IMG/VR virus record: IMGVR_UViG_3300037462_000170 | Coordinates: 1-33,261 of that record | Origin: a virus | Lineage: Duplodnaviria > Caudoviricetes | Length of the DNA stretch: 33,261 nucleotides | Reading direction: 5' to 3' (one strand) | In this document: positions 1 through 33,261 of the stretch, piece by piece | Position numbering within the stretch: the first letter of the stretch is position 1 | How the letters are laid out: every line of letters begins with the position of its first letter | Made by a program: the position numbers and the translations under genes | The notes under the pieces: generated by a model | Database searches by the model: none | The model's input: only the letters and a program-made list of their open reading frames with translations | What the model was told of the DNA's origin: nothing

Positions 1-9
1 GATCAAGGC

Positions 10-402
10 ATGAGCCACACAATCACACTACGCAACAAGGCGCAGGCCGACTCGATCATCCGCAAGGCAGCGGAGTGGATCGGGCGCCGCGTCGCAGACG
101 GCCGCGCTGTTGTGCTGACGCTGGAAGACGAGCGGCGCAACTTGGATCAAAACGCGCTGCTGCACGCGCTGCTGACCGACATCAGCCACCGCCACGAATG
201 GGCCGGCCGGAAGAGGGACGCTGAATGCTGGAAGCGGCTCTTTGTCGCAGCGTGGTGTCGGGCTCGCGGGGAGGCGGTCGAGATGCTCCCGGCGCTTGAT
301 GGCCACGGCGTCGACATCGTATTTCGGCGCACCAGCAAGATGAGCAAGGCAGAGGTATCTGAGCTGATCGATTACATACAGGCTTGGGATGAAGAGGCAT
401 AA
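10..402 (+). CDS. ninB: NinB/Orf-family recombination protein
   Basis: Motifs RRNLDQNALLHALLTDIS, W.GRK...E.WKRLF and RTSKMSKAEVSELIDYIQAW match lambdoid NinB. Its TAA stop lies in the GCATAAC core site. Confidence 0.9.
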   Translation: MSHTITLRNKAQADSIIRKAAEWIGRRVADGRAVVLTLEDERRNLDQNALLHALLTDISHRHEWAGRKRDAECWKRLFVAAWCRARGEAVEMLPALDGHGVDIVFRRTSKMSKAEVSELIDYIQAWDEEA

Positions 403-484
403 CGTGGAGTTCAGCGGCGTGCCCGCTGGACATTCGAGCAACCACCCTGCTGGCGGCACGTCCGCTGCAACGCAGCGGTTAGGC
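397..484 (-). repeat. attC-like site 1
   Basis: + strand: GCATAAC-GTGGA-GTTCAGCGG-CGTGCC...GGCACG-T-CCGCTGCAAC-GCAGCG-GTTAGGC; two unpaired bases on the right arm. Confidence 0.88.
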
Positions 485-507
485 GTCACTGGCGCCGGAG
501 CGAAGCA

Positions 508-714
508 ATGTGCGAGTGCATGAAAGAGATGAACGTGGTGCTTGAGAAGCACAACTGCCGGCTGGCGATGGGCCTGCAAGTGACGCCCGACATGGGCATC
601 AAGGGTCGCTACCTGATGGCGACCGAGAAGATCGACAAGACGAAGCGCATGCCCGTGCCCAGCGTGATGTGCAGTCACTGCCCGTTCTGCGGCGAGAAGC
701 TGGCGGGCGAGTGA
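508..714 (+). CDS. Small Cys-rich phage protein (CxC...CPFCG), cassette 1
   Basis: GGAG upstream of ATG; fills the space between attC1 and attC2; likely Zn-binding. Confidence 0.8.
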   Translation: MCECMKEMNVVLEKHNCRLAMGLQVTPDMGIKGRYLMATEKIDKTKRMPVPSVMCSHCPFCGEKLAGE

Positions 715-723
715 ATTCGTGAC

Positions 724-825
724 GCCTAACGGACAGGTGAGCCGACAAGGAGGCGAGACGAAATGACCGAAGCGAACCAGAACCACGATGCCGACGAAGG
801 TCGGCGCTCGACCGAACAGTTAGGC
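724..825 (-). repeat. attC-like site 2
   Basis: GCCTAAC-GGACA-GGTGAGC...GCTCGACC-GAACA-GTTAGGC; contains AAGGAGG and ATG 763. Confidence 0.85.
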
Positions 826-1047
826 CCGCTGGTGAACCGCGCATTGTTCGCGGACGAGTGCCAGAGACTCGCTGAGTGGGCGCTTATTGGCCCTGTGCAG
901 CGGGCCGCGCTTGAGAGCTTCGCCGAGCGCCTGCTGGCCGCAGAGCGCGAGCGGTGGAAAAGCCGGTGCGCGGGGAAATCTCACTATGGGTGCCAGTACC
1001 TCGCCACATGCGGCAGCGTGTGTAACAAGTGCGGCACTGCCGTTTAG
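763..1047 (+). CDS. Hypothetical protein with C-terminal Cys cluster, cassette 2
   Basis: Starts inside attC2 after AAGGAGG; C-terminal C..C.....CGSVCNKCG. Confidence 0.72.
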   Translation: MTEANQNHDADEGRRSTEQLGPLVNRALFADECQRLAEWALIGPVQRAALESFAERLLAAERERWKSRCAGKSHYGCQYLATCGSVCNKCGTAV

Positions 1048-1048
1048 G

Positions 1049-1163
1049 GCCTAACGTAGAGGTAAGCGGACCGCAACGGCGAGAAGGACCATGACCACCA
1101 CAGACCCCGCGAACACCACGAGCGGCGCCGCTGTTGCGACTCCGGTTGACCAACCTGTTAGGC
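1049..1163 (-). repeat. attC-like site 3
   Basis: GCCTAAC-GTAGA-GGTAAGCGGA...TCCGGTTGACC-AACCT-GTTAGGC; contains AAGGA and ATG 1091. Confidence 0.85.
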
Positions 1164-1450
1164 CAGCAACCGAAGTGCGCTGGTACTGCGTGAACCGAGA
1201 CGGTCTAGCCACGCTATGCCTCAACGAACAAGATGCGCACGAGATGGCGGCGGAGTGCGACATCGACTTTCCGCGTGGCGGTCCGCATCGGGCTGTGCGC
1301 CTGGTGGATGCACAACAACCGCTGACACGCCAGCAGATTGACGCCGTGATGACCGAGCACTACCCGCTCGACAGCCTGCTGCGCGAGAACGTGGACGCAT
1401 TCGAGGTGTGCGTGCGCGACATAGAGCGGCTTCATGGAATTGGGGCCTAA
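1091..1450 (+). CDS. Hypothetical protein, cassette 3 (paralogue of 6406-6750)
   Basis: Starts inside attC3, ends on the TAA of GCCTAAC; clear paralogue in cassette 12. Confidence 0.82.
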   Translation: MTTTDPANTTSGAAVATPVDQPVRPATEVRWYCVNRDGLATLCLNEQDAHEMAAECDIDFPRGGPHRAVRLVDAQQPLTRQQIDAVMTEHYPLDSLLRENVDAFEVCVRDIERLHGIGA

Positions 1451-1543
1451 CGCAGAGTTCACCGGCCCGACACGGCCGTGACGCTGCAGGCAGAAGCAAC
1501 GGAGGACCCGCCGTGGCGGGTCCGGTGGAACGCCCAGTTCGGC
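1445..1543 (-). repeat. attC-like site 4
   Basis: GCCTAAC-GCAGA-GTTCACCGG...CCGGTGGAAC-GCCCA-GTTCGGC. Confidence 0.85.
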
Positions 1544-1572
1544 TGGGGTTAGATGCAACCGAAAGGACGGAT

Positions 1573-1854
1573 GTGGACCACAACGAATGCGACCTGACGC
1601 CGTGGTTTGACGGCCGCACAAAGCCGATCCGCGTAGGCGTCTACATGCTCAAGTGCGGTGGCGCCGGGCTCAGAGACGGATACCAGCACTGGGACGGCAA
1701 AACGTGGGGGCCTTGGCATCCGAGCGCAGAACATGCCGCGCAGAGGCGGCCCGATCAACGCGCCGATCTGAAGTATCAGAACGACAACTGGCGCGGGCTC
1801 CGCAAGAAGCCGAACGTGGGAATTGAGCCGCCGCGTAGCGGTCGGCTCGAATGA
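1573..1854 (+). CDS. Hypothetical phage protein (TPWF..KP.RVGVY...WRGL), cassette 4
   Basis: Frame of track ORF 1408-1854; likely GTG start at 1573 after AAAGGA. Reads through into attC5 (KKPNVGIEPPRSGRLE*). Confidence 0.72.
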   Translation: MDHNECDLTPWFDGRTKPIRVGVYMLKCGGAGLRDGYQHWDGKTWGPWHPSAEHAAQRRPDQRADLKYQNDNWRGLRKKPNVGIEPPRSGRLE

Positions 1855-1864
1855 CGGGTTAGGC
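1809..1864 (-). repeat. attC-like site 5 (short, 56 bp)
   Basis: GCCGAAC-GTGGGA-ATTGAGCCG-CCGC-GTA-GCGG-T-CGGCTCGAAT-GACGG-GTTAGGC; on the - strand it reads like a classical 59-base element. Confidence 0.9.
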
Positions 1865-1883
1865 CCGTTGTAACCGGAGCGAG

Positions 1884-2054
1884 ATGATGGCGAGCGAACA
1901 ACCAAAGCCCGTGCAATGCGCGTGGTGCCGCAAGGTGTTCACTGCGGGCGGCGACATGGCCTGCGGTGCAAAGGTGCCCACCCACATGGCCGCAGGGCCT
2001 GACGGCGCGTGGTGCAAGACCGACGACATTGTGAAGATGCTGGAGAAGACATGA
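1884..2054 (+). CDS. Small hypothetical protein (56 aa, CxxC), cassette 5
   Basis: Not in the ORF track; translated by hand (MMASEQPKPVQCAWCRKVF...MLEKT*). GGAG RBS; ATGA overlap with the next gene. Confidence 0.65.
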   Translation: MMASEQPKPVQCAWCRKVFTAGGDMACGAKVPTHMAAGPDGAWCKTDDIVKMLEKT

Positions 2055-2266
2055 GCCCAAAGATGCAAGTGGCTATGCGGATCGTGAGCGAGCACCTGGA
2101 CGCGATACAGCGCTCGGTGTTCAAGTCCGATGCCGGCATGAAGCTGACCTTCATTGCCCGCGACCCGGCAAACCCGGAGGCCGACTTTCTGCTGAGCGAA
2201 GACGACCTATCCGAAGTGGCCGAACTGCTGATTCGCAGCGCTGCCCGCGAAGATGTACGGGCCTAA
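2051..2266 (+). CDS. Hypothetical phage protein, cassette 5
   Basis: ATG 2051 overlaps the upstream TGA; ends on the TAA of GCCTAAC. Confidence 0.75.
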   Translation: MSPKMQVAMRIVSEHLDAIQRSVFKSDAGMKLTFIARDPANPEADFLLSEDDLSEVAELLIRSAAREDVRA

Positions 2267-2356
2267 CGTTCGAGCTAAGCGGGAGACGCCCCATGACCAA
2301 GCATGAAGACACCACCCAAGCTGCCGGCGGCTCTCCGCTTGAGTGAGGGGTTGGGC
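2261..2356 (-). repeat. attC-like site 6
   Basis: GCCTAAC-GTTCGA-GCTAAGCGG...CCGCTTGAGT-GAGGG-GTTGGGC. Confidence 0.85.
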
Positions 2357-2385
2357 GGCTGGTGAGCGAAGGCACAGGAGTAGGC

Positions 2386-2508
2386 ATGCTGACATTGACG
2401 CTATGCAAGTTCACGCACTGCCGGCTGCGGCCAGCGTGGGCAAGCAACGCGGCCGGCTGGCAGTTTCACTGGCTGTGGATTTACTTTGAATGGCGGAACG
2501 AGCAATGA
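2386..2508 (+). CDS. Small Trp-rich peptide (40 aa), cassette 6
   Basis: AGGAG RBS; MLTLTLCKF...WQFHWLWIYFEWRNEQ*; ATGA overlap with the next gene. Confidence 0.55.
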   Translation: MLTLTLCKFTHCRLRPAWASNAAGWQFHWLWIYFEWRNEQ

Positions 2509-2735
2509 AGAAGGCCAAGGATTTCAACGCCGACATGGTGGACCTGCAGCTACAGGTGAGCCAAGCCTACGCGGCCGAGGTTCACAAGCTGCGGCAGGAG
2601 AACAAGGAACTGCGCGCGACCATCGCGGCTTTCCCTTCGACCGCCACCGAACTGCAAGACCGCGTGACGATGCTGGAATGCCAACTGCTGGCCCGCAGCG
2701 AGCCGCCCAACGTTGCAATTGAGCCGCGCCGTTAG
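2505..2735 (+). CDS. Coiled-coil hypothetical protein, cassette 6
   Basis: ATG 2505 coupled to the upstream TGA; heptad-like pattern; stops inside attC7. Confidence 0.7.
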   Translation: MKKAKDFNADMVDLQLQVSQAYAAEVHKLRQENKELRATIAAFPSTATELQDRVTMLECQLLARSEPPNVAIEPRR

Positions 2736-2761
2736 GCGTCGGCTCGAATTGCGTGTTGGGC
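2705..2761 (-). repeat. attC-like site 7 (short, 57 bp)
   Basis: GCCCAAC-GTTGCA-ATTGAGCCG-CGCC-GTTA-GGCG-T-CGGCTCGAAT-TGCGT-GTTGGGC. Confidence 0.9.
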
Positions 2762-2807
2762 GTCTCGTGCCGAAGCGCTGAAACGTTGGCGTGTTACAAA
2801 AAAGGTC

Positions 2808-2835
2808 TTGCGTAGTCTGGTTGTTGTGCTACAGT
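2808..2835 (+). promoter_or_regulatory. Putative sigma70 promoter inside cassette 7
   Basis: TTGCGT-16 nt-TACAGT with TG extended -10 motif and an upstream A tract, in an AT-rich gap before ATG 2868. Confidence 0.6.
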
Positions 2836-2867
2836 AACCACATCGACAACGCAACCGGAGAGACGAA

Positions 2868-3074
2868 ATGGCAACGCAACAAGTGAACCTCTACAGCCCC
2901 TGGATCAGCAACCGCAAGAACTGGACGGAGGCCGTGCGCGTTGAGCGTGTGATGCAGGCCACCGGCTGCACCGCTGACGATGCCCGCGAGTACCTGATGG
3001 CTGAGGAAGGCGACGAACACGACGCGATCCTGAGCTACCGCACCGACCGCCAAGCCTACGGGGCGGTGCGATGA
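2868..3074 (+). CDS. Small protein with UBA-like three-helix motif, cassette 7
   Basis: VERVMQATGCTADDAREYLMAEEGDEHDAI resembles UBA-like domains (EF-Ts N-terminus, NAC); GGAG RBS. Confidence 0.7.
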   Translation: MATQQVNLYSPWISNRKNWTEAVRVERVMQATGCTADDAREYLMAEEGDEHDAILSYRTDRQAYGAVR

Positions 3075-3337
3075 GCGCGGCCCTGCGGCAAGACCTAGAC
3101 GAGGCCCGCAAGGGCCTTGCCGAGTGGCGCACGCTGGCGCTTTCGTTGCAGGCACAGATGAAGCACCAAGCCGATTGCCGCGAAAGCGAACTTGTGACGC
3201 TGCTGAAGGACATCCTGCATTGCAGCGACGTGTTTGCAACCTTCCGGCCGGACCTGCACGCGCGGCTGCTGGACTTCGGGCGCCGGCTGAAGGCGCAGGA
3301 GCCCCGCGACGACTTCCCAGACGACTACGAGGTATGA
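3071..3337 (+). CDS. Hypothetical protein, cassette 7
   Basis: ATGA overlaps at both ends. Confidence 0.7.
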   Translation: MSAALRQDLDEARKGLAEWRTLALSLQAQMKHQADCRESELVTLLKDILHCSDVFATFRPDLHARLLDFGRRLKAQEPRDDFPDDYEV

Positions 3338-3534
3338 GCGGCGAACAGAACAAGGGCGGGCGACCGCCCGCGCCGCCTCAGTTGCAGCGCGTGAATGTGC
3401 CGCTTCGCCTGCCGCGCTGGATGGCGGAATGGATCGCGGAGCAGTGCGCAGAAGGCCCGCCGTACAAGACGGCGACACAGTTGATCGAAGCGGCGATGGT
3501 GAAAGCCTACAAGCTGCGCCCGCCGAAGGAGTGA
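3334..3534 (+). CDS. Probable ribbon-helix-helix DNA-binding protein, cassette 7
   Basis: GGRPP...RVNVPLRLPRWMAEWI...ATQLIEAAM pattern; start set to ATG 3334 (GAGG RBS, ATGA overlap). Confidence 0.7.
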   Translation: MSGEQNKGGRPPAPPQLQRVNVPLRLPRWMAEWIAEQCAEGPPYKTATQLIEAAMVKAYKLRPPKE

Positions 3535-3536
3535 CG

Positions 3537-3791
3537 ATGAGCCAGAACTGCCCCAAAGGCGATGAGCCGTGCATTCGCGGCTGCAAAGGATGGGAATGCC
3601 GAGATGGGTGGCCTGAAGACCGCGTGACCTGCGGCGGCGGCTTGCCAGGAGACCCAAACGGCGAACACGCCGCGCTGGCCGTCGAGGTTCTCGTGCGCAA
3701 GTACGAGGGCGCGATGCTGCGCGAGACTTTGCGAGAGGCGTTGACCGAGGCGTACATGATGGGCGCGCAGAACATCCTGGGGAGACTGTGA
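3537..3791 (+). CDS. Cys-rich hypothetical protein, cassette 7
   Basis: AAGGAG RBS before ATG 3537, in the frame of track ORF 3429-3791. Confidence 0.65.
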   Translation: MSQNCPKGDEPCIRGCKGWECRDGWPEDRVTCGGGLPGDPNGEHAALAVEVLVRKYEGAMLRETLREALTEAYMMGAQNILGRL

Positions 3792-3967
3792 TGGACTACC
3801 ACCTACTGACGAAGAAGTGCGACGGCATGTGCGACTCGTGCGAGTGCCCGCCCGCAACGCTTCCCGACAGGCCACCGACGCCCGGTTGCCGCACCCCCGA
3901 AGGGTGCCGCGAAAACGGCTGCCTTGTCTGGTGCGATGAGCACAAGCCGGAGGCGGCAAATCCATGA
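3791..3967 (+). CDS. Small Cys-rich protein (58 aa), cassette 7
   Basis: Not in the ORF track; MDYHLLTKKCDGMCDSCECPP...; TGATG and ATGA overlaps with both neighbours. Confidence 0.6.
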   Translation: MDYHLLTKKCDGMCDSCECPPATLPDRPPTPGCRTPEGCRENGCLVWCDEHKPEAANP

Positions 3968-4191
3968 CCCTGCAAGACCGCATTGACGAACTCGTGGCAC
4001 AGCACGGAAGCCTTCGCGCCGTAGCTCGCGTGACAGAGATTGACGTGGGCTACCTGTCGCGGATGCGGGCCTACGCGAACGTAAACCCGGGCCGCGACAA
4101 GCTGCGCCGGCTGGGCCTGCGCCGTGTGGTGACCTATGAACTGCTCAAGACGCCCAACGCAGAGCTAAGCGGACCGGGCCGGCGCAGATGA
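3964..4191 (+). CDS. Cro/XRE-like HTH protein, cassette 7
   Basis: HGSLRAVARVTEIDVGYLSRMR...NPG...LRRLGL; reads into attC8. Confidence 0.75.
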   Translation: MTLQDRIDELVAQHGSLRAVARVTEIDVGYLSRMRAYANVNPGRDKLRRLGLRRVVTYELLKTPNAELSGPGRRR

Positions 4192-4253
4192 ACTGTCAAG
4201 GAATGCTTGAGCGTTGCCCGCCGGCCCGGGTCCGCTTGAGCGCACTGTTGGGC
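4152..4253 (-). repeat. attC-like site 8
   Basis: GCCCAAC-GCAGA-GCTAAGCGGA-CCGGGCCGGCG...CGCCGGCCCGG-GTCCGCTTGAGC-GCACT-GTTGGGC. Confidence 0.9.
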
Positions 4254-4279
4254 GGCTGCCGCCCGGAGCGAGGAAGACT

Positions 4280-4477
4280 ATGCACACAGCACCGATGTCA
4301 GACAGCCAAGGCGAGTTCGCCGAGTTCAAGACCCAGCCCGACGTGCCTTGCCGCAAGTGCGGCGTGCACGCGGTGAGCATGCGCGAGTGGGAAAGCTCGT
4401 GCGGCGGCTGGGAGGACTACCAGTACAAGTGCCACCACTGCGGCCATACGTGGTGGGTGGAAGGAATTGACGCATGA
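4280..4477 (+). CDS. Zinc-ribbon protein, cassette 8
   Basis: CRKCG...YKCHHCGHTW; ATG 4280 after GAGGA. Confidence 0.75.
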   Translation: MHTAPMSDSQGEFAEFKTQPDVPCRKCGVHAVSMREWESSCGGWEDYQYKCHHCGHTWWVEGIDA

Positions 4478-4692
4478 AGTACTGGTGGCTCGTTGAGAAC
4501 TTCACTGCCGAAGGGCATTCCACCGGGCTCTATATGGCGTGCCAAGTGAACATGACCCTGACCGCCGACGTGCACAAGGCTCGCAAGTTCCGCCGCCAAC
4601 GCACGGCCGAGTTCCGTGCGCTGGACATGCGTGACGCGAGGCGCGGCGACTGGCGCGCCGTGGAGCACGGCTTTGAGGACAGCAAGCCATGA
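4474..4692 (+). CDS. Hypothetical phage protein, cassette 8
   Basis: ATGA overlaps at both ends. Confidence 0.72.
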   Translation: MKYWWLVENFTAEGHSTGLYMACQVNMTLTADVHKARKFRRQRTAEFRALDMRDARRGDWRAVEHGFEDSKP

Positions 4693-4991
4693 GCAGAGAA
4701 GCTTTTGGCGACCCGCCAGAACAGCAGGAAGTGCCTGAGTATTGCCCGAACTGCGGCAGCGACTTCTACATGCCTGGCTGCACGCACTGCGAAGAGGTGA
4801 AGCGGCGCTGCGCCGCCGAGTCCGAAGCGCTGGCCCTGCGCGGGGTTCTGCACCGCATGTTGGAAGCGCCGACGACGCAAATCAGCGTTGGCTGGAAGGA
4901 TGCGATCAGGCGGGCGATGTTCGCAGCCGTGCCCGACAGCAAGACGCCCAACGTGCGAATTGAGCCGGTGACCCCGGCCACGGAGGAATGA
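4689..4991 (+). CDS. Hypothetical protein with two CxxC pairs, cassette 8
   Basis: CPNCG...CTHC; reads into attC9 (KTPNVRIEP...). Confidence 0.72.
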   Translation: MSREAFGDPPEQQEVPEYCPNCGSDFYMPGCTHCEEVKRRCAAESEALALRGVLHRMLEAPTTQISVGWKDAIRRAMFAAVPDSKTPNVRIEPVTPATEE

Positions 4992-5040
4992 TGACCACAG
5001 AAACCACGCCGGGGCACTCGGCTCGAATGAGGGGTTAGGC
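4946..5040 (-). repeat. attC-like site 9
   Basis: GCCCAAC-GTGCGA-ATTGAGCCG...CGGCTCGAAT-GAGGG-GTTAGGC. Confidence 0.88.
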
Positions 5041-5059
5041 CCGTCGTAACCGGAGCGAG

Positions 5060-5299
5060 ATGATGTTTGAGAGCTTCACAATCCAACACCCGTACCGAGC
5101 TGGGACGATGGAGGTTGTTCCTGCTGCCGACTACGCAACAGCAAAGCTGGCAGCCCTGGACTGCCGAACATGCCGACACCTGAGCGCCAAGCACCAAGAG
5201 TGCCTGTCTGTGCTGCGATGCGAAGGCGGCGACATGCACCAGCGGCAAGGCAAACTGATGCTGTGGCACACGGCAGACCTTCAGGGGCGCGGCTTCTAG
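5060..5299 (+). CDS. Cys-containing hypothetical protein, cassette 9
   Basis: GGAG RBS; CRTCRH motif; fills the cassette. Confidence 0.68.
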   Translation: MMFESFTIQHPYRAGTMEVVPAADYATAKLAALDCRTCRHLSAKHQECLSVLRCEGGDMHQRQGKLMLWHTADLQGRGF

Positions 5300-5300
5300 G

Positions 5301-5395
5301 GCCGAACGCAGAGGTCAGGCGGGCCAACGGCCCAGAGGCTTGACCACACCACACACCTGCGAGGCCGTTGGCCTTGCCTGCACCGAAAGTTAGGC
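5301..5395 (-). repeat. attC-like site 10
   Basis: GCCGAAC-GCAGA-GGTCAGGC-GGGCCAACGGCC...GGCCGTTGGCC-TT-GCCTGCACC-GAAA-GTTAGGC; only a 4-nt spacer, possibly impaired. Confidence 0.8.
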
Positions 5396-5421
5396 CTGGT
5401 GGCCAAAGAAGGGAGTAGACG

Positions 5422-5664
5422 ATGCGAAGCAGCAGCCGATTGAACTTGGCCGCGGCGATGGCGATGGCCTCGATTGCCGGCCTGAGCGCCGCGCAAGAGG
5501 CCGCCGGCCCCCCGTTGCGCAGCGCCGGAAGCGGCAACAACCGACGGCCGACTCCGCCGCGCATGGATACGGAGCAGGCGCGCGAGGTGGCGGCCTGGAA
5601 TGCCGAAGTGGACCGCCGAAAGGCTGAGAAGAAGGCCGCCAAGCTGGCGAGGCGCGCGGCCTAA
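5422..5664 (+). CDS. Hypothetical protein, cassette 10
   Basis: GGGAG RBS; Ala-rich N-terminus, basic C-terminus; ends on the TAA of GCCTAAC. Confidence 0.7.
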   Translation: MRSSSRLNLAAAMAMASIAGLSAAQEAAGPPLRSAGSGNNRRPTPPRMDTEQAREVAAWNAEVDRRKAEKKAAKLARRAA

Positions 5665-5757
5665 CGCAGCGGTAACCGGACAAGGAGGCTGCAGTGAGTG
5701 AGCAAAGCGAGAAGGTGCCGCCGGCCGACGCAGGTCCGGTTGACCAACCTGTTGGGC
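5659..5757 (-). repeat. attC-like site 11
   Basis: GCCTAAC-GCAGC-GGTAACCGGAC...GTCCGGTTGACC-AACCT-GTTGGGC; contains AAGGAGG and GTG 5694. Confidence 0.87.
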
Positions 5758-5930
5758 GGCCGGTGGACGAAGCCACGGACGCCGAAGGGCCGCGAGGCAC
5801 CTACGGGTGCGCTTGCGTGAGCCGCAGCGGCCATGCATGCGCCGAGCTGCGCTACGGCTACCGCGAGATACCGGAGCCGTGCGAGTGCCTGTGCCACGAC
5901 TGGAGAGACGGCGATGACGACCTGGGCTGA
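5694..5930 (+). CDS. Cys-rich hypothetical protein, cassette 11
   Basis: GTG start inside attC11 after AAGGAGG; CAC...C...CECLCH. Confidence 0.68.
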   Translation: MSEQSEKVPPADAGPVDQPVGRPVDEATDAEGPRGTYGCACVSRSGHACAELRYGYREIPEPCECLCHDWRDGDDDLG

Positions 5931-6102
5931 CGAGTACGTGACCCTGCTGGAAGACTGCGAGAAGCGCAGCGAGCGCCTGAGCGATTGGGAACTCGGTTTC
6001 GTGGACTCGCTGCAGCGGCAACTGGCCGAAGGGCGCAGGCCCAGCGCGAAGCAGATCGAGACGCTGGACACCATCTGGGAGCGCGCCACCAAGCGCGGCT
6101 GA
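5914..6102 (+). CDS. Small hypothetical phage protein, cassette 11
   Basis: LSDWELGFVDSL...PSAKQIETLDTIW pattern; ATG 5914 after GGAG. Confidence 0.75.
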   Translation: MTTWADEYVTLLEDCEKRSERLSDWELGFVDSLQRQLAEGRRPSAKQIETLDTIWERATKRG

Positions 6103-6106
6103 CGCC

Positions 6107-6367
6107 ATGCACGTTGAACTGCAGATGGACCTAGCGCTGCTGCAGCGCGCCATGAAGGCCGAAACCGAAGCCGCGCTGCTGCGGGCTGCGCTGGACGCCG
6201 AAACGGCACGCTGGGAGGAAGCCCTGCGCCTGACATGGCAGATGGTGGACCCGCTGAAACCGGCCGGGCAACCCGGCAGCTACTGGCGCGGCCAGGACGC
6301 CGGGATAGTGGCCGCGCTGACCACACTGCGGGCGAACCTGAAGACGCCCAACGCAAAGCTAACTTGA
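6107..6367 (+). CDS. Hypothetical protein, cassette 11
   Basis: Follows the upstream stop by 4 nt; reads into attC12 (KTPNAKLT*). Confidence 0.68.
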   Translation: MHVELQMDLALLQRAMKAETEAALLRAALDAETARWEEALRLTWQMVDPLKPAGQPGSYWRGQDAGIVAALTTLRANLKTPNAKLT

Positions 6368-6463
6368 CCGCCACGGCGCGAGCGCCACAACTTGAGGAAG
6401 ACGAGATGACCGATGCAGACAACAGGCCCGCCGTGGCGGGTCAAGTTGAGCGACCTGTTAGGC
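6346..6463 (-). repeat. attC-like site 12
   Basis: GCCCAAC-GCAAA-GCTAACTTGA-CCGCCACGGCG...CGCCGTGGCGG-GTCAAGTTGAGC-GACCT-GTTAGGC. Confidence 0.9.
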
Positions 6464-6750
6464 CTGCCGCCGAAGCGCGCTGGTACTGCCTGAGCCGCGA
6501 AGGCATGGCAACGCTGTGCGCCGACGAGGAAGACGCAAAAGAGGTGGCCGCCGAAAGCTGGGTTCTGTACCCGAACAACGGGCCATATCGTGTGGCGCAA
6601 ATGGTGGACCGACAACAGCCGCTGACGCGCCAGCAAATCGACGCGGTGATGACCGAGCACTACCCGCTGAGCAGCCTGCTGCGCGAGCAAGTGGACGCCT
6701 TCGAGGCATGCGTGCGCGACATTGAGCGGCTGCATGGCATTGGGGCCTAA
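6406..6750 (+). CDS. Hypothetical protein, cassette 12 (paralogue of 1091-1450)
   Basis: ATG 6406 after GAGGA inside attC12; aligns with the cassette 3 protein. Confidence 0.82.
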   Translation: MTDADNRPAVAGQVERPVRPAAEARWYCLSREGMATLCADEEDAKEVAAESWVLYPNNGPYRVAQMVDRQQPLTRQQIDAVMTEHYPLSSLLREQVDAFEACVRDIERLHGIGA

Positions 6751-6865
6751 CGCCCGAGCTAACCTGACCGACACAGCGCGATGACAGACCAAGTAACCCA
6801 GGACGCACCGACCGACGCCAGCCACAGGCCCGCTGTGGCGGTTCAGGTTGAGCGAAGTGTTAGGC
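6745..6865 (-). repeat. attC-like site 13
   Basis: GCCTAAC-GCCCGA-GCTAACCTGA...TCAGGTTGAGC-GAAGT-GTTAGGC; contains ATG 6781. Confidence 0.87.
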
Positions 6866-7419
6866 CCCATGCGACGGCTGCGGGCTACGGCTGCATATTG
6901 GCTGACCCGCCTTGGGCGCTGACGATGGCCGGGCAGCGCAAGCGTGCGAAGGAAGGCAAGAAGCCCGAGGCGCTGCCGTACCCGACGATGACCATTGCGC
7001 AGATATGCGACATGCCCGTTGGCCAGCTTGCCACCGAAGACGCGCACCTGTGGCTGTGGACAACAAACCAGCACCTTGAGGACGGATTCAAGGTGATGCG
7101 AGCGTGGGGCTTCAAGTACCTGGCGCCTGTGCATTGGGTGAAGCCGACAGGCATGGGCAACTGGTTTGTACACCGCACGCAGACGATGCTTTTTGGCTAC
7201 CGCGAGAAGTGCAGGTTTCCGCTGGCGCGCTACCGGCCGAACGTGTTTCACAGCGGCGACCCGAAGCGGCACAGCGAGAAGCCGGAAGCGGCCTATGAAC
7301 TGGTGGAAGCGGTGAGCCCTGGGCCGCGCTTGGAGTTGTTCGCGCGACGGAAGCGCGATGGCTGGCACACCTGGGGAAATGAGGTGCCATGCGATGTATT
7401 CATGGGGCCTAACAGGTAG
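6781..7419 (+). CDS. MT-A70-family adenine methyltransferase, cassette 13
   Basis: ILADPPW catalytic motif, YPTM, HLWLWTTN, WGF.Y, HSEKP, RLELFAR, GW..WGNE. Confidence 0.92.
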   Translation: MTDQVTQDAPTDASHRPAVAVQVERSVRPHATAAGYGCILADPPWALTMAGQRKRAKEGKKPEALPYPTMTIAQICDMPVGQLATEDAHLWLWTTNQHLEDGFKVMRAWGFKYLAPVHWVKPTGMGNWFVHRTQTMLFGYREKCRFPLARYRPNVFHSGDPKRHSEKPEAAYELVEAVSPGPRLELFARRKRDGWHTWGNEVPCDVFMGPNR

Positions 7420-7425
7420 ATATGC
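7407..7425 (-). other. attI-like recombination site at the right end of the array
   Basis: GCCTAAC is not followed by an attC hairpin but by AGGTA-GATATGC. GATATGC is a 6/7 inverted match to GCATAAC at 397-403. Confidence 0.65.
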
Positions 7426-7769
7426 GCACTTTGCAACCTCTGCACAGCCGCTGGGCTCGCTACAACGCCGACCCCGCGAACCACGCGCGCCGCCGCGCAG
7501 CGAGAGACGCAGCCCGCATCGCCGGCCCTGCGCCAGCCTACCCACCAGACGCGCCGCTGCACGGAGACTGGCTCGGCGGTCGCATCAACGGCCACACCGT
7601 CATCGTGCGCCTGATGCGTGACCCAAGGCACCGCAGCGACCAATGGGCGGCCGAGGTCGACGGCGAGGTGATCGCGGACGCTGCGGGGCTGACGGAGCTG
7701 TGGAGACTGCTGCACCAGCGCTGGCCGCGGGCGCTGTCCCGGCGAGAGATTGCGGGGATGACGACATGA
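7422..7769 (+). CDS. Hypothetical protein
   Basis: ATG within the attI-like site; ATGA overlap with the next ORF. Confidence 0.62.
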   Translation: MRTLQPLHSRWARYNADPANHARRRAARDAARIAGPAPAYPPDAPLHGDWLGGRINGHTVIVRLMRDPRHRSDQWAAEVDGEVIADAAGLTELWRLLHQRWPRALSRREIAGMTT

Positions 7770-7975
7770 CAGACAACACCGGATGGCGATGGGTCCGCCT
7801 GCGCCAAACGTCAGACGGCCGGCGCGTCGCCAAGGAATGGGCCGCCGAAGCCGCCGAGCCGCCCAGCTTCTTGACGCCGACGGCGACAGTTGCGCGCGAG
7901 GTCATGCGCGGATTCAGGCCCGAGCATACGCATCGGGCGTGGTCGCATGTGTTCGGCTACCGCTACAGGGAGTGA
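7766..7975 (+). CDS. Hypothetical protein
   Basis: ATG 7766 in the frame of track ORF 7643-7975, coupled to the upstream stop. Confidence 0.55.
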   Translation: MTDNTGWRWVRLRQTSDGRRVAKEWAAEAAEPPSFLTPTATVAREVMRGFRPEHTHRAWSHVFGYRYRE

Positions 7976-7976
7976 G

Positions 7977-8159
7977 ATGATCATCCGCATCGAATCCGCA
8001 TCGACCCGCCGCTGGCAGGCCCGCGCGTACACCGTGGCGCCTCGGTACGTGTCCAAGCTGTTCAGCGATGCCAAGTGCGGCGGCATCGATGCTGCATACG
8101 CACTCGCTGCGGCAGAGGCGCCGAAGCTCAAGCGCAAGGCAAGGAGGCGGCGGGCGTGA
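7977..8159 (+). CDS. Small stand-alone AP2-like DNA-binding protein
   Basis: GGGAG RBS; WQARAY...SKLFSDAKCGG..AAYALA resembles phage AP2 domains. Confidence 0.55.
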   Translation: MIIRIESASTRRWQARAYTVAPRYVSKLFSDAKCGGIDAAYALAAAEAPKLKRKARRRRA

Positions 8160-8375
8160 CGATCTGGCGCGTCCTGTGGTTTCCGTAGTAGCAGCGTATC
8201 ATGGCGGCTCTCACACCGTCGTTGCCACACGTCGACCAGCCAACCCGCTCAGGCGTCATGAGGATTAGCCCCCCGGCTGATCGAAACCGCGGGACCGGGG
8301 ACTCTCACGCATGCGCCTCCAATCGGGAGAGCTGCCGGTGACCAACGCGGGAAGCCGCGAACGGGGCGCAGTCGT

Positions 8376-8456
8376 GAGGGCGAATGCGCAGGCTGATGCG
8401 CAGCGGAGTAGCTCCCGTCCGCTACGGCAAGCCGGAGATCAGCGCCGGCCGCTCTC
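8376..8456 (+). ncRNA. Candidate structured RNA (four-way junction with complementary loops)
   Basis: Closing stem GAGGGCG/CGCTCTC; arms TGCGCA-GGCTGA-TGCGCA, AGCGGA...TCCGCT and GCCGG-AGATCAGCG-CCGGC; loops GCTGA and TCAGC are complementary. Confidence 0.5.
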
Positions 8457-8777
8457 TTCCAACTCACCGAACCCTGACGCCAGCGACTCCCGCGCCCTCT
8501 TGGCCGCGCTGTCGATCTGCTGCGAGTCGATCAGCGCCTGGCCGGTGATGTAGGTTCGCAGCAGGGTCTCAAGCTCATCCTGCCGCGTCCTGGCCTCGTC
8601 GAGCTGCCTGACCAGCCGATCCCGCTCCCGGCGCTCGTGCCTGCGGTCGCGGTCGACGTAGCCGCGAAGCTCATCCAGCCGCGCCCATGCAACCATGAGC
8701 CGGACGCGGATGTTCCGGCGCTGCGCCCGCTTGCGGCGGGCTTGGTCCCATGCGCGAAGGCGGCCGAGGATGTTCAT
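8439..8777 (-). CDS. Basic coiled-coil hypothetical protein
   Basis: 112-aa Arg-rich helical ORF at the end of the - strand late operon. Confidence 0.55.
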   Translation of the reverse strand: MNILGRLRAWDQARRKRAQRRNIRVRLMVAWARLDELRGYVDRDRRHERRERDRLVRQLDEARTRQDELETLLRTYITGQALIDSQQIDSAAKRARESLASGFGELEESGRR

Positions 8778-8887
8778 GGGATTGGTTGTGTGCTACTATT
8801 TCCAGGTCTGGCTTCTCGGTTGGACACGGCGGGTGCTTCGGCGCTCGCTTGAAGGCCCCGTGGTGCGAGCCCGGGGCCTTCGCCTTT

Positions 8888-10021
8888 CTAGCGCGCCGTC
8901 AACTCCGTTTTCCGAGCGCTGCTGAAGCTGGTGCCGATCCAGTAGCCAGCCACCATGCCGACGACCGCAAGAACCGCGGTCACGATCTGAACCCGAAGCT
9001 CGCCGGTGTAGTTGCCGGGATGGACGAACAGCACATCCACCAGCAGCATCATCGGCATCAGGATCAGGACGAGGCTGATCAGGAATGCCGGGTTCCGCCA
9101 CAGCGGGATGCCTGACTCCATGGTGGCAGTGTTCGCCTTCCTGGCGCCCTCAACACCACCGCCGCCGGCCTCGGTCAGTTCGTACCAGATCGACTCGACG
9201 GCCTTCTCTGCCGCAGCCCTTGCCACGGGGTCGGCCCTGATCTTCTCGGCCGCGTCCTGGGCATTGACGGCACCCGTGGCGGCAGTCACGGCCTCGACGA
9301 CCACCTCTGCGGCCTTGATGTTTCGCTCTGCCACTTGAGAGCCGGACCCGAACACCCGGCCCAGCTTCGGGATGCTCTCGATCAGGCTCGGCAAGACGGC
9401 TGCGATGATGGGCGCGATTGCGGGCATGCTTTGCTCCTTCGGCCACTCAGGGCCTTCGATCCACAGAGGCACTTCGGCCGGGGCTGGCTGGTTGGCAAGC
9501 ACCGCCTTTGCTCGCTCCCAACGTGCGCGGCGGTCTGCGGCTCCGTTCGTCCCGCCATTGATGCGGCGCGTGATGCGGTCGAAGTCGCCAGCGTCGGCCA
9601 ATGCGTTTAGGTTGCGCGACCCCCACCACGCCGCGGCCGACCACGCGGCCCACTGCGGTTCTTCCAAGGCTTCGGGGCTGGCCTCAAAGTCTGGCGCTCC
9701 CTGGTGGGCAAGTAGCTGCCCCATCTGCCGATAGTTGTCCCGGCCGGTGACTTGGATCAGGCCCCGACCGCGATAGCGCGTGCCGTCGCCTTGGTTGACG
9801 TTGCCGAGGTCTTTCCGACCTTCGTAGGCCGATCCGTCGGCAATCTCGCGCAGCCACTTGAATGACCCGGACTCGTGGCCGATTTGGGCCAAGAAGGCGG
9901 CCAACCGATCTGTGGTATTGATCTCGTAGAAGCGGCAGGCTTCCGACAGCCAGCCAGCGAACAACTCCGCGCGCTCCGGCGTGCAGCCGGTGGCGTCTTG
10001 GAGTAGTTGCGGGGTGATCAT
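8888..10021 (-). CDS. GH19-family endolysin fused to a C-terminal membrane (holin-like) domain
   Basis: RLAAFLAQIGHESG, YEGRKDLGN, GDG.RYRGRGLIQVTGR.NY, ITRRINGG.NG..DR. Start reset to ATG 10021, overlapping the upstream stop. Two hydrophobic segments at the C-terminus. Confidence 0.88.
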   Translation of the reverse strand: MITPQLLQDATGCTPERAELFAGWLSEACRFYEINTTDRLAAFLAQIGHESGSFKWLREIADGSAYEGRKDLGNVNQGDGTRYRGRGLIQVTGRDNYRQMGQLLAHQGAPDFEASPEALEEPQWAAWSAAAWWGSRNLNALADAGDFDRITRRINGGTNGAADRRARWERAKAVLANQPAPAEVPLWIEGPEWPKEQSMPAIAPIIAAVLPSLIESIPKLGRVFGSGSQVAERNIKAAEVVVEAVTAATGAVNAQDAAEKIRADPVARAAAEKAVESIWYELTEAGGGGVEGARKANTATMESGIPLWRNPAFLISLVLILMPMMLLVDVLFVHPGNYTGELRVQIVTAVLAVVGMVAGYWIGTSFSSARKTELTAR

Positions 10022-10410
10022 TTGGTGATCCAGTCCACCGACGCCAGCCACCAGCCCTTGACGGTACCGATCCCCAGGCCGACAGCCACCAGCGTCGGGG
10101 CCAGCCATCTCACAAACTTCCCGCCAACGCGCGCTGTCGTCACGACATCCCGCACGGCCTCGGTGGCTGCTAGGGTGCGCTGGGTCATGTCGGTGTTATC
10201 CAGCAGCGCCCGCTGCATCTCGTCCATCCGTGCCGCATGCTCCCGGCGCTGCACATCTGCATGGCGCTGGCTCACCGTGATTTCGGCGATCTGCGACGCC
10301 AAGAACTCGTGCCCTGTCGTCACCACGCGCAGCCCGCTTTCGACGGAGCCGAGGCGGTCATGCAAGGCGGCCCAATCGGTTACGCTGACTCGCTGTTCTT
10401 CGCTGCTCAT
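10018..10410 (-). CDS. Putative holin/antiholin-type membrane protein
   Basis: Coiled-coil region plus one C-terminal hydrophobic segment; directly upstream of the endolysin. Confidence 0.6.
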   Translation of the reverse strand: MSSEEQRVSVTDWAALHDRLGSVESGLRVVTTGHEFLASQIAEITVSQRHADVQRREHAARMDEMQRALLDNTDMTQRTLAATEAVRDVVTTARVGGKFVRWLAPTLVAVGLGIGTVKGWWLASVDWITK

Positions 10411-10694
10411 CCAGCACCCTCATCGGCCGCCCTCCGGGCCGCTACTGCTACCGCCCTGAGATACCGCAGGCACTCGGCGGCCTGTTCGGTGCGCATGTCC
10501 TCCCGGGCGCCGGCGGCGGTCTGCAAGAGCTGCACGCCGATGGCCGGGGAGTAGTCGATTTCAATCAGCCGGCCCATGGCCTTCATGACCGGCGGCCGCT
10601 GGGTGAGTTCGATGCTGACGCCCTCATGGATGGCCACGCCTTTGCCGTGGGCGTCTGACCACCACAGTCGGGAACGGTGCAGCCAGTGCGACAC
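10407..10694 (-). CDS. Hypothetical protein
   Basis: Tightly packed between neighbours, with ATGA overlap. Confidence 0.65.
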   Translation of the reverse strand: MSHWLHRSRLWWSDAHGKGVAIHEGVSIELTQRPPVMKAMGRLIEIDYSPAIGVQLLQTAAGAREDMRTEQAAECLRYLRAVAVAARRAADEGAG

Positions 10695-10695
10695 G

Positions 10696-11079
10696 TCAGC
10701 CCCCGGCCTGCCTGCGCAGCTCGGCCTGGCGGTCCAGAATCGCCCGCTCGATCACGGTCAGCGGCTGGCCGTTCTGGGTCACGAGCATGGGCTGCCCCGC
10801 GTCTCCAGGCATCTGCCGCGCCACGATCTGCGGCAGATCGTCGGCGCCGGCCTTGGCGATGCGCGCCAGCTCGGCCTGCATCGCCTCGTCGACGGCTGGC
10901 GCCGGCTCGGCCGCGCGCTGCTTCGCCGCCTGGATGGCCTGCTGCAGCTGCGATGCCTTCTGCAGCGCCTCCTGATGCCGGTAGCGCCCAATTTCGGACT
11001 GCGCCGCGATCAGTTCGGCCTGCAGCCGCGTCACCTGCAGTTGCAGGGTCAGGACTTCGATGGATGGGGTGTTGCTCAT
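10696..11079 (-). CDS. Coiled-coil hypothetical protein
   Basis: MSNTPSIEVLTLQLQ...; start reset to ATG 11079, overlapping the tailspike stop. Confidence 0.65.
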   Translation of the reverse strand: MSNTPSIEVLTLQLQVTRLQAELIAAQSEIGRYRHQEALQKASQLQQAIQAAKQRAAEPAPAVDEAMQAELARIAKAGADDLPQIVARQMPGDAGQPMLVTQNGQPLTVIERAILDRQAELRRQAGG

Positions 11080-13220
11080 ACGACCATCTGCTCCACGGGG
11101 ATGGCGAAGATCGCGTTGCCGTCGATCTCGATCAGGATGTGGCCGACCCGCGTGCCGGGCGTGCCGCTCAAGGTCCAGGCCGGGAAGGCGCCGGTGTAGA
11201 ACCTCAGGAGGGCAGTCACGCCGCCGCCGTCCTCGAAGTCCATCGCATAGGCCGCCGTCGCCGTGTTGCTCTGCCGGATCAGCGCGCCGTCGACGTTCGC
11301 GCGGAAGTCGATGCCGTTGGTCAGCTTCGCCAGCGCCTTGTCGTCGCCCTGCGGCGCGATCTCGTGCGCAGCGCGGGCCACGAAGGCGGCGCCGCCGCTG
11401 TTTGCCTTGCCCAGCACCAGCTGCGTGCCCACGCGGCTGGCCGCCCCGGTCGACCCGTTGCCGAACAGGTCCAGCTCGAGCGCGCACAGGATGCCGGCGC
11501 CGCTGTCGCCGCTGAAGTCCTGGGCCTCCAGCACGCCCGCGAACGAGTTGCCATCGGTGGCGTACTTGTACGCCTGGCCGTACAGCGTGACGTTCTCCGC
11601 CTCGTCGCCGGCATAGTTGCTGTTGCGCGCGATCATGGACCACTCGAATGCAGTCGTCGTCGCGCTCGACTTGTGGTCGATGATGAACGGGCTGCGCACC
11701 GTGCCCAGGCCGCCGGCCGGCGACGTGCGCGCGATGCGGGTCGTGTCGTAGGTCGGCACGAGGATGGCCGGATCGCCGGTGGCGCCAGCGTCGAAGGTGT
11801 GCGAGCCGGTCCAGTCGTAATCGGCCGCCTCGTCGACCGTGCCGGGGCTGCCGCCCAGCTCGTTGGTGATCGACGGCACCTCGGCCGCGTCTTCGTACAG
11901 CGCGCCGGTCCAGCCGACTTCGACCGAGCCGCCGCCGCTGGTGCCGGTCTGCACGTACTTGCGCGCGCTGTCGGCGGTGTAGCTGTTGAAGCTCTTGTGA
12001 CCGCAGCCGATGAGCGTGATCTTGTTCGCCGCCGTCGAGGCCAGCGAGTCGCCGTAGACGTTGTGCTTCGTGTGCGTGGTGCTGTCGATGCGGTTGAAGC
12101 TGCAGCCGGTGAGTGAGTGCGCGGCGCCCGATGTGCCGGACGCGCTGATGAAGACGTCAGCGAAGCCGGCGTTTGCCTCGAAGTAGGTGCCGCTCATCAC
12201 CAGGCCGGTGGAGCCCTCGCCGCCCGCGTCGACGACCTTCAGCGCCCAGTTGTTCGCGTTGTAGGTGGCCAGCGCGTCGCCGCCGTTGCTCTCGAAGGTG
12301 CCGCCCACGAAGGACAGGCACGCCGGCTGCTCGAACAGCGCGCCGTAGGTGGTGTTCCCGGCCACCACGCACGAGGTGAAGGTCAGCGCGTTGGGGTTCG
12401 CGTAGTTGGCATTGAAGCCGCGAATCCCCTTGTTGCCGAACATGAAGTAGCTGTTCAGGAACAGCCCGACCACGCAGTCGGAGATGGCCGCCACCTCGTC
12501 GCCGCCGTCGAAGTAGCAGTTCTCGACGCTGAAGTACGCCAGGTTATCGAGCGCCAGCACCTTGCCCGTCTTGTCGGCCTTCTCGAAGGTCAGGCCGCGC
12601 AGGAACTGCTGCGACACGAAGCCGGTCAGCGTCGAGCCCAGCAGCGTCAGCATGGTGTAGTTGCCGGCGCCGCCCAGGATGCGGGAGCTGGCCATGCCGT
12701 CACCCAGTAGCGAGGCCTTGCGCGCGAAATAGTCGTCGGCCAGCGGGCCGGTGCTGGCTACGCTGTTGTCGATGGTCAGGCCCGAACTGATCAGGTAGTC
12801 CCCGCGCGGGAAGTACACGATGCCGCCGCGCGGGTTCGCCGCGTTGATCGCCGCCTGGATGGCCGCGGTGTCGTCGGTCACGCCGTCGCCGACAGCGCCG
12901 TAGTCGGTGACGTTGAACCACAGGCCATCCCGGGCCACGCCGCGCGGCTGGTAGAACAGCAGCTGCCCGGCCGAGTCGCGCACGTTCAGGCTGAACGGCT
13001 CCAGCGCGAACAGCTCGGCCGGCGTGCCGTTGCGCACCGCGTAGCCTGCCTTCGTGCGGATGGGCTGGTCGGCCGGCTGCGTGCCGGCGCGGTCCCAGTA
13101 CATCGTGATCGGAGCCGTCTCGGGGTTCTGCCCGGCCTGACCGAAGTAGAGATAGCCGCCGTGCAGCGGGCGGCCGGCCTTGTCAGCATAGAGCGGGTAG
13201 GGGGAGAGGGTGGTCAGCAT
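11076..13220 (-). CDS. Tailspike / polysaccharide depolymerase (beta-helix)
   Basis: N-terminal P22-like particle-binding motif (YADKAGRPLHGGYLYFGQAGQNP); FNVTDYGAVGDGVTDDTAAIQAAI pectate-lyase-3-type start; beta-helix-like repeats. Confidence 0.88.
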   Translation of the reverse strand: MLTTLSPYPLYADKAGRPLHGGYLYFGQAGQNPETAPITMYWDRAGTQPADQPIRTKAGYAVRNGTPAELFALEPFSLNVRDSAGQLLFYQPRGVARDGLWFNVTDYGAVGDGVTDDTAAIQAAINAANPRGGIVYFPRGDYLISSGLTIDNSVASTGPLADDYFARKASLLGDGMASSRILGGAGNYTMLTLLGSTLTGFVSQQFLRGLTFEKADKTGKVLALDNLAYFSVENCYFDGGDEVAAISDCVVGLFLNSYFMFGNKGIRGFNANYANPNALTFTSCVVAGNTTYGALFEQPACLSFVGGTFESNGGDALATYNANNWALKVVDAGGEGSTGLVMSGTYFEANAGFADVFISASGTSGAAHSLTGCSFNRIDSTTHTKHNVYGDSLASTAANKITLIGCGHKSFNSYTADSARKYVQTGTSGGGSVEVGWTGALYEDAAEVPSITNELGGSPGTVDEAADYDWTGSHTFDAGATGDPAILVPTYDTTRIARTSPAGGLGTVRSPFIIDHKSSATTTAFEWSMIARNSNYAGDEAENVTLYGQAYKYATDGNSFAGVLEAQDFSGDSGAGILCALELDLFGNGSTGAASRVGTQLVLGKANSGGAAFVARAAHEIAPQGDDKALAKLTNGIDFRANVDGALIRQSNTATAAYAMDFEDGGGVTALLRFYTGAFPAWTLSGTPGTRVGHILIEIDGNAIFAIPVEQMVV

Positions 13221-13229
13221 CGCGTCGCC

Positions 13230-15359
13230 TCAGTGGATGGTCTCGCCGGGTGCGGGGTCGGTCACTGCCGGCTTGCGGCGGCCTGGCGCTCGCTTGCGCT
13301 CGGCGCTGTTCAGCGCGTCCTCGATCCGCTTGCGAAGCGCGCGGTCCTTCACGTACTGCCGCACAAAGCGCGTCATCGTCACCACCGGCACCGGGGCGCC
13401 GGACATGCCGATCAGCCCGGCGTCGCCAAAGGCGGCCAGGAGCGCCGACACGGTGTTGCTGGTGTTCACCGCGGCCTCTGGCGGCACGGTGCGCACGTAC
13501 TGCGCCAGGTCGCGCAGATCGCGCATGCGCTGGGCGCCTTCGCGGCCGAACACGAAATCGATCTTGCCGTCAGCGTCGAGCGAGCGGATCGCCTTGTCCA
13601 GTGCGGCCGGCGAGATCACGCGGTTGCCCGCGCTGTCGGTGGCCACGTTCTTGGTCGCCTCATCGCGCAGCCACTGCACCGTCGAGCCCTGCAGCTCGCG
13701 CCAGGCCTGCGCGCCGTCGTCGCCGGCTCGCTGTAGCACGCGGCGCACGTTGCGCACGTCGTCGAGCGAGCCCTTCAGGATCGTGTGCGAGAACACGTCC
13801 TCCAGGGCCACCTGCCGGTCTGACATGCCGCGCTTGTTGTTGAGCAGCTTGGCGATGACGGCCCGGTCTTCGTAGTTCTGCGCGAAGCGGGCGCGCATCT
13901 TCCGCGCCTGGCGGTACAGGTCGCCGCCAAGGCCGGCCGTCGACTCGTCGGTCAGGCCCTTGATGATGGTGGCCTGCCGCACGTTCGTCGGCTCGAAGTC
14001 CGTCGCTCGGTTGATGGCCTGGCGGAACCGCTCGGCCGCCTTCAGGGTGGCCGGCTGCGGCGTCAGGATGCCGTCAGGCCCTTCGGTGGCGATGCCCAAC
14101 TTCAGCGACAGCCTGCGGGCCACGTCCAGCAGCGGCGCGGTGGCCGACTCCGGCGCGGCGTCGTTCAGGTGCTGCACCACGCTGTCAAGCGTCACCGGCG
14201 ATTCGAGCTCGCCCGCCTTCTCCGCCGCGGTGTAGGCCGCGCGCACGCGCGCTTTGTCGGCCTGCGACTGCTTCACCAGGGCCTCGTCGACGGCGGCGCC
14301 GGTGGCGCGCAGCGTCGGCGCGCGGGCGCCGGTCTCGTCGATCCAGTGGTCGAAGTTCTGCAGGATGCGGTCGTTCTGCGCCAGCAGCCGGGCGCGCAGC
14401 GGCACGCCAGCGTCGGGGATCTTCGCCGCCTCGGTCTCGAACTTGAGCTGTGCAGCGTCGCGCGTGGCCTGGCCGCGCGTCAGCGCCGCGTCATCGGTGA
14501 AGCCCAGCATCTCGGCCGTGGTGCGGCGCTGCGTGGCCATGTCGGTGCCGGCGGCGCCCACGCTGCCCATCGTGCCGGGCGTCGGCCGCTGCGCCTGCGG
14601 CTCGCGCTGCAGGGCCTCCAGTGCTCGGCGCGGCAGCGTGGTCGACTCGCGGGCGAGCTGGCCGACCCGCTGCGCACCCTTGATGCCGGCCGCCACGGTG
14701 GCGTCGGCCGCGCCGGCTGCAGCTTCAGCGGCGCGCGGCGCGACGGCGCCGACGACATCTCGAGCTGTACCGGCGGCTGCGGCGCGGGCGGTCACGGCTG
14801 CGGGCGCGGCGCCACCAGCGCGGGCTGCCTGCATCGCGCCGGCGGCAGGCGCCATGTTGCCGGTCAGCGGCGCCAGCGGGATGAGGTTCTGCAGCGCCTG
14901 CCCGGCCGCCTCGGCCTGCGCCTGCCCCTGCTCCGTGCGCGGCTGATACGTCAGCGCCTGCGCGCCCTCGGCGGCCGACTGCTCGACGAGGTTTGCAGCC
15001 TCGGCCGTGCCGAACTTGCCGGCGAGGATCTGTTCGGCCAGCCCCTTGAGCGTGCCGCCGATCATGCCCAGCGCGCCGCCGGTGGCGCCGGTGGCAAGGC
15101 TCAGGCCGGCTTCTGCCGTGCCGACGGCCCGCTGCGCCAGCGTGGGGCCGGGCTGGGCCTGCGCCACCGCCACCCGGGCGGCCTCGCCTTCCTGGCCGGG
15201 GATGACGGCCGCGCGCCCGCCGTCGATGTTCACCAGCTTCTTGCCGGCGAACTCGCGGTCGGCACGCTCCTGCACCTCGCGCGGCGTGGCGTCGTCCGGA
15301 ACGCCTTCATAGACGTGCTGCGAGCCATCGGAGAAGGTCAGCGTGACGCGGCGGGCCAT
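13230..15359 (-). CDS. Large DNA ejection/transfer protein (position of P22 gp16)
   Basis: Ala-rich helical 709-aa protein, third of three ejection-type genes before the tailspike; start reset to MARRVTLTF. Confidence 0.7.
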   Translation of the reverse strand: MARRVTLTFSDGSQHVYEGVPDDATPREVQERADREFAGKKLVNIDGGRAAVIPGQEGEAARVAVAQAQPGPTLAQRAVGTAEAGLSLATGATGGALGMIGGTLKGLAEQILAGKFGTAEAANLVEQSAAEGAQALTYQPRTEQGQAQAEAAGQALQNLIPLAPLTGNMAPAAGAMQAARAGGAAPAAVTARAAAAGTARDVVGAVAPRAAEAAAGAADATVAAGIKGAQRVGQLARESTTLPRRALEALQREPQAQRPTPGTMGSVGAAGTDMATQRRTTAEMLGFTDDAALTRGQATRDAAQLKFETEAAKIPDAGVPLRARLLAQNDRILQNFDHWIDETGARAPTLRATGAAVDEALVKQSQADKARVRAAYTAAEKAGELESPVTLDSVVQHLNDAAPESATAPLLDVARRLSLKLGIATEGPDGILTPQPATLKAAERFRQAINRATDFEPTNVRQATIIKGLTDESTAGLGGDLYRQARKMRARFAQNYEDRAVIAKLLNNKRGMSDRQVALEDVFSHTILKGSLDDVRNVRRVLQRAGDDGAQAWRELQGSTVQWLRDEATKNVATDSAGNRVISPAALDKAIRSLDADGKIDFVFGREGAQRMRDLRDLAQYVRTVPPEAAVNTSNTVSALLAAFGDAGLIGMSGAPVPVVTMTRFVRQYVKDRALRKRIEDALNSAERKRAPGRRKPAVTDPAPGETIH

Positions 15360-15363
15360 CGGA

Positions 15364-16713
15364 TCACCAACCGCTGACGGTGACATTGCCGGCCGGTGCG
15401 GTCGGCTTGGCCGGGGTGTCGGGCTTGCCCAGCGTCACGCCGGTGCTGCGCTCGATGTTCTTGCGGCCCTTCAGCAGCAGGCGGCCGGCTTCCTCGAGGT
15501 TCGCGCGGAACTGCTTCTCCGACTGCGTGCGGGCCAGGTTCTGCAGGGCACTCTGCAGCTTCTCGCCCTCGGCGTTGGACAGCGCGCCCATGCCCTTGAT
15601 GTTGGGGATCTGCGCCAGGAAGGCCTGCGAGCCCAGCGTTTCGATCAGCGCGATGGCGTCCACCGATGCGTCGGCAACGGCCGGCATCCGGCCCTCGATG
15701 CCGCCCAGCACATCGTTCAGGTTTGGGTTCGCCTTGATGCGCTCGATGGTGTTCAGCATGTTGTCGATCGAGGCGGCGCCCGACTCGGCCGTGGCAACCT
15801 TCTCCCGCACCGCCGCATCGCGCTTGCTGGTCGCCTCCTCGATCTTCAGTTGCAGCTCGCGCAGCTTCAGGTCGTTGCCCTCGCGCGAGGTCTGCGCGTT
15901 CATGGCCGCAATGCGGGCGTTCATGCGCAAAATCTCGGTGTCCGCGGCCATCTTGGCGATCTGCGCGGCGTTCAGCTTGAGGTCGGCCACGGCCTGCGAC
16001 TCGGCGAACTTGGCCGCGACGGCGGCCTTCTGTGCGTCGGCTTCCTTCTTCGTCAGGTCGGCCGCCGCGGTCGGCTCGGCAAAGCGCGCCGTCACCTCGG
16101 CCGTCGTCGCCTTGGCGTTGGCCTCGCGCACCGCCGGGCCTTGCAGCTCGGCCGCCCTGCCCTCGGCGCCCAGCTTGGCGAAGGTCTCGGCGAACTTGTC
16201 GGGCTCCATGATGCCGGCCAGGAAGGTGCCGATCTGGTAGCGCGCCTGCACCGGGTCTTGCCCGATCAGCTCCGCCGACTGCTCCATGGACTTGGCGCCG
16301 GCCTCGTCGCCGCTGTTGCGCATGGCCGCCGCGCGCTCGCGCAGGATGTTCTGCGCGATGTCCGGCCGGCCGCTGCTGGTGGCCGCGTAGGCGCGGGTCA
16401 GCATCTCCTGCACGCCGGCCCGGCGGTCCTGGCTGACCATCTCCCACGACTGCTTCGCCGGCTCGCGCAGGCTGGGGTACTTCATCACCAGCGCGGCATA
16501 GTCCTTGGCCGTCGCGCTCGGGTTCGACGACAGCGCCGCGACCTCCTGCTGCATCTGCTGCTGCGCCAGCAGCGCGGCCTGCCGCTGCTGCGCCTGCAGG
16601 GCCAGCGCCTGCTGCTGCTGCTGGTCGTCGCGGATCGCGGCGCCGGCTTGGTAGCCCTGCAGTGCAGCCTGGAACGGCTGCCGCACCTGGGTCATGTAGT
16701 CGATGGGCTGCAT
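15364..16713 (-). CDS. DNA ejection/transfer protein (position of P22 gp20)
   Basis: MQPIDY start, Gln/Ala-rich coiled coil, C-terminal KGMGALSNAEGEKL motif; synteny. Confidence 0.75.
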   Translation of the reverse strand: MQPIDYMTQVRQPFQAALQGYQAGAAIRDDQQQQQALALQAQQRQAALLAQQQMQQEVAALSSNPSATAKDYAALVMKYPSLREPAKQSWEMVSQDRRAGVQEMLTRAYAATSSGRPDIAQNILRERAAAMRNSGDEAGAKSMEQSAELIGQDPVQARYQIGTFLAGIMEPDKFAETFAKLGAEGRAAELQGPAVREANAKATTAEVTARFAEPTAAADLTKKEADAQKAAVAAKFAESQAVADLKLNAAQIAKMAADTEILRMNARIAAMNAQTSREGNDLKLRELQLKIEEATSKRDAAVREKVATAESGAASIDNMLNTIERIKANPNLNDVLGGIEGRMPAVADASVDAIALIETLGSQAFLAQIPNIKGMGALSNAEGEKLQSALQNLARTQSEKQFRANLEEAGRLLLKGRKNIERSTGVTLGKPDTPAKPTAPAGNVTVSGW

Positions 16714-17981
16714 CAGAAGCCTCCGCGCGTGGCCGGCGCAATCGGCGGCGCGCCGCCCGGCGTGGCGCCACCGAGGCCCGAGTACATGCCCGCCAGTTGC
16801 GCCAGCGCCGCGGCGTAGCCGGTGTTCGTGGCGCCCTGCGCCAGCGCGCCGCCGGCCTGCGATGCGCCGATCTGGCCCAGCAGCTGCGTCACGTTGGTGC
16901 CCGTGGCCACCCCGGCATTGCCCGTGCCCGCCGCCGCGTTCTGGCCGATGCTGGTCAGCCCGCCGAGCCGGCCGTATTGCTGCTCGATGAGCTGCGCCAG
17001 CACGTTCGGCCGGAAGGTGGCCAGCGCCGCCTGCGTGTTGCCGCCGCGAAGCCCGCCGGTGGCCGATGCGTTCTGAAGGATGGCGTTTTCGCCCTGCTGC
17101 ATCAGCGCGGCCATCTGCGGGGAGCCTTCGAGCGCCGCGATCGCCGCGCGCTGCGCGTCGGTGCCGTTCAGGCCGGCCAGATCAGCCTGCCCGCCCAGCG
17201 CCTTGGTGCCGGCCTGCGCGTAGGGCGCCAGCAGCTGCTGCACGAGGTCGAACTGCCGGCGCTGCTCGGAGATGCCGGACTGCGCGGCCTGCTGCTGCGC
17301 CGCAGCTGCATCCTGCGCCGCCTGGCCCTGGGCATAGGTGCCGTAGAGCTGCGACGCTGCGCTGATCCACGGGAAGGCCTGTTGCATTGCGGTCATGGTG
17401 CCGGCGCCTCCTGCGACCGTTGGCGCGGCTGCGGCCGCGGCACCGCCGGCCGCTGCAGTCATCGTGCCCGGGGCCATCGCTCCGGGGACCATGGCCGCGA
17501 TTTCGGCCTGCGTCAGCCCGGCGGCCTGCAGCGCGGCCACCTGCTCGGCGGTGGTCATGGCGGCGCCGGTCGCTGCCCCTGCGCCGCCGGCGGTGTTGGC
17601 CATGGCCAGGTTCCCGCCCAGCGCGCCGCCGAACATCAGCGCCGCGGTGTTGAACTGCCGGCCGCCGCCGTCCTGGGCTTCGAAGGCGCCCAGGTAGTTG
17701 CCGTCCATGTCCCATCGGTCGGCCAGGCCGCCGCCGGTGTTCGGCCGCAGCAGGGTGATGAAGCGCTGATCCAGCGACGGGTCGGCGACCATCGTGCCGC
17801 TGTCGCCCATGTTCTCGGCCATGCGCTGGCCGAGGTACTCGTGGACCATGAACCCGTTTGGGTCGTCGGTCTTCAGGCGCGGGTCATACCAGACGCGCCC
17901 CGGGCCGGATGCGACGCCTTGGCCGCTGCGAAGGGCCAGGATCTGCTGCAGCTGCTCCGGCGTGAGATTCGGGACCGCCAT
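16713..17981 (-). CDS. DNA ejection/transfer protein (P22 gp7-like)
   Basis: GISEQRRQFD...LLAPY.QAG...QGENAILQNASATGGLRGGNTQAALA motif; ATG 17981 after GGAG. Confidence 0.8.
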   Translation of the reverse strand: MAVPNLTPEQLQQILALRSGQGVASGPGRVWYDPRLKTDDPNGFMVHEYLGQRMAENMGDSGTMVADPSLDQRFITLLRPNTGGGLADRWDMDGNYLGAFEAQDGGGRQFNTAALMFGGALGGNLAMANTAGGAGAATGAAMTTAEQVAALQAAGLTQAEIAAMVPGAMAPGTMTAAAGGAAAAAAPTVAGGAGTMTAMQQAFPWISAASQLYGTYAQGQAAQDAAAAQQQAAQSGISEQRRQFDLVQQLLAPYAQAGTKALGGQADLAGLNGTDAQRAAIAALEGSPQMAALMQQGENAILQNASATGGLRGGNTQAALATFRPNVLAQLIEQQYGRLGGLTSIGQNAAAGTGNAGVATGTNVTQLLGQIGASQAGGALAQGATNTGYAAALAQLAGMYSGLGGATPGGAPPIAPATRGGF

Positions 17982-18088
17982 GCTCTCCACCCTGGTGGGT
18001 TGCGAGCTGCTGGCGGCTCAACGGTCTCAGCGGGCCGGGCATGTCGCCCGGTCGGTGCGCGGATTGTAGGGGCGGCCCGCGCGCCGCG

Positions 18089-18745
18089 CTATGGCTTCAG
18101 TTCGACGGCAAATGCCGAGTAGTAGGCGGCGCCGGCCGCGGTCACGTAGGTGTCGCCGAAGGACGCAACGCCGCCGGCCGTGTCAAACACCACGCCGGTG
18201 CCGCCGCCCAGCGCCGAAGGGCTGGTGGTGCGCCGCGTCAGGCCGGCCGGGTCCGTCACCGAGGCCTTGAGCTGATTCCAGATCACCCCGCCCCACACCC
18301 ATGCCTTGCCGCTGGTGTCCTCCATCGTCAGCGCCGGGATCTCGCCGCCGAAGTTGTCGAGGATGTCGGAAACGCGCGCCGCCTCGCCGACGTCGGTCGG
18401 TCCGCGGTAGATGTAGACGCCCACCTGAGCCGTGCCGGCCGCGCCGTAGAACTCATACGCGCCGGCCGGGGCCATGCACCACATGAGGTGCACGCCGTTG
18501 CCGAAGCTCGGTGACCACTGGTCGATGCTGGTGAAGGTGATCAGGTCGGTCGAGAAGGCATCGCGCAGCTTGCCGATGCCGGGCGCCGAGGTGCCGCGGG
18601 CGCAGACGATGATGAAGTCGCCCGGGTTGTGCGCCGGCAGCTCGAGCTGCTCGGGCGTGTCGTCGCCGGTGGCCGCGGTGTAGACCGCCGCGACGAACTC
18701 GATGTCGCCCGCCGGGCTGCTGAAGAACGTCGGCCCGACGATCAC
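18089..18745 (-). CDS. Putative virion accessory protein (beta-rich)
   Basis: Coupled to the upstream fibre-like gene; Gly/Thr/aromatic-rich. Confidence 0.6.
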   Translation of the reverse strand: MIVGPTFFSSPAGDIEFVAAVYTAATGDDTPEQLELPAHNPGDFIIVCARGTSAPGIGKLRDAFSTDLITFTSIDQWSPSFGNGVHLMWCMAPAGAYEFYGAAGTAQVGVYIYRGPTDVGEAARVSDILDNFGGEIPALTMEDTSGKAWVWGGVIWNQLKASVTDPAGLTRRTTSPSALGGGTGVVFDTAGGVASFGDTYVTAAGAAYYSAFAVELKP

Positions 18746-19395
18746 GGCGGCGCCTCGAAGGCCTTGTTGATCACGCAGATGAGCGTGCCGTCCGCCGCAT
18801 CGTATTGGCAGGACATGAAGTCCAGCGCGTCGGCCGCGGTGCTGAGCACCGGCGCCGCGCCGCCGGGGAAGGTGTACATGCTGCCGAAGGCCAGCGTGTG
18901 GCCGCCGGTGCCGTCCTGCAGGATGCGCACGTTGAACACCTGGCCGTCGATGAGGCCGGTCGGGTTCGCCAGCGTGCGGTTGCCGCCCAGCACGACGCGG
19001 AAGTTGTTGCCCAGCGCCGCGTTGATGTTGATGGTCGCTGCGTCGGTCAGCGTGACGACCGTCTCGCCCAGGTCGGCCCGGGTCTGCGCCACGGTCAGCA
19101 GGCCCAGCACGCCGGCCGCGAGCTTGGCGTAGCCGCTGCCGGTGGCGCGCTTGCCGAGCTTGCCGCTGGTGTCGGCGAACAGCACCAGTTCGTCGACGAC
19201 GCTGGCCGCGGTGTTGCTGCTGAAGTCGCCCGGCGTGCCGATGGCGTCGATGATGGCCTGCAGCGCCTCGATGAGCTGGCTCAGCGTCAGGATGTCGTCG
19301 CCCAGCGCCTCGATCAGCCGAATGGCGCGCGGGTTCGTGCCGACCGCAGCCGCGACCTGATCGCGCGTGAGCCGGCGCGACTGCAGATCAGCCAT
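18742..19395 (-). CDS. Tail needle/fibre-like protein
   Basis: Follows the gp10-like gene; N-terminal LTRDQ helix; C-terminal LTDAATI...GNNFRVVLGGNRTLANPT fibre-type domain. Confidence 0.65.
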   Translation of the reverse strand: MADLQSRRLTRDQVAAAVGTNPRAIRLIEALGDDILTLSQLIEALQAIIDAIGTPGDFSSNTAASVVDELVLFADTSGKLGKRATGSGYAKLAAGVLGLLTVAQTRADLGETVVTLTDAATININAALGNNFRVVLGGNRTLANPTGLIDGQVFNVRILQDGTGGHTLAFGSMYTFPGGAAPVLSTAADALDFMSCQYDAADGTLICVINKAFEAPP

Positions 19396-20806
19396 GGCCC
19401 TGCTTCGTGTGCAGCGGCTCGATCTGGATTTCGAGCCTGGCCACCGACAGGTGCGCCTCGCTGGTGCCGCGGAATCGCTGCACGCGCCAGTGGCGCAGCT
19501 GGCCCTGCCGGCGCCACGCGATGCGCTTCGCGCGCTGGCCCTGGCGCCCGGCCGGCATCGGCCGCTCCTGGCTCCACGTCGCGCCGTCGTTGCTGTAACT
19601 GGTCCAGATCACGGGCGATGCGCCCATGGCCGCGCTGCCTGGCAGCGTGACGAGCTCGATGTCGTGCACGATGGCGCCCAGGCCTTCGGCGTACATCACC
19701 GGCGTGCCGAACTCCCAGCCCACGGGCTGGCCCCAGTGCGACGAAACCGCGTCCGTCAGCCGGCCGAGCTTGGCCGACAGCGGGTCGGCCACGTTCCACC
19801 GGTCATAGCACCACACCAGATTGCGCGCCCGGTAGGTGGACGGGTGCAGCAGGCCCGAGTCGAGCGTGAACCACACCGGCACGCCCATCGTCTTGCTGGC
19901 CATGGCGTCATAGACGAGGCAGCGGTCTGGCAAGTGGATCAGCACATGCTGGTGGTGCTTGTCGACGCGCGTCTCGACGACGGTCACGGAAAGCTGCGCC
20001 TCGGTGAAGCCGGCCAGGATCTCGTCGACCTCGCGCGTGCTGATCTTAGCCACGTTGCCGGGCACCATCTGATAGACCGCGGGGGCCTCGCGCCGGCCGC
20101 TGCCCACGAACATGAAGGTGTCCTGCAGCGAGTCATAGGCGTGCGTGCCGATCACGCCCTTGGTGATCTGCGCGCCGTCGATGCGGCGGAATGGGAAGCC
20201 CGTGCCGCCGACGTTCTGGTACACCTCGATGCTGTAGCGCCCGAAGGCATAGGCCTCGGTGCGCAGCTCGTCGATGGCCAGGATGGGGTCGGGGTCGGTT
20301 TCGGCGCTGCCGTACTTCAGCGGGTTGACCTGCGTCGGGTCGGCCAGCTCGGTGACCACAAGGTATTCGCCGTCGGTGGTCATGAAGTAGCCGCCGATGT
20401 ACTGCATGTCGACGACGGTCAGCAGGTCCGGGTCGGTCACCTGGGTCAGCGTGGCGCCGTCCCAGTAGTAGAGGCGGCCGCCAGAGGCCACGGCCAGGCG
20501 GTCGAAGCTGTAGTCGAGCGTCACCTGTCCGCCGCTGCCCACGTCGCCCAGCACCGTGGCCAGGCCGTCGACGCCGATGCGGCAGAGCTTGGTGCCCATC
20601 ACGCGGTACAGCGAGCCGTTCCAGTTGATGCCGCCGCGGCAGATGCCGGGGCCGCTGCCGGCGTCGGCGATGCCATCGGCCGGGCGCAGGTAGCCGCCGC
20701 TGATGCCGGTCTCCTTCGGCACCGGCACCATGTTGCGCGGGTAGCTGGTGCGCATGTCGGGCGACGAGCCGTTCGCGTAGATCCCGCTCAGAATTTGCAC
20801 CTGCAT
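19388..20806 (-). CDS. P22 gp10-like tail hub / packaged DNA stabilisation protein
   Basis: 472 aa; YPRNMVPVP...GYLRPADG, RGGINWNG.LYRVMG.KL, YGSAE.DPDPI motifs. Confidence 0.88.
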   Translation of the reverse strand: MQVQILSGIYANGSSPDMRTSYPRNMVPVPKETGISGGYLRPADGIADAGSGPGICRGGINWNGSLYRVMGTKLCRIGVDGLATVLGDVGSGGQVTLDYSFDRLAVASGGRLYYWDGATLTQVTDPDLLTVVDMQYIGGYFMTTDGEYLVVTELADPTQVNPLKYGSAETDPDPILAIDELRTEAYAFGRYSIEVYQNVGGTGFPFRRIDGAQITKGVIGTHAYDSLQDTFMFVGSGRREAPAVYQMVPGNVAKISTREVDEILAGFTEAQLSVTVVETRVDKHHQHVLIHLPDRCLVYDAMASKTMGVPVWFTLDSGLLHPSTYRARNLVWCYDRWNVADPLSAKLGRLTDAVSSHWGQPVGWEFGTPVMYAEGLGAIVHDIELVTLPGSAAMGASPVIWTSYSNDGATWSQERPMPAGRQGQRAKRIAWRRQGQLRHWRVQRFRGTSEAHLSVARLEIQIEPLHTKQGHG

Positions 20807-20813
20807 GGCCGCC

Positions 20814-22181
20814 TCACATCACCACGAGCACGACGCCCGTGGCCGTCATCACCTGGCCCTGGTTGCCGCCCGGCAGCGCGTGCACCTTGACGAGCTTCGT
20901 CGTGCCGCGGCGCTTGGCGTGCGTGGGCACGTTGTCGTCGTCGATCACCAGCGTCCACAGCTCGCCGTTGCGCGCCATGCCGATGCGCGGCGGGGACATG
21001 GCGCCGTCGCCTGGGGTCCAGCTCGAGGAGCCGCCGATGTTCGCCAGCGCCTGCGCGATGTCGAGTTCGCCGGCTTGTCCGATCACCAGCGACGCGCCGC
21101 TGATGAGCGCGGTCAGCGGCTGGGCGGTGTCGATCTCCAGCGCCATGCCGGCCAGGATCGTGGCCGCGGCCTGCGCGGACATGGCCTGCGCGCTGTCGGT
21201 CTCGGTCGCCTGCCCGATTGCCACCGTGCGCACGCCAGGGACTGCGGTAAGCGGCTGCGCCGTGTCGGTCTCGATGGCCTGGCTGATCAGCGTGGCGCCG
21301 CCGACCAGCGTGGTCATGGACTGCGCCTCGTCGGTTTCCTGGGCCTGGCCGATGGCTGCCGCGAACGTCGCGCCGGCCGTCAGCGCCTGGGCCGTGTCAG
21401 ACTCGGCCGCCTGCCCGATGCCGACCGTCTGCGGGCTGCCGCCGGTGACGGGCGTCAGGGCCTGCGCGGTGTCGGTCTCCGATGCCTGACCAATGGCGGC
21501 GGCCAGTGCCGTCGTGACCGTGAATCCCTGCGCGGTGTCGGTCTCAGTGGCCTGGCCGATGGCGACGGTCTGGCCGCTGGTCGGCATCGTGGCGGTGTCG
21601 CCATTCGTGCCGACGTTGAAGTAGCGCCAAAGCTGCGTGTTGGTGTTGGCGCCCTTCACGCACCCGACGTGCCCGGCCGTGCTGTAGGTGGCGTCGGTCT
21701 GGCTGCAGATCCACGTCCCAGGCTCGTCGCCCTCCGCGCCGGTCCAGCCCTTTGCCTGGATCGTGGTCCCGACCATGCGAAAGCGAATCCAAACCCAGGT
21801 ACCGGACGCAACCGAGAAGGTGCCGTTCTCGATTGCCGTGTAGGTCGACCCGTTGAATCGGTAAGTGTCGATCGAGTTGGTTCGCACCCGCAGCGCGTAG
21901 CCGTTGCGGGTGCCAGACGTCGAGATGCGGCCGCCCAGGTAGCGTTGCGTCGCTGTCGTCGAATCAACGTAGACCTGACAGAGGATGTCGAAGTCGTCGC
22001 GGTCGGCATCCGCGTCGATGTCATTCCAGACCAGCGCTTCGTTGTGGCTGCTGGTGCTGGTGGCCTGCAACTGGTCGGTGCTGACCGGCGCAGTCCAGAC
22101 AGGCGTCGAGTGGCCGGAGGTTAGCTCGACTTCCGTCCAGTCACCGATGCCATCGGCGAAGTCATGATGGAAGACGGCCAC
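20814..22181 (-). CDS. Putative fibre/adhesin with beta-rich N-domain and tandem repeats
   Basis: Trp/Thr-rich N-terminal ~200 aa followed by 8 IGQAxETDTAQ repeats. Confidence 0.7.
   Translation of the reverse strand: MAVFHHDFADGIGDWTEVELTSGHSTPVWTAPVSTDQLQATSTSSHNEALVWNDIDADADRDDFDILCQVYVDSTTATQRYLGGRISTSGTRNGYALRVRTNSIDTYRFNGSTYTAIENGTFSVASGTWVWIRFRMVGTTIQAKGWTGAEGDEPGTWICSQTDATYSTAGHVGCVKGANTNTQLWRYFNVGTNGDTATMPTSGQTVAIGQATETDTAQGFTVTTALAAAIGQASETDTAQALTPVTGGSPQTVGIGQAAESDTAQALTAGATFAAAIGQAQETDEAQSMTTLVGGATLISQAIETDTAQPLTAVPGVRTVAIGQATETDSAQAMSAQAAATILAGMALEIDTAQPLTALISGASLVIGQAGELDIAQALANIGGSSSWTPGDGAMSPPRIGMARNGELWTLVIDDDNVPTHAKRRGTTKLVKVHALPGGNQGQVMTATGVVLVVM
21051..21560 (-). repeat. 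Eight degenerate coding repeats of about 22-25 aa
   Basis: IGQATETDTAQ, IGQASETDTAQ, IGQAAESDTAQ, IGQAQETDEAQ, ISQAIETDTAQ, IGQATETDSAQ, AGMALEIDTAQ, IGQAGELDIAQ. Confidence 0.9.
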
Positions 22182-22191
22182 TGCTCAGGCC

Positions 22192-22587
22192 TCAGCCCCA
22201 GGGGTCGATGATGTCGACGAACTCGATGTTCACGCCGGGCTGCACCTCGTGCACCGCCAGCTCGATCACTTCCTTGATCGACATCGTGGCGTGCGGCTGG
22301 AAGGTGAAGCCGAACGATCGGATGGATGCCGCAATGGCGTTGCGGTCGTCCTGCGGGATCGTCGACCACGAGACGCCCAGCGGCGCGTCTGGGAAGATGA
22401 AGACCGCGGGGTCTTGGCTGACTGCCTGCAGGTTCGGCAGCGCCACCAGGCCGCAGCACTTCTCGGCATCGTCGTTGCTGTAGTTCTTGAGCACCGGCGT
22501 GTCGGGGTGCGAATATGGCGACACGAGCGGGTATCGCTCGCCGCTCTCCGGGTCCGTCGTCAGGGTCGTGAAAAACCAGCGCTTCAT
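22192..22587 (-). CDS. Hypothetical protein
   Basis: AAGGAG RBS; in-operon position. Confidence 0.75.
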   Translation of the reverse strand: MKRWFFTTLTTDPESGERYPLVSPYSHPDTPVLKNYSNDDAEKCCGLVALPNLQAVSQDPAVFIFPDAPLGVSWSTIPQDDRNAIAASIRSFGFTFQPHATMSIKEVIELAVHEVQPGVNIEFVDIIDPWG

Positions 22588-22603
22588 GGCGAACTCCTTT
22601 GCC

Positions 22604-23077
22604 TCAGCTTGCGCGGAAGAACCCGGCGGCGGCCACCTGCATGGTGATGTCGCCGCCGTTGGGGGTGACTGCGAAGTCGTGCAGCGTCAGCGGCACGATG
22701 CTGCTGTCGGTGCCGCTCGTGGTGTCGTTGTCGTAGGCGATCACGACGTCGGTCCAGGCGGTGCCAGACGCGACGCTCGTCCACGTCTGGTCTGGGATGT
22801 CGAGGTCCACCCGGTCGTTCGCGTCGTCGGGCGCGAAGGCCGTCAGGTCGGCGTCGGTCAGCGTCTTGCGGGCATAGCCGCTGTTCGCCACCTCGGCCGC
22901 GTTGGCGTCGCCTTCGATGGCGGCCAGCGTGTCGTAGTCGCGCAGCGTGGCATCGGTGGCCGCGCCGACGTTGAAGACGGCGACGATCAGCGCCGAGTTG
23001 GCGGGGTCGTTGCTGTCGACGCGGTTGTAAAGCTCGGCCGCGCGGCCCTTGGCGATGTTGAAGACCAGATCCGCCAT
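22604..23077 (-). CDS. Putative virion structural protein
   Basis: Acidic and Thr-rich; E....GYARKTL...D.TW...TPNGGDIT pattern typical of small virion appendage proteins. Confidence 0.72.
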   Translation of the reverse strand: MADLVFNIAKGRAAELYNRVDSNDPANSALIVAVFNVGAATDATLRDYDTLAAIEGDANAAEVANSGYARKTLTDADLTAFAPDDANDRVDLDIPDQTWTSVASGTAWTDVVIAYDNDTTSGTDSSIVPLTLHDFAVTPNGGDITMQVAAAGFFRAS

Positions 23078-23078
23078 G

Positions 23079-23531
23079 TCACACCCCCGCGCGGCAGGCC
23101 GCGACCACGTTGCCGGAAACCGCCGTCACCGCGCGCCAGCGGGCGTGCTGCTCGGGCTGCAGCTCGCACTCATAGGCCCAGGTGACGTCGTAGTCGTCCT
23201 GCGCCTTGCCGTGCGCAGCCAGCCAGGCCACCGCGTCGCGCCGCGACAGGTCGCCGTTGCCGGTGGCGCGCATGCGGCCCCAGGCCACTTCGCTGATCGG
23301 GATGCGTTCGCCGGTGCTGGTGCAGTAGTAGCCGGGCGTCCGTTTGAGCGTGTAGACCAGCGGCTCGGGGTCGGCGTGCAGCGTGAGCGTGTTGCCGCTG
23401 ATGTCGGCCCAGCCTTCGGCCATGGCCTGCTCGATGAGGCGGTGGCTGAAGTTCTGCTGCGGCTTCAGCCCGGTGTGCAGGATCTGCACGCCGGTGCATC
23501 GGCCGCCGTCGTGCTTGCGCTTGAGCATCAT
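23079..23531 (-). CDS. Hypothetical protein
   Basis: GGAG RBS; in-operon position. Confidence 0.7.
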   Translation of the reverse strand: MMLKRKHDGGRCTGVQILHTGLKPQQNFSHRLIEQAMAEGWADISGNTLTLHADPEPLVYTLKRTPGYYCTSTGERIPISEVAWGRMRATGNGDLSRRDAVAWLAAHGKAQDDYDVTWAYECELQPEQHARWRAVTAVSGNVVAACRAGV

Positions 23532-23558
23532 GTTCGGGGTCTCCGGGTTGAGCGGCGG

Positions 23559-24011
23559 TCAGCCGATGCGATACCAAGCCTCGTTCACGGCGTCGAAGCG
23601 AAGCCGGAAGAAGCCGCCAGCGGCCAGGGTGGTCGGGGCGCCAGAGATGCCGGCGCCGTTGGCGTCGACGGTCAGCGCGGTGATGATCTGCGTCGAGTGC
23701 AGCAGCAGTTCCTGCCCGTGCTGGCACTGGTCTTTCAGCGGCAGCAGCACGGTCAGCGTCGCCAGCGTCGCCAGCGGGGTCAGCAGCATCATCACGCTGC
23801 CGCCGGCCTGGAATGGCAGGATCGACACGGTGTCGCCGGTGCCGGGCGTCTCGTATGCGCTGATGAAGTCGTCAGCGGAGCCCAGCAGCTCCTGGATGAT
23901 GCCGGCCAGTTCCAGCAGCGACGCGCGCCGGTCCTGGCCGTTGGTCGGGTCGTAGAACGGCACCTGACTGGCGCCGGTGGCGGTGCCCGTGTTGAGCTTT
24001 TCGATCGCCAT
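23559..24011 (-). CDS. Putative virion protein downstream of gp4-like gene
   Basis: YDPTNGQDRRASL...GQELL..STQIITALT...GAPTTLAAGGFFRLRFD....WYR. Confidence 0.75.
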   Translation of the reverse strand: MAIEKLNTGTATGASQVPFYDPTNGQDRRASLLELAGIIQELLGSADDFISAYETPGTGDTVSILPFQAGGSVMMLLTPLATLATLTVLLPLKDQCQHGQELLLHSTQIITALTVDANGAGISGAPTTLAAGGFFRLRFDAVNEAWYRIG

Positions 24012-24017
24012 CGCGGG

Positions 24018-24503
24018 TCACTCCTGCAGGATGTCGAGGGACTGCCCGGCGCCTTCGCGCAGCGGCGAGGTGTCGGGCGTCGGGAAGTAGGCCGGCAGGC
24101 CCACGCGCGGGCCGTTGCCAGCGCCGAGAGGCATGGTCCCGGGCAGTTGCTGCGGCACGGGGCGGGCGGCGGCCCACAGCAGGGCGTCGAAGCCGTCGCG
24201 GGCGGTGGCCAGCGTGGCGGCGTGCAGCGTCTTGCCGAAGCCCGGCGCCAGGCGCACGGCCAGATTGATGGCGACCGTCTCGGCCGCGCTGTCGGGGATG
24301 CCGCTCTCGGTGTCGGGGTCGGCCGCTTCTGGGCTGGCCGGGAAGGCGTAGCCCACGCGCACCCCGCGCGCCTCCCAGGTGGCCATCATGGCGTCGAGTC
24401 GACGCAGCGCGGTCTGCTCCATCTCGGGCGAGATGTCCCACTCGTCACCGGCCAAGGCCAGCTCGCCGAAGGCCTCGCGGATCAGGTCGCGCTTGGTCCA
24501 CAT
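24018..24503 (-). CDS. P22 gp4-like head-to-tail adaptor
   Basis: WTKRDLI..AF.EL...ALRRLDAMMATW...NLAVRLAP.FGK...MP.GAGN. Confidence 0.85.
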   Translation of the reverse strand: MWTKRDLIREAFGELALAGDEWDISPEMEQTALRRLDAMMATWEARGVRVGYAFPASPEAADPDTESGIPDSAAETVAINLAVRLAPGFGKTLHAATLATARDGFDALLWAAARPVPQQLPGTMPLGAGNGPRVGLPAYFPTPDTSPLREGAGQSLDILQE

Positions 24504-24507
24504 GGCA

Positions 24508-24867
24508 TCAGGCCTTCATCGCGGCGTCGATGCGCTCGGTCAGCGTCTTGTCGCTGGTGCGGCCGTCGAACTTCACGCCCAGCTCGGTGGCCTTCTGCTC
24601 CAGCTCGGCGCGCGTCGGGGGCGCGGCGTCGGCGGGAACCACCGCAGCATTCGCGCCGGCATCAGCAGCGCCCGCGGCAGCGGCAGGCTGTGCAGCCAGT
24701 GCGGCGGCCTCGTGTGCGGCCTTGGCGGCGTACTGGTCGAGGAACCACCCATCCGCCAGCGCTGCATCGAGGTCGTCCTTCGTGTGCACGACGCGAAGGT
24801 CGTACTTGCCCGATTCGAGCTGCCACTGCGTGCCAACGCGCACCAGCATGAATGTCTGATCTTCCAT
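24508..24867 (-). CDS. Hypothetical head-associated protein
   Basis: Start reset to MEDQTF (AAGGAG RBS); C-terminal PPTRAELEQKATELGVKFDGRTSDKTL motif. Confidence 0.75.
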   Translation of the reverse strand: MEDQTFMLVRVGTQWQLESGKYDLRVVHTKDDLDAALADGWFLDQYAAKAAHEAAALAAQPAAAAGAADAGANAAVVPADAAPPTRAELEQKATELGVKFDGRTSDKTLTERIDAAMKA

Positions 24868-24927
24868 CCGGTTCTCCTTGAAAAGCGGGGCCGCCGTTTC
24901 CAGCGACCCCGAACCCTGTTGCAACGA

Positions 24928-26151
24928 TCAGGTCTGGTTGGCCAGGATCAGGCCGCACTTCTCCGGGTCCAGCACCGTGGCCGCATACAGCGTGGTGTGC
25001 CGAACGAACAGCTTGCCGGTCTGGGCGTTGAGCTGCGCCACCATGACCAGCGGCACGCCGTTCTTCGTGGTGGCCGTCATCACCTCGGCGCCGGTGCCGG
25101 TCGGGAAGTTCAGCCGGCCGAAGTCCAGCGTGACAGCGCCCTGCGCCCAGAAGGCGTTCACCGACTTGGTGGCCGTGTTCAGGAACGTCAGCGGGGCGTT
25201 GTTGGCCGCCTGGGCGCTGCAGTTCTGGTACGGGCCGGTGATGACGATCTTCGGCGTGATGACGAGGTTTGCCGTGCCGGCGCCGCTGATGACGCGGAAC
25301 GTCATCGGGATGCCGGTGTCGCTCTTGTCGATCATGTGCACGGCATTGACGCCGCTGATCGTGAAGGCGTCGCCGTTCTTGATGTTGGCGATGTTGGCAC
25401 CCGACACCACCAGCGCGCCATAGCGGTTGTCGGTCGGCGCGCTGCCGGTCATGGCCGTGACCGTGTGCGACGTGTTGCCGCTGACCACCGTCGACGTGAC
25501 CGTGCCGACAGCGGCCAGATTCGACACGTTGTCGGTGCGGAATGTCTTGAAGGTGGCCACGTCCGGCACGCGCGAGCGGGCGTAGGCGTCCTTCGACCAG
25601 TCGCTCAGGTAGGCCTTGCCGCCCAGGTCGCCGCTGATCGACAGGTAGTCGAGCGGGTTCATGAACAGCTTCTTCTCGCCTTCGGCGATGCCGCGGGCGA
25701 TCATGTGGGCCTCGGCGGTGGCGCCGTCCGACCAGGCCAGCGCGCCGACCTTCTTCACGATCATGGCCGCATTCAGTCGCACCGCGTCATACAGGTTCTT
25801 GTCGATCTCGGCGGCCAGTCGCAGTGCGGCGGCACGGCCCATGCGCTGCATGTGCTGCGGGTCGCGCAGTTCCTTCGCGTCCAGCTCATAGATCACGTTG
25901 TCCGGCGTGCGGTACACCGTGGGCACGAAGCGCTCGATCACGTCGGTTCGCGTGCCGGCGGACACGTCCAGGCCGGTGACGACCGCGGCGTGGTAGTTCT
26001 GCTTCTTGTAGAAGGTGTCGCCGGCCCGCTGCATGGCGGTGGCGTCGGGGTAGGAAGTCTCGGCCTCGCGGCTGATGACGCAGGCGGCGTCGAAACCTTC
26101 GACGACTTCCTCAAACATCAGTTCGAGGTCTTGGGCAAGTGCGTTTGGCAT
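24928..26151 (-). CDS. Major capsid protein (P22 coat family)
   Basis: 407 aa after the scaffold gene; MPNAL..DLELMFEEVVEGF, MQRAGD, IKNGDAFTISGVNAVHMIDK.DTG motifs. Confidence 0.9.
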   Translation of the reverse strand: MPNALAQDLELMFEEVVEGFDAACVISREAETSYPDATAMQRAGDTFYKKQNYHAAVVTGLDVSAGTRTDVIERFVPTVYRTPDNVIYELDAKELRDPQHMQRMGRAAALRLAAEIDKNLYDAVRLNAAMIVKKVGALAWSDGATAEAHMIARGIAEGEKKLFMNPLDYLSISGDLGGKAYLSDWSKDAYARSRVPDVATFKTFRTDNVSNLAAVGTVTSTVVSGNTSHTVTAMTGSAPTDNRYGALVVSGANIANIKNGDAFTISGVNAVHMIDKSDTGIPMTFRVISGAGTANLVITPKIVITGPYQNCSAQAANNAPLTFLNTATKSVNAFWAQGAVTLDFGRLNFPTGTGAEVMTATTKNGVPLVMVAQLNAQTGKLFVRHTTLYAATVLDPEKCGLILANQT

Positions 26152-26299
26152 GGTGGCTCCTGAAGGGATGAATCACGGTTTGCGGCTTGCGCCGCGCTGC
26201 TTGACTCATCCGCTTAGGGCCGGACGGGGGCCTCTCGCACTGCCCGTTGAAGGTGGGCGAGACCTTGGCGCGCTGTCGCGGCGCCGGGCGGCCTGGTGG

Positions 26300-27238
26300 T
26301 CAGGCCGTCTTGCGCGCGGCGTTCTTGGCCGCGAAATACTTCGTGAAGTCTCTGGTGCGCTCGGCTTCGGCGTACAGCTCCTTCAGCCGGCCCTGCTGCA
26401 CGATGCCGGCGCCAGCACCAGGGCTGCGCACGCGCTGGTCGGGCGGCGGGGCGGTCTTGCGGGGGGCAGTCTTCACCTTGGCCTCCAGTTCCTTCAGCGC
26501 CCAGGTGAACTTCACCGGGTTCGTGATCGCGGCCAGCTGGCGCGCGGCCTTCGGGTTCTTGCCCAGGGCGTACCGCAGCAGCGCCGCGGTCTTCGGGTCG
26601 TCCGGGGCGTCGATGATGATGGCCTGCTGCATGACGCTGAACGTGTCCTCGAAGGCCGCGATCGCGTCGTCAGCGTCGGACACCTTCAGCCCGGCCGCGG
26701 CCTGGGTCACGCTCGCCAGCTTGGCCTGCCATTGCTGCTGCTGCTGCTCGGCGGCCTGCGCCTGGGCGCGCTGGTGCTGCTCGGCCGCGGCCTTGCGGGC
26801 GTGCCAGCCCTCCAGCTCGGCGGCGAACTTGTCCTCGTCGAAGTCGCAGGCGGCCAGCGTCGGCTTCTCGCCGATGACGATGGCCTGCTGCGCCGGCCGC
26901 GCGGTGGAAAGCTGCGCCTCCAACTCGCGGATGCGGCGCTCCTTCTCGCGGTTGGCCTTGCGCAGCTCGCGCACCCAGTCGGGGGCCTTGGCCTGGTCGG
27001 CGTCCGCCGCCGGCTCGTCGCCGATGGTGACGACCAGATCGGCGTCGTCGTTGGCTGCCGCGCCGCCTTCGCCCGCCTCGCCGGCTTCGTCCGTGGCGTC
27101 GCCTTCGGTGTCGGCCGCGGCATCGTCGGCCGCCTGGGCGCCGTCGTCGGCCTGCTGGCCGGCCTGCTGCTCGTCGCCTTCCTCGGCGCCGGGCTGCAGT
27201 TCGTCGTCGCGGTCCAGGGTGTCAGCGTCGCCGGGCAT
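26300..27238 (-). CDS. Scaffolding protein
   Basis: Acidic low-complexity N-terminus, APDWVRELRK, KPTL..CDFDEDKF, YALGKNP; lies between portal and coat. Confidence 0.85.
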   Translation of the reverse strand: MPGDADTLDRDDELQPGAEEGDEQQAGQQADDGAQAADDAAADTEGDATDEAGEAGEGGAAANDDADLVVTIGDEPAADADQAKAPDWVRELRKANREKERRIRELEAQLSTARPAQQAIVIGEKPTLAACDFDEDKFAAELEGWHARKAAAEQHQRAQAQAAEQQQQQWQAKLASVTQAAAGLKVSDADDAIAAFEDTFSVMQQAIIIDAPDDPKTAALLRYALGKNPKAARQLAAITNPVKFTWALKELEAKVKTAPRKTAPPPDQRVRSPGAGAGIVQQGRLKELYAEAERTRDFTKYFAAKNAARKTA

Positions 27239-27240
27239 GG

Positions 27241-27462
27241 TCAGGCTCCCGTCTCGATGTTGACGTTGCGCAGCTGCAGCCGCAGCGCGAAGGTGTTCGC
27301 GCCGGGCGGGTGCAGGCCCGGGATGCCCGTGCTTTCGACCACCGCGTCAGCCGTCAGGGCGTACACCGCGCCGATCTTCGGCAGCTCGGTGATGCCCAGC
27401 GCCGCCACTTGCTCGGGCAGCAGGGTGATCCGCGGCGGGTCGTTCAGCGGGACAGTCGGCAT
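27241..27462 (-). CDS. Small hypothetical protein
   Basis: ITL.PEQVAALGITELPKIG...LQL pattern; ends 2 nt before the scaffold start. Confidence 0.65.
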   Translation of the reverse strand: MPTVPLNDPPRITLLPEQVAALGITELPKIGAVYALTADAVVESTGIPGLHPPGANTFALRLQLRNVNIETGA

Positions 27463-27478
27463 GCCTGGAGCTCCGGTG

Positions 27479-27530
27479 TGTCTGGAATCCAGACAGCGCG
27501 AATTGTGCGCGATGTCTGATTTTCAGGCAA
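27479..27530 (-). promoter_or_regulatory. Putative promoter with downstream palindrome
   Basis: - strand TTGCCT (27530-27525)-17 nt-CACAAT (27507-27502), then perfect inverted repeat TGTCTGGA-A-TCCAGACA (27479-27495). Confidence 0.5.
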
Positions 27531-27533
27531 CGA

Positions 27534-29591
27534 TCATGCTCCGGCAGGCCGCGGCGGGCTCAAAAGCCGCTGCAATGCGTCCGCGCTGGCAATCTGCTGG
27601 CTGTTCACCTCGCCCATGGTCTCGGCCATGATCTTGGCCCGCTGCGCCTGCTTCAGATCGGCGTCGGCCACCTTCTGCACGGTGCTGGCGCGGGCGCTGG
27701 CCGCGTTCGCCTGGGCTTCCTCTGCCATGGCCAGCAGCGCCTGCTGCTGCGGGTCCGGCTGCTGGCCGGCGGCCTCCTGCGCCAGTTCGGCCTGCTCTTC
27801 TTCGGTGGGCTTGACGATGCCCATGCGCACACCGCGGCGCCGCGCCCAGTCCTGCACGTCGCCCAGGCCTTCGCCCTCGATGTTGGCCAGCGCGACCATG
27901 GTCAGCGCCTGCCGGGTCTCTTGGTCGTCTGTCATCCCCAGCAGCCCGGTGATTGCGCGCACGGTAGACGCGCGCTTGCTGCTCGACGACGGGCCGACAT
28001 CCACCGCCACGTCGAAGTGCGCCGCGGTCATGTCGTTCTCGACCACCTCGCGCGCCGTCTCATCGTCATAGCTGGGCTTGTTGATCACCACGCTGCCGGA
28101 CTTGCCGTCCGCGCTGATCGTCTTCATCTTGCGCGCCTGCTCGACGGCGATGTCTCGCATCATCGAGAGCCAGATTTCCCCGGCGCGCTTCATGCTCTTG
28201 GCAAGGTTCGACATGTAGATGAACACCTGCATGTCGAGCCGGTTCTGGATCAGCTCGACCGCCTTGCCGCTGATGTTCGGCCGCACTTCCTCGCCGGCCT
28301 GCTGGTTGCCCAGCAGATCGGACAGCGCCTGCTCGGCGATCTGCGCCAGGGCGGCCATCGCGGGCGGGATGTTCGGGGCCTTGGTGTAGTTCAGCGGCCC
28401 CGGCGGCTGCGGCTGGCCGTTGGCGTCCGTCACCTGATTGACCAGCAGGTAGGGCAGCTTGTCCACGTTGTCGCGCGCCCAGGTCATGGCGTGGCCGGCG
28501 ATCTGCTGGGGCGTGAAGATGGGCTTTTCGATGTCGAAGCGCCCGGCCATCTCGGCCAGCCACGACAGCAGCATGTTGTAGAGCCGCTGGGCGTCCTTCG
28601 CCAGCCGCACATGGCCCATGCAGCGCTCGATGCCGTCGACCACCCAGCGCTTGCCGTAGTAGGGCACGATGGGGATGCAGCGCCCGGCGATCTCCTCGCC
28701 GTCGCTCAGCATCTTGCCGCCGCTCATCATGTACTTCATCACGCGCTTGCGCTTGATGCGCTTCTGCCGCGTCTCGCGGAAGCCGGTCGCCAGCAGTTCC
28801 TCGAGCATCTCCGGGTCGGCGTCGAGCTCGGCCTGCGTGACGCGCATCTCGGGCGCCTCGTCGTCCAGGCCCTTGAAGAAGCGCACGAGCTCGGTTTCTT
28901 CCTCGATGCGGTAGTGCTCGCAGATCCAGGTCAGATCGGCGGCCGACCACTCGAACAGCCAAGGCGTGACCTCCTTCGGCCAGGTCGTCGGGTCGTCGCC
29001 GTATTCCTTGCGGTAGGCCTTGGTTGGCATGGGCGTGAGAACCCAGCACTTCTCGGCGTCGCTCTTGTCGTAGCGCTTGGCGCCCAGGTCGAAGAAGACG
29101 CAGGTGTCGGCGTCGAAGATCGGCTCCATCGCCACGCGCTGGCGGGTGTCCTCGTCGTCGTCCTCGTTCTCGTAGCAGGCGCGCAGCCGCCAGGCGCCGA
29201 AGCCGCCGCCTACGCCCTCCTCGAAGCAGTTGTCGTAGGCCTCATCGGCGCTGCACCGCTGCTCATCGGCCCGAAACAGGCCGTCGCAGGTGTCGGCCAT
29301 CTCGTTCTCGTCGCCGTCGTGCGGCTGGAAGTCGACGGTGATTCGGTTGGCGCGGTATTCGTTGAAGATGCGGATGACCGCCAGGTGGACCTTGTTGAAC
29401 TCGAAGCGCGCACGGTTGGCGAACTGGTCGCCCGCGGGGCCTTCCCATTGCTGGCCGCTGATCGAGTAGAAGCGGCGGTCCTCCAGCGCCTGCATGCGCT
29501 CTTCCCGCACCGCCGACCACACGTCGTCGAAGTCCTCCAGCGCCTCGCGGTGGATGCGGGCCAGCCGGTCTTCCTTGCTCTCTCGTGCCAT
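27534..29591 (-). CDS. Portal protein (P22-like)
   Basis: 685 aa; EDRRFYSISG.QWEG, FEFNKVHLAVIRI, GGFGAWRL, IPIVPYYGKRW, GHVRLAKDAQRL.NM. Confidence 0.93.
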   Translation of the reverse strand: MARESKEDRLARIHREALEDFDDVWSAVREERMQALEDRRFYSISGQQWEGPAGDQFANRARFEFNKVHLAVIRIFNEYRANRITVDFQPHDGDENEMADTCDGLFRADEQRCSADEAYDNCFEEGVGGGFGAWRLRACYENEDDDEDTRQRVAMEPIFDADTCVFFDLGAKRYDKSDAEKCWVLTPMPTKAYRKEYGDDPTTWPKEVTPWLFEWSAADLTWICEHYRIEEETELVRFFKGLDDEAPEMRVTQAELDADPEMLEELLATGFRETRQKRIKRKRVMKYMMSGGKMLSDGEEIAGRCIPIVPYYGKRWVVDGIERCMGHVRLAKDAQRLYNMLLSWLAEMAGRFDIEKPIFTPQQIAGHAMTWARDNVDKLPYLLVNQVTDANGQPQPPGPLNYTKAPNIPPAMAALAQIAEQALSDLLGNQQAGEEVRPNISGKAVELIQNRLDMQVFIYMSNLAKSMKRAGEIWLSMMRDIAVEQARKMKTISADGKSGSVVINKPSYDDETAREVVENDMTAAHFDVAVDVGPSSSSKRASTVRAITGLLGMTDDQETRQALTMVALANIEGEGLGDVQDWARRRGVRMGIVKPTEEEQAELAQEAAGQQPDPQQQALLAMAEEAQANAASARASTVQKVADADLKQAQRAKIMAETMGEVNSQQIASADALQRLLSPPRPAGA

Positions 29592-29671
29592 AGCGCGTCC
29601 CTGCTCAGGGTCGTGCGCTGCTGGCGGCGCGGTACTCAGCGGACCGGCGCGGGGCCGGTCGGGCAGGCCCG

Positions 29672-29700
29672 ATTATCGGGCGAAGGGGCCGGTTTGGCAC
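29672..29700 (-). promoter_or_regulatory. Possible promoter upstream of portal
   Basis: - strand GTGCCA-17 nt-GATAAT in the 180-bp intergenic gap. Confidence 0.3.
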
Positions 29701-29772
29701 ATTCGTCGGGGGACCGGCAGCTTGCCCCGCGAAAGGTGGCTTTCGCCGCCCATGTGCCATGGGCCATGAAGG

Positions 29773-30120
29773 TCAGTCGTCAACCTGATCCGGCGTCGGG
29801 TTCTCGTCGAAGCGCACGGCCTTGACCGTGGGCACGCCAAGCATCATGGCCTTCATCAGCCGGTGCCTGCCGTCCATCAACTCGCCATCCTCGTCGAGGA
29901 TGATCGGCGTCGACAGGTCGGCCGCCTGCACGGCCATCATGTGCATGACCATCTCGCGGAGCGTCAGCTTCTCATAGACGTAGTAGAGGCTGAGGTGATC
30001 CAGCGGGACATCCATGATCCGCAGCCCGCGCGCCAGCTCGAACAACCGCGCGACGCGCCAGCGGTGCCGTCCAAGGCGGCTCATCTGGTCGTGAGGGTGG
30101 CACCATTGCTCGATCTTCAT
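29773..30120 (-). CDS. ParB/Srx-like domain protein
   Basis: ADLSTPIILDEDGELMDGRHRLMKA motif. Confidence 0.8.
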   Translation of the reverse strand: MKIEQWCHPHDQMSRLGRHRWRVARLFELARGLRIMDVPLDHLSLYYVYEKLTLREMVMHMMAVQAADLSTPIILDEDGELMDGRHRLMKAMMLGVPTVKAVRFDENPTPDQVDD

Positions 30121-30123
30121 CGA

Positions 30124-31470
30124 TCACCTTCCTCGCGCATACGGGCTGACCATCGGGACGGGCTCGAAGTCCGCCATCTTCTCTTTCGCCGGTGCCGTGA
30201 TCGCCGGGAACAACTCGGCCAGCGCCCAGATCAGCGCATCGGCCCGGTTCGGGCTGCGAGCGCCGGTGTAGCCGAACGTCGAGAACGCGGCCAACTCGTC
30301 CTCAAGCGCCGAGAACATGCCGACGTGCCGCACCTTCCCCTGCTCGTACAGCGCCGAGAACGGCTCGGCGCGAACGTGCTTCCCGCGGCTGGCCGACACC
30401 TTGCGGAACGGCGTGCGAGGCCTGGCGACCTGAATCGTCTGCTGCACCATCGCGCCGCCGTAGTTCACCTCGCCGACCACGCAGTCGGCGCTGTGCCGGT
30501 CAAACGCGGATGCGGCCACGCGGCCCCAGGTTGCCGGCCCGGCCTTCAACGTGCAGTCCTCCAGCACGTAGGCCGCGCCATCGGTTCCGAGACCCACGAC
30601 CATGACGCCGATCTCGTCCTGGTCCGCGTTGTCGGCATCGTCAGCGCCCGATGGGTCGACCGACACGACCACGCGCGTCATTGTCGGCACCACACCGTCG
30701 AGCACGCGCCAGCGGTCGATGTGCTCCTCCGGGAACAGCGCGGACGGGTTCGCGTCAGCGAATCGCCCCTCAAGGAATCGCGCACGCATCCGCGCCGGGA
30801 GGCTCTCCAGCTGCGCCAGGTACTCCGGCGACAGGTTCGCCGCGTTGTCCTTCGGGTTGATCTGCACGCTGGCGTAGTCGCCGGGCCTGGGCAAGGCCAG
30901 CTTCGTGTCTGGGTCGACCTTCTGCACGAAGCGCCGATAGGTCCAGTGCGCCTTGTTCGGCGGGTTGCAGTCGTAGTAGGCCCGCAGCTTCAGAAGCTCG
31001 CCGGCCTTTCCTTCGATGTGCACCGGTGCGCGCTGGGCGAGGCGGGTCAGCGCCGTGTCCACGCTGCCCACCGGGATCTGGCTGCACTCGTTGAAGTACA
31101 GCGTGGCGAACTCCTGGCCGAGGATCTTTTCCGTCCGGTCCTTGTCGTCCAGGCCGGCAAACCAGACTTGCGAGCCGCCCGGCAGAGACCAATACCCGTC
31201 GATCTTGTGCAGTTCGTACTCCACGCCAGGGAACGCGGCGCGCATGACCTTCGGGAAGGTGTCGAGCACGATCGACGCGACGAGGTGCGACAGCCGGAAG
31301 CGGAAGATGCAGTGCCGACTGGCCGGCGCCTTCAGGGCGCGCATCACGACGTTGCGCGTCAGCAGGAAGGTCTTCCCGCTGCGGCTGCCGCCGAACAGCA
31401 TCAGGTGCGTCGCCGGTCCGGCCAGCACCTGCTGGGCTTCGTGCTGCCTGTCGGTGAGCGCGAAGGTCAC
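30124..31470 (-). CDS. terL: Terminase large subunit
   Basis: Walker A GGSRSGKT, Walker B region LYFNECSQ, DCNPP, nuclease motifs VVSVDPS and SPNRADALIWAL. Confidence 0.95.
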   Translation of the reverse strand: MTFALTDRQHEAQQVLAGPATHLMLFGGSRSGKTFLLTRNVVMRALKAPASRHCIFRFRLSHLVASIVLDTFPKVMRAAFPGVEYELHKIDGYWSLPGGSQVWFAGLDDKDRTEKILGQEFATLYFNECSQIPVGSVDTALTRLAQRAPVHIEGKAGELLKLRAYYDCNPPNKAHWTYRRFVQKVDPDTKLALPRPGDYASVQINPKDNAANLSPEYLAQLESLPARMRARFLEGRFADANPSALFPEEHIDRWRVLDGVVPTMTRVVVSVDPSGADDADNADQDEIGVMVVGLGTDGAAYVLEDCTLKAGPATWGRVAASAFDRHSADCVVGEVNYGGAMVQQTIQVARPRTPFRKVSASRGKHVRAEPFSALYEQGKVRHVGMFSALEDELAAFSTFGYTGARSPNRADALIWALAELFPAITAPAKEKMADFEPVPMVSPYARGR

Positions 31471-31775
31471 AGCTCAGCGTCTTCCTTGGACAGCTTGAGC
31501 ACGATCGCGCCGCCTTTGCCAGTGCCGTCGATGGTCAGCGGCAACACCTTGGCCAGCAGCCCGGCGTAGGCCTTCACGTCCTTCATCGCCACGTGCCGCA
31601 GGTAGCCGGTCAGACCATCCTTGCCTTTGCCGTCCTGCCCGACCTGTTCTGCCGCCAGCAAGATGGCCTCTTTCAGCGCGGCCGTGGTCTTGTTCGGCGT
31701 GCCAACAGGCCGGCCCATGCCAGCGCGCGGCGGCTTCTTCTTCGCAGCAGGCGTCAGTTCTTTTGTGGTTTTCAC
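31467..31775 (-). CDS. Probable terminase small subunit
   Basis: GRPVGTPNKTT..LKEAIL motif; overlaps the terL start. Confidence 0.7.
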   Translation of the reverse strand: MKTTKELTPAAKKKPPRAGMGRPVGTPNKTTAALKEAILLAAEQVGQDGKGKDGLTGYLRHVAMKDVKAYAGLLAKVLPLTIDGTGKGGAIVLKLSKEDAEL

Positions 31776-31972
31776 ACCACCAACTCCATCTGCTTCGACT
31801 CAACCTTCTTCCGCCGCGGCGCCAGCTCGAACAGCCGCGGCCGAGACACCTTCGGCGCCAGCAGCCCGAGTTTCCGCGCGCAGGTCGGCCCGGCGTATCC
31901 GGTGCCGTCCGCCGTGGTCACGGTGGCCGCTGCGCGCAGCAGGCGTCGGCCGCAGGCGTAGCAGTGCATCAC
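31772..31972 (-). CDS. Small Zn-binding hypothetical protein
   Basis: CYACGRRL...GPTCARK. Confidence 0.7.
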   Translation of the reverse strand: MMHCYACGRRLLRAAATVTTADGTGYAGPTCARKLGLLAPKVSRPRLFELAPRRKKVESKQMELVV

Positions 31973-32451
31973 GCCAGCCTCGCCTGCCCGTAGTGCGCCA
32001 GCAGCAGGGCCTCGGCGCGGTTGTGGTCCTTCACCCGGGCCAGCTTGTGGGCGGCCAGCGGGTAGAGCTCGCGGGCGATGTTCAGGCTTGCGTCCTTATC
32101 GGCGCCCAGGCCGTAGAACTTCTTCCACGTCCGCGGCAGCGCCCGCTTGATGGGCATGCGCAGAATCTCGGCCGTCGCCTCGATCACGCCCACACTGCGC
32201 ATCATCGACCCCATGGTCTGCACGGCGCTGCCGCCGATTGCCTGCACGTCCTCGATGACCACCATGCAGGCGTGGCCGGCCGGCGCCATGTGGCGCAGCA
32301 TGCGCGCCAGCTCAAGCCCGTCGACCCGCCGTTTGACCAGGCCGCCGCCTGGAATCGGCGTCGTCGGCAGGTCTTCCACGGCGCAGGTGCCGGCGCTGTC
32401 GACTGCGGCCACTGCGCCGGTCAGGCCTGGGTCGATGCCGAGGAAGATCAC
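31969..32451 (-). CDS. RuvC-like Holliday junction resolvase
   Basis: FLGIDPGLTGAVA, VVIEDV, P..WKK..GL, DHNRAEALLLA.YG. Confidence 0.88.
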   Translation of the reverse strand: MIFLGIDPGLTGAVAAVDSAGTCAVEDLPTTPIPGGGLVKRRVDGLELARMLRHMAPAGHACMVVIEDVQAIGGSAVQTMGSMMRSVGVIEATAEILRMPIKRALPRTWKKFYGLGADKDASLNIARELYPLAAHKLARVKDHNRAEALLLAHYGQARLA

Positions 32452-32454
32452 GCC

Positions 32455-32664
32455 TCACCTCCAGTCGCCGCCCTCGCCGCGGTTGCCATTCGCCCACTGC
32501 TCGCGGCAGTCGGCCCGCAGCCGTGCAGCTGCATCGGCGCCGCGCTTTTGCTGCACGCCATCGAGCCATGCGCGGACCCATTCGAGCCCGTGCTGCACGC
32601 GCCATGCGAGGACCTGGCGGACCTCGCAGCGGTGGCGGTCGTCTTCGGCGTGCGCAGGACCCAC
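32455..32664 (-). CDS. Small hypothetical phage protein
   Basis: RHRCEVRQVL...KRG..AAARLRAD...QW..GNRG..GDWR; GTG start at 32664 after GGAGG. Confidence 0.7.
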   Translation of the reverse strand: MGPAHAEDDRHRCEVRQVLAWRVQHGLEWVRAWLDGVQQKRGADAAARLRADCREQWANGNRGEGGDWR

Positions 32665-32665
32665 G

Positions 32666-33247
32666 TCATGCAACCTCCTGCAGCGCGGCCTGATTGGCCG
32701 CCGCGGCTCTGCGCTTTGCCCGGTACTCGCGCAGGATCTCGAGCCGGCACCTGGTGGGCGGCCGCGGCGCATCGGCGCCGGGACCCCAGGTGAACGCCTC
32801 GGCCCACATGTGCTGCCCGTCGTGCTTCCGCCGCCAGCCGCTGCGGTGCACCATGTCGCAGCGGCGCATCTGCCGAAGCGTCGGCGCGATGTTGTGCTGC
32901 GCCACGCCGGTCGCCTCCACCAGCTGGCCGCGGGTGCAGTCGCCGGCCAGCAGCGTGCGCACCAGGATGATGAACGACGCGAGGACCGTTCGGCTGCGGC
33001 AGCTGCGCCGGCCGCAAGCCTTAGCCGGCACCGGCATGCGCGGGTATGGCTTCGACTGCCCGGGCCCGCCGGCGAAGCACGGCACGAACGGGCCGCGATG
33101 ACCAGCCGGCTGCTGCCAGGCCGACACGTGCACGATGCCGGCGCGCTCCATGCGCCAGAGCACGTCGCGCACCGGCGGCACGCCGTGGCCCATGGCCTGA
33201 GCCACCTGGCCGGCTTGCATCGGCTGGGCCAGCACCAGCTGCAGCAT
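32666..33247 (-). CDS. Protein with two probable winged-helix repeats (start may lie beyond the window)
   Basis: Two similar segments (L.RM...G.VHVSAW and LRQM....MVHRSGW) followed by ...GPG.....P; frame is open to the window edge. Confidence 0.65.
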   Translation of the reverse strand: MLQLVLAQPMQAGQVAQAMGHGVPPVRDVLWRMERAGIVHVSAWQQPAGHRGPFVPCFAGGPGQSKPYPRMPVPAKACGRRSCRSRTVLASFIILVRTLLAGDCTRGQLVEATGVAQHNIAPTLRQMRRCDMVHRSGWRRKHDGQHMWAEAFTWGPGADAPRPPTRCRLEILREYRAKRRAAAANQAALQEVA

Positions 33248-33261
33248 CCTGGCGTAGTGCG

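Follow-up and report, generated by a model that had tools for sequence, protein, structure and literature searches.

The window analyzed here is a linear 33-kb contig (33,261 nt) of a freshwater phage, which CheckV rates as 91% complete and which may fall short of the full genome by about a tenth or more. Replication and immunity genes are absent upstream of ninB. Next to ninB lies an array of about two dozen small predicted genes (24 plus-strand ORFs) arranged in 13 cassettes bounded by attC sites, and the array closes with an attI-like site and a gene for a 115-aa protein (Table 1). The labels ninB and MT-A70 given by the first-pass annotation were both confirmed. Its Zn ribbons proved to be weak matches below the cut-off, and the proteins it labeled HTH and RHH have no Pfam or PHROG match.

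Table 1. Features of the array and its borders, in window coordinates (minus strand = attC top strand)
Feature	Position	Strand	Remarks
ninB (Orf recombination mediator)	10-402	+	PHROG 72, E 7e-29
attC 1 (most distal), 88 bp	397-484	-	36.5 bits; R' box contains the ninB stop codon
Cys-rich 68-aa ORF of cassette 403-729	508-714	+	
attC 2, 102 bp	724-825	-	RBS and ATG of ORF 763-1047 within the variable stem
attC 3, 115 bp	1049-1163	-	contains start of ORF 1091-1450; run X5 departs at 1057
119-aa ORF	1091-1450	+	paralog of 6406-6750
attC 4, 99 bp	1445-1543	-	strict scan and covariance model
attC 5, 56 bp, short bacterial type	1809-1864	-	57 bits
attC 6, 96 bp	2261-2356	-	strict scan and covariance model
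attC 7, 57 bp	2705-2761	-	strict scan and covariance model
Largest cassette, 1447 bp	2711-4157	+	six closely coupled ORFs (2868-4191)
attC 8, 102 bp	4152-4253	-	strict scan and covariance model
Three coupled ORFs	4280-4991	+	
attC 9, 95 bp	4946-5040	-	83% identical copy in L084, before a different gene
attC 10, 95 bp	5301-5395	-	weakest match, 19 bits
attC 11, 99 bp	5659-5757	-	covariance model
attC 12, 118 bp	6346-6463	-	contains start of ORF 6406-6750
attC 13 (proximal), 121 bp	6745-6865	-	encodes residues 1-28 of the MT-A70 ORF
MT-A70 family DNA methyltransferase	6781-7419	+	
attI-like simple site, candidate cassette entry point	7407-7425	-	putative function
115-aa protein	7422-7769	+	in inverted arrays, the family always follows the attI-like end directly

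The 13 attC-like palindromes of 56-121 bp described earlier are all present at the positions and sizes given, and their attC architecture was borne out by a covariance model trained on 38 attC sites, all taken from bacterial arrays whose genomes carry intI. Run on both strands, the model detects 13/13 sites on the minus strand (19-57 bits); plus-strand scores reach at most 25 bits and lie below the minus-strand score at every site. The layout R''-5 nt-L''(extra base)-VTS-L'-5/6 nt-R', with conserved AAC and GTT, is recovered at all 13 sites by a loose pattern scan. A strict scan keeps 11 of them, all on the minus strand, and finds none in 7500-33261; in 300 dinucleotide-shuffled versions of 1-7500 the mean was 0.04 strict sites and the maximum 1. 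When 11 sites were folded, most minimum-energy structures paired the L and R boxes, some only partly, and the bottom-strand fold was the more stable in 9/11. Several hairpins are only partly in the recombinogenic shape, for example 1445-1543. With attC sites less than 4 kb apart on one strand and no integron integrase within the 33-kb contig, the cluster is a CALIN, an IntegronFinder term used here as defined in the accessible text of 10.1101/030866. Rfam and tRNA scans returned no matches.

The gene-bearing plus strand is laid out like an attC bottom strand, as comparison with the aadA7 control (Qi et al. 2023, PMC9892861, Table S3) makes clear; the cargo is therefore inverted. The ORF of a canonical cassette occupies the attC top strand and points to its own attC, whereas these genes occupy the bottom strand, and they point towards attI rather than being driven away from it by a Pc promoter. 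Third-position and synonymous bias relative to homologs is seen in 11/24 plus-strand ORFs (9/24 have no usable homolog and 4/24 are equivocal in this coding test), and the sole antisense frame that shares the coding bias is broken by stops in 10/11 ORFs. Where homologs are located close to an attC, they are on its bottom strand in 47 cases and on its top strand in 2. Five genes of the array begin within attC hairpins. Among 75 phage-type sites, long hairpins contain an RBS and ATG on the bottom strand in 31 cases and on the top strand in 1, compared with 0 and 1 at 15 chromosomal sites. Two other orientation tests were set aside: A-over-T skew, for which 110/118 phage gaps are A-rich on the bottom strand, was dropped because chromosomal arrays with top-strand genes are A-rich likewise, and an open frame ending in the R box was uninformative (77 vs 76). 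A search of 1-9000 for the sigma-70 consensus, a weak test, gave no match. We found no publications describing the inverted layout.

At its other end the array stops in a 14th site, an attI-like half site with an R box at 7407-7413, a 5-nt spacer and an L-like box overlapping the next start codon; the predicted cut falls between 7412 and 7413. A conserved site of attI layout (R box, spacer, degenerate L box) ends the array in 22/22 loci that have the adjacent gene, a member of a 100-130 aa family found in this slot here and in 21 other loci. The family had no match in sequence searches of Pfam, PHROG and PDB. For the protein of the window, the predicted fold is a long basic helix, a four-stranded sheet and a further helix; Foldseek returned no significant match in PDB (first model) or BFVD, and a VIA comparison gave no match at Z 5. 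The best Atlas match of the family, DUF4761 at 0.78, is below the useful range. Compared with the arm-type (three-stranded sheet) DNA-binding domain of integrases, the best related structure was 3jtz (Z 3.4, rmsd 4.1, 53 aligned). We rejected descent from an IntI remnant, which found no match in the search. The gene is a candidate helper that replaces intI, and it may also be only a passenger.

No IntI was found in the contig by tblastn or profile search, and the 115-aa gene occupies the slot beside attI; the enzyme is therefore likely borrowed from the host or another phage. The contig is linear and lacks the genes noted above upstream of ninB, so the phage might instead encode its own IntI in the missing part of the genome and borrow nothing. 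We consider this highly improbable, because IntI-bearing phages have intI directly after attI, exactly where the 115-aa gene sits here, and because the 115-aa family was never found together with IntI (0/32; 0/27 by record, with 5 of the 27 records at least 90% complete).

Related phages do carry the enzyme. G018 (100% complete) and G001 encode TIGR02249 integrases immediately following an array of this kind, and both have cargo in common with the contig; the integrases score 412 bits and 269 bits (the latter gene is cut by the contig end) against a cut-off of 265. In the 10 loci listed, IntI starts 43-67 nt past the cut. Quick IQ-TREE and FastTree phylogenies were computed, and 23 phage IntIs form one branch apart from 41 bacterial IntIs (FastTree, SH-like 99). 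The phage intI genes are co-directional with the cargo, and a LexA-like box precedes 1/16 of them, versus 10/38 chromosomal ones. Among bacteria, IntI is encoded in 61/151 genomes of the order holding Roseateles, and the same attC types occur in a conventional array on a Roseateles chromosome. However, attI sites are reported, in the portion of PMC8946536 available to us, to perform poorly with integrases other than their own, so it cannot be assumed that a host IntI is used.

The cargo is shared among phages, in support of the first-pass annotation, and a phage-specific cassette pool fits the data. The whole cassette 403-729 recurs at 92.8% identity in another context (L063), and the three-gene cassette 5665-6351 recurs entire in L225 (84%). 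ORFs one and two of 4280-4991 occur without the third in L073 (93%), and ORF two is also found in the IntI-bearing G018; pieces of cassette 2711-4157 are rearranged in L046 and L240. The two paralogous ORFs of the array share 74-83% nucleotide identity and each has a different attC. Similarly, the body of the MT-A70 gene is 95% identical in the IntI-bearing G001 with a different attC, the identity stopping at 7413, and copies of attC 13 (93-95%) are present in L251 and, before a different methyltransferase, in L084. A blastn search of the array against 50,697 GenBank phages gave no match. Array DNA was found in 0 of 401 Roseateles-order genomes, a weak result, with two candidates scored per listed genome and no positive control. 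A ninB scan of GTDB genomes yielded no confirmed ninB, and at most 16% of words were present in RNA runs.

Alignments of related phages record the gain, loss and relocation of cassettes at the predicted R' crossover point. In run X5, 1-1057 and 7407-8500 match the contig almost exactly (1 difference over 89-1057, 2 over 7407-8346) and the sequences diverge at both borders, the distal part of the array being the part retained. L031 differs from L040/L069 at 2 of 9389 bases up to the cut, where L031 has an attC and L040/L069 enter the attI-like site; in both comparisons the attI-like site marks a natural breakpoint. Natural breakpoints at R' lend indirect support to the proposed recombination of single-stranded bottom strands by IntI. 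The capture and shuffling proposed earlier thus stands as turnover at predicted crossover points but accounts for only part of the mosaicism, because most homology breakpoints lie elsewhere and hairpins and genes assort independently. Among 84 non-redundant arrays, shared blocks (at least 90% identity over at least 150 nt) end at R' in 11/33 and 7/29 cases, against a chance expectation of about 2% per locus, and elsewhere in 22/33 and 22/29. Since R' often coincides with gene ends, enrichment at R' is expected under any mechanism. All 26 near-identical long attC pairs differ left of R', and 3/26 keep the same gene, so simple bottom-strand excision is not a sufficient explanation. Read depth in X1, the probable source run, drops from 15-25 to about 5 on the left side of site 4, and the contigs are interrupted at the sites; the order given here may therefore be one path through a mixed population. 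The predicted empty site, with ninB joined directly to the gene at 7422, was not found among 14 ninB loci.

Two further explanations were weighed. One is that a fragment of a bacterial chromosomal integron was captured once, as an ordinary CALIN, and is now frozen. Sedentary chromosomal integrons of Burkholderiales and Lysobacterales (Roseateles L162, Dokdonella L133) do have the same attC boxes and fall into the same length classes (about 57 and 85-126 bp), the Burkholderiales arrays sharing the attC types of the phage; a model trained on such chromosomal arrays detects all 13 sites, and Vibrio and Shewanella phages have been described as carrying captured fragments (PMC9892861). However, the genes of the bacterial arrays examined are on the top strand, facing away from intI, opposite to the phage array; 0/15 of their hairpins hold bottom-strand translation starts; no phage ORF had a homolog in the chromosomal arrays compared; and near-identical phages differ in content. 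Orientation and turnover largely refute a frozen fragment, to which we give hardly any credence.

The other explanation is that the sites are of integron origin and now function chiefly as short boxes of homology and as modules for translation start, which the phage's Red/NinB-type recombination reshuffles without IntI. It draws on the adjacency of ninB, the many breakpoints away from R', the separate assortment of hairpin, leader and gene in 23/26 pairs, a 48-nt right arm and leader 96% identical before two unrelated genes, a 9-nt direct repeat around ORF 4689-4991 (the ORF absent in L073), and the five genes that begin within the hairpins. Yet 13 divergent sites preserve the extra-helical base, 5-nt spacer and strand asymmetry, features read only by IntI; the 7-bp box at which exchanges take place is too short for homologous recombination; and related phages keep intact IntIs with all catalytic motifs in 23/23. 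We regard it as unlikely.

We therefore favor, at a probability of roughly 78%, the reading that this region is an inverted phage integron lacking an integrase gene, with 13 attC-bounded cassettes, an attI-like end and genes on the attC bottom strand, likely rearranged by IntI supplied in trans. The inversion, the attI-like end, the conserved gene beside it and the absence of IntI here versus its presence in relatives had all been missed by the first-pass annotation. The enzyme would be a host chromosomal IntI or a phage-clade IntI of a co-infecting phage or prophage. New cassettes would enter at 7412/7413, in which case the newest gene is read last and the oldest lies next to ninB. The whole array would be read from the phage early operon through ninB, and an integron promoter would therefore not be needed. 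More tentatively, short-homology recombination, for which the adjacency of ninB can be cited, may act on top of this and exchange genes and hairpins both at the R'' box and at coupled stop-start junctions.

Phage attC clusters have been published (Qi et al. 2023, PMC9892861), and in this respect the first-pass annotation was overstated. As here, those CALINs lack intI and often include DNA methyltransferases, and five of six phage attC sites assayed recombined with IntI1 (PMC9892861). However, they comprise 2-4 sites (3 in TJE1; Table S1) rather than 13 and an attI-like end. The one TJE1 site that we rescanned has the usual orientation, unlike ours; MW202573 has one strict site inverted, which passes unremarked in the available text of that paper, and the same text, as far as accessible, does not describe a phage IntI clade or an attI-adjacent gene. 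Complete integrons of temperate phages (Vibrio Va_90-11-286_p16, Shewanella M16-3, P1; PMC9892861) likewise place intI, attI and cassettes on a phage, but they are captured host or class 1 pieces, whereas the phage IntIs analyzed here form a separate branch. IntI can also insert cassettes at short GWT sites (attG) outside integrons (Loot et al., 10.1101/2022.09.11.507474). Such an event is a plausible origin of the first insertion next to ninB, although attG lacks the conserved L box and the linked gene that the end site here has in 22 loci.

A broader possibility, which we consider less likely than not, is that phages of Betaproteobacteria maintain an integron lineage of their own, modified so that cassettes are read from the phage early operon. 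One of its two forms would have a phage-specific IntI; in the other, a new small protein encoded at attI would take the place of intI by recruiting, inducing or steering the host integrase. In these arrays the R'' box would be the point at which attC hairpins are joined to ordinary phage genes. If true, such joins would show new cassettes in the making.

Integrons have been treated as bacterial devices and, more recently, as stores of anti-phage genes. In the present case phages appear to use integron chemistry for accessory genes of their own, in a mirrored arrangement and with a separate integrase clade and an attI-linked protein. The independent assortment of hairpins and genes provides natural material on cassette assembly. 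The array offers a concrete mechanism by which the early regions of phages become mosaic, and it may be a route by which cassettes pass between phages and hosts.

The attC sites of the window are real, and the array they form is inverted. The 13 sites that the first-pass annotation had claimed from sequence were all recovered by a loose scan (11 by a strict scan), on the minus strand throughout, and no attC-type site was found by the same scans in the remainder of the contig; the scan's shuffle control gave a mean of 0.04 sites over 300 shuffles. The suggested covariance-model check likewise matched 13 of 13 sites, all on the minus strand (19-57 bits), with a model trained, in order to avoid circularity, on 38 attC sites from bacterial arrays in intI-bearing genomes. 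In control bacterial arrays the long ORFs lie on the attC top strand, whereas the cargo genes of the window lie on the bottom strand; the window's plus strand is laid out like the aadA7 bottom strand (Qi et al., Table S3, PMC9892861). One bottom-strand gene belongs to the MT-A70 family (E 5e-26), and synonymous bias against homologs is seen in 11 of 24 window ORFs (4 equivocal, 9 with no usable homolog). Five ORFs start within an attC hairpin, four ORFs and ninB have their stop codon within R' (the core box holding the predicted crossover point), and six ORFs read through into the next site. A-over-T skew was dropped as an orientation test after failing its control.

Coordinates of features in the window and in comparison loci
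Feature	Record	Position	Strand
ninB	window	10..402	+
array of 13 attC sites	window	397-6865	-
promoter-like stretch	window	2800-2870	
MT-A70 ORF	window	6781..7419	+
attI-like end site (cut between 7412 and 7413)	window	7407-7425	-
attI-adjacent gene (115 aa)	window	7422-7769	
endolysin	window	8888-10021	
terminase, portal, coat, DNA-ejection, tail-spike, endolysin genes (PHROG matches)	window		-
truncated distal attC	L073	1434-1509	
ORF and repeats past array end	L155	4215-6374	
IntI-like gene region	L404	4680-8813	

The array is closed by an attI-like end site, in which a 5-nt spacer separates an R box from an L-like box and which is the predicted entry point for cassettes. Locus L001 and the window share the body of the MT-A70 gene at 95% identity up to base 7413, beyond which L001 has an attC and the window its next gene. 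Over 9389 bases, locus L031 differs from L040/L069 at 2; it then splits from them exactly at the cut, where it enters an extra attC (L031 stops 196 bases beyond the split). Sequencing run X5, which carries a single organism label, contains positions 1-104, 89-1057 (1 difference), 7407-8346 (2 differences) and 8319-8500 of the window, and its two long contigs run past the array borders into 357 and 122 letters unlike the window. Because the two arms lie on separate contigs, we only infer that both come from one phage; the cassettes kept are the distal two, in agreement with the prediction of integron polarity. The region downstream of ninB also differs in content among relatives, as the first-pass annotation had anticipated: in locus L073 (ninB 83%) the corresponding interval contains eight strict sites, and one partial cassette is shared with the window. 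In L073 the distal attC beside ninB lacks its left half, and the right half still provides the next gene with its RBS and start. Past the array end of L155 lie a 515-aa ORF and, behind it, short direct repeats, an arrangement like that of a compact CRISPR or TnpB-type locus.

The proposal that cassettes are shuffled holds in part: exchange at R' and recurrence of whole cassettes are found, but most block borders lie elsewhere. Two loci (L063 and L225) contain complete cassettes of the window, from one R' to the next. In a set of 84 non-redundant phage-type arrays, R' is where shared blocks end in 11/33 cases and start in 7/29, against a chance level of about 2% per locus, or up to about 4% when a block is classed by either locus; the other borders fall at leaders, at coupled gene junctions or within genes. 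Long attC sites that are >=88% identical form 26 pairs; the sequence left of R' differs in every pair and that right after the second core box, R'', in 20, with only the leader kept in 3 and the gene kept in 3. In L084 the hairpin of site 13 precedes another methyltransferase, and in L001 the window's MT-A70 body sits behind another hairpin, so that swapping at this site goes both ways. As judged from these comparisons, exchange in phage arrays goes beyond whole-cassette moves. Such swaps could arise by top-strand IntI crossover cutting at R'', which PMC5371416 reports as roughly a thousandfold rarer, or by short-homology recombination.

No IntI gene was found in the window contig. A tyrosine recombinase is present in 3 of 24 viral records with the window-type attC family, two of them matching TIGR02249 above cut-off. 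In the phage G018, inverted cassettes, end site, intI and a phage integrase follow one another on a single strand, and its IntI, used as a query, retrieved 48 viral loci. Of the 30 closest (L347-L375, L393), 20 have an upstream flank of 1 kb or more, which in 16 of them holds at least one same-orientation attC. In a tree, 23 distinct full-length phage IntIs, all with intact catalytic motifs, group on one branch (SH-like 99), separate from 41 bacterial IntIs; the clade's monophyly is provisional, since the group was taken from a first tree, its members were selected (very long branches and fragments excluded) and so was the bacterial set (28 top scorers from a sample, and 13 others). Only nine GenBank phage records match the G018-type IntI, each at <60% identity. 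With IntI present in phage relatives and in 61 of the 151 genomes sampled from the order of Roseateles (a tally counting the unpublished G100), supply in trans from either the host or another phage is plausible.

Several further loci bear on integrase diversity. L388, L389 and L394 have attI followed by intI remnants of 49-84 aa, that is, phage integrons that deleted their integrase. L404 (KX853513, Virus Rctr41k) has an IntI-like gene annotated xerD; its two inverted attC-like sites lie downstream, not upstream. A second, divergent IntI-like set in viral contigs (L377-L387), several with end site and inverted arrays, has long branches and unsure placement. The Roseateles bin G026 holds two intI genes, one class 1-like, on a 1.3-kb contig (L214), and the other of chromosomal type.

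In the slot where relatives carry intI, the window has an uncharacterised attI-adjacent gene, whose family comprises about 197 clusters at 50% identity, with members down to 20-27% identical. A profile of 11 members matched 22 distinct loci; the end site lies immediately 5' of the start codon in all 22 (four judged by eye), and attC lies upstream in 20, the remaining two having no flank. Retrieval by protein only yielded 10 loci, six of which were new; among the nine with upstream DNA, inverted attC is present in 9/9 and the end site lies 8 nt before the ATG in 8/9. The family was found in 0/32 records with phage intI or an intI remnant (positive control 5/5), and IntI in 0/27 records with the family, five of them >=90% complete; these counts rest mostly on fragmentary records, and the two groups may simply be different phage lineages. 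In the predicted structure (pLDDT 89.5), a basic helix at the N-terminus precedes a four-stranded sheet and a further helix; a fold comparison gave no significant match. A helper role is possible, at rather less than even odds; the gene is no less likely to be a passenger with a start that overlaps attI. In L399 (same contig as L207) the gene is flanked on both sides by inverted attC arrays.

The window is a complete linear viral record of 33,261 bp with a CheckV completeness of 91%, whose plus strand runs from ninB through the array and onward to lysis genes. Its endolysin joins a chitinase-like domain to a membrane segment at the C-terminus. The wetland metagenome run X1, the probable source, contains 96% of sampled window words; its depth over positions 1-1500 is 2-6 left of site 4 versus 15-25 right of it, which suggests either that the population is mixed or that packaging produced a gradient. 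The host is probably a member of Burkholderiales, since a phage-like contig from a Roseateles genome bin has attC sites in common with the window. At the head of a six-gene cassette, a promoter-like stretch precedes a strong RBS; it scored below the pass mark in a sigma-70 scan, and recurs together with attC 7 before other genes in L046 and L070.

We found no published inverted phage array, phage IntI clade or attI-adjacent gene in the literature covered, which excludes most subscription journals. The text of PMC9892861 does not discuss inverted ORFs; its figures and Dryad annotation file could show them.

Read from its sequence, the region is well supported as an integron in its working, with non-canonical cassette orientation and without intI. 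An early transcript would pass from ninB through the cassettes and, in reading through the array, would require cargo on the bottom strand, with attC hairpins and leaders turned into translation-start modules. In lambdoid phages, the replication fork follows early transcription. If the same applies here, with the origin outside the contig, the bottom strand would be the lagging-strand template, the orientation that PMC5371416 and PMC8946536 describe as favouring excision.

Follow-up and report, generated by a model that had tools for sequence, protein, structure and literature searches.

Integron components have been described in phages before. Qi et al. (2023, PMC9892861) reported complete phage integrons, host-derived or of class 1, as well as clusters of attC sites without an integrase (CALINs) that carry methyltransferase cargo, and found that phage attC sites recombine with attI1 by IntI1. 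In the main text of that study, on which our comparison is based and whose supplementary tables may contain reversed cases, the CALINs of virulent phages are short (three attC sites in TJE1) and their orientation is called typical. In attG insertion, IntI places cassettes at a distance from intI, and promoters close by can drive their expression (Loot et al., 10.1101/2022.09.11.507474), and in the Treponema-type inverted-integrase integrons intI and the cassette genes lie on one strand (Cury 2016, PMC13323075).

We analysed a viral contig of 33,261 nucleotides (hereafter the window). Like the phage CALINs it holds an attC cluster without an integrase and methyltransferase cargo. Unlike them, it numbers 13 cassettes, every one reversed; their cargo is of phage type, and there is an attI-like site as well as a connection to phage-associated IntI groups. 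With class 1 and sedentary chromosomal integrons it shares hairpin anatomy, AA|C crossover and a stem of 8-13 bp formed by each cassette's own ends, and in its phage relatives also the intI-attI-attC geometry. Expression, in contrast, would come from the phage operon, with the newest cassette farthest from the promoter; a Pc reading out of attI would read the window's cassette genes antisense. Whereas attG sites are reported to be unlike att sites, the putative landing site here is kept across seven phage loci and consists of two inverted boxes 5 nt apart, as in attI1. In the Treponema type intI is flipped relative to attC, whereas here intI and attC are in regular arrangement and the genes are flipped within their cassettes; the phage cassette genes are co-directional with intI, while in integrons they are most often opposite (Cury 2016). 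We consider it likely that these 13 reversed integron-type cassettes in a P22-like phage were built up by IntI inserting circles successively at positions 7407-7425. Phage integrons are thus already published (Qi et al. 2023), but no description of reversed cassette arrays in phages was found in the literature searched, which left aside subscription papers.

A cassette array behind ninB

The array sits after ninB in a P22-like phage. The ninB gene (10-402, plus strand) encodes an Orf-type recombination mediator (PF05772, E 1e-37; phrog_72), and the AA at the outermost crossover is part of its stop codon. The P22-like late region (8888-32451, minus strand) encodes Holliday junction resolvase, terminase, portal, coat, ejection, tail and endolysin functions. 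All annotated open reading frames of the array are on the plus strand, and no promoter-like sites were found within positions 1-9000. The array had no match in 50,697 annotated phage records, nor did the one hairpin queried against plasmids find a match there.

Each unit runs from one plus-strand AA|C to the next, with the hairpin first and the gene second; all are given on the plus strand. Cassette 1 (403-729) has its attC at 397-484 and a gene at 508-714; together with its hairpin it is 93% alike in a related locus (L036), where its upstream neighbour is different. Cassettes 2 (730-1054; attC 724-825, gene 763-1047) and 3 (1055-1450; attC 1049-1163, gene 1091-1450) both carry a gene that starts within the hairpin, and cassette 3 is a paralog of cassette 12. 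In cassette 4 (1451-1814; attC 1445-1543; phrog_26541) the open frame crosses the hairpin, with a likely GTG start at 1513, and stops at 1854 in the next hairpin. Cassette 5 (1815-2266) combines a 56-bp attC (1809-1864) with genes at 1884-2054 and 2051-2266, and cassette 6 (2267-2710) an attC at 2261-2356 with genes at 2386-2508 and 2505-2735. The 1447-bp cassette 7 (2711-4157) contains about six small genes behind a 57-bp attC (2705-2761) whose hairpin is identical in another related locus (L019), with different neighbours on both sides. Cassette 8 (4158-4951; attC 4152-4253) has three genes, the last of which lies between 9-nt direct repeats at 4678 and 4935. Cassette 9 (4952-5306; attC 4946-5040, gene 5060-5299) shares 48 nt with cassette 5 across the plus-strand GTT. 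Then follow cassette 10 (5307-5664; attC 5301-5395, gene 5422-5664) and cassette 11 (5665-6351; attC 5659-5757), with three genes, the first starting within the hairpin (GTG at 5694). Cassette 12 (6352-6750; attC 6346-6463, gene 6406-6750) also has its start within the hairpin, of which the IntI-bearing phage G010 has a version 93.5% alike. Cassette 13 (6751-7412; attC 6745-6865) carries an MT-A70 DNA methyltransferase gene (6781-7419; PF05063, phrog_359), again starting within the hairpin.

Own ends of cassettes match

The preliminary description had noted that the core opening a cassette matches the core closing it more often than the two cores of one site match each other, and our recount bears this out. 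Over the whole array, with 13 opening cores (478 to 6859) and 13 closing cores (724 to 7407) on the plus strand, the perfect own-end runs of cassettes 1 to 13 are 12, 9, 8, 8, 11, 11, 11, 8, 3, 8, 8, 8 and 13 bp. A match of at least 7 bp was thus found in 12 of 13 cassettes, cassette 9 being the only one with unmatched ends, whereas core pairs inside a single site match in 5 of 13, a count that takes in the site with its first core at 397, beyond the part treated earlier. The six end pairs quoted as examples were each correct. In 1,000,000 permutations of the end pairing, shuffled ends were less complementary than true ones, with a mean of 5.7 matches of 7 bp versus 12 observed (p = 3.0e-4) and a mean summed run length of 70.5 versus 118 (p about 1e-6). 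When shuffling was restricted to cassettes with a common 7-mer, the mean summed run was 106.3 versus 118 (p = 0.0035), and therefore the extension past the core is also non-random.

The own-end match is, nonetheless, an ordinary and generic signature of integron cassettes. Class 1 control cassettes showed it in 6/6 cases (runs of 8-13 bp) with within-site matches in 0/6, and bacterial chromosomal controls in 19/24 versus 7/24. Run lengths did not differ between phage and control cassettes (p = 0.16), and the idea of the extension beyond 7 bp as a speciality of these phages did not hold. In a published Shewanella phage integron, two cassettes could be scored, with own-end matches of 6 bp only. 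In the literature searched, which left aside subscription papers and the classic cassette papers of the 1990s, no paper was found to spell out the 8-13 bp own-end stem. The match fits either polarity and carries no information on it. It had been read as the footprint of excision and integration; the cassettes are indeed integron cassettes, but movement is not demonstrated by the match alone, the evidence for movement coming from relatives. The complementary ends would form the closed core stem of each cassette circle. The folding energies of circle versus array were mixed. The match itself is textbook; what follows from it is not.

Hairpins precede their genes

The 13 attC-type sites (56-121 bp) consist of inverted 7-bp cores with conserved AAC/GTT around a stem, within the range of about 55-141 bp used to define attC. 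Their cores are RYYYAAC-like, yet frequently off strict RYYY (GCCG, GCAT). A second set of features used to define attC comprises L boxes after unpaired spacers of 5-6 nt and, on the bottom strand, an extrahelical G (position 16) as well as a T (23/24); a symmetric strand test of the 13 sites agreed with it. It is the bottom strand of attC that carries G16/T23 (PMC5027507). Here, an extra base lies on the plus-strand 3' arm in 13/13 sites and is a G at position 16 in 11/13; a second extra base is visible in most site alignments. The recombined (bottom) strand is recognised by its unpaired G and T, and here these sit on the coding strand. Therefore the crossover is predicted at plus-strand AA|C, a placement that comes from genomes rather than from a recombination reaction, and each hairpin goes with the following gene, so that all 13 cassettes are reversed. 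The preliminary description had named AA|C in a proposed check, but missed the reversed gene direction.

Applied to annotated class 1 regions, the polarity rule placed the top strand on minus, upstream of intI1, in 6/7, with none detected in the seventh. An initial orientation score with rigid spacing (5 vs 0) was replaced by the symmetric test. Folding energy separates the strands poorly, the plus-strand fold being more stable in 9/13 hairpins. Of 11 window sites scored for gene versus attC orientation, 10 were reversed and one unclear. In the typical though not obligatory layout, the top strand carries the gene, with the attC belonging to it on the 3' side, whereas here the genes are on the bottom strand. 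Thus, the polarity of an attC site need not be tied to that of its gene. Since the attC finder used recovers 11/13 window sites, other loci hold at least as many sites as were counted, and some of their "cassettes" extend over an undetected site.

Rearrangement in related phages

In related phages, cassette units stand beside different neighbours, with the switch in identity at AAC. Among pairs with a flank at least 90% alike, the hairpin was retained with the downstream gene in 16/22 and with the upstream gene in 0/28. In 21 pairs with a common hairpin and gene, identity was 1.0 directly after AAC and 0.48 one base before; in 50 pairs with a common upstream end it was about 0.9, then 0.44, 0.24 and 0.18 after AACN. 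These pairs are non-independent (10/21 come from one five-member family), and the loci were chosen for similarity either to the window or to a single IntI. As relatives have the same reversed units next to different neighbours, these phages likely swap early genes by integron integrase. Hairpins are also exchanged on the plus-strand GTT side: the gene was common but the hairpin different in 6/22 close and 13/19 more distant pairs, and hairpin 1 was found before other genes in three runs. No circle junctions or cassette-loss variants were found in the contigs of seven runs; absence of circle joints from contigs proves nothing.

Could the array instead be an integron relic, its cassettes true by origin but now shuffled mainly by NinB/RecE-type homologous recombination at common hairpins and cores? 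We regard this as unlikely. The contig without IntI, the adjoining ninB and a RecE-like gene before one related array would fit, as would the 9-nt repeat around the extra gene of cassette 8, the chimeric look of cassette 9, and the different flanks on both sides in 151/175 near-identical hairpin pairs. However, breakpoints fall on the 3-nt AAC between flanks with few shared bases, where homologous exchange would be expected within the longer hairpin homology, and no non-identical pair retained both flanks. Homologous exchange probably contributes to some extent as well.

Ordinary polarity, with cassettes opening at plus-strand G|TT and the hairpin after the gene, is very improbable and largely refuted by the hairpin/gene pairs of relatives. 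Own-end matching is compatible with it, some homologies start near a plus-strand GTT (contigs from 477 and 1853), and homologs of cassette 11 have other hairpins (0.53-0.63 alike). Yet the extra base would then be on the wrong arm in every site, the next hairpin was retained in 0/50 pairs with a common upstream gene end, and the array has a hairpin ahead of its first gene but none behind its last. The attC and cassette identity assigned in the preliminary description stands, but its opening at G|TT on the plus strand gives way to AA|C, indicated by the breakpoints in relatives and by hairpin asymmetry.

A block of host chromosomal integron captured once and now frozen is about as improbable, if anything a little more so. 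Such captures are described for Vibrio and Shewanella phages (Qi et al. 2023, PMC9892861), but chromosomal cassettes are canonical (29/32 called) where the window's are reversed, and the cargo matches phage families and other viral contigs. In a shallow search of one Burkholderiales family, with two candidates scored per genome, 1/401 genomes matched, again with a reversed array. Finally, although inverted ends of 8-13 bp bound each gene body, terminators and REP-like elements, which the preliminary description had also argued against, and miniature-transposon ends can practically be dismissed, given no Rfam match, a terminator scan at background (8 vs 6.9), attC box spacing with extra bases, and such hairpins beside IntI in relatives.

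Putative landing site and integrase

The reversed cassettes end at an attI-like half-site (7407-7425, minus strand) at the array head, a putative attI judged by its layout: a core at 7407-7413, a 5-nt spacer and a second inverted box at 7419-7425, which overlaps an ATG at 7422, with no hairpin after it. The gene anchoring it (7422-7769, plus strand; 115 aa) is conserved, with homologs in relatives; its product has no Pfam or PHROG family, and the best Atlas score of 0.78 is a lead only. An identical half-site layout precedes six homologs of this gene, each with a different upstream cassette end. In one relative (L003), a single hairpin and, downstream of it, a single gene precede the equivalent half-site. 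No empty junction joining ninB to the 7422 gene was found among five homologs of the former and six of the latter. Before intI, the half-site picked automatically was clear in 8/27 loci only.

A complete integron has intI beside its array, which the contig lacks: no TIGR02249 or PF00589 match was found in this linear contig (CheckV estimate 91%). The array is therefore a CALIN by definition (at least two same-strand attC within 4 kb, no neighbouring intI), in an incomplete contig in which a distant intI is possible. Nine of ten cassette-sharing viral records, mostly fragments, also showed no integrase. In three relatives (G010, L027 and L041), intI lies next to the array. In the complete phage G010, parts of whose cassettes also occur in the window, an array, a half-site, an intact IntI (426 bits versus a cut-off of 265) and a phage integrase lie in succession. 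Scoring by amino acids, with bacterial controls, superseded a codon-only score (68/74 reversed) and gave 51 reversed and 3 canonical of 54 sites in viral IntI loci (24/62 loci), versus 3 reversed, 29 canonical and 8 unclear of 40 sites in bacterial IntI loci (19/80 loci).

Implications

Phage mosaicism is usually attributed to homologous and illegitimate recombination. We propose that IntI would add cassette circles one by one at the attI-like site, the newest being nearest to it, so that cassette 13 would have been inserted last. An early phage transcript through ninB would read the reversed genes, and an integron promoter would therefore be unnecessary. As the contig has no integrase, IntI may have acted in an ancestor or may act in trans, supplied by the host or by an integron-bearing phage residing in the same cell. 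On balance we lean, by a narrow preference, towards a broader picture in which betaproteobacterial temperate phages run a mirror-image integron, with phage IntI groups, a pool of reversed cassettes on the early operon, hairpins as translation starts, minimal start-codon landing sites, and IntI in trans for collectors without integrase. If true, it would drive the mosaicism of phage genomes in a site-specific way: temperate phages would exchange their small accessory genes with the enzyme, the site and the exchanged unit all defined. The uncoupling of attC and gene polarity bears on cassette origin, and cassettes from the reversed pool, if in a bacterial integron, would lie antisense to Pc.

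Six hairpins of the window are predicted to contain the start of their own gene. A single reading frame shared across the core is ruled out by two phases in use: over 294 sites, start codons inside hairpins use the phases 26, 20 and 1 times.

Cassette ends match each other, as in other integron cassettes

On the + strand, positions 397-7413 hold 14 AAC-type and 13 GTT-type cores, which form 13 hairpins of 56-121 bp and a final lone core. The preliminary description had claimed that the core opening a cassette matches the core closing it more often than the cores of a single hairpin match each other. A recount confirmed this, with own-end matches in 12 of the 13 cassettes versus within-site matches in 5 of 13; for cassettes 1-13, the own-end runs are 12, 9, 8, 8, 11, 11, 11, 8, 3, 8, 8, 8 and 13 bp. 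Permuted end pairings were not equally complementary, giving a mean of 5.7 matches against the 12 observed (p = 3.0e-4) and a summed run of 70.5 versus 118 (p about 1e-6). When shuffling was restricted to cassettes with the same 7-mer, the permuted sum was 106.3 (p = 0.0035).

We then ran one attC finder on every fetched locus for the same 7-bp comparison. Own-end matches outnumbered within-site matches in class 1 plasmid arrays (6/6, with runs of 8-13 bp, versus 0/6), bacterial chromosomal arrays (19/24 versus 7/24), viral loci with an integron integrase, IntI (25/33 versus 2/33), and viral and metagenome loci found via parts of the window (119/152 versus 48/152). The Shewanella M16-3 phage integron had 0 of 2 own-end matches and Rctr41k 1 of 2. 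Among runs longer than 7, reversed sets (144 cassettes) and canonical sets (25 cassettes) showed no difference in length (p = 0.16). The textbook basis for the match lies in a passage of the ACID paper (PMC2674596), which defines a cassette's attC in its circular-form version. Thus, the end match is real but ordinary for integron cassettes. The earlier reading of it as a footprint of real excision and integration holds insofar as the match marks true cassettes; the match itself is uninformative on polarity or recent activity. No cassette circles were seen in assembled contigs of 7 runs.

The genes lie on the predicted attC bottom strand

According to passages of Nivina 2016 (PMC5027507), IntI cuts the bottom strand at AAC, between A and C, and this strand has two unpaired bases, G16 and T23 or T24, in the arm opposite the cut. 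In a symmetric test, the extra base fell in the + strand 3' arm in all 13 window sites, and in 11 of them this base was G16. The coding (+) strand of the array is therefore assigned, from hairpin structure, as the attC bottom strand. The + strand is also purine-rich in 12 of 13 hairpins, a reported trait of bottom strands, and folding energy favors it in only 9 of 13. Applied as a control to 7 annotated class 1 regions, the rule placed the resistance genes on the top strand in 6 and found no site in the other.

Unit boundaries drawn under this reversed reading give 13 complete + strand cassettes, each with its hairpin ahead of the gene. Gene starts lie inside the hairpin in cassettes 2 (730-1054), 3 (1055-1450), 11 (5665-6351), 12 (6352-6750) and 13 (6751-7412), and likely in cassette 4 (1451-1814), because under this reading the start travels with its own gene. 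In cassettes 4, 6 (2267-2710), 7 (2711-4157), 8 (4158-4951) and 11, the last gene ends in the next hairpin; in cassette 13 it ends just beyond the putative landing core. The remaining units are cassettes 1 (403-729), 5 (1815-2266), 9 (4952-5306), with its own-end run of only 3, and 10 (5307-5664).

The reversed reading explains both array ends. The first core includes the stop codon of ninB (10-402, + strand), which directly precedes the array, and the last core (7407) would lack a hairpin because it serves as the landing site. This attI-like half-site, before a conserved gene starting at 7422, has a core and, after a 5-nt spacer, a second inverted box that overlaps the start codon; the core-to-second-box spacing is that of attI1. 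All 6 homologs of the 7422 gene share the half-site, and the preceding cassette end differs in each. Without the array, the ninB stop would lie 10 nt upstream of the ATG at 7422; no such array-less form was found among 5 ninB homologs and 6 homologs of the 7422 gene.

Several smaller features were noted within the units. Cassettes 3 and 12 (genes 1091-1450 and 6406-6750) are paralogs, 83% identical over 175 nt, and their gene appears to have arisen by the joining of two modules, judging from other phages that have the front half alone or the back half alone. An extra GTT-type core (2731-2737) sits in the loop of cassette 7's 57-bp hairpin. An ORF of 15-16 codons (4988-5038), which has a ribosome-binding site, fits entirely inside hairpin 9; it overlaps the stop of the preceding gene, terminates at the core and is possibly a translational relay. 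Hairpin 6 has a similar short ORF (2293-2346).

Hairpins tend to go with the downstream gene

Viral and metagenome relatives were fetched via ninB, the 7422 protein, two cassette proteins and two DNA patterns. In one relative, cassette 1 and its own hairpin (93% over 387-731) stand behind a different gene; in another (L019), the cassette 7 hairpin is identical and the neighbors differ on both sides. We compared 290 distinct hairpins with flanks in pairs that are not mutually independent. Where only the downstream gene was shared (at least 90% identity), 16 of 22 pairs had kept the hairpin; where only the upstream gene end was shared (at least 90%), 0 of 28 had. At 80-90% flank identity these values were 6/19 versus 0/22. 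Per-base profiles, again from non-independent pairs, located the identity switch between relatives at AAC. These comparisons show, at the level of sequence, reassortment of units among phages.

Some cases depart from this pattern. Over longer times, hairpins were also exchanged at the + strand GTT side. Cassette 9 looks chimeric, with the leader of cassette 5. A 9-nt direct repeat (4678-4686, 4935-4943) brackets an extra third gene in cassette 8, a region where the shared sequence of many relatives stops. Any of three processes could account for them: recombination of the top strand, the creation of cassettes from shared hairpin families, or homologous recombination. Three cassettes have an identical 12-nt 3' end coding KTPN (at 4147, 4941 and 6341), a shared end module that may permit gene addition inside cassettes.

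Reversed arrays accompany integron integrases in other phages

In two pattern-found viral loci, an IntI gene stands directly after the array, on the strand of the cassette genes; the TIGR02249 scores are 413 and 465 bits, against a cut-off of 265. A search with one of these two integrases yielded 62 viral loci and 587 bacterial loci, of which the best 80 were examined. Orienting genes by ORF score at attC sites upstream of intI, we found 51 reversed and 3 canonical sites in 24 viral loci, versus 29 canonical, 3 reversed and 8 unclear sites in 19 loci of the bacterial 80. Pattern-found viral loci had 121 reversed, 4 canonical and 8 unclear sites. Family scans of L057, L069 and L223 placed the array among early genes, where a repressor or RecE-like gene precedes it and a phage integrase follows. 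Among 10 cassette-sharing viral records, IntI was present in one, the complete 47-kb phage G010, whose array shares with the window the cassette 12 hairpin (93.5%) as well as one gene of cassette 8 (84%) and is followed by a half-site, IntI and a phage integrase.

We placed 49 integrases in a tree, leaving out 5 short rows; those from reversed arrays, 24 in number, formed two supported groups. One comprises 19 such members, a size inflated by query choice, and one MAG contig; the other has 5, including G010 and L041, and is sister to class 1 and Burkholderiales chromosomal integrases. One of 401 genomes in the family of a Comamonadaceae MAG carried a cassette 8 gene within a reversed array, a single match that points weakly to a Burkholderiales host for the window phage.

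A second phage layout, in which attC sites follow intI on its own strand and the genes are canonical (11 canonical, 1 unclear), resembles inverted-integrase integrons; it occurs in L085, L088-L092, L104 (about 11300-13100) and L227 (KX853513, 6641-8814), and its integrases branch apart from the reversed-array ones. L069, a phage with a reversed array, also bears a reverse transcriptase gene (phrog_1423, 18976-19974). Genes for DNA methyltransferases are found repeatedly within reversed arrays or next to them (L027, L041, L069, L240, and the window at 6781-7419).

Phage CALINs, attC clusters without a neighboring intI, and phage integrons have already been published (Qi 2023, PMC9892861). The system described here is a variant of these, its wholly reversed layout being the new part: our literature search, which covered Qi 2023 by its main text, turned up no paper describing phage IntI together with arrays that are reversed throughout. 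Nivina 2016 (PMC5027507) states that insertion facing the promoter was never observed, which concerns whole cassettes and not the genes inside them. Individual genes can be reversed in ordinary cassettes too, as is a toxin-antitoxin pair in L231.

Phage context and proposed mechanism

The window, a linear virus record of 33,261 bp, is estimated by CheckV to be 91% complete. After the array come a few small genes and a minus-strand P22-like late region, running from a Holliday junction resolvase and terminase to endolysin. The array's cargo is an MT-A70 methyltransferase and small phage-type proteins, three of which belong to PHROG families without a known function. A family scan of the window found neither an integron integrase nor a tyrosine recombinase. 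The 56 scanned ORFs include no replication or immunity genes, and the window therefore lacks part of the phage genome.

The hairpin anatomy, the polarity, the borders of the units, their reassortment between phages and the presence of IntI next to such arrays in relatives can all be read from sequence. From these we infer that IntI, whatever its source for this phage, would excise and insert hairpin-plus-gene units at AA|C. New units would enter at 7412|7413, displacing older ones toward ninB, and the phage early transcript would read the cassette genes. We consider this scheme quite probable.

Two further features of the window were noted. Between the converging operons, a non-coding structured stretch (8160-8465) ends in CCA near 8460, with no tRNA called and only sub-threshold Rfam hits. 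A 455-aa minus-strand gene with no family match contains eight copies of a 66-75 nt repeat (21040-21577).

Follow-up and report, generated by a model that had tools for sequence, protein, structure and literature searches.

The window, that is, the whole stretch of 33,261 nucleotides analysed here, comes from a podovirus-like phage and is a linear record estimated to be 91% complete. It carries an array of 13 attC sites with an attI-like end. The features are listed below, where frame A is the CCN-AAC (Pro-Asn) frame across the core.

10..402, plus strand: ninB, the last fixed gene before the array; TAA stop in the core of site 1; Pfam PF05772 (E=1e-37), PHROG 72
397..484, minus strand: attC site 1, the weakest; lacks an internal frame-A stop; missed by the automatic finders
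724..825, minus strand: attC site 2; SD and ATG 763 start gene 763-1047; frame-A TGA at 764
1049..1163, minus strand: attC site 3; ATG 1091 starts gene 1091-1450, a paralogue of 6406-6750; frame-A TGA at 1092
1445..1543, minus strand: attC site 4; frame-A TGA at 1479; the overlapping GTG opens a 24-codon ORF only; next called gene at 1573
1809..1864, minus strand: attC site 5, 56 nt; terminates gene 1573-1854 in frame A; ATG 1851 opens 3 codons; next gene at 1884
2261..2356, minus strand: attC site 6; frame-A TGA at 2304; short ORFs at 2293 and 2303; next called gene at 2386
2705..2761, minus strand: attC site 7, 57 nt; TAG 2733-2735 terminates the upstream gene; a 1.4-kb multi-gene cassette is next
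4152..4253, minus strand: attC site 8; terminates gene 3964-4191; ATG 4188 has no SD and is not in frame with gene 4280
4946..5040, minus strand: attC site 9; terminates gene 4689-4991; SD-led ATG 4988/4991 opens a leader of 15-16 codons to 5038; then gene 5060
5301..5395, minus strand: attC site 10; frame-A TGA at 5341; TTG 5340 opens 17 codons; next gene at 5422
5659..5757, minus strand: attC site 11; SD and GTG 5694 start gene 5694-5930 in frame C; frame-A TGA at 5699, 5 bases on
6346..6463, minus strand: attC site 12; terminates gene 6107-6367; TTG 6364 and SD-led ATG 6406 share the frame of the gene ending at 6750; second frame-A TGA at 6407
6745..6865, minus strand: attC site 13; ATG 6781 starts the methyltransferase gene; frame-A TGA at 6782
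6781..7419, plus strand: MT-A70 DNA methyltransferase cassette gene; Pfam PF05063 (E=5e-26)
7407..7425, minus strand: attI-like simple site with core, 5-nt spacer and imperfect inverted box; frame-A TAG 7417-7419
7422..7769, plus strand: gene directly after the attI-like site; starts 2 nt past the frame-A stop

How closely do these sites resemble integron recombination sites? Inverted core boxes, the conserved AAC/GTT and paired L boxes were found in 12 of the 13 sites by a rule-based finder and in site 1 by eye; some purine positions of the cores are occupied by C or G. Read on the minus strand, the extrahelical base in L'' is a C at position 4 in 11 of 12 sites and lies at position 3 in site 10. 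The predicted hairpins of the 13 sites fold at -15 to -38 kcal/mol, the minimum-energy structure of site 4 being misfolded. A cassette here begins at the AA|C crossover in its own attC and reaches as far as the core of the following site. For 12 of the 13 cassettes in the window the right core matches the left core of that following site, and for 5 of 13 its own left core; the corresponding numbers are 144 and 24 of 185 informative phage cassettes, and 92 and 9 of 116 in bacteria. R'' is complementary to the core left by insertion of the same cassette in 12 of the 13 window cassettes. The motif at 7407-7425 is common to 74 candidate array ends and resembles attI1 of the class 1 integron, its second box being imperfect. 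It occupies the position that attI has before intI in two related records, L003 and L052.

A search for an integrase (PF00589) in the 91% complete record gave no match, and of 42 related records only 2 have an IntI above the cut-off. The array thus agrees with a CALIN (at least two attC sites and no intI nearby), in a record from which about 9% of the genome is missing. The relatives L003, L052, L034, L157, L121 and, in part, L047 carry intI, and complete phage integrons with intI after attI occur among the related phages. Among GenBank phages the IntI search returned 9 records, one of which, Rctr41k, has no attC found by the finder in the 13.6 kb examined. Are the repeats then homology linkers, shuffled by phage recombination of the NinB/Red type like other regulatory modules that phages carry in repeat, and not live integrase substrates? 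The lack of a tyrosine recombinase in the window contig and the rarity of IntI among related records would fit, as would the position of ninB beside the array. Near-identical attC sites usually have unlike genes behind them (in 60 of 72 pairs both flanks differ), and mosaic joints fall within cassettes, as between window 4152 and L162: site 8 and its downstream DNA recur in L162 with another upstream neighbour. However, the extrahelical base and spacer asymmetry are conserved, the core complementarity obeys the IntI rule, attI-like ends are retained, and several relatives have intI in canonical geometry. IntI1 also recombined five of the six phage attC sites assayed by Qi et al. (2023, PMC9892861). 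We therefore consider homology linkers as the sole explanation highly improbable. IntI and homology routes may act together, and the frame rule described below would serve either.

The attC anatomy was fitted on the minus strand in 12 window sites, four window sites having an additional, poorer plus-strand fit, and ninB, the MT-A70 gene and all called array genes are on the plus strand. The array genes are thus on the attC bottom strand, opposite to the arrangement of bacterial cassettes. A class 1 integron used as control has its genes on the top strand. Bottom-strand genes were found at 331 of 336 phage sites and top-strand genes at none, while bacterial sites have top-strand genes in 146 of 171 cases. 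The genes were called with a simple caller written for this analysis, which replaced noisy longest-ORF calls. A-skew was rejected as an orientation marker, as phage and bacterial top strands are both T-rich and do not separate. The inversion of the genes relative to attC is the key fact, and it was missing from the title and reasoning of the initial annotation. Since the genes are on the attC bottom strand, the hairpin sits 5' of its own gene and would be translated. The classical cassette, a top-strand gene ending at or before its own attC, is absent from the window. An Rfam search gave no match, a σ70 promoter search found none and terminators are not in excess; no cultured-phage match to the array was found, and no attC was seen in the ninB relatives L001 and L002.

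The first reading of this DNA had proposed that the attC sites carry a built-in stop in the Pro-Asn frame, and all of its coordinates are correct. Six ORFs read across a core in frame A, with their stops at 1854, 2735, 4191, 4991, 6367 and 7419. A frame-A stop lies inside the attC in 12 of 13 sites, site 1 being the exception. The first such stop belongs to an (A/G/T)TGA in 11 sites (764, 1092, 1479, 1852, 2304, 4189, 4989, 5341, 5699, 6365 and 6782), and is TAG 2733 in site 7. The cassette genes at sites 2, 3 and 13 do start at ATG 763, 1091 and 6781, and the attI-like site does provide a frame-A TAG (stop 7419) and then ATG 7422. Could such numbers arise by chance? When the variable loops alone were shuffled, a mean of 8.0 of 13 sites had a frame-A stop (P(≥12)=0.0015, or about 0.005 allowing for frame choice), and 11 (A/G/T)TGA were reached in 0 of 20,000 shuffles (mean 4.5). 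In the window alone, frame B has stops in 11 of 13 sites if the core TAA is included and in 7 of 13 past the crossover, and frame C in 9 of 13. Most of the 11 overlapping start triplets open no real gene. The genes upstream of sites 2, 3 and 13 end no later than the core, and none of the 13 attC junctions in the window has a real ATG overlapping the real stop of the gene before it. Close stop-start spacing is found at the attI junction only (stop 7419, ATG 7422).

Is the frame rule general among phages? The initial annotation had called for a count of stops per frame in phage and chromosomal sites, and the count came out in its favour: frames A, B and C have 206, 77 and 74 of 239 in long phage sites, compared with 78, 38 and 87 of 159 in chromosomal sites, where the frame-A bias is absent. 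The 206 frame-A stops inside the hairpin compare with about 85 in shuffles, and the first stop falls in the loop in 161 of the 239 sites for A, 29 for B and 30 for C. Of the three frames, only A usually stays open along the left arm, to meet its stop in the loop. The last gene of a cassette ends before the core, has the core TAA as its stop, or reads across as Pro-Asn in frame A. Genes that cross the crossover point do so in frame A in 91 of 92 cases (69/69 in the confident subset), and a count at non-TAA cores that needs no gene calls gives 54, 17 and 10 of 80 for A, B and C. The few bacterial genes crossing their own core are in frame A in 8 of 8. The type of upstream end and the type of site are paired at random (Fisher p=0.37). 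Thus the phage-specific bias, the crossings and the random pairing bear out the proposal of a standardised, order-independent frame interface, and a selected, frame-locked interface across phage attC sites is well supported. Two other origins of the stop were considered. TGA as a by-product of ATG followed by an A-initial codon was rejected, and a stop that serves the gene of the circularised cassette itself accounts for little of the pattern (91/99 vs 117/142).

The frame might also be inherited and not maintained, if the loops go back to a handful of ordinary phage stop/start junctions or to a single ancestral site. The ATGA overlap is indeed the commonest ordinary junction in these phages (354 of 1046), the attC sites form one similarity network, and one gene is found with and without a terminal attC, having a plain ATGA junction in the window and an attC end in other runs. 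The attI TAG at +13 is present too in a bacterial attI candidate, L226. However, the stop positions vary widely while the frame is constant. Among 55 homologous pairs with a shifted register, 50 partners have a frame-A stop, compared with 22 expected from simple inheritance. The bias holds at both spacer lengths (97/113 and 109/126) and persists after thinning to below 55% identity, being weaker in the smallest thinned sets. Greedy thinning was used for independence, sets below 40% identity (9-12 sites) being too small; single-linkage clustering of the loops gave 7 clusters with 233 of 239 sites in one and was of no use for this purpose. Indels left of the stop had been predicted to fall in multiples of three, which they did not (38 of 330 shifts), and a compensation test was used instead. 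Taken together, mere inheritance of the frame seems improbable.

There is a further question, whether ribosomes are handed from one gene to the next through the hairpin. Of the 305 sites for which a downstream gene was called, 128 (about 40%) contain its start; in the other 177 the start is at or after the right arm. The internal starts are in frame B in 69 cases, C in 53 and A in 6. The start-stop offset is -1 in 50 of the 128 and between -11 and +7 in 102, while a permutation null that keeps the loop positions gives means of 6 and 52 (maxima 17 and 70); the exact -1 overlap is thus 8-fold above expectation. The base after the start is A in 61 of 67 frame-B starts compared with 136 of 252 ordinary starts. 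Removal of the 5' arm is predicted to cut the cost of opening the start by 4.5 kcal/mol, compared with 2.2 kcal/mol at ordinary starts (p=2e-5). Extra occlusion of the hairpin starts is not supported, as the predicted opening cost is 9.7 kcal/mol and that of ordinary starts 10.2 kcal/mol (p=0.88). Since the cost in intact hairpins is not above the ordinary one, coupling is not obviously required. The initial annotation had held that any cassette could follow any other with ribosomes handed on. The frame interface stands, but the hand-on is not universal: besides the 177 of 305 starts outside the loop region, 228 of 320 upstream genes end no later than the core, and of 78 read-through junctions only 29 have a start within -11 to +7 nt of the stop, 47 having it more than 7 nt after. 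An SD-led leader ORF is present in only 18 of 83 long sites with a later gene start. Ribosome hand-over at attC junctions would then be partial. Clean termination appears close to universal, and coupling probably brings a benefit under certain conditions, at a minority of the junctions.

Would insulation alone be enough? The frame-A stop would then end stop-less genes and block fusions, the proximity of starts would come from the shared unpaired region, and re-initiation would play no role. This explanation is favoured by the retention of the frame-A stop in 62 of 83 long sites without an internal start (24 expected), by the avoidance of frame A by starts, by the lack of overlap at most realised junctions, and by starts that are by prediction not unusually occluded. 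However, about 70% of long sites contain a stop in frames B and C as well, mostly at the L box, and yet these frames are unused for crossing, and both the excess of the exact -1 overlap and the preference for A after frame-B starts speak against it. Insulation as the whole account is, in our view, unlikely. The reading we prefer, with a probability of about 0.7, is a phage integron array with bottom-strand genes, whose hairpins are read as mRNA and in which selection likely keeps one crossing frame that ends in the hairpin, near the internal start if there is one. IntI from the host or a related phage would reorder the cassettes. After reshuffling, a stop-less gene would end within about 15 codons, with neither fusion to nor overrun of the next gene. 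The sites that hold the start and N-terminal leader of their own gene, about 40% of them, have it in frame B or C, almost never A. At a junction between a read-through gene and such a site, the left arm would be unwound by the ribosome, which would then terminate and re-initiate.

The effect of shuffling on protein ends can be followed in these arrays. As had been suggested, C-termini change: one and the same cassette is seen with different neighbours and different C-terminal tails. At the other end, near-identical attC sites stand in frame ahead of unrelated genes, and one methyltransferase has three different attC-encoded leaders or its native start. The MT-A70 gene of the window takes about 28 first residues from attC 13 and its stop from the attI-like site, and its homologues have other attC leaders or native starts. 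By tblastn, homologues of the 7422..7769 gene (57-71%) occur in L070, L126, L128 and L146, three of them listed right behind an array end. We tentatively suggest, as a possibility still short of even odds, that these arrays are an integron class of the phages' own, in which attC is a portable translation module, new cassettes arise by in-frame joining of a site to a headless phage gene, and shuffling keeps the coupling and swaps the termini. If this is true, attC gives a stop to the preceding gene and a ribosome-binding site, start and N-terminal leader to the following gene, and phage early operons are a place to watch cassette genesis.

In the usual picture an integron is a bacterial device, each promoterless gene has its attC behind it, and the attC hairpin hinders translation or barely affects it. 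Here is a widespread phage class with the gene reversed, the recombining strand predicted to be translated and a frame rule under apparent selection. Such a rule would allow early genes to be reshuffled without broken or fused proteins. The shared attC sites before unrelated genes, the swapped leaders and the presence or absence of attC give a handle on the open question of cassette origin. Pipelines that assume the canonical orientation would assign attC to the wrong genes and miss starts.

How do these arrays compare with known systems? The PeSL cassettes of T4-type phages and the boundary sequences of lambdoid phages are expression signals that recur between small, non-essential early genes and enable gene exchange. 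Unlike the phage attC arrays, they are not known to have integron anatomy or a site-specific recombinase. Phage genomes with attC arrays, mostly without intI and with frequent DNA methyltransferase cassettes, are described by Qi et al. (2023, PMC9892861), and the window shares all three features with these phage integrons and CALINs. A term search of the main text of that paper found no discussion of gene inversion, starts in attC or frame, and the single finder-detected attC site of TJE1, a phage of that set, is canonical. The inverted-gene, frame-locked layout was not found in the literature searched. With the classical integron, as described by Nivina et al. (2016, PMC5027507), the window sites share the R and L boxes, the extrahelical base, the asymmetric spacer and the bottom-strand AAC crossover; intI on the bottom strand beyond attI is likewise common to the classical integron and the phage relatives. 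The phage arrays differ in having bottom-strand genes, with attC before the gene. Transcription would accordingly run toward attI and intI, and cassettes entering at attI would be promoter-distal. The closest parallel in translation is given by ORF-11, ORF-17 and ORF-18 of attI1 and the short ORFs of attC, by which a site aids translation of the next cassette through termination-reinitiation, the ORF-11 stop being supplied by whichever cassette is inserted (Hanau-Bercot 2002 and Jacquier 2009, as described in the review PMC8876359 and in PMC11511950). These top-strand cases are termed anecdotal in PMC11511950, which also describes mostly little effect of attC deletion on downstream expression in class 1 cassettes. 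The ORF-11 type is top-strand and site-specific, whereas the phage sites follow a family-wide frame rule over attC and attI, and the phage attC holds the real start and N-terminus of its own gene.

The record is linear, 33,261 bases long and 91% complete, and its main features are as follows.

10 to about 8,200, plus strand: ninB, about 25 small genes mostly without a family, and an MT-A70 methyltransferase gene
397-6865: array of 13 attC-like hairpins, plus a half site at 7407
From 8.4 kb onward, minus strand: terminase, portal, capsid, head-tail connector, ejection, tail spike and endolysin genes

By this minus-strand gene set the phage is podovirus-like. No tyrosine recombinase was found in the record, which is 91% complete. 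Within the array, 1049-1450 and 6346-6750 are paralogous cassettes, 75% identical in the body and different in the left halves of their attC loops. The 1.4-kb cassette 7 is headed by a non-coding, AT-richer stretch (2780-2860), partly common to loci L103 and L036; it may be a promoter, and a sigma-70 scan found none there.

On which strand of the attC sites do the cassette genes lie? Extrahelical base and spacer lengths put the canonical top strand of the 12 automatically found window sites on minus, and the genes are on plus. In a control class 1 integron the same finder gave a top-strand position for the annotated genes. Viral contigs were then searched with attC patterns plus two protein queries (loci L001-L170), and 4 of the 64 parts of a bacterial genome collection with one attC pattern (L171-L330). 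Without near-duplicates the set comprised 220 bacterial and 347 phage sites, the window contributing 5 of the latter; gene positions came from a purpose-written gene caller. Bottom-strand genes accompany 331 of the 336 evaluable phage sites and top-strand genes none, while 171 bacterial sites have top-strand genes in 146 and bottom-strand genes in 17. The patterns favour high-GC cores, so these counts apply to the high-GC-core class only. Reversed genes with their own promoters exist in some bacterial cassettes. Locus L061 carries attC in both orientations, in separate clusters (1312-1868 and 3904-8269). Inverted phage-type sites also occur in some bacterial genome bins (L205, L236, L251, L176, L229, L317); L205, a Roseateles bin, has sites similar to window sites 5, 9 and 13, which possibly mark a prophage and may hint at the host group.

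Of 42 phage records, 2 have an integrase above the family cut-off, and tblastn placed IntI in six phage contigs, one of them partial; that of L052 shares 53% identity with IntI1. Wherever intI is present its strand is the attC bottom strand (18/18). The array genes lie on this strand as well in 5 of 6 phage loci and on the opposite one in 10 of 12 bacterial loci. By this comparison the phage integron geometry is canonical, with only the genes reversed. Two complete phage integrons, L003 (13925-14733) and L052 (9150-10312), have the order array, attI, intI, with intI on the array-gene strand. Their arrays (6827-13924 and 2883-9153) hold several DNA methyltransferase-like genes, judged by N-terminal sequence.

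Crossover by IntI at the left AA|C predicts a match between the right core of each site and the left core of its successor. In the window this match holds for 12/13 cassettes, against 5/13 for the site's own left core; the numbers are 144 against 24 among 185 informative phage cassettes and 92 against 9 among 116 bacterial ones. Of 113 near-identical site pairs, 11 have only downstream DNA in common and 2 only upstream DNA, which are small numbers, and both flanks differ in 97. Both boundary tests go in the predicted direction, so attC travels with the downstream gene yet often gains new gene partners. Reordering is also seen between sequencing runs: contigs of other runs begin at window cores 1809, 4152, 4946, 5301, 5659 and 7407, and one carries cassette 5 between different neighbours. 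Gene 4474-4692 has a plain ATGA junction in the window, and contigs of runs X3, X6 and X7 diverge at 4683-4686 into a frame-A attC core (frame A is defined below), which points to a site gained or lost at a native junction. A single cassette of L162 joins the front of window cassette 8 (4152-4480) to the back of cassette 11 (5815-6345); therefore recombination occurs inside cassettes too.

The initial annotation saw in the attC stop/start overlaps an order-independent coupling interface, and every stop and start coordinate it listed in the window is correct. In the Pro-Asn (CCN-AAC) frame, here frame A, 12 of 13 window sites contain a stop, 11 of them as (A/G/T)TGA. Loop shuffling gave a mean of 8.0 of 13 sites (P = 0.0015 for at least 12), and 11 (A/G/T)TGA were reached in 0 of 20,000 shuffles. 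Within the window alone the other frames also stop often (frame B, with the core TAA, in 11 or 7, and frame C, the third, in 9 of 13). This contrast is modest, therefore the larger sample decides. There, a frame-A bias was found in phage sites and none in bacterial ones. Loop stops in 239 long phage sites number 206, 77 and 74 for A, B and C, with about 85 expected; in 159 long bacterial sites they number 78/38/87 on the bottom strand and 40/41/32 on the top strand. The first stop that a frame meets falls in the loop at 161 of these 239 phage sites for A, at 29 for B and at 30 for C, frames B and C mostly stopping at the L box or running beyond the site. Upstream genes (320 called) end at the core TAA in 137 cases and before the core in 91, and cross it in A in 91 and in C in 1; confident crossers use frame A in 69/69. 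The frame-A stop is kept across the three classes of ending (81/95, 56/65 and 51/56). The phage sites are mutually related, and the bias persists with one site per locus (77/31/31 of 91) and after thinning below 55% identity. The best evidence for selection comes from 55 register-shifted homologous pairs, in which 50 partners carry a frame-A stop, where simple loop inheritance would give 22. Bacterial genes crossing their own core also use frame A (8/8), which counts against phage specificity of the entry frame. Judged from these comparisons, the frame-locked interface is real and general within the phage class examined, and probably selected.

The array end shows a similar feature. Of 74 candidate ends, a set that includes some missed attC or chance matches, 33 carry the frame-A stop at +13, in a motif resembling attI1 of the class 1 integron. 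One bacterial attI candidate also shows TAG at +13; the attI stop may therefore be a side effect of the L box. The attI of L003 and L052 has a frame-A TAA at +34 in both, with two direct repeats in L003; L165 has a similar attI without adjoining intI. Gene 7422-7769 belongs to a family of unknown function that lies directly behind attI in several phages without intI.

Where do the downstream genes start? Among 305 sites whose downstream gene call was usable, 128 have the start within the hairpin. For 114 of the 128 no SD-led alternative occurs in the 30 codons past the site, and only 13 lack any in-frame ATG or GTG at all. Start and frame-A stop overlap at 50 of the 128 (permutation mean 6), and at 102 the start is placed between -11 and +7 relative to the stop (mean 52). 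Hairpin starts use frame B in 69, C in 53 and A in 6. Frame-C starts meet a frame-A stop at most 4 codons later in 34/40 (2.9 expected). An A follows the start in 61/67 frame-B cases, against 136/252 ordinary starts. For near-identical sites before different genes, the start is open in both for 31/46 pairs. The MT-A70 methyltransferase body has three unrelated attC in front, each with an in-frame leader (window 6745-6865; L003 9935-10034; L004/L006, where attC lies just upstream of the match), while homologues outside cassettes, without attC, have native starts. Hairpin-start genes of the phage sites exit in two frames: 85 read the right core as GTT-NGG, 43 are shifted on by one base, and none uses the TAG frame. 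PMC5027507 reports purine-rich attC bottom strands, which may ease the evolution of SD and start signals there.

Then are ribosomes handed on at every junction? Of the 87 realised read-through junctions, 16 have overlapping stop and start and 13 have them close together; the start comes more than 7 nt after the stop in 47 and well ahead of it in 2, and the remaining 9 lack a downstream call. Pairing between read-through genes and overlap sites is random (p=0.37), as order-independence predicts, so the overlap comes into use in only some of the cases. At the window's five read-through attC junctions the gaps before the next real start measure 29, 132, 88, 68 and 38 nt, with a leader relay on offer at site 9 and a weak in-frame TTG at site 12; a gap as short as 2 nt occurs only at the attI junction, ahead of a conserved gene. 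Folding prediction gave no extra occlusion of hairpin starts (9.7 against 10.2 kcal/mol at ordinary starts), but the predicted gain from removal of the 5' arm is larger for them (4.5 against 2.2 kcal/mol). The standardised reading-frame interface between cassettes is well supported by the site and crossing counts, but a universal hand-over of ribosomes is not. The proposal that shuffling alters C-termini holds: gene 6107 ends PNAKLT in the window and has longer, different tails in L144, L073 and L162, and tails also differ between identical cassettes of L104 and L119.

The sequences themselves show the inversion, the cassette boundary, the frame rule, where starts are placed, the reordering and the change of tails. 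As a mechanism, IntI supplied in trans would reorder the cassettes, the frame rule would ensure short tails and prevent fusions, and ribosomes crossing in frame A would open up the left arm and re-initiate at any adjoining start. Nothing on gene orientation was found in the passages of PMC8618304 examined, and no paper on inverted, frame-locked phage cassettes was found in a search with most subscription journals outside its coverage. The presence of attC arrays in phages (PMC9892861), of translation signals within attI1 and of attC-borne short ORFs (PMC8876359, PMC11511950) is already known; the inverted, frame-locked phage array would be a new variant of integron cassettes.

Follow-up and report, generated by a model that had tools for sequence, protein, structure and literature searches.

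Positions 7407 to 7425 of the phage genome analyzed here carry a conserved two-box site that is fused to the start of an open reading frame (ORF 7422). From sequence comparisons, we judge with a probability of roughly 0.7 that this is the phage's own attI site, where the phage would use a host integron integrase for the insertion of gene cassettes between positions 7412 and 7413. The site, hereafter called the dock, is real, conserved, and attI-like, it appears to work in the manner of an integron insertion site, and it is not part of a complete integron.

The phage genome carries an array of inverted cassettes

The window, by which we mean the whole 33,261-base linear virus record, is rated 91% complete and could be missing a part. 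Its minus strand carries podovirus-like genes for head, portal, terminase, and lysis functions, and small plus-strand genes lie at the left. By using a geometry detector that requires an extra base on the 3′ arm, as in the attC bottom strand, we found 13 attC-like hairpins between positions 397 and 6865, all of them with bottom-strand geometry on the plus strand. The same detector returned no hairpin on the minus strand, in the rest of the window, or in 20 shuffled sequences, and a top-strand or minus-strand geometry was rejected for the window. The hairpins occupy positions 397–484, 724–825, 1049–1163, 1445–1543, 1809–1864, 2261–2356, 2705–2761, 4152–4253, 4946–5040, 5301–5395, 5659–5757, 6346–6463, and 6745–6865, and the 13-cassette array as a whole spans 403–7412 on the plus strand. 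The extra base is G in 10 of these hairpins, C in 2, and A in 1; over all arrays, it is G in 92 of 109 hairpins. In 12 of the window's 13 cassettes, the boxes on either side of the gene match as partners. The hairpins have the defining features of attC sites, namely R and L boxes on an imperfect hairpin whose extrahelical base fixes the bottom strand, and the array is a CALIN, that is, an attC cluster without an integron integrase, in a linear record that may lack a part. Note that a relaxed version of the detector also accepts GGCTAAC and AAT boxes, and that one hairpin of locus L036 was added by hand to the unit counts. Left boxes that end in AAT rather than AAC, a change just past the crossover base, occur at positions 1331–1337 of L045 and 2591–2597 of L034.

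Because the extra base identifies the plus strand as the attC bottom strand, a cut at AA|C is expected in each left box, and the array on the minus strand reads as an ordinary integron array that starts at 7407–7425. The cassette genes lie on the plus strand and thus run backwards, facing the dock. Several of them start inside a hairpin loop, including those at 763, 1091, 5694, 6406, and 6781. The last of these is an MT-A70 methyltransferase gene (6781–7419; PF05063, E = 5e-26), which together with the attC hairpin at 6745–6865 makes up the first-position cassette (6751–7412, plus strand).

Other features of the window were recorded along the way. Two cassettes of the array (1049–1450 and 6346–6750) form a paralogous pair with ~75% identity across 350 nt. 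The cassette at 2761–4151, which is 1.4 kb long and contains several small coupled genes, recurs in large part in other samples, and a similar block seems present at the far end of L063. Between the converging operons, positions 8160–8470 comprise ~300 nt with several short inverted repeats and no clear gene. A search of Rfam gave nothing at gathering score in the window and nothing credible at 8100–8550, and no match to the array or to ORF 7422 was found among 50,697 records of cultured phages.

A two-box site of fixed register adjoins the array

In the window, the dock consists of an R box (7407–7413), a 5-bp spacer (7414–7418), and an L box (7419–7425), with the minus strand as its top strand. 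Positions 7413–7425 read C, AGGTA, GATATGC and contain the start codon ATG 7422. Three scans with the ORF 7422 protein or its alignment yielded 46 loci, 41 of which include both the gene's 5′ end and a complete left box. A box ending in AAC, followed by five bases and then (G/A)(A/T)TATG, recurs in exact register at 38 of these 41 protein-selected loci. The other three have the start moved two codons up, and the AAC and its distance to the gene are kept in all 41. Beside the dock, these loci present 35 distinct 30-base left flanks. The initial annotation had proposed a dedicated attI-like landing site at the right end of the array and had called for a check of its conservation next to different first cassettes; both the proposal and the predicted conservation are supported for the right end, with a predicted crossover at 7412/7413.

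We then considered 39 sites with distinct flanks, a set made up of the protein-selected loci, the window, and three loci found by DNA pattern. The top base has a mean frequency of 0.42 at positions left of the box. This value rises to 0.93 within the box and reaches 1.0 at the C; the spacer stands at 0.72 and the L box again at 0.93. AAC is invariant in 39 of 39 sites. Left out were seven of the 11 new pattern hits (L054, L056, L057, L060, L061, L065, and L067), which are A/T-rich and have no tblastn match to the gene, as well as L066 (short flank; flank counts only), L039 (a duplicate of L001), the truncated loci L033, L046, and L005, and L048. The latter is the sole locus, among 42 with the 5′ region of the gene, that has the gene and lacks the dock, and it owes this to a deletion by which a cassette gene became fused with the middle part of the ORF. 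In none of 42 loci does a hairpin start at the dock. The 5-bp spacing of its two boxes, the AAC in the R box, and the lack of a hairpin are all features of attI sites.

Some of this conservation has other sources. Because a start codon lies within the L box, the conservation of this box is partly at the protein level, and the shared ancestry of the relatives weakens the independence of the counts. The possibility that the right half is a mere ribosome-binding site was rejected, since the eight spacer variants have no purine run in common and the distance from AAC to ATG is fixed. The L-box side presumably resembles a XerC-binding arm, a likeness that would hold only for the minority of variants similar to that of the window.

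The spacer can supply a stop codon to the adjacent cassette gene. In the window, positions 7414–7419 (plus strand) give the MT-A70 gene its stop codon, TAG at 7417–7419. Counting behind the AAC, a stop falls in codon 1 or 2 at 38 of 39 distinct sites versus 21 of 109 ordinary hairpins. By a proxy measure, the longest open frame reaching the box is the one closed by the box TAA in 18 arrays and the AAC frame in 8, and in no array is it the third, unstopped frame.

An integron integrase can also insert cassettes at attG-type secondary sites defined by a GWT core only, and IntI uses very many such sites and has hotspots, according to the portions of Loot et al. (10.1101/2022.09.11.507474) considered here. 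That the dock is an incidental insertion point of this kind is nevertheless hardly credible, because attG sites have a core alone and no conserved position, whereas the dock holds one fixed position in the 38 of 41 loci and has a second box at 5 bp. It may have begun as such a site.

The adjacent cassette supplies the left box

The actual box at 7407–7413 is GCCTAAC, not the GCATAAC of the join discussed below, and it matches the right box at five of seven positions. In all 26 arrays compared, the right box of the closest hairpin upstream has the dock box as its reverse complement; this holds for eight of eight rarer box variants as well. Permutation gave a mean of 12.9 such matches, and 26 was reached in 0 of 20,000 tries. 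Over all units, partner boxes match across the gene in 100 of 110 cases versus 30 of 110 within the hairpin, which is the signature of cassette units that are cut at the box. As in bacterial attI sites, then, the R box is completed by the first cassette. The segment GCCTAA (7407–7412, plus strand) would be derived from the MT-A70 cassette, and conservation begins at the inferred 7412/7413 crossover. Since the left box varies with the adjacent cassette, the 19-mer that the initial annotation expected to be conserved in relatives is not conserved as a whole; only its part from 7413 is. The fixed part comprises the C, spacer, and L box (13 bp from 7413) and probably some 20 further bases.

Sequencing runs gave a similar picture. 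In run X9, from a near-identical strain, positions 7407–8200 are present with one difference, and 122 letters upstream are unlike those of the window. In a contig of run X1, position 7408 is connected to a relative of the gene that ends near 3525. Furthermore, five contigs with SPAdes names start with exactly 55 bases that run up to and include the C. SPAdes employs k = 55, and such starts are expected if one cassette end has several successors in one sample, which we regard as a hint only.

These data also bear on the idea that the dock is a passive orphan left arm of an attC site whose neighbors have been swapped by homologous or short-homology recombination between phages. The L box does resemble the inner box of hairpin left arms and has the same 5-nt spacing, half-hairpins do arise by decay, and recombination genes were seen by eye upstream of several arrays. 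However, 35 flanks meet the dock at the same base with no partner-box mismatch, an in-frame stop is kept in all spacer variants, and the dock persists beside homologs as distant as those of L063 and L066, both of which were found by DNA pattern. We therefore consider a passive arm very unlikely.

ninB and the predicted empty site

The array is preceded by ninB (10–402, plus strand; PF05772, E = 1e-37), which is the left neighbor of the array in this lineage only. The window starts 9 nt before the gene, and a contig of run X11 reaches 2174 nt upstream of window position 1. The leftmost box, GCATAAC (397–403, plus strand), overlaps the ninB stop codon (400–402) and could be either an old dock half or a cassette end. 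Joining position 402 to 7413 was said in the initial annotation to rebuild an attI-like site from two inverted boxes. The letters of this join are correct, with GCATAA (397–402) containing the ninB stop and C-AGGTA-GATATGC containing ATG 7422, as is the 6/7 inverted match, which is of a quality found at 0.0012 per position on the plus strand of the window. However, because the box actually present at 7407–7413 differs from GCATAAC, the 6/7 symmetry exists only in the imagined join.

If this 19-mer were the original landing pad, an ancestral empty site would have joined the ninB stop directly to ORF 7422. The join is the expected product of excision between the leftmost attC and the dock, two relatives carry a perfect GTTATGC L box, and three runs keep ninB and the two leftmost cassettes to position 1057, one of them with the ORF 7422 side as well. 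In addition, ninB is normally a backbone gene, and a terminal box with a hairpin behind it was seen in none of 80 ninB loci. The latter result led us to reject ninB as a general cassette gene, with the proviso that these relatives are only 46–75% identical.

Other observations weigh against the ancestral pad. Among 18 distinct loci with 1000 nt or more of upstream sequence, none has an empty site, and ninB lies beside no dock in any other dock-bearing locus within the available DNA. Two pattern scans for the ninB-to-dock junction, a search that the initial annotation had proposed, gave 0 hits and 1 hit, the single hit being a cassette end on the same contig as L055. No 402-to-7413 joint occurs among the joints listed, and run contigs have no loose end behind 402–403. 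The sequence GCATAAC serves six more times as an internal left box in relatives, in all six cases after a GTTATGC partner, and is thus an ordinary cassette box. The far ends of related arrays are unrelated to one another and often decayed. Finally, the ninB segment has a depth of 2.6 in run X1 versus 15–25 for positions 1472–8200. The ninB stop as half of an ancestral site is consequently unlikely in our estimation, and the 402/7413 join is a fair prediction of the full-excision product, not a demonstrated ancestral state. In another phage (L077, 12474–14726), ninB lies 2.1 kb upstream of an inverted array with five attC sites, and the contig ends before any dock.

Direction of array growth

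That new cassettes enter at the right, as previously proposed, has moderate support. Six of 10 long relatives have a lone partner box upstream of the leftmost intact hairpin, where hairpins are half-lost, collapsed, or weak. Intact partner boxes were counted in 26 of 26 units at first position and in 74 of 84 at other positions (Fisher p = 0.059); comparison of the first two ranks with the rest gave p = 0.044, a split that was chosen afterwards. In three runs of one study, ninB and the two leftmost cassettes are kept and divergence follows position 1057, two bases past a crossover; in run X9, ninB is contiguous with the cassettes up to 1057. We thus place the oldest cassettes at the left and the newest at the right with moderate support. 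The MT-A70 cassette, which had been named the newest, indeed stands in first position, and its recency depends on this moderately supported polarity.

Against a strict polarity, variants within run X1 share the well-covered 1472–8200 segment and differ upstream of the hairpin at 1445. Exchange therefore also takes place in the interior of the array, and the window may be a composite of two strains. Mapping of crossovers via shared cassettes was uninformative, as only three pairs are shared among 112 units.

ORF 7422 and the source of the integrase

ORF 7422 (7422–7769, plus strand) is a conserved 115-amino acid gene with no assigned family, whose start codon lies in the L box and whose place is that of intI in bacterial integrons. 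It has 114 homologs, and we found no PHROG or Pfam family, no BFVD fold match at E ≤ 0.001, and no relative in bacterial genomes. Its AlphaFold model is weak (pTM 0.30), and an assignment to DUF4761 (ESM Atlas, 0.78) was set aside as below the level of evidence. The gene is linked to the dock in 41 of the 42 loci with its 5′ region, the exception being the deletion noted above. Codons 3–6 form an A/T-rich near-palindrome (7428–7439) that may be an accessory binding site. Rare codons are kept here, with CAA in 20 of 20 cases at codon 5 versus 30 of 116 later in the gene and a final T in codon 6 in 26 of 26 even though the residue varies, both counts being from relatives that are not independent. 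The GC content at third positions is 0.48 in codons 2–8 versus ~0.8 later, compared with 0.77 versus 0.92 in the structural genes of the window.

The surroundings of the gene vary among relatives. The dock and array follow recombination genes in L006, L036, L038, L040, and L041 and resolvase or antiterminator-like genes in L001, L044, and L063, as judged by eye, and these differing upstream genes imply that the dock/array module itself moves between operons. L022 (about 11800–14162), like L020 and L042, has a second array of at least six attC sites downstream of the ORF 7422 homolog, which ends next to lysis-like genes with no obvious dock.

No tyrosine recombinase (PF00589) matched in the window, and such enzymes are present in three of the 10 relatives searched. 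IntI (TIGR02249) was below the cut-off in all five long relatives scored, with a best value of 14.6 of 265 bits, and the relative G003, whose record is rated complete, has no tyrosine recombinase. Complete integrons have intI next to attI and genes that lead away from attI behind a Pc promoter; here, ORF 7422 occupies the intI slot and the genes face the dock.

These results allow us to weigh the idea that an activity of the phage itself, either ORF 7422 or a phage tyrosine recombinase, catalyzes or steers insertion, with host IntI not needed or insufficient. The position of ORF 7422, its tight linkage to the dock, and the three recombinase-bearing relatives speak for it. Yet the ORF 7422 product is small and matches no recombinase family or fold, the three recombinases score far below the IntI cut-off, G003 has none, and L055 and L062 keep the dock, the first codons, and their arrays although they have lost the remainder of the ORF 7422 family gene. 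We regard an activity of this kind as quite unlikely.

Related integrons in bacterial genomes

A pattern derived from the short hairpins of the window identified 20 stretches with the same attC family in bacterial genomes, mostly of beta- and gammaproteobacteria. IntI was over the cut-off in seven of 10 of these attC-bearing genomes versus none of 14 controls. By a crude measure, the arrays of L150, L157, L160, and L163 have the long frame in the classical direction, and those of L154, L164, and L165 look phage-like. Inspection by eye of five bacterial integrons revealed a candidate box, 5-base spacer, and box on the intI strand, 127–144 nt before the frame; one of the five has the attI1 L box as given in the text of PMC4792948 considered here.

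A betaproteobacterial genome bin (L158, reverse strand 1789–2829) contains a backward, phage-type cassette ~1 kb from a chromosomal intI, and its hairpin and leader are nearly identical to window positions 1809–1890. No clear attI was found between this cassette and intI. The resemblance suggests traffic between the phage and bacterial cassette pools. That a host IntI acts in trans at the dock is what we infer as the best explanation, not a result.

Proposed mechanism and implications

According to the preferred reading, in which the dock is an attI site served by a host enzyme, the integron integrase of the host would be borrowed by the phage to insert cassettes between 7412 and 7413. By analogy with integron chemistry, IntI would bind the double-stranded dock, bring it together with an incoming attC in its folded bottom-strand form, and cut at AA|C; replication would then resolve the junction, and older cassettes would be pushed leftwards. 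The bottom-strand location of the genes aligns them with the phage operon, so that transcription would start at a phage promoter upstream and reach the newest cassette last. Incoming genes would receive stop codons from the box and spacer, and ninB would be just the present far neighbor of the array.

A more speculative and rather unlikely extension is that the phage carries a minimal parasitic integron, consisting of the dock and the small gene in the intI slot, whose product or near-palindrome would recruit or steer the host integrase, and that the phage pool of backward cassettes also enters host chromosomal integrons.

If the dock is active, phages would keep an insertion site of their own under selection, rather than only integron debris, and a host integrase would build ordered arrays of accessory genes, providing a site-specific route to phage mosaicism. 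An active dock would also open a two-way channel between phages and bacterial integrons. Its 13-bp fixed half and natural variants would make a testable attC × attI substrate and a natural test of the minimal attI sequence.

Comparison with known systems

Phage attC clusters are already published. Qi et al. 2023 (PMC9892861), in the text considered here, report 17 phage CALINs, two of which are described as having typical structure, and show that IntI1 recombines five of six phage attC sites; an attI is named in two cases only, a class 1 integron and an intI-carrying Shewanella prophage. Common to those CALINs and the present array are an attC cluster in a phage without an integrase and methyltransferase cassettes. 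A conserved phage-encoded dock and systematically inverted genes, both present here, are not described in the same text, and we found no report of a conserved integrase-less phage dock or of inverted phage cassettes in the open-access literature.

The attG sites, as far as presented in the portions of Loot et al. (10.1101/2022.09.11.507474) considered here, are scattered, with a 3-base consensus and a G|WT crossover. The dock would share with them a double-stranded target outside an integron, the G|WT crossover, and an integrase in trans, as we propose, but it differs in having one conserved position, a second box, and arrays of up to 13 cassettes.

The closest likeness is to the attI sites of class 1 and sedentary chromosomal integrons. 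Like them, to the extent that PMC4792948 covers the AAC cut and the attI1 L box, the dock is not a hairpin and has two 7-bp boxes 5 bp apart, with the AAC crossover in the R box. In both, the R box is completed by the first cassette, and the L-side gene runs away from the array. Unlike them, the dock has no intI, no sigma-70-like promoter was found in window positions 1–9000, and the cassette genes face the site. The bacterial attI candidates lie 127–144 nt before the intI frame, whereas the dock overlaps a gene start, its L box holding the start codon of a small, unrelated gene.
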